A stretch of 63,856 nt of DNA, counting the filler, from Octopus bimaculoides (lineage: Eukaryota): NCBI RefSeq assembly GCF_001194135.2. It is 7 parts of 7 records of this genome, joined end to end, with 100 filler letters (N's around TTAATTAATTAA, not from the genome) between each part and the next. Parts side by side here need not be neighbours in the genome. Positions count along the whole stretch, not along the records: positions 10,795 to 38,611 come from NC_068986.1; 6 more parts are not named here. One strand, given 5' to 3'. Of this stretch, positions 1-63,856 are shown piece by piece (within the stretch, counting starts at the first letter, position 1; the number at the start of each line of letters is the position of its first letter). Both the position numbers and the translations under genes were made by a program. Below the pieces are notes generated by a model that was given only the letters and a program-made list of their open reading frames with translations, was not told the origin of the DNA and did not search any database.

Positions 1-39
<39 letters not shown>

Positions 40-188
40 ATATATGTTTGTCTCCGTCTCTCTTCCTCTGTACGTATGAATAAAATAGGATATAATATGT
101 GTGCGTGCGTGTGTGTTTACGTTTAGTTATAACAATTTTACGTTAATCTGAGGTATTACACAAATATTTCTGTAGAGTACAGGCGTAC

Positions 189-298
189 TCTTAAACAAGA
201 ATATTGTTGATAGTGACTTCGGAGTTTCGGTGACAATCAGACGATGGCTTAACTGGCGAAAACGTCGAAGCCACTGTCAACAATATTCTTGGCTAAGA
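189..298. repeat. short palindromic (hairpin) element
   Basis: Arm 189-221 TCTTAAACAAGAATATTGTTGATAGTGACTTCG is near-complementary to arm 266-298 CGAAGCCACTGTCAACAATATTCTTGGCTAAGA. Confidence 0.65.
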
Positions 299-429
299 AT
301 AAATCACACACACACGCACACATCTTATTATTTCTTTAAGTTTTTTAACTGCGGTCATGCTAGGGCACCGCCCTGTAAGGCTTAGTCGAATAAATTGACT
401 CTAGTGCTTATTTTTAAATCAGTGGCGTT

Positions 430-1421
430 TGATTCTGTCTCTGATGCGAATGAGTGACCACTGACCAGCTCAATTTTCGCAATGTTTGATTGTTGCCAAG
501 GACATGTGTAGTCGTGCATTTTCTTGGTTAATTTGGATCATTCTGAAATTCTTGTTTGCTCTTTTCCTCCTAAAAAAGATTCTCTAAGTGCTTTGGATAT
601 TTCGTTATATCACTCACTGTTCACGGTACAGCTACGTGTTAGAGATTCAAGAACAATGATTCCCTTTGCACCTCACAAAATAATCATCATCGCTGACTCT
701 TGAAATTCCTAGGCTTTGGCAAAGAGGTGTGACGCCATTCTATAGAAAGATCCCTTGTTTCCTGATAGCAATGATACACCCAGGTTTCATCCCCTGTCTC
801 TAGATCGGCAAAAAACCCTTATCTTCATCGGCTTCGAACGCTTCCAACAGAACAGAGCAAACCTCTATCCTTCTCTCCTTCAAATCGGGTGTCACCTGCC
901 GAGATATCTACTTTGCATTCACTTTCCGATGCCCAAAGTCTTGCCCTGTCTTCTGTATTGCCTTGTGGCCAAAATCCAGTTGTACAACAAGCTGGTAGAT
1001 TCTGACTCTTCAATCCACACGAATCAAATATATCCATTCGCTGGCGATTCGTGTCCTTTGCCGGAGCTGATTGCCTCCCATTGCATGGATTGTCTTCAAA
1101 GCTGGTTTCAATTTCTTTGAACTTCTTTATCTATCTGTATACATTGCTCTTATCAATGGTGTCATCTCAGCAATCCTCCTTTAGTATTCTGTGAATGTTG
1201 GGCAACTTGTACCTCTTCTTCGTCAAACGCTCAATGACGGCCCATGGTTTCTGTTTGAAACTCATAATTTGCTCGCAATGAAGAAGAAGAAGAACAGGAG
1301 AAAGAGTTGCTATAAAGGAGGAGCATGTGCAGTTTGAACCACCGCGTGTAATTTGAACGACTGATGCCAGTTAATAAAAAGGATACGTCCATTTTTGTAT
1401 TACTTTTGGTACAACCCTTAT
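430..1421 (-). mobile_element. degenerate Tc1/mariner transposon (transposase pseudogene plus one TIR)
   Basis: Minus-strand translation across stops and frameshifts gives MSFKQKPWAVIERL...SFEDNPCNGR (N-terminal HTH region, ATG 1265), ETGDETWVYHCYQET (mariner TGDETW first catalytic Asp motif) and QENARLH (HDNARPH-like). A mariner-type terminus TA-CATAAGGGTTGTACCAAAAGTAAT lies at about 1395-1421. Confidence 0.7.
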
Positions 1422-1624
1422 GTATGTACGTATGTATGTATGAATGTATGTATGTATGTATGTATGTATTATGAATGTATGTATGTATTTATGAATGTAT
1501 GCATGCATGTTCGTATGCATACACGCGAGTGCACACACACACGCACACACACACACGCACACACACACATATATATATGTACACATTTTTGCTATGTATG
1601 TATGCTTAAAGGTATGTATGCCTG

Positions 1625-1673
<49 letters not shown>
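1419..1673. repeat. (TATG)n/(CA)n/(TA)n compound microsatellite
   Basis: Direct inspection. Explains the YIYI/HTHT/CVCV ORFs here. Confidence 0.9.
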
Positions 1674-1675
<2 letters not shown>

Positions 1676-3585
1676 GTTTCTTTGTTTACTTGCTATTAAC
1701 AATTTAAGGGATGTGGGAATATTTGTAAGACGTGAATACAAAAACTGATATTTCCCCGCTATTAATTTTTCATCAAAAGTTTTAGAATAAAAAAAAAGAA
1801 ATTTAAAAGACAATAAATGAATAAAAAAAAAAAGATTTCAGCAAAATGCAACCAACCCTTGTTATCTGTCATTTTTAATAACGTAACAGCTTTGGCTTTC
1901 AACCGAGCGTTGCTTGCTTCAATCATTTAGTGAAATGGTTTTCCTCTTCACACAGCCATCTATTGCCATTCATCTCTCCTCGAAATTCTATTCTTACAGA
2001 CATCTTAGTGAACCCTAATCATCAATTCACAACATATCTCATTTACTTAATTCAATTAACTTCAATTAGGCATTCACAAGCTCCATCCTTCAGGCTGTTC
2101 TGCCTTTCAATTTGTAATGTTTCCTTCAAGCTGTTCCACTCAATAATTTAGCGTGTTTTTCTCAGTCGGCCCAAATCACCAATTTACAATGTCCGCTCTA
2201 AAGATAACCTCCACTCCTATAATCTATCTAGTAACAACAATGATAATCAATTCAGTGTTCTCACCCTAACTAGGGTGATCTATTACAACAATAAATACCC
2301 GTTTTCCACCCGTTTCTTTCATCTTCTGCTCAATTAAATTCAATCATCAGCTTAAAACTTCAAAGTTACTTTATAACAAAGTAAGTTTTGTTCGTTTTAT
2401 AACTTTTTCAGGCAAATAAAAGATTCTTGATTAGTTTTAGCAGTGTTATAGCCCCGAGCCCTACCCCGCTCTATTACTTTACCCCTATAGAAGCAATTCC
2501 TCGAACCAACAAAGGAGTTTCTATGTGCTCTTTGGAACTTGCAAGAAATAGCAGCCAAATCTCTCTCAAATCATATATGGGTACAGCGTCGATTTTCCGG
2601 TGTCTTTCGTTCCAAACCTTTCCGGATCACTGACTTTTCTGAACCAGCGGTGGGTTACCTTGGTCAACACTCTCCAAATAAAAGAAATATTAAATTTACT
2701 TCAATAATTGAATGAAATACAGGACTTGTACACTAGTTTAAATGATACCAGTTTATTAATACTGAGCAAAGCACTGTGAAACAAGACCACCTCGTAAACT
2801 AGACCGGCGGCTGCGAGAATTTGAAGCTCTTACGAATTACAAGGGATTCTGGATCATCAGTGTACGGAAAGAAAGTTATCCTACGGCGTCTTGCATCTCG
2901 GACAGCACTGAGATGGTCAAGGCTGGAATCGTATCGATTACAGGTGCGTCCGACCAGGGAAACAACAACAACGAAAAAAAAAAAAATGACCCTCACTAAA
3001 CAACAACACCTCCAAACCTTTTCAATCGCGAGCCCTTTTGTCAAACTGGTCCCTTTTTTTTTCTAAATATTTAAGTAAAAAATAAACTACTAGGGAGTTC
3101 TTAACATTTGGTATCTTTTTTGGAGAAATATTCTTCTGATTGTGTTTGTAGTTAGTGTTGTGTTGTGACCCTTATGCATGTCTCCTGTGACTTAGTGCAT
3201 AAAACGCATTTATTGGCAGATTCTTTGGAGCGTCGGACAGAATAGCTCTCTGTGTTTTGAGTTCAAATTCAGTCGAGTTCAAGGTCTTCCTTTTTATCCA
3301 TTCGAGTGTCTTATAAAAAAGATAGCAATTTAGGTTGATGGATTGGCAGAACCGTTAGAGAATCGGATAAGATGAATGTCCTTTTGTAGTTTCGGCTCTC
3401 TGCGTTCAAATCCCGATTCATGTTAATGGGGAAATAAAAATGAAAAACGGTAAGGCTTCTGTCAGGAATTACAACCAAAAGGTCGATGTAGACATTGTTT
3501 TTTTTTCTTTTTTTTGGTTTCAGTGGAAGATCAGTTGTGATATCCTCATTCGTTTATCGCTTATCTTTTACGTGTTACAGTCATT

Positions 3586-4030
3586 GGACTGCAGCCATGC
3601 TGGGGCAACGCCTCGAAATGTTTTAGTCGAACAGATCGACCGCAGGACTTATTTTAAAGTCTGATATTTATTTTAAGGGTCTGTTTTGCTGAACAACTAC
3701 TGAGTTACGGGGACCCAAACAAACCAACGCCGGTTGTAAAACAGTAGTGGGACGAACACGCACAAACACAAACACACACACGCTCTGTTTCACATACACA
3801 CACGCATATGCTCATACTCACAGACAGACAAACAGACAGACAGACACACACACACACACACACACGTATACAACGGACTTCCACTTCGTTTCTGTCATCC
3901 CAATTCACTCACAAGATACTGGTCGGCACCGTGCTATAGTTGAAGTCACTTATTCAAGGCACCACGCAGTGGGATTGAACCCGAAGCCAGGAGACTGAAA
4001 AGTGAGCTTCTTAACCACACAACTACGCCT
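3586..4030 (-). mobile_element. tRNA-derived SINE, family A (diverged copy)
   Basis: Shares the GCCATGCTGG..., CCAACGCCGGTTGT, internal (CA)n and CACGCAGTGGGATTGAACCC blocks with the copy at 41941-42384. Confidence 0.65.
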
Positions 4031-4329
4031 GCAAGATTCGGGAGAATTCTATATTTTATCCCAAAGTAAAGCGTTTTATCTTCATGACATTTCAAAACTC
4101 TATTGTGATCCTTGGTGTCGGTCACAGAACTCGAATCGTTCCTCTTCGTCACTGAAATAAAGACGGAACTAACAAGGGGAGATAATACATGGTCACTCGG
4201 CTTGTTAGATATAGTAACCAAATCTTCCTCGAATCACATCTAAAATCACATCTAGATAATATAGCCCTACATTAAAGAAAAGTAGGTCCTTCCTGAGCCG
4301 TAGGCTCATAACGTTGGTTTTTCCGGACT

Positions 4330-4530
4330 CTGTGGAATATATATGCCCCACCTTCTGGATGAGACGTCAGTCTATCGCAGGATTACTGATTTTTGTCAGC
4401 TGGAATGAGCTGGAACAATATGAAATGAAGTGTTTTGCTCAAGAACACAACGCATCGCCTGGTCTAGGAATCGAACCACAACCTTATAATCACGAGCACA
4501 ACAGCTTTAACTATTAAACCACACGCCTCC
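4330..4530 (-). mobile_element. tRNA-derived SINE, family E (partial)
   Basis: Reverse strand reads GGCGTGTGGTTTAATAG...GGTTCGATTCC (A/B-box-like), then TGTGTTCTTGAGCAAAACACTT, as at 29361. Confidence 0.55.
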
Positions 4531-5829
4531 ACAAACCCCTCCATAAACACCTAGAATGAAAGTGGAATTAACAACAGCCCACAACAGCATCAGCAAATTA
4601 TGCACATAAGATAACAAAATGAGGTGAGCGGAGTTAGGCAAACTATAGCGACCGATACGATCTGTTATTCAATACGATTGTAGTGGTCAACAAAGCGGAT
4701 CTTGCATTGAGTAACAACTGTAGGGACAGAGGAAATGTGTCCATAAAGCTCTCTTTTGTTTTTTTTTGTGTTTCTAGTCTAGTTTAGTGGTGGTCTGCCC
4801 TTCGGCAGGTCCAGTGCATGTGAAACCCTCTTNNNNNNNNNNNNNNNNNNNNNNNNNNNNNNNNNNNNNNNNNNNNNNNNNNNNNNNNNNNNNNNNNNNN
4901 NNNNNNNNNNNNNNNNNNNNNNNNNNNNNNNNNNNNNNNNNNNNNNNNNNNNNNNNNNNNNNNNNNNNNNNNNNNNNNNNNNNNNNNNNNNNNNNNNNNN
5001 NNNNNNNNNNNNNNNNNNNNNNNNNNNNNNNNNNNNNNNNNNNNNNNNNNNNNNNNNNNNNNNNNNNNNNNNNNNNNNNNNNNNNNNNNNNNNNNNNNNN
5101 NNNNNNNNNNNNNNNNNNNNNNNNNNNNNNNNNNNNNNNNNNNNNNNNNNNNNNNNNNNNNNNNNNNNNNNNNNNNNNNNNNNNNNNNNNNNNNNNNNNN
5201 NNNNNNNNNNNNNNNNNNNNNNNNNNNNNNNNNNNNNNNNNNNNNNNNNNNNNNNNNNNNNNNNNNNNNNNNNNNNNNNNNNNNNNNNNNNNNNNNNNNN
5301 NNNNNNNNNNNNNNNNNNNNNNNNNNNNNNNNNNNNNNNNNNNNNNNNNNNNNNNNNNNNNNNNNNNNNNNNNNNNNNNNNNNNNNNNNNNNNNNNNNNN
5401 NNNNNNNNNNNNNNNNNNNNNNNNNNNNNNNNNNNNNNNNNNNNNNNNNNNNNNNNNNNNNNNNNNNNNNNNNNNNNNNNNNNNNNNNNNNNNNNNNNNN
5501 NNNNNNNNNNNNNNNNNNNNNNNNNNNNNNNNNNNNNNNNNNNNNNNNNNNNNNNNNNNNNNNNNNNNNNNNNNNNNNNNNNNNNNNNNNNNNNNNNNNN
5601 NNNNNNNNNNNNNNNNNNNNNNNNNNNNNNNNNNNNNNNNNNNNNNNNNNNNNNNNNNNNNNNNNNNNNNNNNNNNNNNNNNNNNNNNNNNNNNNNNNNN
5701 NNNNNNNNNNNNNNNNNNNNNNNNNNNNNNNNNNNNNNNNNNNNNNNNNNNNNNNNNNNNNNNNNNNNNNNNNNNNNNNNNNNNNNNNNNNNNNNNNNNN
5801 NNNNNNNNNNNNNNNNNNNNNNNNNNNNA

Positions 5830-6274
5830 GATGATGATGATGATGATGATGATGATGATAGTGGTTGTGGTGATGACGATAATGGTGACGATGAAAGAGA
5901 AAGAAGAGGAAAAGAAGGAGGAGGAAGGAAAAGAGAATGAAATGATGGTGATGATGATAATGAAGGAGAAAGAGGATGAGGAGAAAGAAGAAGAAAAAGA
6001 AGAAAGAGGAGGAAAAAAGAAGGGAAAGGAACACCGACAAGAACAGCAAGGGCAAGAAGAAGAAGAAGAAGAAGAAGAAGAAGGAGGAGAAGAAGAAGAA
6101 GAAGAAGAAGAAGGAGAAGAAGAAGAAGAAGAAGAAGAAGAAGAAGAAGAAGAGAGACCATCACCACCAACAACAACAACAACAACGACAACTGAAGCTA
6201 TTTCCCTTAATAGTTCTGGGAATATCCGTCACCCAAACTGATGCTTCAATCAATAATGACCGAAACTACTGCTC

Positions 6275-6310
<36 letters not shown>

Positions 6311-6382
6311 TCTCTACCACAACCACCACCGTCACAGTCGCCGCCGCCGCCACTACTACCACCACCATTACAACGCTAGAAC
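5830..6382. repeat. trinucleotide microsatellite mosaic (GAT/GAA/CAA/CTA/CCA)n
   Basis: Direct inspection. Gives homopolymer ORFs in all frames on both strands. Confidence 0.9.
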
Positions 6383-6482
6383 NNNNNNNNNNNNNNNNNN
6401 NNNNNNNNNNNNNNNNNNNNNNNNNNTTAATTAATTAANNNNNNNNNNNNNNNNNNNNNNNNNNNNNNNNNNNNNNNNNNNN
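6383..6482. other. artificial scaffold-joining spacer N44-TTAATTAATTAA-N44
   Basis: Core at 6427-6438 with exactly 44 N each side. Palindromic, with stops in six frames. Confidence 0.95.
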
Positions 6483-7929
6483 TCTTGCCAAAACAGTCAC
6501 AGAAGATTGATACAGGCTTCTGCTTGGCTGGTTCCTGTGAAACCATTCTACCCATGCTAGCATGGACAGTGGACGTTAAAGGATGATCTTCACCAAGATG
6601 ATTGACATAAGTATGTAGCCACTGTGGTACCTGATATTCATCCTCTTTGGTATTCTAAAAGAGGATTTATGGTTGCTCAGACATTGCTTAAAGGGACCAT
6701 TAGTTGAACTGACATATTTCCATGTCTGTGCACTGTGTGTGCTGTAACTACCGATGTTTCAGTATATTCAGTCTTAATATCATTGTTGTTGTTGCCAACC
6801 TAGCTGTTAATACTGCTGTCTCCATTAATTGATGTACTGTTGCTACACTGGAATACCCTATGTGGATGCCTAACATGTTAGAAATATTGACAAAATCTCC
6901 TTCAGTCACGTACTACCTTCTTATAAGACTTCAGTTCATATTATCTAATCCTAAGGATTTCAGAAGATGACATGGGCAATGAGATTAACGCATGTTATGC
7001 TTTACCAATCTATTGACTCTTAGCGGAGCAATAGGGCACAGACATTCTAAAGTGGGTCTCCAGGCGTCAATGAAAAATGAACAGAAAAGTTTGTTTTAGA
7101 AGACTTTATGCCAGGAAATAACACAGATAATTTTCTGAAGCCCATGCTCGAAGATAAACACTACAGTCGTAGAAGAGCCATCAAACATGCCTGTCCAAGA
7201 TAAGTGCAGTACAACAATCTCATCTCAGATGTACTTTCATTGTCCAGGCATCACTGATATCTAAAGTTTTGTGAAACAGCTGCTGTTGTTTGTTGCATTG
7301 ATCTGGCTGTAATCTGGGCCCATCACAGTGATTGCCTCACACCTTCCTTTAACTGGGCAGAGAAGGCAGATTCCACTTTCTGATAGGTTGTGTCATGGAT
7401 GAAGTTGAAATGTCATTTCACTTTGGTCAGTCCTTAATCTGTATTTTTAAAGTTTCACTTGTAAAGAAGGTTACAATATAAGGAAGGTACTGTCCTCAGA
7501 AAGAATCTTTTTCAATGTGAGGTGAAAGTGACAACAAGGGGGAAGAACGGATGGGGTTCACAGTATAAAAAACAATAGATCAGGAAACAATAATTGGAGA
7601 GGGCACTATTCTTGGAGTTTAAGATGATATTCAATTTTGGGATTCTCCAACTGCATCTCTTGAGAGGTCCCACATCATTCAAGAGAAGCGCATCATCATT
7701 CTTATATTCATTTAATTGTATACATGTATACTAATTAAAGAATTGGAAGGAAAGCTATTCAGACTCATTATGTGTTCAGTTCAAATCCAGCCTATCTCAT
7801 CTTCCCCTTTCATTCTTACATGGGTCAATAACATAAAATACCAGTCAGAAACTGGAGTTAGTGATATCAACTAAAGACTGCAGATCAAAAATTTCTGCCT
7901 TTCTTTGCTCAAATCTGGGACTGTTATTA

Positions 7930-7990
7930 CTATTAGTATTATAATATTAGTATTATAATATTAGTATTATAATATTAGTATTATAATATT
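7930..7990. repeat. 14-bp tandem repeat (TATTAGTATTATAA) x~4
   Basis: Direct inspection. Confidence 0.85.
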
Positions 7991-8504
7991 TAAGGATGGT
8001 GGAAGGTGGTGAGCTGGCAGAAACATTAGCATACTGGGCAAGAAGTCTGTTTTAAGTGATTGCCAAATTCTAGTGTAGAAGGACTAAGTTCAATGCATTG
8101 TGCACTGTTTGGATGATGACACATTGTACAAATGTAAAAAGTCGAGTTAGAAATTACAAGAAAAATGAGCAAGATAAGCTGAGTTATAACTAACGTATAG
8201 TTGTGGAAGTCTTCTGGAAGGAACACATTTACAAACTTCCTGTTTTTGTGAAGCAGACTTAATCCATCACCCAGATTAATACCGCTACCTGGCCCTTGGG
8301 TAGCTTTAATGAACTCCACTCTTTTTCCAGCATTTGTGAATGTCTTAGGTGTCAGGATAGCCTCCTCTTTCTTTTCCATTAGCCATAAACATAACAGGAA
8401 CTGTCATGGACACAGCAATGCTTCATCAGACAAAAAAACTTAACACAAAAATAAAAACAAAATTTCGTAGGCAAGAGCAACAAGAGAGAGCCTTTTTACA
8501 TTAC

Positions 8505-8675
8505 CTTTACAACCAGATGACAATGGGGCCCATTCACCATCCTTCTTACATTCTGATTTTAATTTTTCTCCTCCTGGACATGTATAGATCACTTCAGATT
8601 TATAGGTGGTGGAATTGTAAGATTTTGATGCACCAACAATGTCTTTTGGACGTCCGCAGTCAGTTATTGTGAAAG
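8505..8675 (-). CDS. internal exon encoding one Sushi/CCP (SCR) domain; parent gene unidentified
   Basis: Acceptor TTTCTCTGATCACTTCCAG| at 8676 and donor |GTAATG at 8504, phase 1-1, 171 nt open: FTITDCGRPKDIVGASKSYNSTTYKSEVIYTCPGGEKLKSECKKDGEWAPLSSGCK. Shows the four-Cys CCP pattern (CxxP...YxC...C...GxW...C). Confidence 0.75.
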
Positions 8676-8848
8676 CTGGAAGTGATCAGAGAAATTGAGA
8701 TCAATGGTTACTATATGTGAGAATGAGGGTGAATATGAGAAGATAATGACAAATTTGAAATAAAATATATTGACTGAGATAAACAGATGAAATATGTACA
8801 CAGATATAAACAGATACATAAATGAATGTTTATGTGTGTGTGTGTATG

Positions 8849-8972
8849 AAGGCACGTGGCCTAGTGGTTAGGCTGCTGCACTCATGATCACTATATTATA
8901 GCTTCCATTCCCAGACCAGGCAGCATGTTGTGTTCTTGAGCAAAACACTTTGTTTCATGTCACTCCAGTCCC
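8849..8972 (+). mobile_element. SINE family E 5' fragment
   Basis: GGCACGTGGCCTAGTGGTTAGG head followed by TGTTCTTGAGCAAAACACTT. Confidence 0.55.
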
Positions 8973-10056
8973 CTTTTAATCAAGAGAGGGTGGTGGCCTG
9001 GTCACCTAACCAGTGGGGTGGAATCATGTGATGGCTAAACTGATGCAAAGTGACCAGTGATGAGTAACACCTGATAGACTATCCAATGCAAATGGATGTT
9101 GACAGTTTCAGTAAAGTGTTCTATGGACGTGAATGTGTCTTTTGAGGCCAGATGGTACTTTGCAAATCTTTTGGCAAATGAAACAGGTTGACGACTTAGT
9201 TTATTTGAGTGCTTGTGGCTCATTCTTGCCTGCTTTATTTTATTCCACAAAACCATAATGACAGGCAAGGTTTCCATTTAGAGTTCACTTTGTTCAAATC
9301 TTTTAACTGTGGAGAAGCAGAACTGGTGCCAGGCCCTGCTCTCTGATGCTTTGTTTTCCCAGGAAGAAAAGGGAATGTTGCACTGCTTCAGATTGTCTTT
9401 TCGTTTGTCTTTGAAGCACAATAGTAGCCTAACTGACCTTCCTGTTCAGAATTGGCCAAAGAGATGTGGCTTCAGAATATGTGGGAGATGACCCTGACTA
9501 AGCTGTATTTTGATGATGATGATGGCTTCAATACCTGATATATNNNNNNNNNNNNNNNNNNNNNNNNNNNNNNNNNNNNNNNNNNNNNNNNNNNNNNNNN
9601 NNNNNNNNNNNNNNNNNNNNNNNNNNNNNNNNNNNNNNNNNNNNNNNNNNNNNNNNNNNNNNNNNNNNNNNNNNNNNNNNNNNNNNNNNNNNNNNNNNNN
9701 NNNNNNNNNNNNNNNNNNNNNNNNNNNNNNNNNNNNNNNNNNNNNNNNNNNNNNNNNNNNNNNNNNNNNNNNNNNNNNNNNNNNNNNNNNNNNNNNNNNN
9801 NNNNNNNNNNNNNNNNNNNAAACAGCTGTAAGATTATACTTCTGTTCATCCTCTAATTCCTTATGTACTTTGTACTTCTATATGTAAACCAGGTTGGCAA
9901 AATAACATAGTCTACCATAGACACCTGTGCTTTGGTTCTTTCTTTCTTTTTCTTTCTTTTTTTGTCACTTTTGCTATGTATTAAATTAATGAATTCAACG
10001 GGATACACTGTCTGCAAGTAGTTGGGTTCAGCATATTATCCTCCATTTTCTAATTG

Positions 10057-10094
<38 letters not shown>

Positions 10095-10694
10095 TGATCT
10101 AATTATAAATCTCACAGAGAGACATAAGCAGCAGTATTATGATAAAGTAGTTGTTTAGTGTCAACTTAATGTGACAGACCCATTAAGGGAATCATACTAC
10201 TACTATTTAGCCCTAGGAAGCTGGATCGCTTCTTGTTGGCCTTGACACATTTCCTGTGTCCTTATATTTGTGAAGGGGAGACAAGCTTCCCCACCCAGCT
10301 TTAGTCTGCATTCAGTGACATGTTTCTGAGTCATCGCTCGTCATCAGCCTGAAGTAGCTGACCAGCTGGTTGAAAAAGCATGTCTAGCCTTCATATATAT
10401 ATATATATATAGTCCACCAAAACAGACACATTTGCAGGGGGTAGTCTTTGACTTGGCCAGCTCATGTCCACCATCCTATCCAACCAAACATGCAAGAGAG
10501 ATGTTAAATGGTACTGATGATGACGATATATCTACATAAACACACATTACGTACACATATACATATAAGTACACACTGATACACACGATAAGTTAAATGG
10601 AAACACTCTACAGACCTGCGCTAATCACATGTACATCCCAACTTCCATTATTGGGTTTCAAGTTAGCAGTCATCTGAGTTACATTGCTCAGATC

Positions 10695-10794
10695 NNNNNN
10701 NNNNNNNNNNNNNNNNNNNNNNNNNNNNNNNNNNNNNNTTAATTAATTAANNNNNNNNNNNNNNNNNNNNNNNNNNNNNNNNNNNNNNNNNNNN
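10695..10794. other. artificial scaffold-joining spacer
   Basis: TTAATTAATTAA at 10739-10750 flanked by 44 N each side. Confidence 0.95.
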
Positions 10795-10817
10795 GAGGCA
10801 AACAGAGGTGAAGCCAG

Positions 10818-10887
10818 ACCGGAAGGGCCAAACCGGAAGGGCCAAACCGGAAGGGCCAAACCGGAAGGGTCAGATCGGAAGTCGGCG
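10818..10887 (+). repeat. 14-bp tandem repeat ACCGGAAGGGCCAA x5 (last two diverged), each carrying an ETS-like CGGAAG core
   Basis: Units start at 10818, 10832, 10846, 10860 and 10874 in a visibly CpG-rich stretch. Confidence 0.85.
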
Positions 10888-11639
10888 ACACGCGGTCGAA
10901 GGCTAGCACGTGGGGCCAGTGAGAAAACAGCGACGTTACGAGAAAGACGTGTTCTGATTAGGAGCGATCGTGTACCCCGTTGCGGTCGGCAAGGTAAGGT
11001 CCAACGCTTCATTCTGTCCTTTTGCTTCTTGTTGTCTTCTTCCTCCATCGCACCACATATATAATAGTAGCAAGTTTTACATTGTGTAAAGTCATTAGTT
11101 GAACTATTAGTCCTCTTGCATTCTGGGAGGTATCAGAGAGTTTGAGTGACATTAGACCCCAACTAATGCCCATAAATTAAATGCATCTATCTGGGACACA
11201 TTCGTGGCCTGTCGACCTATGCCTAACGACCACGATCATGGCTTGTCAGGCTTTATGTGTTAATGTCCATTTACGATGGAGACAGGAACCAGCCAGGCCC
11301 CTACAAGGCCCCATTGTCTGTTCTGGCATTGGGGTCACTGTCGTCCAGCTCCACCTTTTTTTTTTTCTTATTTTAGCCCGGCTTTTTAACGGTTCTAGAA
11401 TGGCCGAAGGAAAAGAATATGCACACCACCCGTTTTCAGCGTTTACGGTTAGGGTAAAGGTTAAAGTTTCGCCGAAAACGGGTGGTGTGCGTACTCTTTA
11501 CCTCCTCCAAACAAAGTACCAACCAAGAAATGGAATCAATTTCTCTTTTCTACAATCAGATAAACGAAAGGGCAAAGAACTTTTCACGAACCGGTTCATT
11601 CTTTCAACACTCTCGACACAAAATGTTTCTAATTATTTA

Positions 11640-11837
11640 CCAGCAAATAAGGCAGCGAAATGCTTAGTGGTATTTCGTTTGCCTTTACGTTCCGAGTTCA
11701 AATTCCGCCGGGGTTGACTTTGCCTTTCATCCTTTCGGGGTCGATAAATTGAGTACCAGTTGCCTACTGGAGTCGATCTAATCGACTGGCCCCTCCCCAC
11801 CAGAATTTCAGGCCTTGTGCCTAGAGTAGAAAAGAAT
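11640..11837 (+). mobile_element. tRNA-derived SINE, family B
   Basis: B-box GAGTTCAAATTCC followed by TTGACTTTGCCTTTCATCCTTTCGGGGTCGATAAA. Matches the reverse copies at 40-43 kb. Confidence 0.7.
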
Positions 11838-11946
11838 ATTTACCAGCAAATATGAACATGGACACAGAACTATCACACCTATCCACGAAGCCGGGTACTT
11901 AAGACACCCGTAATTAACATAAAGCCTGGTTAGTGCTGACACTACC

Positions 11947-12300
11947 CGGAAACTAAATCGAAAAAGAAAAAAAAAAGTGCAGCGGGTGTAAAAACAAAGG
12001 TGTAGGAAGCGAATCTGAAACCAAAAATGCCCGCAAAGCAACGGGGGTGGGGGAAGCCTTCGGAAAATCCACAAGATCCGATTTTCTCCCTCGTAATTTT
12101 GAGGAAAATATAATCCTTTTGAAATCACAAATTCAGCTTTTCCTCGGGACCTGAGGAAAGCCTAGTTTGTGATTTCAAAAGGATTGTATTTTCCTTAAAG
12201 TTACGAGGGAGAAATTCGGATCTTGTGGATTTTCCGAATACCTCTCCTCACACCACCACTCCCGTTACACTATTTTTTTTTTTTTTCGATTTCGTTTCCG
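11947..12300. mobile_element. palindromic MITE-like (foldback) element
   Basis: Termini CGGAAACTAAATCGAAAAA / TTTTTCGATTTCGTTTCCG. Inner arms about 12059-12130 and 12166-12238 are near-complementary, with a central GCTTTTCCTC...GAGGAAAGC stem. Confidence 0.75.
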
Positions 12301-12401
12301 AGTAATAATATCAACATTAACCGAAAACCTTTTATATCGACCCAGGATGCGAAACAATTATCTATATTAAATACATAAAAGCAATACCTAAATAATCGTC
12401 A

Positions 12402-12539
12402 TCTTACCTTAAAACATGTCTCCTGAATAGCGAGCCATCGTTAGCATCAATCATAAACAACAGCTGCTAAATAATTATAACCATGACGACTATGATGACG
12501 GTCATATATGAATTCTATTGGTCACTTCAAGTCACGTGG
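12402..12539 (-). promoter_or_regulatory. putative promoter plus first exon, module A
   Basis: ATTGG (12517-12521), 11 nt, then CACGTG within GTCACGTGG (12531-12539). AACGATGGC on minus. Donor AAG|GTAAGATGACG at 12407. Layout mirrors module B. Confidence 0.5.
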
Positions 12540-12892
12540 AATACAGAGGGTAATTGCCTTTCCTTCTTTATTTGCCAGAATACTTTTAATTGAAATATTT
12601 ACCGTGCTGCTATTGTGCAGATACAGATACGCCATTTCTCGTTGGAAACCCTTAGGATCAGGCACGTTTTGTATTTTGGAAATAGTAGTACAATATATTC
12701 ATAGGCCATATCCTCGAATACATGTCGTTGCTTCCTGAAATAGCCTCGGTAGATCTTCCGCGCGACTTTGAAAACAAATTTCTAATCGAAGGTTGAACCA
12801 TTAAAGTGAATTCCGGGGCCTAGCCTAGTAGAGCATAAGGACGTTTTAACCAACTTACCATAATTATGAGAAAAATGTCACTGGTTAGCTTA

Positions 12893-13817
12893 GAAAAATG
12901 AATATTTTTTAATGAAATTTTCTATCCATATATTATTTATTATGTAGATTCCGAATATACAAACATTTTTGGTGAAAGTGTTTTGGAATGGGGGTGGGGG
13001 ACAATTTTCGGAACTTCCAACAGCGTCCACTTAAATTCCTCTTAACTTCCAGGAAAATGAATATTTTTTGTGAAATTTTCTACAAATATACCTTGATGTA
13101 TGTACATTTTGAGCATGTAGGAACTTTGAAGGAAACAACTGCAGATTATTTTTGAGAAGTGTTTCCCACTCGGTGGTGTTTCGGAGCAAGTCGTCCATAA
13201 TTGTTTCATTTTTCTCTATTATGTGCGTATGTGCATCCGTAGATTTCTAATGAAGTTATAAGCAGAAAAGAGAAGCCGTCATAAGAAAACTTACGTTAAA
13301 AATAACATGCACACGATTTTTTTTTCTCAATAGAAGTAAATTCCAAAATAAACATTTCTAGTAGAGAAGTAGAAGAGAACAGAAGCAGCGTATTACTTCA
13401 TTACAAATCTACGGATGCACATACGCACATAATAGAGAAAAATGAAACAATTATGGACGACTTGCTCCGAAACACCACCGAGTGGGGAACNNNNNNNNNN
13501 NNNNNNNNNNNNNNNNNNNNNNNNNNNNNNNNNNNNNNNNNNNNNNNNNNNNNNNNNNNNNNNNNNNNNNNNNNNNNNNNNNNNNNNNNNNNNNNNNNNN
13601 NNNNNNNNNNNNNNNNNNNNNNNNNNNNNNNNNNNNNNNNNNNNNNNNNNNNNNNNNNNNNNTTAAGAGGAATTTAAGTGAACTCTGTTGGAAGTTCCGA
13701 AAATTGTCCCCCACCCCCATTCCAAAACACTTTCACCGAAATTTTTTGTATATTCGGAATCTACGTAATAAATAATATATGCATAGAAAATTTCATTAAA
13801 AAATATTCATTTTTCTG
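12893..13817. mobile_element. ~0.9-kb foldback/MITE-like inverted-repeat element (contains an N gap)
   Basis: About 12893-13045 is the reverse complement of about 13663-13817. About 13160-13260 is the reverse complement of about 13390-13490. Confidence 0.75.
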
Positions 13818-13869
13818 AAAGTTATGACCTTCCAAAGTCGGGGGTGGGGGGTACAACTCTGTAGTTATG

Positions 13870-15500
13870 CCTATTTCTATAGAGTAGTGAAGGGACAAAT
13901 TGTTAGAGTTATTGGCCTTGGTAAGTTTGCAGTAAACTGAGACACTTAAGGACTGAGAACGTGTGTGTGTATGGTGGGATGGGAAGAAACGGTTTGTACA
14001 ATGGAGTTGGCTGATGAGCTTTTACTACAGAACTACTCTGAGAATTACAATGTTTCACAGATGGAGGGATTCTTCATAGTCAGCAGTGATCCTTTTGGTA
14101 TACAAAACTCAGTTGGAGTTTAGGAGTTGGGTAAAGAGTATCTAGTTTGCAGGGATGGGTGGTTTGGTTCAAGCATTGCAGTTGTTGTTTTGTGTTTGAA
14201 CAGCTGTAGTGATGCTATGAGTAAAGCATTCAGGGCCATGTCGGATATGGGTGGACATACCTAAAAGAATGAGTGCAGTCACCAGCCTTGATCATTCTGA
14301 TGGATCAACAGTGAAAACTGACACCAAGATAGTTAATATAACTGGTGGAGCTGTGACTATTCACTTTACTCAAACTACTTAGAGATCCTGGTTATTGTGA
14401 TATTAAATGATCTGATCTCGTTTCTAAGTGCAAAGATGATTATGGGTTGGGTCTTGGGATAAGAAAGATACAAAGGTTATTTGGAATGATTATGAATCAA
14501 TTAGCAATGTGTGATGAGAGAAGATGAGTTGATGTAGAGAAATGAAGACTGAAAAAGATTCAGGTTGAACCTAGTAAGGGTGGCAGGGAATAGTTCTCCA
14601 TCTGTCACATCTGAATAGCTGTCTGGTGTCATGATATGGTTAAATCTTGCAGATCCTTACAACTGTGGATTTAGGTAGTGTTTGGAGGGTGGTTTGAAGG
14701 AACAATGGCAGTATAGAATTAGTGGAAAGTTCAGTCACTGTGTCTGCATCTTCAGCTACTTCTGATAGTTTAGCTAGATTTAAAAGACAATCGAAACTGC
14801 TATGCTACCAAATACATGACAACCATGATAATATAATCAATAGTGTCATTTCTGAATACTCACCATATCCTCATGACAACCATGGGGCTTTACATCAAAA
14901 TGTTATATTGTTATACATAATAATGGTCATATTTTGTCAATTAAACACACTACATATTTGGTCTTCTACTCAGCTTTATCATTATTCTGGTTTCTTTCTT
15001 AAAGTTCTTTCATCCCACATCCTGTGACCTCTTCAGTGAGTCTCTATCCCATGTCTCTTCTTGTCCTGCTTATTCCAGTTTGTCTTTCTCTGGTATGCAT
15101 CCATATATGCACAATTTGCATCTGTATAGCTATGTGTTTACTTACTACATTGTTTGTACCAGGGTCTTTTATATTTTTTCTTCATTCTCAGTCTTTACTA
15201 TGTCTTGTTTGTGTGTATATGGATTTATGTATTATCCTGTTCATATCTGCTTCGTTTTCTTCTCATTTTGTCTTTAGCCATCAGTTTGGGCAGTGTGGTG
15301 GAGTAGGGGTGATGTTCTTATTCCATTCAAGTTTTCTGTTGAGGTTCAGTCTACTACAACCGTATGTGCGGCCACCATCATCTGCCTGCATGTCATGCCT
15401 GGTCTATGTGTTGATAGTACACTTTGATCCTCTCTCTTTGACAATACCCAGGGAACTGCATGCAGTGGATGAAGTCTTGTACATCTCCCAAAAACTATTG
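13870..15500 (-). mobile_element. highly degenerate LINE ORF2 remnant (tentative)
   Basis: Broken minus-strand peptides such as YINYLGVSF (RT domain 7 KYLG-like) and KYKRPWYKQCSK, with many stops. Motif resemblance only. Confidence 0.35.
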
Positions 15501-15714
15501 GGTTCCTAGTAGAAGAGGTTTCTCACTCTACCCATATAATATGATACATGTGACCTAACAAGTAACCTTAAAAAGAAAAATTTACTACATTTTCCAAAGA
15601 ATACACAAAACATGTTATAAACATTTATAGCACTTTAATAACATTCATATACATAAATTCTTTAATACAAATATCACAACGAAATGGTTTTATAACATAC
15701 TTTCGTAGAAAAAG

Positions 15715-17088
15715 TCAGTGGTAAGGTTTATCTCCATCATTAACAGTACATTTATGAGTAGATATATAATCACTGCGAGTAAATGATTTACCACAAATAA
15801 TACAGCTGTATGGTTTTTCCCCAGTATGAGTACGATTGTGTCTAATTAAACACCTCAAATTAGAAAATGTTTTGCCACAGATTCCACAGTGGTGTGCTTT
15901 CTCTCCAGTGTGTGTACGTATATGCCCTTTTAAGCTGCCACTATTGGAAAATTCCTTCCCACAAACTTCACAGTGATATGGTTTTTCTCCAGTATGAGTA
16001 CGTTTATGAACTAATAGGACAGATTTTTCAGAAAATGCTTTCCCACATATTTCACAGTAGTGTGGCTTTTCTCCAGTATGAATACGTGTGTGTTCTGTTA
16101 AGCTGCTCTTATGTGAAAATTCTTTTCCACATATTAAACAGTGATATGGTTTCTCTCCTGTGTGAATACGTCTGTGTCTTTTTAAAGTCCCATTTTGAGA
16201 AAATGCTTTGCCACAGACTTCACAGTGATGTGGTTTTTCTCCAGTATGAATACGATTGTGTTTCTTTAAGCTGCACCTATCAGAAAAGTCTTTTCCACAA
16301 ACTTCACAGTGATATGGTTTCTCTCCTGTGTGAATCCGTTTGTGTAATGTTAAAACATATTTTTCAGGAAATGCTTTTCCACAGATTTCACAGTGGTGTC
16401 GCTTTTCCCCTGTGTGAGTACGTTTATGCCTTATTAAGGTACCACTACTTGTAAATCCTTTCCCACATACTTCACAATGATATGGCTTCTCTCCGGTATG
16501 AACACGTTTGTGAACTGTCAAAGATTCTTTCACAGAAAATGCTTTATCACAGATTTCACAGTGGTAAGGTTTTGAGTGCACACCTCTGTGTTTTTCACAA
16601 TCACTCACATTAGAAAAAGCTTTCCCACAATCATCACACCTATATGGCTTCTCCCCAGTGTGAGTACGTTTATGTCTTGATAAATTACCAAGTCGAGAAA
16701 ATGGTTTGCCACAGATTTCACAATGGTATCGTTTTTCTCCAGTGTGAATGAGTTGATGACTTCTTACATTATGAAACTGTGAAAATGCTTTGCCACAGAT
16801 TTCACAATGAAATGGTTTCTCTCCAGTGTGAGTACGTTTGTGAATCTTTATGTAACCTTTATCAGAAAATGATTTTCCACATATTTCACAGTGAAATGGC
16901 TTCTCTCCTGTGTGTATACGCTTGTGTTCTGTTAAATAAGCTTTTACAGAGAATGCCTTCTCACACACTTCACAGTGGTATGGCTTTTCCCCAGTATGAG
17001 TGCGCCTATGAATAGCTAAATTACATTTAGTAGTAAGTACTTTACCACAAATGCTGCATTTGTAACGTTTGCTCACTTTCTGAAACAT
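15715..17088 (-). CDS. C2H2 (Kruppel-type) zinc-finger protein, 457 aa, 15 canonical fingers plus 1 degenerate finger, no effector domain
   Basis: Repeated CxxC-x12-HxxxH with TGEKP linkers across nearly the whole ORF. In-frame TAA at 17104-17106 supports ATG 17088. Acceptor TTTGTTTTTCTTTCAG| places the exon start at 17211. Confidence 0.95.
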
Positions 17089-18453
17089 TCTCTCAGTTAG
17101 ATTTTAGTTTTCTTTCACTCTATGAAGACATTAGTTGGTAGATAAATCTCTATCCCAGCACTGCTGACTTGCAGTATCCTCTGCAGAAATTCTTTCATCT
17201 GGAAATAGGTCCTGAAAGAAAAACAAACAAATAAATATTAGATACTAATGACCAAATATTTGTGAAATAACCACTTGTGTAGTGTGTGATTGACTATTCT
17301 CAACAAAATCTTATAAAGTTTTCATGATCAATACTCAATGGATCACACCTCTGATCTATATTGTCTACTTCTATGGTCTACCCCTGTATCTATGTTTATG
17401 TTCCATCAACCCTTCTGATACCAACCTGGCTGAAACTGCCTCTGGCTTTGTCGTAGAAATGTCTTATATTGAAAATTAATAGGAAGAAACAGCATCTCTG
17501 CAGAAATACGGTTAAAACATTTCTAGAAAATGTTCCCCAACAGATTGATTGTAGCTGTCTGTGAGTATGGTTGTATTTTATTCAACAAGCACTAATTTGA
17601 TAACTGAAATCTTCTATTCAGTTTTTGTAGTGAGTGAATGTGTGAGTGATTGACAGAGAAAAACCGAGAGAGAGAGAGAGTAATTATGTATGTATGTATG
17701 AATGGCTTCAGTGACACACACTCACATACACGCACGCACACAGGTTGTTTTAATCGATTTTCTCGGTAACTATGGGGGCTAGGAAAAAATACAAAGCGCG
17801 TTCCAATCTATGCACTCGTCTCCACATGTGTGCCATTTTTCACGCGAATCCACTCAGCCGTTTGGCCGTGAACCTCGAGACAAGAAAGAATACAACGGTT
17901 GCCCATGTTCACTTTATTTTATAGATTATGGAGCCTGGTTTTGTAAGAAGGTTCTTCAGACAAAAAGAATGGCACCTCAAACAGCTCCCAATAATCTTTG
18001 CTTTCAAGGGGCTAGATTTTAGGTGCTAATGATATTTCCACATTTTCATGGATTTTTAGGTCTTCGTTTAATGTTGGAAATAACTGAACTGTATTCTAGA
18101 AGTGGAATCATGCTTTGATACAATGCCATTACTATTGTTTACTTTCTTCAGATTCTAATCATCCAACCAGATTTTTGTCTAGCTTTCATGGCCCTTTCTA
18201 GTCCGAAAAGAAGGGCACCCTACTATTTGAGGTGCTTAGAACTTTTACTTTCTCAGTCCTTTTATTATTTGACATTCAACAGATGTTTTCTGGGTTTTAT
18301 GGAATGTCTTAAACGAGGGAATTTTTTGCATTAAATTTTTATCTTGTTTTCTTCTGACCATTTCAATAATTTGTTGAGATCATTTTGCAAAATATTTGGT
18401 AATTTTTGGTTACCTCACCCCACCCCTGTTTTATGGAAAATATCGTTACTTTT

Positions 18454-19175
18454 GGATCTAGTTCAAAACAGGGGCGCCAGTATTTTCTTAACGAAACACT
18501 TTGAAACTTGGGACACTGGTAGAATGTGTCATATAAAACATATTTTTCTTAGTCTTCTTTAGAAAAATTATTATATTGCAACTTATTTCATGTTAAAGTT
18601 GTCGTATTTCTGTAATTTCAACCAATGACTGACGTCCATTCAGCCGAATACATTAAGTGCTGACTACGTAAACAAACGATTCTCAAACGATTCTGGCGGT
18701 GATAAAATTATTATTTCCTTGTCAAAAAATGGCTGAAGCATATTGGCAGTAGCTAATAAACCTTTCTATTATAGGCACAAGGCCTGGTTTTTGAGGGAAG
18801 GGTTAGGGTTAGGGCAAATGTTGTACACATACAGTTCAGGCAGATGTTAACGAAATTATATTAAAAATAAAATGAAGGAAAACGAACACACGTGTGTTGC
18901 CTCTCTGCAAAATGTCAGAAGTAATGGAGATTAAATACGCTTTACATCGCTTAAACTGCCAAAGGAGTAACTGTAAACAGCTGAATACTTGTCAGTGATT
19001 GGTTGAAATTATCGAAATAAGACAATTTTTTACATGAATTAACTTCGAATACAAAATTTTTTTTCTGTTCTATAACACAAAATAGATAAGTATACGAAGT
19101 TTGAAAGTCTTTCGGTACCAAAAACACTACATAAAACATAAATGAAAACTGGTGCCCCCGTTTTGAACTAGATCC
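18454..19175. mobile_element. non-autonomous DNA transposon with 28-bp TIRs and 8-bp TSD
   Basis: TIR GGATCTAGTTCAAAAC(A/G)GGGGC(G/A)CCAGT at both ends. TSD TTACTTTT at 18446-18453 and 19176-19183. Additional internal inverted arms about 18590-18645 and 18980-19037. Confidence 0.8.
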
Positions 19176-21213
19176 TTACTTTTGGTTATCTCCTCCAACG
19201 AAGAAAATTGTTTAATCCTCAATACAAAAAAATGAAAAAATGAAACATCTTACTGAATCTGATAATATTTTTATAACCAATCACAGCAGACCTATTGAAG
19301 AGGCCAAAAGTCAACAACGTGTTGAAGTATTGGATCTAAAACCCTTTTAATCCAAACTCTTGTCACAACATAAACTCGATTTTTTAGTTGGGAGATAACC
19401 CAATTTTTTAATAGGGGCGAGATAACCAAAAGGTACCTAATATTTTCGATATTTTTATGTCATATGTGAATGCTTGTAAAATCATACACTCTTAAATCTC
19501 CTACGTCATCAGTGGAAGAAAAAAAATTGAAGGGCTGACATAACTCTCCTTTGGGATTCTGGGCATTTCAATTTGTTGAACCTGTTGAAACTAAAAACTG
19601 ATGAAAGATTTTGGTGCACAATTTGCAATCTAAATGCAAGATATTTTCCCTTTAACAAAAATATGTTCTTTGTTTCCTAACATGTACCTTCCTCGTAGAA
19701 GCTGTTCAGCCTGCAGAACAAACTGATGTACAAGTTTGATAAGAGAAGATGAAACCTTTTAAACCGGCAGGTTTTGTTATCTCTTACTAGAAATTCTTTC
19801 CTATTGATTGTTTACGTAACACAAGTTCAAGCTTAACAATAGAAGAACAGCTATGATATAAACGATAAAGCTACTAATTTCATTACCAAATATTTCTATT
19901 CTCTAATTTTTTTTATTTTTTATTAATGAATGTCAAGATTAGATTGAAAAATAATCAATAAAGATAATACTAATGAAAAGTCTAAGACTTGTACACCACT
20001 CGGAAATGTGGGTTAAAATAATATAATCAAACGGACTAAATGACGCCTCAGTCATTCAAAACTAACCTATTTAAGGTGCAAGATGAAAGTTGTCGGTATG
20101 TCATGTTATTTCAAGAGATATTCATCATCATCATAAGTATATCAGTGTATATTCAAATTTAAACAGCTGCCGTATTCGTTAATTACACTATTATATCCTC
20201 GAAATCCTTTCATAGTTTGGACAGTTGTCATATTCTTGTTTTGTCCAACTTCTTTCAAATATGGCAATATTTACGTTCGTGTAAGTAATGGGAAAATGAT
20301 AACAATCAGAGCTCTGTATTAGGTATGTTAGATGAGGGGAGCCCCCTGATCTCTTTTGTTTACAGTTATCACAAACATCAACGTATTAGTTGGTGGGCTA
20401 GTTTTGATTTCAATTAGTCGCTTTCAACAGTGTTAAAATAATTTAACATATAAATGACTGACATGCTAAAAACTTACAATGGGAAAAGCACTGGTTCCTT
20501 CATTCCTTCTATGACTTTATCCTGGTGACATATCTATTACAAGTGATCGATGTTTTGTTGTTATTATCATATCCCTGGAGATTTTCTAGGGTCTGGATCA
20601 TGATGAAAAGGCATAAGATAACAACATCAGAAAAGCAAGTGTCCGGTGTTAAGCAAGACCGGCGATTGAGGAATTTACTTTTTACAATTACGGAAAGCTT
20701 CCGCGAAGTTTCTGCTCCATATTATTATTGTTATTCGGGGTAAAACCCTGTAGTTATGCCTTAACTTGTAACATGACTTTAATTAGTAACATATCAAAAA
20801 ATCTACAATATCCAATGCCTGTATATATTATAGATTGATTGAATGGAGTAAGAATCTCGAACATGTAAACATGCTTCCTACGTTCGGTATACCGTCCTTG
20901 GTTATATTTTCGGATCGATTATCCGAAAAATCAATTTCCCGAACAAAATACTCCTCGCCCGTCTAGTTCGGATAATTGAGTTTGTACTGTCTACACAGGT
21001 TATGCTCTACAATGGAAGTAACAATGTCAAGAGCACCATCATAACTGATCCAAAACAGCCTTGCATTTTGGGAGTCCAGTCGACATCAAACCAACATCTT
21101 TGGACAAAAGTAATTTAAATAAAGGAGGAAGGGATGCTTCGTTGGATTCGACTTAGGACGGGGAAACAATTGTCGACATGAAACACATAAAAACACTTTA
21201 GAAATAAACGTCG

Positions 21214-21401
21214 TCTTACGTCAATATAGTGTTCTTCTTTGTCTATTTTCTCCTCAATAAACATCCGTTATCAATGGTAAATAGCAGCAAATACCGTCCA
21301 AGTGCCATCGTTTCAGTTCGTTTCAGTTGAGGGAAATGGTTTGGAGGAAACCAAGATGGCGGTGTACACATCAATTCCATTGGTCATCTAAAGTCACGTG
21401 G
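21214..21401 (-). promoter_or_regulatory. putative promoter plus non-coding first exon of the ZNF gene, module B
   Basis: ATTGG (21379-21383), 11 nt, then CACGTG within GTCACGTGG (21393-21401). YY1-type CAAGATGGCGG at 21352-21362. AACGATGGC on minus. Donor GAC|GTAAGACGACG at 21219. Confidence 0.55.
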
Positions 21402-22190
21402 CGTAGGCTTTTTTTTTTTTATCAGAAGGAATCTCTCAATTTATATATAACTTTAATGCCTTCATATTTCAGAGACAACTCTGTAGTGATTATCTCTGAT
21501 TATCTCACTAAACGTAATCCAGCTGTTTAGTATTGTATGTAATTTGGAAAGATTTTTATTTGCATAGGGCTTTTTTGTTAAGCTACGTGCTAATAAATGA
21601 AATCAAGTAAGGGAGATAAATGCAATAACTTGAAATCTTCGGAAAATATCGAAAATGTATTTCGGTAATGTATGTTGTCATTAAAAACAACTGGTAAAAA
21701 TAGCGTACATATTTATTTTTTATAACACTAGCGAACGATAGTCTATTCATTTGGCAAAACAAATAAGTCATTTTACTATTGGTTAATATATAGATCCGCA
21801 CCCGGTGGAAAAAATTTTTTTTAAATAGTGTAGTAGTTGAAGTGCACCGTATATTGAACAAATATGAAGGAAAAAATGCGCGCTGCGAAGGGGGGGGGGG
21901 CTCGGAAAATTCATACAACCCGAGCACTAAATCTCAACGTCCGGTCACAGGAGTGAANNNNNNNNNNAACGAAAATCATGTAATACTTCTAATGCAATGT
22001 ATATTGAACAAATATGAAGGAAAATATGCGCGCTGGCAAACGGGGGGTGGGGAGAGGGCTCGGAAAATTCACACGGTCAGCCCTGCACAACCCGAGCGCT
22101 GAATCTCAACGTCCGGTCACAGGAGTGAAACGAAAATCATGTAATACTTCTAATGCAATGTATATTGAACAAATATGAAGAATTTTCTTT

Positions 22191-22530
22191 TATTCTTTTA
22201 CTTGTTTTAGTCATTTGACTGCGCCCATGCTGGAGCACCGCCTTCAGTCGAGAAAATCAACCGCAGGACTTATTAAGCCTAGTACTTTTTCTATCTGTTT
22301 CTTTTTGCCGAACCGCTAAGTTACGGGGGCGTAAACACACCAGCATCGGTTGTCAAGCGATGGTGGGGGAACAAACACACACACACACACATATATACGA
22401 CGGATTTCTTTCAGTTTCCGTCTACCAAATCCACTCACAAGGCTTTGGTCAGCCCAAGGTGCCTCGCAGTGGGACTGAACCCGGAACTATGTGGTTGGTA
22501 AGCTACTTACAACACAGCCACTCCTGCGCC
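22191..22530 (-). mobile_element. tRNA-derived SINE, family A (internal deletion)
   Basis: Minus-strand head GGCGCAGGAGTGGCTGTGT...CCGGGTTCAGTCCC. Body matches 41941-42384. Confidence 0.75.
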
Positions 22531-23242
22531 ATTATAGAAATGTTTTTCATACAATTCTCTTTTAGGGTTAGGCACACATGCGCAAAAGGGAACAATTTGA
22601 CCGTTGGAATCATGGTCAAATGAATGTGTTCGACACAAAATTCCTTTTCTTTTGCGAACAAAAGGAATTTTTGCGACGAAGGCATTCATTTGACCATGAT
22701 TCCAACGGTGTGCCCAACCCTAAAAGAGAATCATTTGAACAGCGACAACCAGTAAAACGTGTGATTGTACACACAATATGACTTTGAAGAAGGCCAGATC
22801 GCTGGATGGATTTGTGTGGCGGTGCGGAAATTGTAGGGAAAGCATTTCTATAAGGACGAAGACTTTTATGGAAAAGTCAAAGTTGTCATTGCAGAAAATT
22901 TTTCTCATTGTCTTTCTCGAACATATTGCGGAAGTTTATCCACCCTAAACTCCACCAGCATGGCTTCTCCGAACACACTTCTCGACAAAACTCATTTTCT
23001 GCAATGACAAAACTTTATTTATTTTATTATTTATATCCTTATTCCTATTTCTTCTAGGTCCTTTAAAATTATTATTAGAGCAATCGTGGCCTACATTTTG
23101 GGCATAATATCCAGCTTTGCCGAGTGCCATGTTATAGTGGACTGCGTTTTTGTTAAAAATATCCTCATTACATGATATATTAGATATTCTTCTAAAAATA
23201 TAAACTAAAAAATTTTGCATGCATGAGCGTGATCGTTACTAG

Positions 23243-23555
23243 CGTCGCCTTCCAGGCATATGAAAAAAACATTCGAGCCTGGTCATTGCCAGTGCTGCTG
23301 GACTGGCTCCTGTGCAGGTGGCACGTAAAATACACCATTTTGAGCATGGCCGTTGCCAGTACCACCTGACTGGCCTTCATGCCAGTGGCACGTAAAAGCA
23401 CCCACTACACTCTCGGAGTGGTTGGTGTTAGGAAGGGCATCCAGCTGTAGAAACTCTGCCAGATCAGATTGGAGCCTGGTGCAGCCATCAGGTTCACCAG
23501 TCCTCAGTCAAATCGTCCAGCCCATGCTAGCATGGAAAGTGGACGTTAAACGACG
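23243..23555 (+). mobile_element. RTE-like LINE 3' tail (family C)
   Basis: Shares ...GCGTTAGGAAGGGCATCCAGCTGTAGAAACTCTGCC...CCATGCTAGCATGGAAAG..GACGTTAAACGA with 27310-27722 and 32492-32826. Confidence 0.75.
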
Positions 23556-24910
23556 AATTAGGATAATTACTTCCAATATTTATATACTTAAGATTGGAGT
23601 TAAGCTTGTGGAATAAAGAGCAGATTTTCAATCCAAAAAGGTATAATTATGTAGAGCAAATATAGACTTGAAATACAGGGGTCCTGAATGGACAGAATTC
23701 TGCTTTTATTATACACATGCACGCGCATAGCTGGCTTTTTTTTAGTTCCCATCAACCAGATTCACTCACAAGGCTTTGGTCAGCTTGGGGCTATTGTAGA
23801 AAGCACTTACCTAAGGGGACATTCAGTGGGATTAAACGCATTTCTTAAACCACTCAAATGATTCTTGAGAACCAAAACTGGAATAAATTTGCTTAGAAGG
23901 AGACTGGCTGTGTCGTTAGCTTCCCAACCACAAGTTTAGTCCCACCACTGGCACTTTGGGCAAGTGTTTTCTACAATAGCCTTAGTCTGACCAAAGACTG
24001 GTGAGTGAATTTAATAGAAACTGAAAGAAGCTTATCACGTGTGTGTGTAATCGACAATGCATGATAGTTATGTAGTTGTGAGTGTGCGTGATGTAACCAG
24101 TGACATCCATTTCCAATATTCTGTACAAAAAAAGTCTGGTCATGAGAAAATATTATTTTGCTAGGAAATATGAAGAGCCTGTAGCTGTAGAAAAATCTGC
24201 CTTAAACTCGTACAAACTATACAATCATGGAAAAGCTGACATTAAAACAATGATTACGATTATGATGATGATAATATCCCCACTTTGTTTACAACATTGA
24301 TCACTCAACAAAAGTATTTTCATTTCAATCTTTTATTCAATAATATTTTTTTGTGTGAGTTTCTTTTTTTTTTTGTTTTGATTTAGTTTCCAAAAACAAT
24401 TTTAAATGTACGAAGTGGCAGGTGATGGATTTTGGAGGGGAAAAAAAAAGGTTAGCAATAAACCAACCAAGATGTTTTTGGAAATTATTTAAAATTTTTC
24501 ATTTTTCATTTTTTTTTTTTTTTTAAATATTTTATTTTAAATTATTAAATGTTTCTACTAAAAAGTTTTTGAGGGTATTTTTTTTTAAACAAACCCCTTT
24601 CACCTGACCCAANNNNNNNNNNNNNNNNNNNNNNNNNNNNNNNNNNNNNNNNNNNNNNNNNNNNNNNNNNNNNNNNNNNNNNNNNNNNNNNNNNNNNNNN
24701 NNNNNNNNNNNNNNNNNNNNNNNNNNNNNNNNNNNNNNNNNNNNNNNNNNNNNNNNNNNNNNNNNNNNNNNNNNNNNNNNNNNNNNNNNNNNNNNNNNNN
24801 NNNNNNNNNNNNNNNNNNNNNNNNNNNNNNNNNNNNNNNNNNNNNNNNNNNNNNNNNNNNNNNNNNNNNNNNNNNNNNNNNNNNNNCTTGCCCCTTGTCT
24901 ACTGATCGCA

Positions 24911-24941
<31 letters not shown>

Positions 24942-25008
24942 ACAACGATTTTTGAAAAAAAATCTTGAAGAGGAAAAATGCTTTCCCCTTTTCTTTCATC
25001 TCCAATTT

Positions 25009-25118
25009 TTATTCCAGAGTTATTGTCCAGTTATCCATTATATTGACTCCAGGTTTGCGAATTACTAATACTTTGGTTTCAGTATAATATTTTGTTTCAA
25101 GAATTTTTGATGGTGATC
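25009..25118 (-). CDS. GANAB: glucosidase II alpha subunit (GH31), terminal exon
   Basis: Acceptor TTTTCTTATTTTAG|. Phase 1: (G)SPSKILETKYYTETKVLVIRKPGVNIMDNWTITLE*. Matches the GANAB C-terminal RKPG...W motif. Stop at 25009-25011. Confidence 0.85.
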
Positions 25119-26314
25119 CTAAAATAAGAAAATTAAAAATATATACATACACATATATTACAGGTACTTTTAATTAAAAAAACATGCACCAATTCTAAAT
25201 ATCAATCCATTTTCGGTGTCCACTATGGCTGGGAGTCATAAATGTAAAGTCAGGCACATTCTCAGAAGGGTCCTATAAAAAGCATCATCATTGAACTTTT
25301 CCAATTACTAATGGGTGTTCCCTCCTGGACCTACTTTGGTGTCCCTAAATATGCATCTTTTGGGCTCCCATTCTGCATGAAGAACAAGCTGCAGGTTTAC
25401 TGCTGGTTGTACTGGCCACCACCTTAGGGTAATACTCGTCCACGAGGGTATCTGCCCCACCAGCCTTCTCCCTGCACTATGTTGCTCTCCATCATCAACT
25501 TATTTACCTGCTACCATAATGCCCACGTATATCTACTGCAACCTTCACCTGCAAGCCTCTCCTATATTTCTCTCCATTTGCTACAATCACCTGATCCACC
25601 CCACTAAAAAGCCCAAGCTTCTATATCACCTCATTGAGTCTCACCCATACCCAACGTCCCTCAAGGGCATGTCTCAACATCTGTACCCATCATCTCACAT
25701 TAGCAGTATCTTACTTTCCAACTGGGGTAAGCATGTATCTACTCCACAGCAAGACAACTCCATCTGTTCCCTCTACACCTTAAATCTCCCAAATGGCACA
25801 AAACCACATCCACTCAATACTATTTTTCCACCTCCCAGTTAAGGCTTTTTAATTGTGCAAGGCACCTAGTAACCCTATTGGTGCTCGTGACAAAGCACCC
25901 AATACACTAGAAAGTAGTTGGCATTAGAAAGCGCATCCAGCTGTAGAAATCATGTCAAAGACTATACCTTACCAGCGCCTGTCAAACTGTCCAACCCATG
26001 CCAGCTTGGAAAACAGACATTAGATAATAAGGGGATGAATCCTTCCACTGAAGATCTGAACATCCCTTGTGACAGGTGATGTGGTATGGCTATTTTTACA
26101 CTCTTTCATTATTACAAGCTAGGATTTGTACTGGACCTGTGACACATTCTAAATATTTTCTCTATTCAGTGAAAAAGCCAATATACTAAAGTACCATAAG
26201 AAATCCACCTTTTCAAATAATTAACTTAAGTGCATAAGGAACTGATTCTTGCCAGTGAAGAAAACAGAGGCAAGATTGAAAGCAGCCCTCTCACACACAA
26301 CCAAATGAACTCAC

Positions 26315-26418
26315 CATTAACTGATAGTGTTGGTTTCATCGGTTGTTTCTCCAGACCTGCAATTATTATTCTTTCTATCCACTCTTTAGTTCTATATGTT
26401 GTCTGTGGATTCACCAAT
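26315..26418 (-). CDS. GANAB: glucosidase II alpha subunit exon
   Basis: CAG| ... |GTGAGT, phase 2-1: (K)LVNPQTTYRTKEWIERIIIAGLEKQPMKPTLSVN, with the WIERxII motif. Confidence 0.85.
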
Positions 26419-26575
26419 CTGAAATAAAGAAAACAAAAATGTGTCCAGTATTCAGTAGAGGATAGTAAAAATATGAAGATTTGTTACACTCAAAGCATCT
26501 GGTGTTGGTCATAGCACAGAAAGAATAAATACCAAGGTTGATAATTTTACACTTAAATGGAAAATATTCATTTAA

Positions 26576-26964
26576 CCTTTTGGAATTACAGAGATGTACT
26601 TGCATAGCATGTGACTTGATCTGCACAAAGTTTTGTCAGTGAACAGGTCGTGGTTTCAGAGCAACAGAAATATTTTGACAAATTAAATTTGAAGTGTTTT
26701 TTTTTTTTTTGTGTTATTAAATGGCTTATAAACATCTTCCACGTTGCAATTGTTATTAATTCAAACCAACCACACCTGGCCCAAATATTCTACCTGTTTT
26801 ATATTTATACTGGTCAGATCTGGCTCCTCTCACCTACTCTACAATGTCATACTAAAAACAATTAAATCATTGAAGTTTTTAAGCTATGAGATAATCCAGA
26901 TTAATACAAAACAATGTGAATAAATAAGCATCACATTTGAAAAAGTAATCCGAATGCCAAGGGG
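26576..26964. mobile_element. piggyBac-like MITE (TTAA-flanked)
   Basis: TTAA at 26572-26575 and 26965-26968. Termini CCTTTTGGAATT / AATGCCAAGGGG are imperfectly complementary. Interior shares AAATGGCTTATAAACA and GAGATGTACTTGCATAGC with 29010-29360. Confidence 0.5.
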
Positions 26965-27309
26965 TTAAGACCACATTGTAGGCACAAGCGTGACTTTGCT
27001 TCTCAACCACATGGTCCTGGGCGCAGTCCCACTGCGTGACACTTTAGGCAAATGCTTACTAGGGCCTCAGGCTGACCAACTTCTTGCAAATGGATTTGGT
27101 AGATAGAAACCAACAGATAACTGTTGAAATCATGCCACAGCAGACAGCTGGGAGTCTGGACAGCTCCTTGCCAGCCAGCTCCACGTCAAACTGTCCAACC
27201 CATGCCAACATGGAAAGCAGACATTAAACAATGATGATCTCACACACACACACACACACACACACACAGTCATTGTCATACAAGCAATGTCCTTTGCATC
27301 CACTATTTT

Positions 27310-27722
27310 GTGAAGTCTAGCAAGACCTTCGAACACTGGGCCTCACCGAGGCGATGACTACTGACAGAGACCTTTGGAAATGTGCTGTGCGTGAGAAGAC
27401 TCGGCAAGCCAAGTGAGATCGTTGCCAGTGCCCCTGGACTGGCTCTTGTNNNNNNNNNNTCGTTGCCAGTGCCCCTGGACTGGCTCTTGTGCGGGTGGCA
27501 CATAAAAGACACCATTTCGAGCGTGGCCGTTTTCGTGCGGGTGACACGTAAAAGCACCCACTACACTCTGAGTGGTTGGCGTTAGGAAGGGCATCCAGCT
27601 GTAGAAACTCTGCCAAATTAGATTGGAGCCTGGTGTAGCCATCCGGTTGCACCAGTTCGCAGTCAAATCGTCCAACCCATGCTAGCATGGAAAGCGGACG
27701 TTAAACGATGATGATGATGATG
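27310..27722 (+). mobile_element. RTE-like LINE 3' end with (GAT)n tail (family C)
   Basis: Starts with RTE C-terminus-like TLGLTEAMTTDRDLWKCAVREKTRQAK*, followed by the shared 3' UTR and a GATGATGAT tail. Confidence 0.75.
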
Positions 27723-27973
27723 GCCATGGGGAAATATCTCACTAGGAAAATGGTGAGGTTGGTAAACTTCAACAAATTCTGTCTGACACGCAAGGAAAGA
27801 CAAGTGGATGCTAAAATGGTTGTTATAGTTACACAAAATGCTAAGGTTTTTGATATATCAGAGAAAGGTTCTCCAGTTGGTTTTATAGGAATTATGCCAC
27901 AGTTCTTCATATTTAAACTTGTAACAATAGTTAAGCTACAATTATACATTCTTGCGAGAAAAACAAAACTTAC

Positions 27974-28083
27974 TTGGTGGATAATGTATTTTTTTCAAAT
28001 GTAAATTCTTGATGTGCAAACTCTGCTTGTTTATATTTTGTGGAATGATAATCATCAATATAAAGATCTCCTTTGGCAACATC
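27974..28083 (-). CDS. GANAB: glucosidase II alpha subunit exon
   Basis: TTTTTTTCTCAG| ... |GTAAGT, phase 0-2: DVAKGDLYIDDYHSTKYKQAEFAHQEFTFEKNTLST. Confidence 0.9.
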
Positions 28084-28615
28084 CTGAGAAAAAAAGAGAG
28101 ACGGGGGAGTCAGATACAAAGCATTATAATTTTGGTCCTTTCCTGCTACTACATATACAACCAATCTAAAATACCTCAACAGCAATACAGAATTAGTGTA
28201 AAACTAATAGAAATGAGGTGGTATATGAGGGAGATGTACTGTTGTAAGTTTGTCAGCAGGTGGGGGGGGGGATCACATTGTCATGTAGAATAACAGACAA
28301 AAAATTTGAGGCATGTTATTTAAGAAAAATGGGAGATTCTTTGTTGAAAACACCTATGATTAAAGGTAAACCAGTTATGACACTTAGACCTGTTCAGGAG
28401 ATTCTGAACCATATTATCTCATTTTAAAGCAGTGTGATGTAATTTCAAGGATTTTTGACTTAGTCTTGAGTCACCCAACCATGTAGAGATGCTTGCCTAA
28501 ATTGGTTTTTACCTTTAGTATGGTCCTTAAAGGATTGTTATATGCTAACATAAGCAGTTGGTTCCCACTGAAAAGTTAACAGTTTATGAAGAAATTTTCA
28601 GATGGGGATACTTAC

Positions 28616-28729
28616 ATTTCTGTCAAGACATACAATCAAAGAGAAAGGGTCATGTCTCATCAAAATAGACGAACGCCGCATGCGATACTTCCTTGGAATA
28701 ATGAAGCCACCACGAATATATACAGGAAT
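28616..28729 (-). CDS. GANAB: glucosidase II alpha subunit exon
   Basis: TTTCTCCCTAG| ... |GTAAGT, phase 0-0: IPVYIRGGFIIPRKYRMRRSSILMRHDPFSLIVCLDRN. Confidence 0.92.
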
Positions 28730-29009
28730 CTAGGGAGAAAAAGAGAGAGAAAAAAAAAAAGGAAGCACATTTCAGTATCTTTGATGTTTTTTCCTTATAG
28801 AGAACATAGAGAACTCATTTCTTTATAATTTACATCTCTCAAAGAAGTTGAAAATGAGTTTGTTTATCATTGAATTTAATCAACAAAAGAATAAATTAAT
28901 ATATTCCTATCCTTTTGTTCCGTTGTTATTAAAGAATCTTGACATTAGTTATTTAATTAGTATTTACAATGTGGAAGGTGTTTATAAGCCATAAACCATT
29001 AGATTTACT

Positions 29010-29360
29010 TCAACATTTAAATTCAATTTGCCAAAATTAAAGTTAAAATGAAGTGAATCTAACAGTTTTTGTGTGTTTTTAAATGGCTTATAAACACCTT
29101 CCATGCTGCAATTGTTTTTTTTCAGCACACAATCTCAGATCAGGTCACTTGCTATGCAAGTACATCTCCATCATCGTTTAGCATGGAAAGTGGATGTTAA
29201 ATGATGATGATGGAGATGTACATGCATAGCAAGTGACCTGATCTGAGATTGTGTGCTGAAACAAACAATTGCAGCAGGGAAGGTGTTTATAAGCCATTTA
29301 AAAACACAAAAACTGTTAGATTCACTTCATTTAAATTTTAATTTTGGCAAATTAAATTTG
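29010..29360. mobile_element. ~350-bp near-perfect palindromic MITE-like element
   Basis: About 29010-29175 is the reverse complement of about 29205-29360. Confidence 0.8.
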
Positions 29361-29670
29361 CGTAGCTCAGTGGTTAGGGTATTCAGCTCAAGACAACAAG
29401 GTTAGGAGTTCGATTCCTGGTGGAGCATTGTGTCCTTGAGCAAGACACTTCATTTCACATTACTCCACTCAGCTGGCAAAAAGGAGTTGTACCAGTATTT
29501 CAAAGGGCCAACCTTGTCACATTCTGCATCATGCTGAATCTCCCTCAGAACTACATTAAGGGTACACCTGTCTGTGGAGCGCTCAACCACTTGTACGTTA
29601 ATTTCACGAGCAGGCTGTTCCTTTGACCAGATCAACTGGAAACTTCATCATAACCAATGGAGTGCCAATT
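29361..29670 (+). mobile_element. tRNA-derived SINE, family E
   Basis: A-box TAGCTCAGTGG and B-box GAGTTCGATTCC, then GTCCTTGAGCAAGACACTT. 3' part matches 38712-39025. Confidence 0.7.
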
Positions 29671-29945
29671 AAAATAAGTACAATAATCCCTCGCCATATT
29701 GTGGTTTATTTAAGCTTATGCCGATTCCTCCATGGTGTTGTTTTGTATTTATAAAATAAATGTATACAAATTATAAAAATAATAGAAAAGAAAAATACAG
29801 TACAGTACTGTTTCTACTTCATTGATTTCCACCTATTGTAGCGGGTTTTGGAATGTAATGCCCGTGATAGTTGAGGGATTCCTGTACATGTTTCTGAATA
29901 ACAAAAAAATGCATTAAGAAACAGAAAAAAATTGCAAATGCTTAC

Positions 29946-30020
29946 CTTATCTAAAGGAGCATCTACTTGGACGCTCTGACCACCAGCAAAACTCTTGAAG
30001 TTCATAATGTCATACCAGAT
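29946..30020 (-). CDS. GANAB: glucosidase II alpha subunit exon
   Basis: TTTTTGGTAG| ... |GTAAGC, phase 0-0: IWYDIMNFKSFAGGQSVQVDAPLDK. Confidence 0.9.
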
Positions 30021-30440
30021 CTACCAAAAACAGAATTTACAAACACATTTATCAAGTAATATAAATACAGTAGAATTGATTGACTTCAACTAGTAAATTG
30101 GTTAATAGAACTTTTACCAATTTCATCACAGAAAGTACTTGTTGTAATAAAACTCTTTTCACTAAGAGAGGTAGTTAAGTGAGAATATTGCTCTTGATTG
30201 AGTTGAATGAATGGTCAGCAGTTTTGTGAGAGAGTAAATCAATCAGAAGCCATATACAACAGAAGACCGAGTCTTAGTAATTTAAACAATTATTAACATT
30301 TTATTATAAATGTGTTCAATACAGCAGATTGAACAGACTCCTGAAACTGAAGCAAAAAGGAGTTTCTGGGTGCCCACTCATGACTTCAAAGGTACACAAG
30401 GTGTCTGCAAAAATACATGTAAAGAGTCGCTAATATTTTC

Positions 30441-30790
30441 GTGGCAGTCATCATCACCATTCAACATCCATTCTCCATGCTGGCATGGGTTGGATGGTTT
30501 GACCAGGCCAGCACACTGGAAGGCTGTGCCGAGAGACAGTTTGATTTGGCAGGGCTTCCTACAACTGGACATCCCTCCAAACGCCAACCACGCAGAGTGC
30601 TTTTACCTGTCACCAACACAGGTACAATTTGTGTGACACTGGTATCAGCCACGACCTCAATTTTGTTTGGCTTGATGGATCTTAAGTACGACATAATGCC
30701 AAAGGTCTTGGCCATTGCTTCCGTGAGGCCCAAAACGCGAAAGGAACTTGGCCACTTTCCTCCATGAGGCCCAATGCTTGAAACGAACAG
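30441..30790 (-). mobile_element. RTE-like 3' tail (family C, diverged, reverse orientation)
   Basis: Reverse complement of family C blocks. Minus peptide VLGLTEAMAKTFG resembles the 27310 copy. Confidence 0.6.
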
Positions 30791-31656
30791 CCACCTCGCC
30801 TCTGTGAGGCTCATTCAAAAGGAACTCAGCCACCTTGCCAGGGTTAGCAAGCTGAGTGCCAGAGATTATACATGATGGCTGTACTTAAGTGGAGTTACCA
30901 TACTAGTGATTGAAAGTAGAAGAGATGTGCGTGCCATAACACATTGGTTGAGAAATCAACACAGACAGCACAGCGAGGATTTGTTGACAAAACAAATTCC
31001 AAGTGGCAACTCTCGAGGCAGTTAACTTTTAGGCAGATCAGAATGAGGCCAATACGAATTAATGCGCCCACAACTATATGAGGGCCTGCATTACTCAATA
31101 TGGTATCCGACTACACCAAAGGGAAAATAAGCCCAACATGTGGCTACAACACCATTGGGAGATCAATGTTTTACTTTCAGCCAGCAGCATATTTTTGCAT
31201 GCACAGGTATGGCTATGATAGATGTGGCTGTATGCTAAAGTAATTCACTTATCAATGCTGTGGTGCTAGGTTCAGTTCAATTGCATTGCACCTTGACTGA
31301 ACAAAGTCTTGCCAGTGGATTTTGTGGATGAAAACTCTCTCTCTCTCTCTCTCTCTCTGTCTGTCTCTCTCTATCTCTGTCTGTCTCTCTGCGTGTGTGT
31401 GTGTGTGTGTGTGCGTCTCTTCATTTCAAATGTTAACACTTTATCTGCCATGGTAGGGTCTGAAAGAATGTATAAAAGTTTAATTCGTCTGAAGAGTGTA
31501 ATAGGTAAGGGCCTTGAAATACCCCTCAGCTTTTATTTCTAGATTAACAAAATCACGACTTTCTTACAATTCGTGAAAGCATGTAGCTTTGTGGTTAGGG
31601 CGATGCACTCAATCTTACAATCATGGTTTCCATGCCAAGACTGGGCAGTACTTTGT

Positions 31657-31925
31657 ATTCATCATCATCATTTAATGTCCACTTTCCATGCTGGTATGGG
31701 TTTGATGGTTCAACTGAAGACTGGCAAGCCAGGAGGCTGCACCAGGCTCCAATCCTAATGCCGACCACTCTCAGAGTGTAGTGGGTGCTTTTTACACGTC
31801 ACTGGCATCAACCACCTTCAGATGGTGGTTTTTTTACATGCCACCGGAATGGGAGCCAGTCAGGTGGCACTGGCATTGACCATGTTTGGATAGTACTTAT
31901 CATGTGCCACCAGCACAGGTGCCAG
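31657..31925 (-). mobile_element. RTE-like 3' tail (family C, reverse orientation)
   Basis: CATCATCATTTAATGTCCACTTTCCATGC...CACCAGGCTCCAATC...GTAGTGGGTGCTTTTACACGTCAC. Confidence 0.65.
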
Positions 31926-32162
31926 TCAGGTGTCATGACTCTTCAACAAAACACTTTATTTCATGTTACCCCAGTCTACTCAGCCATGCATTCCAACAAT
32001 AGCCAAGAAATTAACCTTGCAACAGACTGGCATCCCGTTTGGAGTTAATGGCTTTAATCCCACTAATTCATATGCTATGGGCACTGGGGTAAGTTCCAGC
32101 TCACAGATCACTGAAATTTATGAAAACAGAATTTTTAAGAAATTCAATAAACAATTACCAAC

Positions 32163-32239
32163 CTCTCCTTTGCCAGGAAAGTGAACATCAGTTGATGCTA
32201 CACCAGGATCAACTACAGGTTTGACCAGTAAAGCAGGAC
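32163..32239 (-). CDS. GANAB: glucosidase II alpha subunit exon
   Basis: CTCATTGTTAG| ... |GTTGGT, phase 1-0: (G)PALLVKPVVDPGVASTDVHFPGKGE. Confidence 0.88.
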
Positions 32240-32491
32240 CTAACAATGAGAATTGGAGCAAAATTAAGGAAATAAAATCATTTAAAAACAAAGCAGTGGT
32301 AATAAACATCAACACAATGAGCCAAAGACATAATTAACGGACCTAAATTAAGACATAATTAACGGACCTAATTAAGAACTGATAATACAATTAAATGTTC
32401 TACCTATTGTTAATCATTAACATTATTTTTCATTTTATCCCCTGTCAAATAGGCAAACTGAAATGAGATAGTAATGATAAACATTTAGCAA

Positions 32492-32826
32492 GAGAGTCGC
32501 CTTACTGGCACTTGTGCCAATGGCACGTTAGAAAACATTCGAGTGAGGTCGTTGCCAGTGCCGCTGGACTGGCTCCTGTGCAGGTGGCACGTAAAATACA
32601 CCATTTTGAGCATGGCCGTTGCCAGTACTACCTGACTGGCTCTCGTGCCGGTGGCACGTAAAAGCACCCACTACACTCTTCGAGTGGTTGGCGTTAGGAA
32701 GGGCATCCAGCTGTAGAAACTCTGCCAGATCAGATTGGAGCCTGGTGCAGCCATCGGGTTCACCAGTCCACAGTCAAATCGTCCAACCCATGCTAGCATG
32801 GAAAGCAGACGTTAAACGATGATGAA
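32492..32826 (+). mobile_element. RTE-like 3' tail (family C)
   Basis: Near-identical to 23243-23555. Ends GACGTTAAACGATGATGA. Confidence 0.75.
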
Positions 32827-33436
32827 CTTAGTGTTTACATCAGACACTTTGGAAGTTATAATTATCTAACGTCCATGTTCCATACTGGTATGGGTTGGAT
32901 AATTTGACAGGATCCAACTGGTCTAGAGACAACATTGTGCTCTGATGTCTACTGTTGTATGGTTGCCATGGCTGGATGTTCTTCCTAATGCTAACCACTT
33001 GAGAGCATGTACTGAATGTCTTATCTTGCCACCAGCATTTGTGAGATCACCGTGCGGCTCACAGGTTTACGAACCCTGAGGTAGGGGGAGGATTTGGTGC
33101 TAGAAGATGAGGAGTTAAAGATGCAAAAAATTATTTCAATACACAGAAGTGTGTCGGAAGTTTGAAACATGGTGAATGTGTGTGTGTGAATCATGGCACT
33201 CCGTCGGTTAACAGTTATCAAAGTTAACTTTTTGGTTAATGGATTAACGGTTAACGAAGTTAACTTCTCAATTAACAGTGCCCACCTTTGGCTGTATGTA
33301 ACTTAATATTATTGTCTTCGCTCTCGCTCTCTGTGCATGTATGAAATGCACATGTCCCTCAGTGTGAGGGTTAGGGTTAGGGTTATTTTTTTTACTAGTT
33401 TCAGTCACTGAACTGCAGCCAAGCTGGGGCACTGCC

Positions 33437-33502
33437 ATCAACAGCTTTATTCATCAACAGCTTTATTCATCAACAGCTTTATTCATCAACAGCTTTATTC
33501 AT
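33437..33502. repeat. 16-bp tandem repeat (CATCAACAGCTTTATT) x4 inside a SINE A remnant
   Basis: Direct inspection. Confidence 0.85.
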
Positions 33503-33864
33503 ATCAACCCCAGTACTTAAGCCTAGTACTGTATCAATCTTTACTTGTTATGCGACATTCATAAACAACAATACAAGTTTAATCACAGACATGGACACTG
33601 ATACAAGGATAGACATTCAAAAGACTTCTGAAACTAGTTTAAATTTGTGATTATTTTTTGAATTTAATTGAAACTCAAGGGTCTTACTTAGAAATATAGT
33701 AACAAAAGGGTTAATGATAATAATGATACAGCAGAGGAGAGAGAGAGAGGATGGGTGAAAGGGGACACTTGACCAAGGTAGTACACAGAGGGACTAAATT
33801 CAATGCCCTTCTTTGCCACCCAGCCATAGCAACACGTCTGCAACAATGAAATAATTTTACATAC

Positions 33865-34114
33865 CAAGCAGATATTCATCATCTGTTTTAAAAATTGAAG
33901 ACTCCTCAGGAAATTCAACCCACAATGGCATCATGACAGGCATTCCAGATTTTTCACTGTGTCTAAACAAAGTGTACCAATATGGTAGGAAGGTGTAACG
34001 AGTGTGTATAGCATTTCGGATTATGTTTTTGTTCATTTCTGGCAGCAACCAAGGTTCTCGACGCTTAGTATCTAAATGAGCATGAGCTCGAAAAAATGGT
34101 TGGAAAGCAGCAGC
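33865..34114 (-). CDS. GANAB: glucosidase II alpha subunit exon
   Basis: CTCTTTCATAG| ... |GTATGT, phase 0-1: AAAFQPFFRAHAHLDTKRREPWLL...TDDEYLL, with the GH31 PFFRAH motif. Confidence 0.95.
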
Positions 34115-34626
34115 CTATGAAAGAGGTAAATCACAGAGATGAGACATAATATTAATTTGTAGATTGAGATAATTAGATACAAGTTGTTTAAAGTAGCTGG
34201 ATGGACAATATATCATCAACGACTTTGTTAATTGACCAATAATCAGTTCACACATTCATTATAGGTATACCAATGTGTGTGTGCATTGCCATAGTTCATT
34301 CAAAATTGTAAATATTTTGAAGTAGCAAATGATAGACTAAATCTACTGCCCAGTGTAACATTCGGTGCCAGTCTGCTTCATTACAGTGATTCTGGTCCAG
34401 GTATCCAGTCTGACAATAACTTGATGCCCTGTTGCAATGAACCACAAGTCGACTAAACCACATACAAGCAATATGGTCACAGAAGAAGTAGGCAGAAGAT
34501 AATTGTCTTAATGGGAAGTTGCCAAGATAGATACAATGAGTACATATACCAGTTCTGACAAACATTAGTATGATGATAATAATAACAACTAGTTTATCTT
34601 AAGCTTGTTCAACGATTTGTACTTAC

Positions 34627-34787
34627 TTGATACCAGCGTGTCAGTAACTCAGGGTCGGGATTACGGAAGAAACCACCAATGTCAGCTCCAGAGAATGGCA
34701 TCCCAGCAACATTCAGTGACAGCATCATTGGTACAGACATTTTCAAGTGACCCCATTCACCTGTGTTATCACCAGTCCAGACAGCAG
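34627..34787 (-). CDS. GANAB: glucosidase II alpha subunit exon (acid/base Asp)
   Basis: TTCTTTCTTCAG| ... |GTAAGT, phase 1-0: [53 protein letters not shown]. Confidence 0.95.
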
Positions 34788-34854
34788 CTGAAGAAAGAAT
34801 ATTGTTTACCATCAGTTAAATTTACATTACCTAAATAATAACAATGATTTCAAA

Positions 34855-35025
34855 TTTTGGCACAATTTCAGGGGTAGGGTGGGGGTAAACGGATTACACC
34901 GACTCCAGTGCTCGACTGATACTTGTCTTACCGATCCCAAAACAATGAGAGGCAAAGATGACCTTATTGAACTCAGAACGTAAAAACAGATGAAATGCTG
35001 CTAAGCATTTTGCTCGGCATAACTA
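34855..35025 (-). mobile_element. SINE family B (diverged)
   Basis: GGATTACACCGACTCCAGTGC...GAACTCAGAACGTAAAAACAGATGAAATGCTGCTAAGCATTT matches the 40-43 kb copies. Confidence 0.6.
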
Positions 35026-35037
35026 CAATTCTGCTGT

Positions 35038-35510
35038 TATGTTTTGTCTTGGTGTAAAAGATGGGCTACAGCAAATATTCTGCTCAATACCACAGATTTG
35101 CTTGTCAGTTGCTTGACCATGACCATTTGAGCATGTCCCTTGGTGGTTGATGATGTGCGCATCTCTCATCACGAGCAGAAGTAGTGAAGGAGCATCATAG
35201 CCATGTGTTGAGAGGAATTCTTTCGGGTTTGAATAATTTACCTTTGGAAACATGGGTGTTTCGTTCAGCATTCTTAAACCTTATTTGGGTACCTTTTGAG
35301 CAGGATGGGCTACTCAACCTGAAGAAAATTCTAACTGGACCTCACCTGCAAGGTCATGTAATGTTTATCTTGATACAACATCCCAGGTTGCATACATATG
35401 GTTGTGGTGCATGTGCCTGGTGTATCCTTATCAGACGAGTAGTCATGATGGGTATACTAGGCTTTACATATTTGTAACCCAGTGTCATTTTGATGCGCTG
35501 CTCTCACTCA
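35038..35510 (-). repeat. dispersed repeat family D (reverse copy)
   Basis: Reverse complement of about 48531-49010. Ends in CTCTCACTCA followed by (AAT)n. Confidence 0.75.
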
Positions 35511-35721
35511 ATAATAATTATGGTTACAGATTCTGGTACAAAGCCAGCAATTTTGAATGGAAGAAGCAAGTTGATTACATCCACTAGAGTACATGACTAA
35601 TACTTGATCAATCCCAAAAGGATGAATGGCAAAGTTGATCATAATGGGATTTGAACTCAAGAGAGCCAGCAGAAATACCATTAAGAACTTTCTCCAATGT
35701 GCTGACAATTCTGCCAGCTCA

Positions 35722-35910
35722 CCACCTTCAAATATCATCAGTGTTTTAACATCCACTTTTCCTTGCTTGCATGGACCAGACAGAATTTGCTGAAGCAGAT
35801 TTTCTATGGCTAGATGCCCTTCCACTTGTGAACACTCACTCATTTCATCATTTAACATCCATCTTCCATGCATCCAGGGGTAGGACAATTGACAGGAAAG
35901 GCATCCAGTC
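35722..35910 (-). mobile_element. RTE-like 3' tail fragments (family C, reverse orientation)
   Basis: CATCATCAGTGTTTTAACATCCACTTTTCC...TTTCTATGGCTAGATGCCCTTCC. Confidence 0.5.
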
Positions 35911-36139
35911 ATGAAAGCATGGAAAAGTCGACTTTAAAACAATAATGGTGACAATCTAGTAATATAGCTAATGAGGGTTGACATGGGTTATACAACACCC
36001 ATCAACAATCGGCACAAAATGTAAGAAAAGTGTATTTTTCGTACAAATTAATTTGTTAAAATTGTTTGTATCGTTCTTTTCTTGGGTTGTTATAGAATTT
36101 GTTTTTGTTTTAAAAGACTTAAATGCAAAAAGTTCTTAC

Positions 36140-36236
36140 CATATCTTTGAGAACCAGCAAATATTGCCCTTGTAAGAACAAATGAACGTTCTTGATAATT
36201 TGATCTTGCAAGAATACCTTCCATTGTTGCACGATG
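36140..36236 (-). CDS. GANAB: glucosidase II alpha subunit exon
   Basis: CTTTTTCATTTCAG| ... |GTAAGA, phase 0-1: HRATMEGILARSNYQERSFVLTRAIFAGSQRY. Confidence 0.92.
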
Positions 36237-37911
36237 CTGAAATGAAAAAGATTACACGAAATTCTATCAAAAACAAGAAAAGCCACCAGTACCTCCTCAG
36301 TATCTGATATGTTAAGTATTTACCCCTAATTCTCATCCCCTAGCATGTATCACTCCCCCATCAACTGCTGCAATCACATCACCTGAGAGCAAAACTGGAA
36401 CATACTGCACTCCCTCCCTCCTCGGGACCACCTCCATTCCTCATTATCATTCCTGCCCACACTATTTCTACCAAGCACCTCCTTTCTGTGCCACTGCCCA
36501 CTATCCCCTCTGCCAAACTCCATTCCTAACACCTATCTGCTATCATTCTCAATGCCCTCCGATAGCTATCATCATGCCTTACTTACTTATAGCCCCATAA
36601 GTATCTTTGATCTCCCTCACCACTGCTCGTACACTTTGCACATTATCCCTCTACATTCTGATCTATTCACCTTCCTGCGTCACCCCCCCCCCTATCTCGC
36701 CATATTGGTATTTCTCTTCAACTGCTCCTCTACCCATGTTCAACACTAACAACATTCATCCCTACACGCATCTATTACCCCTATCTTTCACATTCTTATG
36801 AATGTATCTACTCCCTCCCACAACCCCCTGTCCATACACTCAGCCTCTTGTACCTTGAAAATTTGTTCTTGCACTGTCCCTACCATTCTGTTATCTCCTT
36901 TGGCCATGTTATGCCTCCTTAACAAGACATCTGAGCCAGTCCTTCTTTCATCACTTGGCATAAAGCCACCCACTTCCACCTTCTCCTCACAAATACTTCC
37001 CTCTTAGTAATGGGAGTTTTTTCTCAGTTCTTTTTGTCTTGTAAGTTTACACAGCAACCTCACTGCTGTTGGTAGCATGAAAAAAAAAAAAGAAAAAGAA
37101 AAAAGCACCCAGTACACTCTGCAAAGCAGTTGGCATCAGGAAGAGCATGCAACCACAGAAACCATGCTAAAGCAGAAACTGGACACGAAATGAGTTTTCT
37201 TTGGATTTTACCATTTTCCCCCCTTCTTTTTAATACTCCACTGGATTCATCCTGCTACCTTGTCAGCAGGGATACTTGGTTGTGAGACTGGCTTTGCACT
37301 GTGCAATTACTTCCAACAATGTTCATGTGGATATTGGTAACTATGAACAGAGCAACTACGAAGTAGGTAAGTCCCAGTCAAATGTGGGAACCACAAAGGA
37401 TGGAGTCAATGAAGAAACCTCTAAATGGTTATTTGAACAGCTAGAAGTAGTAACCAAATTCCAACATATCATACACACTACTAAAGGAAAGGACACATTA
37501 GATAATGAGATTCTGTATATACTGAAAAGTTACAGTCATGGGTGGAAAGCCTTTGATCTGAGGTGTACAGCTAAAGGGTAAAACAAGGGGAAAAAAATAG
37601 ATAGGATTACTTAAACATGAAACTAAAAGTGGGTCCTTGCATAAATATGGATTTGTTTGGACTTTAATAGTGTGGATGGATGAGGTGGATAGCTAGCTTC
37701 ATTATTTACCAACCTAAGCAAAATTGTTTTGGAAATGTAAATCTGAAAACTATTCATAAGAACATTTCTCTACAGTATATTCTCAACTGATCATTAACAA
37801 ATAAGGAAACTCGTGAAAAGAAAAATCATTTCCTTCAAGAAAAACCTGCAGCAAACCAGTTTACACAAAAATCTCTTGAATTAAATGGCTAGAAAGAATC
37901 TATATACTCAC

Positions 37912-38135
37912 TACATGCATTCCATATATATTGTGAATATCACGATGTTCCCATCCATTCACATGGATTAAGTCTTTCGGCATGGTAATCTCTGGGCCAT
38001 TGAATACAGATGGCTCGTTCATGTCATTCCATATAAAAACATCCTTTGTACTTCCTTTGTATTCTTTGAAATCAAATTTACTAGCCCACCACTCACGTAC
38101 ATTTGGATCCAAGAAATCGGGCCAGCTGGATGATC
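37912..38135 (-). CDS. GANAB: glucosidase II alpha subunit exon (catalytic nucleophile); most 5' exon present
   Basis: TTTTTTTTCGTTCAG| ... |GTGAGT, phase 1-0: [16 protein letters not shown]...[21 protein letters not shown]...HNIYGMHV. The ten exons total 1322 nt and splice in one frame to the stop. Confidence 0.96.
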
Positions 38136-38373
38136 CTGAACGAAAAAAAAAAATGGGACAAATCAATAAGATTGAATAGAATTGCCTATGTTAAGTTTAC
38201 AAACTTAGGAGGCTAAACAGTCCTTTTAATAAGTAGATAGAAAAAGAATTCTACACACTGGATAAATCTATGCAGTGACACTACAACAATATACGACTGT
38301 AATCTGCGTGAGAGAGAGATATGATGTATTATCTTAAGTTAAATAACTAACTTAATCTTTACAGAAATAATAT

Positions 38374-38611
38374 ATCATCATCATCATCATCATCATCGTT
38401 TAACGTCCGCTTTCCATGCTAGCATGGGTTGGACGATTTGACTGAGGACTGGTGAAACCGGATGGCAACACCAGGCTCCAATCTGATTTGGCAGAGTTTC
38501 TACAGCTGGATGCCCTTCCTAACGCCAACCACTCAGAGAGTGTAGTGGGTGCTTTTACGTGTCACCCGCACGAAAACAGCCACGCTCGAAATGGTGTCTT
38601 TTATGTGCCAC
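38374..38611 (-). mobile_element. RTE-like 3' tail (family C, reverse orientation), cut by scaffold end
   Basis: Near-identical reverse complement of about 27495-27722. Confidence 0.8.
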
Positions 38612-38711
38612 NNNNNNNNNNNNNNNNNNNNNNNNNNNNNNNNNNNNNNNNNNNNTTAATTAATTAANNNNNNNNNNNNNNNNNNNNNNNNNNNNNNNNN
38701 NNNNNNNNNNN
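38612..38711. other. artificial scaffold-joining spacer
   Basis: TTAATTAATTAA at 38656-38667 with 44 N each side. Confidence 0.95.
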
Positions 38712-39025
38712 CGATTCCCAGACCGGGCGTTGTCAGTGTTTATTGAGCGAAAACACCTAAACCCCCACGAGGCTCCGGCAGAGGATGGTGGCGAACCCTG
38801 CTGTACTCTTCCACCACAACTTTCTCTCACTCTTACTTCCTTTTTCTGTTGTGCCTGTAATTCAAAGGGTCAGCCTTGTCACTCTGTGTCACGCTGAATA
38901 TCCCCGAGAACTACGTTAATGGTACACGTGTCTGTGTACCATTGCATGTTAATTTCACGAGCAGGCTGTTCCGTTGATCGGATCGACTGGAACCCTCGAC
39001 GCCGTAAGCGACGGAGTGCCAACAA
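38712..39025 (+). mobile_element. SINE family E (5' truncated by scaffold start)
   Basis: GCTGAATATCCCCGAGAACTACGTTAA...GTTAATTTCACGAGCAGGCTGTTCC...GGAGTGCCAA matches 29520-29670. Confidence 0.65.
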
Positions 39026-39674
39026 CAACTGTGGTGAAACAACAAGAATTTACATCAAAGGATTAAATAAAAGAACGGCTTTACCAGTGCTTGATCTGCT
39101 ACAAATAGCAGTAAAATCTGCCTCAAACTATGCTCTTCATTTTAAAATAGAAAATGCAGTTGATAATATAAACCTCTAATTTCTCATTAAGAGACGAAGA
39201 ATGACTCGTTTAAAATGTCTCTAAATTTTGGTTGTGTCAATGATGGATGACCTGGGACTAACATCAACAATGACAACTACATTATTATCACCACCACCAA
39301 CAACAACAACAACGGCTGCGATGAAAACGATGGTGAGGATTAACATTTTTCACTGTTAAACAAAATCGAATTTTTTTTTAATAAAAGCAATACAAAATTT
39401 AATAAAGCTCTCAATAATGTTACTAGTATTTAATTATCATGCTGTGTTGAGAATTCCGTGATCTCACTGTCACCATAATCACCACTAAAACGTTACTAGA
39501 TAAACGGAGATAATTTGCTTTGCCTGACCAAGTTGGCGTGAATGAAGCTTAAATGTTGAAAAACGACCGATTCTAATCAATAAACGAAATGAGTAGGATT
39601 AACTTCAGCTGATTATTGGTAGCCATAAATATGTTTGCAATGAAAGATTTATAAGCAATGCATATTGCCTTAAT

Positions 39675-40011
39675 CAGTGATTCTCAACCAGGGTCCATGT
39701 GACCCCTGATGGTCCATATATGATTTTCTGGGGTCCACACAAGAGAAATAGTAAACAGTAGTATTTTAAGCGTTCATTAAAAGATTTAGTTTTAGATGTG
39801 CTTATTGCAAGTAACAGCTCAGTTTTTTTCTCCAATGTTCTACATAGCACAACCTACACAACTGTTAATGTTTGAAAAGCAAAACAAGAATTTTGAAAGA
39901 AGTTTCAATAAAACTAGTTTCTAAACGCCGAATGGCTATGGAGGTCCACCAGAATGAAATAGTAATCAAAGGGGTCCTTAGGTAAAACAAAATAGTTGTT
40001 GAGAGCCACTG
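39675..40011. mobile_element. hAT-like MITE
   Basis: TIRs CAGTGATTCTCAAC / GTTGAGAGCCACTG. Flanking 8-mers GCCTTAAT and GTCGTAAT match at 6/8 (decayed TSD). Confidence 0.65.
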
Positions 40012-40065
40012 GTCGTAATAGTTCATCGCTTTATATATGAGAGCTTATATTAATTTCAAATTACG

Positions 40066-41045
40066 GCACAAGGCCAGCACGTTTGGGATATAGGGTAAAT
40101 CGATTACATCGATCCCAGTGCTTAACTGGTACGTATTTTATCGAACTTACAAGATGAAAGGCAAAGTCATCGTTGGTGGAATTTGAACTCGGAGCGTAAA
40201 TACGAACAGAATACTGCTAAGCATTTCTCCGGGCGTGCTAACGATTCCACCAGCTTACCGCCTTTACGTGAGCTAATATTAGGTGCTGATTGTCCATAAG
40301 GGAACTGATAAATCTATTAATAACTAAATAAGGGGTTGTTATAGAGGGTAAATCGATTACATTGATTGCTACTTATTTTATTGACGCCCTAAATGATGAA
40401 AGGCGAAGTTGACCTCAGCGAAAATTTGAACTCAGAGCGAAAAGACGGACGAAATGCCGCTAAGCATTTTGTCTGGCGTGCTAGAGATTCTTATTTCTTT
40501 ATTGTCCACAAGGGGTTAAACATAGAGGGGACAAGCAAGGACAGACAAAGGGATTAGGGCGATTACATCGACCCCAGTGCGTAACTGGTACTTAATTTAT
40601 CGTCCCCGAAAGGATGAAAAGCAAAGTCGACTTCGGCGGAATTTGAACTCAGAACGTAACGGCAGACAAAAATACCTATTTCGTTATTGCCCACAAGGGG
40701 CTAAACATAGAGGGGACAAACAAGAACAGACGAACGGATTAAGTCGATTACATCGACCCCAGTGCGTAACTGGTACTTAATTTATCGACCTCGAAAGGAT
40801 GAAAAGCAAAGTCGACTTCGGCGGAATTTGAACTCAGAACGTAACGGCAGACAAAAATACCTATTTCNNNNNNNNNNNNNCGATTACATCGACCCCAGTG
40901 CGTAACTGGTACTTAATTTATCGACCTCGAAAGAATGAAAGGCAAAGTCGACCTCGGCGGAATTTGAACTCAGAACATAACGGCAGACGAAATACCGCTA
41001 AGCATTTCGCCCGGCGTGCTAACGATTCTGCCAGCTCGCCGCCAT
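40066..41045 (-). mobile_element. cluster of five co-oriented SINE family B copies, including a ~185-bp tandem amplification
   Basis: The core GATTACAT..GA...CAAAGT..ACCTC.GCG.AATTTGAACTC recurs five times, with two diverged copies. Units about 40499-40683 and 40684-40867 are near-identical. Confidence 0.8.
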
Positions 41046-41940
41046 TATGTTCACTAGTATCAGGTTCTAATTGTTCATAAGGTAACTGGTAAATCTGTGA
41101 ATCAGTAAATATATAAATAGAGGGTTATTACATTTATTTTTTAGTTCTTGATATGGAAATATTTGCCGAAGACTTAGTAAACTCCAATTTTACATGCAAA
41201 TTTTTAATGCCTGAGCAAAGACTTGCGTCTTTCTTAAAAGCCATTTAGCATAAAAGATTTAAATATGAGTTCACAGTTTGGCACGGAGCCATACATATTT
41301 TTTTGTGATGTATGGGTGGGTGCTTAGTCTTTGCAGTCGATTACATTGATTCTAGTACTTGATAATGAAAATACCAAGTTTATTATTTGCATCTTTCGTG
41401 AATACTTGAAAATATTTTCATTTCACTAGCAATAGAGTAAAATTATCGCCATTAATCTGAGCTATGCGTAAGTATTTTATGATAATTATCTTCTTTCATC
41501 TTTGAAGAAGAAATACCAGAAGTAAAATACAAACACAATTTTAAAAAAATAAATAAAGTTAAGCGGGAGGGGGAGGAGGGGAAACAGAGGAATGTAATCA
41601 AAGCCTCGCCTGTCTTGCCTCCACCGTTACCACCACCACGTCCACCTCTTCCGCCGCCGCCATCATCATAATGAACAGCTAGCGACAGTGGAAATATCGG
41701 CTGAGATATAAGTTAATGTAAATATTGTAGTAGAACTAAATAATGTAAATATTGTAGTAGAAAATAGTGGAAATATCAGAGTGAAGCCGTTATTACACTA
41801 AAGATGCTTGTTATTATTGGTTACTCTCCAGACCCCTCCCTGACAGAACAGAACTTTGTTCAAAGGTATTTTAGTATTTACTATCCCGCCCTGCTCATTA
41901 CTTTCTTGTCCTTTTATTTACTCTCTCTCTCTCTCCCTCT

Positions 41941-42145
41941 TTACTCTTTTACTTGTTTCAATCATTTGACTTCTGGCCATGCTGGAGCACCGCCTTTAGT
42001 CGAAGAAATCGACCCCAGGACTTATTCTTTGTAAGCCTAGTACTTATTCTATCGGTATCTTTTGCCGAACCGCTACGTAACGGGGACGTAAACACACCAG
42101 CATCGGTTGTCAAGCGATGTTGGGAGACAAACACAGACACAAAAC

Positions 42146-42219
<74 letters not shown>

Positions 42220-42384
42220 CACGACGGGCTTCTTTCAGTTTCTGTCTACCAAATTCACTCACAAGGCTTTGGTCGGCCCGAGGCTATAGTAGAAGACACT
42301 TGCCCAAGGCGTCACGCAGTGGGACTGAACGCAGAAACATGTGGCTGGTAAGCAAGCTACTTACCACTCAGCCGCTCCTGCGCC
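41941..42384 (-). mobile_element. tRNA-derived SINE, family A (near full length, internal (CA)n(TA)n)
   Basis: Minus head GGCGCAGGAGCGGCTGAGTGGTAAG...GTTCAGTCCC (A/B-box-like). Body shared with 22191, 3586 and 56150. Confidence 0.8.
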
Positions 42385-42914
42385 TTTTTTTTTTTTTAGG
42401 CATAAAGTACCTAGGAATATATTATCATGTGTTTCCTCCCATTTGTAAGAGGCTCTGGGTGTAGAGAGATTTTTGTTGCTGTCAGGCGGCTACTTAGAAC
42501 TCCCGACCCCCGCCGCCTCCCACTCGTTGGTTCATTGGAATCACGGTTTATTGTTAAGACGCTATAGAATATATCCTACACTTCAGTGCAACACATCATT
42601 TCTCTTTTACCACTGCAGTAATAGGGTAGAAGGAGAGAAATAGACGGTGAGACGGTGAGGAACACAACGAAAAGGAAGAATGAAAAAGAGTGAAAGTGGA
42701 AGAGTAAAAAGAACAAAAATGGCAGAAAGGAGTGAAAAAGACTGAAAGAGAACGAGTAGAAAGAAATGAAAGGGAGGCTAAGAACGAGGGAGTCAAAGAT
42801 ACCTATTAAGTTTTTAAATAAGGCTCAAAACGACAGTAGATCGATAGTAACGCCACAATCTTTCAGATTTAGTCAACAAGAAGTGTAGTGAAGTAAAAGA
42901 TTTTTGTTAATTTG

Positions 42915-43320
42915 GCTCAAGACCAGAAATTTTAAGAGGAGGAGCAAATCAGATACATCGGCCAGTGTATTTAAATGGTACTTATTTTCTCGACCCCGAA
43001 AGGATAAAAAGTCAAAATCGACCACGGTGGAAATTAAAACGTAAAATGTTTGAAGAAATGCCGTTAAGTATTTGTGCCGATGAGGTAAAGATTACGGAGG
43101 ACTAAAATATCGGTTTCAAACTTTAGCACAAGGCCAGCAATTCGAGGTGATAAATCGATTACAATGACCAAATGTTCAGCCGGTACTTATCGACCACGAA
43201 AGGATGGAAAGCCAAGTCGACCTCGGTGGAATTTGAACTCAGAGCGTAAAAAAAGACGAAACGCCGCTGAGAATTTTGCCCGGCGCGCTGACGATTCTGC
43301 CAATTCGTCGACTTATACTA
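42915..43320 (-). mobile_element. two adjacent SINE family B copies
   Basis: Both carry CGAC...GAAAGGAT...AAGTC.AC...GG.GGAA and an AAGCATTT/GAGAATTTT-type 5' block. Confidence 0.65.
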
Positions 43321-43791
43321 TACTAAAATATTGGTTTCAAATTTTGGCACAAGGCCAGCAGTTTCAGATCTCATCAAGCATGCAATCAAGCAGCCCAAAT
43401 GTTGGTATGTGTACTGGCACTGCAAACATATTGTTGGCCACTGTTTTATTGAATGCAGTGTTCTGAGGTCCAAATTTTCTTTACTCGGCAGTAATACAAT
43501 GAACATCTTTCAGTTTCCGTCTACTAAATCATCAACAGGACTTCGGTCAGTCTGGGGATATAGCAAAAGAGATTTGCCCATAGTATCACATAATCAGTCT
43601 GAATTTAGGTCTGTGTGATTGGGAAGCAAATTTCATACCACACAGCAGGTGTTACCTGCCTCCATTTTCTTCACTTTCTTTCTGTTTTCTTTCCTTCACC
43701 CTCTTCCCAAACTACAAGTATCATACCAATATAAGATATGTCTAACAAATGACATACCCGGAAAGTTAGGCACTTGGTCTTCAAAGTAAAC

Positions 43792-44209
43792 CAGGGCCTG
43801 ATTAAGACCGATATAGGCCCTAAGCACTTGTAAGATGTTGGTGACTCTTATATAAGTAATTCAAAATATAAATCACCATAAACCATAAAATAAATTTGTG
43901 TTTTCCAAAATGAAACACAACTAACAAGAAAATGGAAAATAATGTTTAATTTGTATATTTCCACTTTATTTATACTTGAACAGTTTTCTCCTACATTTTT
44001 TTAAAAATCGCAATGTCTTTGATCAGATACTTGCAATGACACATCGAAATTATATTTCCAATCATATAAACCATTTCACATATCACTTTAGCAAATTTTA
44101 AATGATTTCTTTTGTGCCGTAAACCATTTACCATTTCTGCGGTGCCCCCCAATTTCCCTTGATGTTTTAAGCACGTACTTTATTTTGCTTAATGGTTAAT
44201 CTAGCGCTG
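43792..44209. mobile_element. hAT-like MITE
   Basis: Imperfect TIRs CAGGGCCTGATTAA / TTAATCTAGCGCTG. Flanking 8-mers AAGTAAAC and AGGTAATC match at 6/8. Confidence 0.55.
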
Positions 44210-44750
44210 AGGTAATCCAATGTATTCCACATACTAACATACTTATATTCGCTAATAGCTGACACAGACCACTACAAATTTGTTTCCTCAAAATTCTACT
44301 GCTTGGTTTCTTAAAGCGAGATCAGCTCTGAAGATATAAACGAGAAAATGTGAAGTTTCATAGGAAATAATCATATAATACATCTTGACAGAAAAAACAA
44401 AACTAAACAAAAACGTGTTATACTGTAAGTTTACGACCTTTTAATGTGCGAGAATACTTGGATGTTTCTTATGTACAAATAATTAAATAACACACTGAAA
44501 ATATTTCTCATACAGACACCCTATCGAATGTCAGATATTAATGAATCTGGGTAACAGTTAGAAAAGAGAGGAGGGGTAATGGAGAGAAGGTGAGGGTGGG
44601 GGGAAAGCGTATATTTGTGTATGTGTGTATAGATATTCGTGCATTAAATGTACTTATATACACATATGTATATATGTACGTATGTAAGTACCTATCTATA
44701 TATATATATATATATGTATGTATGTACGTATGTAAGTATGTATAAATATG

Positions 44751-44781
<31 letters not shown>

Positions 44782-44890
44782 ATATATATACACACATACA
44801 TATATAGACATGTATGCACACACATAAAAATATATATTTTTGTATGTGTATATATATATAGGTGTGTGTGTGTATATATGTGTGTGTATG

Positions 44891-44925
<35 letters not shown>

Positions 44926-45686
44926 NNNNNNNNNNNNNNNNNNNNNNNNNNNNNNNNNNNNNNNNNNNNNNNNNNNNNNNNNNNNNNNNNNNNNNNNNNN
45001 NNNNNNNNNNNNNNNNNNNNNNNNNNNNNNNNNNNNNNNNNNNNNNNNNNNNNNNNNNNNNNNNNNNNNNNNNNNNNNNNNNNNNNNNNNNNNNNNNNNN
45101 NNNNNNNNNNNNNNNNNNNNNNNNNNNNNNNNNNNNNNNNNNNNNNNNNNNNNNNNNNNNNNNNNNNNNNNNNNNNNNNNNNNNNNNNNNNNNNNNNNNN
45201 NNNNNNNNNNNNNNNNNNNNNNNNNNNNNNNNNNNNNNNNNNNNNNNNNNNNNNNNNNNNNNNNNNNNNNNNNNNNNNNNNNNNNNNNNNNNNNNNNNNN
45301 NNNNNNNNNNNNNNNNNNNNNNNNNNNNNNNNNNNNNNNNNNNNNNNNNNNNNNNNNNNNNNNNNNNNNNNNNNNNNNNNNNNNNNNNNNNNNNNNNNNN
45401 NNNNNNNNNNNNNNNNNNNNNNNNNNNNNNNNNNNNNNNNNNNNNNNNNNNNNNNNNNNNNNNNNNNNNNNNNNNNNNNNNNNNNNNNNNNNNNNNNNNN
45501 NNNNNNNNNNNNNNNNNNNNNNNNNNNNNNNNNNNNNNNNNNNNNNNNNNNNNNNNNNNNNNNNNNNNNNNNNNNNNNNNNNNNNNNNNNNNNNNNNNNN
45601 NNNNNNNNNNNNNNNNNNNNNNNNNNNNNNNNNNNNNNNNNNNNNNNNNNNNNNNNNNNNNNNNNNNNNNNNNNNNNNNNNNNNNC

Positions 45687-45744
45687 ATCATCATCAACAT
45701 CGTCCTCCTCCTCCTCCTCATCATCATCATCATCAACATCGTCC

Positions 45745-45797
<53 letters not shown>

Positions 45798-46150
45798 GTC
45801 ATCATCATCATCATCATCATCATCGTCATCATCGCGTCGTCGCCGCCGCTGCCGCCGCCGCCGCCATTGTCTTCCTCTTTCTACGTCGTTGCTATTCTCA
45901 TATGATATCGTCATTATCGTCATCATCTGCATGAGTTATCGATCATCATCGTGATCAACTTTATATGTTATTCACTCTAAAATCCCCCTCCTCCTCCTCA
46001 TCATCATATCGTCAATATCATCATCATTATCACCACCACCACCACCATCATCATTATCATTATCATTATCATCATCATCATCATCGTCATCATCATCATC
46101 ATCATCATCATCACCACCACCACCAACACCACCACCACCACCATCATCAT
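45687..46150. repeat. (CAT)n/(CCG)n/(CAC)n trinucleotide mosaic
   Basis: Direct inspection. Confidence 0.9.
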
Positions 46151-46339
46151 GTCAAAATGCTTAGCTGCTTTTCCTGCGCCATTACGTTCTGATGTCAAAT
46201 TCTACCGAGTTTGATTTTTGCCTTTTATCTTTTCAAGGTTGATAAAACAAGTACCAGATGTGTTTATAATTATGATTATTGATGACGTTCGTTCCCATTC
46301 CTTGTAGAATTTATGTCGGTAGTAGGTTACTTCCTGTAA

Positions 46340-48123
46340 CCTTAGGTATCCACAAGCTTTCAATGATCTTTGAAACCCTTAAAACCCTCTTGATAAACTT
46401 TCCCGTCCTTAAGAGACAACATTTCTGTAGAAATTCTTTACCAAAATCTCCGTGAACCATTTGTATATGTCTTTACTCATAGTTCCCAATGCAGCAATTA
46501 TGACAGTTTTCTTACTTCAAATTCTTGCAGTTTCAAATTTTAAAGGATTGTATTGTTGAAATTTTTCTTCGCCTTTCATTGCAGTCGTGTAATCAAACGG
46601 ACATGAAGGTTCAATTATTAAGCAAACTCGATCTTGCTTATCAAATATTGTTATGCCCGGTTTATTATTTTGTAGCTTCTTATCCGTTCGAATTGGTAAG
46701 TCCCTCAAAGTTTCGCATTTCTCTGACTCCTGCACTCTTTTGACCGGAAGATCATACCATGTACCTCCAGCTTTAGAACTCTATTTCTGACAAAGTTTCC
46801 AGTATAAAACTTTCACAACTTGGTCATGCTTCCATTTATGATATTCTTACCTAGGCCATCTTGGGACATTCTGCAACAAAGTGTTTTACTGTCTCATTGC
46901 TAATTCCGCAGACTCTGCCTTTTACTGACACACCCCAATACACTTTTTATCTCAGGTGGTTTGTTTTATCCCTTCATCTTGAACTGCTATAATAAGGCTC
47001 TCTGTTTCTTTTTTTTTTAGATGCCCTTTTGTCAACCAAACCTAGGATTTTGTTCCGCATTCTTCTTCGGTGGCTTTCCAAAACTGACCGTGCAAAAGTT
47101 CCTCTTCAATCTGTCTAACTTGCTCTCTTTGAATTTCATTCTTGTCTTTCTCTCCTAATCCACACTTGATCAACCGTTCTATATTCACTGTCTTTAGGAA
47201 TTTCTCCGAGCTCTTCTCTAAGTATTTTAGAAGGGTTTTTTTTTCTTTTTTCCCTTTCCATCTGTACACACTCTTCAGTATAAAATATAAGAAAAATTAC
47301 CTATAACAGGCAATTTCTACACGCTAGAAACGACCGAAAACCACAAAGTTAAAACATTTAAAAGGGAGAATCGGTCGTTTATGACTACCTTCTAGCGTGT
47401 AGAAATTGCCTGTTATAAGTAATTTCTCTTATATTTTATATTGAATATGTTGTCTATTGATTTTTTTTACATGCTAGGCCACTGGTAGTAAAATTTTGTA
47501 TAGTTTTGCTACCCTGTATATGTATACACTCTTCCATAGCAATTAAGTCTCTTTCACCCCTGTTTTTTCTCCAAGCATAACTGGTTAATATCAACTTTCG
47601 ATGAAGGCTCCATTCATTGTTCGCAGCACTCAAGTCTTTTGTCAAGTTTCTGTAAATCTTTCCGCTTTCGTGTGTGCTCTGTCCTCACTTACTTCATTCT
47701 TTAAGTCGTTTTCAGTCCAATCTTCAATTCCAAGTCCATATCTGATCACCGGCATCGCACATGCATTTATTGCTTCAATAACGTTTTTATGAATTCAACT
47801 TTGACCGTAATACTTATCTCACTCTCTCCTACTGGTAACTTCTTTTATCTCTTCATGTTTTATTTCATCTGCTTCCAGTATCTCCAAATGCTTAAACCAC
47901 TGTCCTTTCTCAACTGCTTTCATTGCTTGGTCATTTAGCATTTCATTTCCTTGATTTTCTTCAAATCTTCCTCGTTTCATTTTCAATATGGCGCACTTTT
48001 CGATCCCAAATTCCATACCAACATCATTTGAGAAAATTCGGACAGTATCTACAAGACTTTCAAGTTGCTTCTCATTTTTCGCATAAAGCTTTATATCATC
48101 CATCTAAAGATGATTTATCTCAC
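46340..48123 (-). mobile_element. degenerate RLE-type non-LTR retrotransposon (R4/NeSL-like), 3' half
   Basis: Minus strand in order: MDDIKLYAKNEKQLESLVDTVRIFSNDVGMEFGIEKC (RT active-site region), LHGQFWK, a CRVCGISNETVKHFVAEC CCHC knuckle, and TDKKLQNNKPGITIFDKQDRVCLIIEPSCPFD (restriction-like endonuclease). Interrupted by stops. Confidence 0.8.
47274..47445. mobile_element. ~170-bp palindromic MITE inserted in the LINE
   Basis: Arm TTCAGTATAAAATATAAGAAAAATTACCTATAACAGGCAATTTCTACACGCTAGAA is near-complementary to about 47390-47445. Confidence 0.75.
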
Positions 48124-48146
48124 CGTACAGCAACAACAAAAGCATA

Positions 48147-48217
<71 letters not shown>

Positions 48218-48530
48218 TCAGCACAAGCACGACCACTANNNNNNNNNNNNNNNNNNNNNNNNNNNNNNNNNNNNNNNNNNNNNNNNNNNNNNNNNNNNNN
48301 NNNNNNNNNNNNNNNNNNNNNNNNNNNNNNNNNNNNNNNNNNNNNNNNNNNNNNNNNNNNNNNNNNNNNNNNNNNNNNNNNNNNNNNNNNNNNNNNNNNN
48401 NNNNNNNNNNNNNNNNNNNNNNNNNNNNNNNNNNNNNNNNNNNNNNNNNNNNNNNNNNNNNNNNNNNNNNNNNNNNNNNNNNNNNNATTATTATTATTAT
48501 TATTATTATTATCATTATTATTATTATTAT

Positions 48531-49085
48531 TGAGTGAGAGAGCAGTGCATGCCATCAAAGTGACACTGGGGTAAACTATACAAAGCCCAATATACCCATC
48601 ATGACTACCCGTCTGATAAGGGTACACCAGGCACATGCATCACAACCACATGTGTACGACATGGTGATCTCATATCAAGATAAACAGCGCATGACCTCGC
48701 AGGTGGGGCCCAGTTAGAATTTTTTTCAGGTCGCGTAGCCCATCCCGCTCAAAAGGTCCCTGAATAAGGTTTGTTTAAGGATGTTGAGCAAGACACCCAT
48801 GTTTCCAAAGGTGAATTATTCAAACTCCAACGAACTCCTCTCAGCACATGGCTATGATGCTCCCCCACTACTTCTGCTCGTGATCAGAGATGCACATATC
48901 ATCAGCCACCAAAGAACATGCTCAACTGGTTAAGGTGAAACAACTGACAAGCAAATCTGTGCTATTAAGCAGAATATTTACAGTAGCCCATCTTTTATAC
49001 CAAGACAAAACAACGTACATGATAGCACTTTCAATCAATTAAGGTCAGAAGCCATGAGAGCCACTGCCTGGTACTGCATCTGGGC

Positions 49086-49088
<3 letters not shown>
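48531..49088 (+). repeat. dispersed repeat family D, flanked by (TTA)n on both sides
   Basis: Reverse complement of 35038-35510. (TTA)n at 48487-48530 and 49088-49169. Confidence 0.75.
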
Positions 49089-49151
<63 letters not shown>

Positions 49152-49169
49152 CATCATTATTATTATTAT

Positions 49170-49269
49170 NNNNNNNNNNNNNNNNNNNNNNNNNNNNNNN
49201 NNNNNNNNNNNNNTTAATTAATTAANNNNNNNNNNNNNNNNNNNNNNNNNNNNNNNNNNNNNNNNNNNN
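49170..49269. other. artificial scaffold-joining spacer
   Basis: TTAATTAATTAA at 49214-49225 with 44 N each side. Confidence 0.95.
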
Positions 49270-49324
<55 letters not shown>

Positions 49325-49519
49325 CGTATATAAATTGTGTGAGCGTGAGTATATAAATTGTCTATCTATATAATTATGCGTTTGCAATGTATATTTTTCA
49401 TACACATAGCGTCTTTGCTCTCCATTCCCTCGTCGCCAAAACACTTTAACCTGTAAACATAACTTTGACAATTGGCGTCGTTATCTCAAGTATAGGACTT
49501 GTCTGTCTTCCTCTCTCTG

Positions 49520-49612
49520 CTTTACTCTCTCAGAGGTGTACCATTTACTCTCTCAGAAGTGTAACCATTTACTCTCTCAGAGGTGTACCATTTATTCTCT
49601 CAGAGGTGTACC
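49520..49612. repeat. ~23-25-bp tandem repeat (TTTACTCTCTCAGAGGTGTACCA) x~4
   Basis: Direct inspection. Confidence 0.75.
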
Positions 49613-62594: not shown

Positions 62595-63856
62595 TGTGCC
62601 TGCGCATGGGTGTATGTACATATGTATATATGTGTGTATCTGTGTGTGCGTGCACGCGAGGGTATGTACATATGTATATATACGTGTTTATGTGCATTTA
62701 TGAGTGTGTGTGTATGTTTGTGTGTGCGCGCGAGTTTATGTACATATGTATGAATATATGCGTGTGTGTGTTAGTGTGTCATGTGTATGCATATATGGAG
62801 ATCTAACGTGAATGTATTCTCTGGCAAAACAAGACGCCGTACTGTCTGCTTAATATCTTTTATTTTGTTTTCTCTGTGATCTTAGTGAATAGCCTACGAA
62901 ATTATATTATGATCTTATTGCCAATATGTACTACATGCAGCTGTTTAGAAACGTCCAATTCTATAATACAAACAAACAAATCTAAAATATATTATTTGTT
63001 CATGTCCTTGTGTATGCCCTTTTTCAACACTAGTTTGTCTCTGACAGAGCAGATTTAATTTCACTGGCACTACTAAAGTTATTATTTCATCATTTTCAAC
63101 ATCCACTAATCCTTAGTCAATTTGTCTTTCATTTATATATGGCTACGGTTATATTTGAAGTATATTTTGTTGCTATTCTTAGTTCCTATAGAAAACTTCT
63201 AGAGCAGCCATTGGCAAACTGAGGCTTGTTGGACTTTTTGAATGGCGCACCTATCAAAACATGTAACTTGATTTTCTTTTCAGGTGTGTGACCCTACCTG
63301 ATAATGTGTATAGACTCATGTGGCCGCTTATTATAGACAATTAGCCATGTCTATAGTAGAGGTTCTCTGTGGTTGAATCTATGGACAGAATAATCCACGT
63401 ATTCACTGCGCTATTGTGCTAGGAAGAATATTACTGCGTTTAACGTAGATGAAATTCATGTCCTTAATACTGATGTCCGGCGTAGTAGCATAAAATGTCA
63501 TTAGCGAGCATTAAATATACCATAGCTATTTATCTAAGAGTCANNNNNNNNNNATGTCATTAGCGAGCATTAAATATACCATAGCTATTTATCTAAGAGT
63601 CATTGTGGTTACTTATTCGAGTAGATATCAAGTAACATATTTTCTCTCATCTTCAATGAGTTATGTTTAAACAGTTCTACAATTGAAAGTCATATATTGC
63701 TGCAATGTAAATATGTCTTCAATTGCTATAAGACATTGACCCATATATGTTTATGTATGTATGTATATGTGTGTGTGTGTGTGTGCCTGTAATATATATG
63801 ACAATTATTCGGTTGCCATAATAAAGCTTCGTATTTGCATATATATATATATATAT

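Follow-up and report, generated by a model that had tools for sequence, protein, structure and literature searches.

Two related E-box/CCAAT modules probably form the 5′ ends of tandemly duplicated C2H2 zinc-finger genes in Octopus bimaculoides

Octopuses are said, after work by Albertin and colleagues in 2015, to have an expanded set of C2H2 zinc-finger genes. Tandem poly-C2H2 clusters in which promoters and 5′ non-coding exons were duplicated together with the coding sequence are known from the vertebrate KZNF genes and from the octopus C2H2 expansion (PMC12513265). For the cis-regulatory content of cephalopod ZNF promoters, we found no description in the searchable literature. The closest described promoter arrangement is the mammalian NF-Y/USF composite, in which the E-box is placed at −12/−11, or 10–12 bp, from CCAAT in human cells (Fleming 2013, PMC3730095; Dolfini 2016, PMC4889920), and which occurs in promoters, in enhancers, and in LTR12 repeats, where it is common (PMC3730095; PMC4889920). 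In O. bimaculoides, methylation patterns MP2 and MP3 combine methylated gene bodies with an unmethylated TSS and promoter (Macchi 2022, PMC9476566).

Here, we describe two sites, A and B, in a 27.8-kb piece of O. bimaculoides chromosome CM046606.1, which is part of the window, that is, of the whole 63,856-nt stretch of DNA. A and B are probably paralogous 5′ modules of tandemly duplicated C2H2 genes, namely ZNF1, which lies in the piece, and ZNF2, which lies just past the left edge of the piece. The features of the locus are collected in Table 1.

Table 1. Coordinates of the features of the A and B units (positions along the window unless marked L001; a slash marks a splice boundary)
Feature	Position	Strand	Remarks
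ZNF2 acceptor; exon 2; called start	L001 20792; from L001 20793; L001 20913		
CpG-non-depleted domain with module A	10795..13794	.	o/e 0.76-1.32
Proposed ZNF2 intron 1, part inside the piece	10795..12336	-	runs on through a 3,907-N gap of the chromosome assembly
5′ splice site AAG/GTAAGATGACG and conserved intron-proximal block	12337..12407	-	G at 12407; homology stops 33 nt before foldback insertion
Putative ZNF2 first exon (short, non-coding) and TSS region	12408..12488	-	placed from sequence and A/B alignment
Module A promoter block	12489..12539	-	homologous to 21350-21401
Module A CCAAT	12517-12521	-	context TGACCAATAG
Module A E-box	12533-12538		11-nt gap to CCAAT
Assembly gap (172 N, estimated)	13491-13662	.	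intergenic, ZNF1 3′ end to module A
ZNF1 CDS	15715..17088	-	457 aa, about 15-16 C2H2 fingers
ZNF1 exon 2, 5′UTR part	17089..17211	-	behind strong acceptor tttgtttgtttttctttcag/G; 88% identity to ZNF2
Rest of proposed ZNF1 intron 1	17212..21147	-	intron 4,008 nt in all
CpG-non-depleted domain with module B	20795..23294	.	o/e 0.85-1.17; between CpG-depleted GANAB 3′ region and ZNF1 body
5′ splice site GAC/GTAAGACGACG and about 70 nt of conserved intron-proximal sequence	21148..21219	-	G at 21219; 74%/77 nt to 12337-12412
Putative ZNF1 first exon (non-coding) and TSS region	21220..21349	-	placed between promoter block and conserved donor
Module B promoter block	21350..21401	-	77%/52 nt identity to 12489-12539
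YY1-like CAAGATGGCGG in B	21352-21362	+	antisense to gene
Module B CCAAT	21379-21383	-	context TGACCAATGG
Module B E-box CACGTG	21395-21400		11-nt gap to CCAAT

On the minus strand of the 27.8-kb piece, CACGTGACTT-N5-GACCAAT matches at 12517-12538 and 21379-21400 only. Read on the plus strand, the motif is ATTGGTCACTTCAAGTCACGTGG at A (12517-12539) and ATTGGTCATCTAAAGTCACGTGG at B (21379-21401); the two agree at 20 of 23 nt, and exactly 11 nt separate ATTGG from CACGTG in both. Direct reading therefore bears out the original prediction of a common minus-oriented layout with an 11-nt gap. The variable stretch inside the motif is 4 nt long rather than 5. The pattern is found nowhere else in the piece, and chance would yield no match: when up to two mismatches are allowed, A and B are still the sole matches, and none was obtained in 100 dinucleotide shuffles. 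CACGTG occurs five times in the piece and has a CCAAT no more than 40 nt away only at A and B, at 11 nt in each case. The separation of 8.9 kb between the sites takes in the assembly gap, whose length is an estimate. No reading frame or module crosses this gap, which bears only on the A–B distance and has nested inverted repeats on either side (12892-13045 vs 13816-13663, 95%; 13161-13263 vs 13490-13388, 96%).

The prediction had described the surroundings of the motif as otherwise dissimilar, which proved incorrect, since the motif sits in two collinear homologous blocks: the promoter block (77% over 52 nt, E 8e-5) and a block comprising the donor and the start of the intron (12337-12412 and 21148-21224, 74% over 77 nt, E 1e-8). 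The collinear homology spans about 270 nt, begins 2–4 nt upstream of the E-box, and is best kept in the motif; in the exon 1 region, similarity is weaker and indel-rich. Both units have the same block order on the same strand, that is, promoter, donor, unalignable intron, and acceptor plus exon 2. A 7.4 x 10 kb comparison found no further collinear similarity between the A and B units, the interior of the ZNF1 intron does not align with the ZNF2 intron, and no conserved RNA structure was found at the donor/intron-start block. Such poor conservation of exon 1 beside a conserved 70-nt start of the intron is unusual. As judged from the alignment, the identical E-box/CCAAT spacing is due to common descent of the duplicated module and, being inherited, does not by itself argue for a constraint on spacing.

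To the left of position 10795, the chromosome assembly (GCA_001194135.2) contains a second C2H2 gene, ZNF2, which has the same orientation as module A, lies downstream of it, and shares a homologous acceptor and 5′UTR exon with ZNF1. This agrees with the prediction of a tandem paralogue beyond the scaffold start. The homology to ZNF1 takes in the acceptor, the 5′UTR exon, and the first 151 codons at 88–89% nucleotide identity (5′UTR 88%; CDS 89% nucleotide and 82% amino acid identity), with amino-acid differences clustered in the recognition helices and the three codon positions diverged equally. ZNF1 and ZNF2 thus form a tandem duplicate pair, having paralogous same-strand coding exons and collinear homologous non-coding landmarks, in a ZNF array located immediately downstream of GANAB. 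The flanks of the 3,907-N gap overlap (224 nt, 99%), so that the true ZNF2 intron may be only about 1.9 kb long. ATTAAA signals are found 51 and 78 nt past the ZNF1 stop codon. Among transcript contigs (Logan and others), none carries the ZNF1 protein.

Consensus splice sites are placed such that they would join the 5′UTR. Going downstream from either motif along the minus strand, the first GTRAG encountered is the proposed donor, and the sequence GTAAGA(T/C)GACG is present at 12407 and 21219 as predicted, in the contexts AAG/GTAAGA (A) and GAC/GTAAGA (B). The B donor has a C at −1. The acceptors of ZNF1 and ZNF2 both have long pyrimidine tracts and read cag/G, exon 2 of ZNF1 starting at 17211, and the last 100–155 nt of the proposed ZNF1 intron 1 are 79–82% identical to ZNF2. 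In the exon 2 5′UTR of ZNF1, an in-frame stop lies 6 codons before the start codon, which, together with the strong conserved acceptor, implies an upstream non-coding exon; the same 5′UTR contains a 27-codon uORF that ZNF2 does not have. The proposed junction from 21220 to 17211 corresponds to CM046606.1 116620294 to 116616285, and the ZNF1 TSS would, by analogy, lie roughly 60–80 nt downstream of CCAAT.

Two further components proposed to belong to the modules fared less well. The ORFs that were thought to open at a shared AACGATGGC do stop before the donors: in A, ATG 12438 encodes MARYSGDMF, and the TAA directly abuts the G/GTAAGA donor, and in B, where uATGs occur in the exon 1 region at 21308 and about 21265, the ORF from 21308 has 21 codons, its TAG lying about 25 nt short of the donor. 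The 9-mers themselves, however, occupy non-homologous positions in the global alignment, in which the A copy of AACGATGGC aligns with AACGGATG near 21270 of B, and the calculated chance of a shared 9-mer between stretches of 110–160 nt is about 7%. The predicted YY1-type site is present in B but is not conserved in A. Its core AAGATGGCGGC occurs in B only, on the antisense strand, and the aligned A sequence, ATGATGACGG, has two mismatches and changes the core from GCCAT to GTCAT. Judging by these alignments, neither the AACGATGGC/uORF correspondence nor the YY1 site is likely to be more than incidental.

The NF-Y consensus is RRCCAATSR, to which B (GACCAATGG) conforms at 9/9 positions and A (GACCAATAG) at 8/9, and the E-box has a USF-type flank (GTCACGTG), seen as AAGTCACGTGG on the plus strand at both sites. 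A TATA-like TATAAT (12479-12474) lies just downstream of the A block, at +42 to +47 from the first C of CCAAT; B is without one. In the model that we propose, each module would consist of a compact TATA-poor promoter, a short uATG-rich non-coding first exon, and a 5′ splice site of the sequence GTAAGA. A USF/TFE/Max-type E-box (CCACGTGAC) would form the upstream edge of the promoter and be followed 11 nt downstream by an NF-Y-type CCAAT at a spacing inherited from the ancestral unit, and about 70 nt of conserved sequence would follow each splice site. Exon 1 would be spliced across a 2–4 kb intron to the strong acceptor, which precedes the start codon by about 123 nt, the coding sequence being contained in a single exon.

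CpG composition lends independent, if indirect, support to the presence of 5′ ends near A and B. The o/e ratio is 1.30–1.35 in the modules, about 1 in the 2.5–3 kb domains around them, 0.51 in the piece overall, and 0.07–0.43 in ZNF1 exon 2 and the GANAB body. By composition, each CpG-retaining 5′ domain adjoins a CpG-depleted body; that of A lies directly downstream of ZNF1 exon 2 and its 3′ flank (13795-17294, o/e 0.07–0.43). High CpG o/e could also stem in part from young repeat insertions or from generally unmethylated intergenic DNA.

The two blocks stayed alignable, and alignment was lost in the remaining intron and the intergenic DNA; from one pairwise comparison of two copies, this suggests purifying selection on factor binding and splice-site use. 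Alternatively, the blocks could be decaying, functionless leftovers of the duplication, with the E-box/CCAAT pair kept by chance and the real promoters or TSSs at other places, such as another exon or a point further upstream in the CpG-rich domains. Between ZNF1 and ZNF2, block identity (74–77%) is indeed lower than that of exon 2 and its synonymous four-fold sites (89%), and treating the blocks as a conserved island therefore requires the extra assumption of exon 2 gene conversion or a later duplication. Moreover, perfect runs of 7–11 nt are by calculation not rare at about 75% identity, and the conservation is that of a single pair. We nevertheless regard this explanation as unlikely, because a neutral divergence of about 11% would have left the remaining intron and intergenic DNA alignable, which it is not, and because the surviving blocks fall exactly at the expected promoter edge and 5′ splice site, their perfectly kept sub-runs are recognizable factor sites in a known arrangement, each proposed donor is the first GTRAG after its motif, and the CpG pattern fits.

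Repeats are very abundant in the octopus genome, several families of them and foldback elements lie near the modules, and the NF-Y/USF arrangement is common in mammalian LTR12 repeats, so that one could also picture the module as belonging to a dispersed repeat or a transposable element that may bear its own promoter, that landed near both genes independently, and that has no relation to ZNF regulation as such. The foldback insertion beside A (11943-12304) is separate and outside the homologous blocks, though, and neither terminal inverted or direct repeats nor target-site duplications were found to bound the modules. A common dispersed repeat, the possibility raised with the original prediction, is opposed by the lack of a third module copy in the 27.8-kb piece and the L001 tail, and 10 metagenome matches to the 19-nt motif resemble it in the motif only. 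Since the blocks keep their order, strand, and position relative to paralogous genes with homologous acceptor and exon 2, duplication of the whole unit is simpler than independent insertion, which makes the repeat origin very unlikely. Also very unlikely is that the E-box/CCAAT block drives the plus strand, whether as a bidirectional promoter or to give a non-coding transcript that is antisense or divergent. CACGTG is palindromic, NF-Y is active in both orientations, and the YY1-like site of B would then be in sense (AAGATGGCGG on the plus strand), but it would sit upstream of CCAAT instead of in its usual post-TSS position and is not conserved in A. No plus-strand gene is called from B to the GANAB 3′ end or from A to ZNF1, and it is the minus strand that carries the conserved donor block as well as the homologous genes downstream.

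Paralogous 5′ modules of ZNF1 and ZNF2 are an ordinary outcome of tandem duplication and not a new kind of element. The original prediction suggested a cassette shared across the cephalopod C2H2 expansion, for which the comparison covered two close paralogues. It is a reading of low probability that the E-box-N11-CCAAT promoter, the GTAAGAYGACG donor, and the conserved intron-proximal block spread along with the coding exon during much of the octopus-specific C2H2 expansion. If they did, a large fraction of these genes would share one NF-Y/bHLH-ZIP-dependent promoter cassette, which might account for the embryonic and neural expression that they have in common and provide a handle on array co-regulation.

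As in the mammalian NF-Y/USF composite, the E-box, a canonical CACGTG whose flank is of the GTCAC type, is placed 5′ of a sense CCAAT. Here the gap is 11 nt, and the TATA-like element of A at +42 to +47 compares with +50 in the mammalian studies (PMC3730095; PMC4889920), which also agree with the 10–12 nt spacing quoted in the original prediction. Counted from the first C of CCAAT, the E-box has its last G at −12; as the human-study coordinates are measured from matrix positions or edges, the spacing is compatible with theirs, and an exact match is not claimable. Order, orientation, and spacing are thus compatible with NF-Y/USF stereo-positioning, although the octopus arrangement differs from the mammalian composite in coming from a mollusc, in being known here from sequence, and in comprising two related instances that have it in common by descent. 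The alternation of depleted bodies and 3′ flanks with non-depleted 2.5–3 kb module domains resembles the unmethylated 5′ ends of octopus genes (PMC9476566); compared with MP2/MP3, it is a matter of composition alone, to which repeats may add CpGs. Unlike vertebrate KZNF clusters, ZNF1 and ZNF2 have no KRAB or other effector-domain exon, the ZNF1 protein having no domain besides its C2H2 fingers. They do resemble the KZNF and octopus C2H2 clusters in being head-to-tail paralogues on one strand, with all fingers in one coding exon and a separate 5′UTR exon.

Two minus-strand modules, A (~12337–12539) and B (~21148–21401), each combine an E-box with a CCAAT box, and the original prediction was that this pair, with its identical spacing, marks a promoter and first exon repeated on either side of a zinc-finger gene. 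The pair is indeed unique in the part of the window from 10795 to 38611 (hereafter the piece): a scan for CACGTGACTT-N5-GACCAAT, allowing ≤2 mismatches, returned only the module A and B sites, and dinucleotide shuffles gave 0 matches to the pattern. CACGTG occurs five times in the piece, with a CCAAT ≤40 nt away in two of the five, which are modules A and B, and with a gap of 11 nt in both. The predicted donors, short upstream ORFs, and acceptor, at which exon 2 of the gene starts (17211), likewise match the sequence.

Sensitive blastn and global alignment revealed two collinear same-strand blocks shared by the modules, here called the promoter and donor blocks (Table), between which similarity is weak and indels are many. 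The homology runs from 2–4 nt upstream of the E-box to ~85 nt past the donor, stopping in module A 33 nt short of a foldback insertion (11943–12304), and no third copy of the module was found in the piece. Because the modules are homologous, the identity of their E-box/CCAAT spacing is inherited and provides no independent support for a spacing rule. Two other elements of the prediction did not survive alignment. The AACGATGGC 9-mers, proposed as a shared part, are non-homologous, with the A copy pairing with AACGGATG of module B near 21270; the calculated chance of a common 9-mer between stretches of this size is ~7%. The YY1-like CAAGATGGCGG is present in module B only, antisense to the gene, and its GCCAT core is broken in the aligned A sequence. 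The AACGATGGC and YY1 features, like the uORFs, are probably incidental.

Features of the locus and CpG observed/expected (o/e) values. Positions are those of the window; a slash marks the splice junction.
Feature	Position	Strand	Sequence or value
Promoter block, A and B	12489–12539 and 21350–21401	minus	77% over 52 nt
Donor block, A and B	12337–12412 and 21148–21224	minus	74% over 77 nt, E 1e-8
Module A motif	12539–12517	minus	CCACGTGACTTGAAGTGACCAAT
Module B motif	21401–21379	minus	CCACGTGACTTTAGATGACCAAT
Module A donor	12407	minus	AAG/GTAAGATGACG
Module B donor	21219	minus	GAC/GTAAGACGACG
ZNF1 protein	15715–17088	minus	457 aa
GANAB, 3' half	25012–38190	minus	
Inverted repeats around 13491–13662 gap, outer arms	12892–13045 and 13816–13663		95%
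Inverted repeats around 13491–13662 gap, inner arms	13161–13263 and 13490–13388		96%
Palindromic element in ZNF2 intron, inner arms	12050–12140 and 12157–12247		88%
Palindromic element in ZNF2 intron, outer arms	11943–11989 and 12258–12304		
CpG o/e, GANAB body			0.05–0.5
CpG o/e, ZNF1 exon 2 and 3' flank	13.8–17.3 kb		0.07–0.43
CpG o/e, module A			1.35
CpG o/e, module B			1.30
CpG o/e, domain containing A	10.8–13.8 kb		0.76–1.32
CpG o/e, domain containing B	20.8–23.3 kb		0.85–1.17

Downstream of module B lies ZNF1, the C2H2 gene inside the window, whose protein has ~15–16 C2H2 fingers and no other domain. A single match to this protein was obtained among public contigs, namely Octopus bimaculoides CM046606.1 (GCA_001194135.2), and window positions 10795–27088 are identical to the locus fetched from that assembly (L001, numbered separately). 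Adding 116,599,074 to a window position here gives the position on CM046606.1, with the strand unchanged. Past a gap to the left of 10795, the chromosome sequence contains ZNF2, another same-strand C2H2 gene with a called length of 345 aa, whose acceptor (tttttctttcag/GACG) and 5'UTR are homologous to those of ZNF1; the tandem paralogue to which module A had been tied, beyond the scaffold edge, is thus found where it was expected. ATTAAA signals are located 51 and 78 nt past the ZNF1 stop. A 27-codon uORF in ZNF1 exon 2 (17089–17211; ccagATGaaag) is missing in ZNF2 (ccatTTGaaag; L001 20793–20921), and therefore does not count among conserved 5'UTR features. Upstream of ZNF1, GANAB (glucosidase II alpha, GH31) is represented by its 3' half, with at least 10 recognizable coding exons, the last of which ends at 25012.

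The proposed intron is 4,008 nt long in ZNF1 and, as assembled, 6.1 kb in ZNF2, the latter including a gap of 3,907 N (L001 16295–20201). The flanks of this gap (window 10795–11064; L001 20202–20443) are mutual duplicates, with 224 nt at 99% identity and a further 59-nt partial match. They are probably redundant contig ends, the alternative being a true repeat; the gap itself may thus be spurious, leaving a ZNF2 intron of just ~1.9 kb. Another gap, at 13491–13662 between the 3' end of ZNF1 and module A, is crossed by no frame or module, and only the A–B distance of 8.9 kb depends on continuity across it. The nested inverted repeats surrounding it (12892–13816) represent a foldback element or, alternatively, an artefact of assembly.

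The divergence between the two genes bears on whether the modules reflect constraint or decay. Over the first 453 coding nt (L001 20922–21374 in ZNF2), ZNF1 and ZNF2 are 89% identical, with codon positions 1, 2, and 3 equally diverged (~89% identity each) and four-fold sites 89% identical (JC distance 0.12). The amino-acid differences cluster in the recognition helices of the fingers, the pattern that diversifying selection on DNA-contact residues would be expected to leave once the genes had duplicated. Identity is 88% in the exon-2 5'UTR, 82% in the final 100 nt of the intron, and just 74–77% in the 5' blocks of the modules, and the intron interiors and intergenic DNA of the two genes gave no alignment. 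The simplest reading is that the duplication of the unit is old, and that exon 2 and ~150–300 nt of upstream intron were homogenized later, through gene conversion or partial re-duplication. The promoter and donor blocks would then be survivors of the older divergence, which, within this one pairwise comparison, favors constraint acting on them. The contrast between a likely homogenized exon 2 and 5' modules of older divergence adds a small point on array evolution.

With CpG o/e at 0.51 and GpC at 0.95, the piece is CpG-depleted. In O. bimaculoides methylomes, gene bodies are methylated while the TSS and promoter are unmethylated (MP2), or the gene's first third is unmethylated (MP3) (Macchi 2022, PMC9476566). 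Judged by composition, a 5' end close to each module would produce such a CpG profile, to which young repeats and intergenic DNA lacking methylation could also add. The strong depletion across the GANAB body is to be expected of a methylated housekeeping gene.

Several repeats were also observed. The ~360-nt palindromic element in the ZNF2 intron (11943–12304) matched several plant miRNA-precursor Rfam families, all below threshold, and looks like a MITE-type insertion, not a miRNA. Hairpins at 22606–22703 and 29117–29264 gave matches of a similar kind, also below threshold. Copies of a ~290-nt dispersed repeat (23266–23553, 27460–27722, 31659–31759, 32532–32825, and 38382–38611) lie downstream of GANAB and in its introns, in both orientations and 80–97% alike. 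Their CpG o/e of ~0.7, relative to the depleted gene body around them, suggests young SINE-like insertions. An imperfect tandem duplication (21843–22019 and 21993–22180, 80%) spans a 10-N gap (21958–21967) within the CpG-rich domain upstream of module B, and a related fragment (11997–12078) is found in the intron downstream of A.

Protein searches yielded no other octopus locus. With the full-length ZNF1 protein, vertebrate KZNFs dominated and no octopus or self match appeared among the listed proteins (<800 aa only), and the exact sequence was absent from the clustered protein collection. No transcript contigs carrying the ZNF1 protein were found, and a framework-masked query yielded no candidate orthologue, paralogue, or transcript fragment. 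Joined GANAB exons, used to seek orthologous cephalopod loci, matched a slug best (58%) and no cephalopod. In metagenomes, the 19-nt motif gave 10 matches at ~7 independent loci on AT-rich, eukaryote-like contigs; none shows similarity past the motif and one lies inside a 411-aa open frame, and we judge these matches unrelated and uninformative.

Two other explanations of the conserved intronic sequence were considered and rejected. As a structured RNA, it matched no Rfam family and its consensus fold reached just −1.2 kcal/mol; an apparent covariation, GACG/CGTC versus GATG/CATC, was not recovered. As an alternative first exon, it would end without a conserved donor.

The feature is real and non-random and, read from sequence, would be a module duplicated between two tandem octopus C2H2 genes that comprises promoter, first exon, and 5' splice site, with an NF-Y/USF-like composite; the promoter and exon model originally put forward is probably right. 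The promoter would be compact, with a putative bHLH-ZIP E-box (USF/TFE/Max type, GTCACGTG flank) at its upstream edge and a putative NF-Y CCAAT box 11 nt downstream, followed by a short, presumably non-coding exon with uATGs, and then by the GTAAGA donor and ~70 nt of conserved intronic sequence. The explanation is ordinary: the locus is fully in line with tandem duplication of a gene and its promoter, and shows nothing further. If true, the model provides a concrete promoter and first-exon annotation for two octopus C2H2 array genes, and a compact 23-nt cis-element (E-box and CCAAT) to seek across the rest of the expansion, for the whole of which a common cassette was originally suggested as a possibility. 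The most specific paper on cephalopod C2H2 expansions contains no promoter or motif analysis (PMC12513265), and none was found in the cephalopod C2H2 papers searchable, so taking the search genome-wide would be new, albeit with routine methods. Tandem paralogues in these expansions often belong to different co-expression modules (PMC12513265), which speaks neither for nor against a shared core promoter.

For NF-Y and USF in human cells, the E-box has been placed at −12/−11 from the first C of CCAAT (Fleming 2013, PMC3730095), and an E-box–CCAAT distance of 10–12 bp has been reported (Dolfini 2016, PMC4889920). The order, orientation, and distance of the elements in both modules are compatible with this stereo-positioning, although matrix-edge conventions bar a claim of exact identity.
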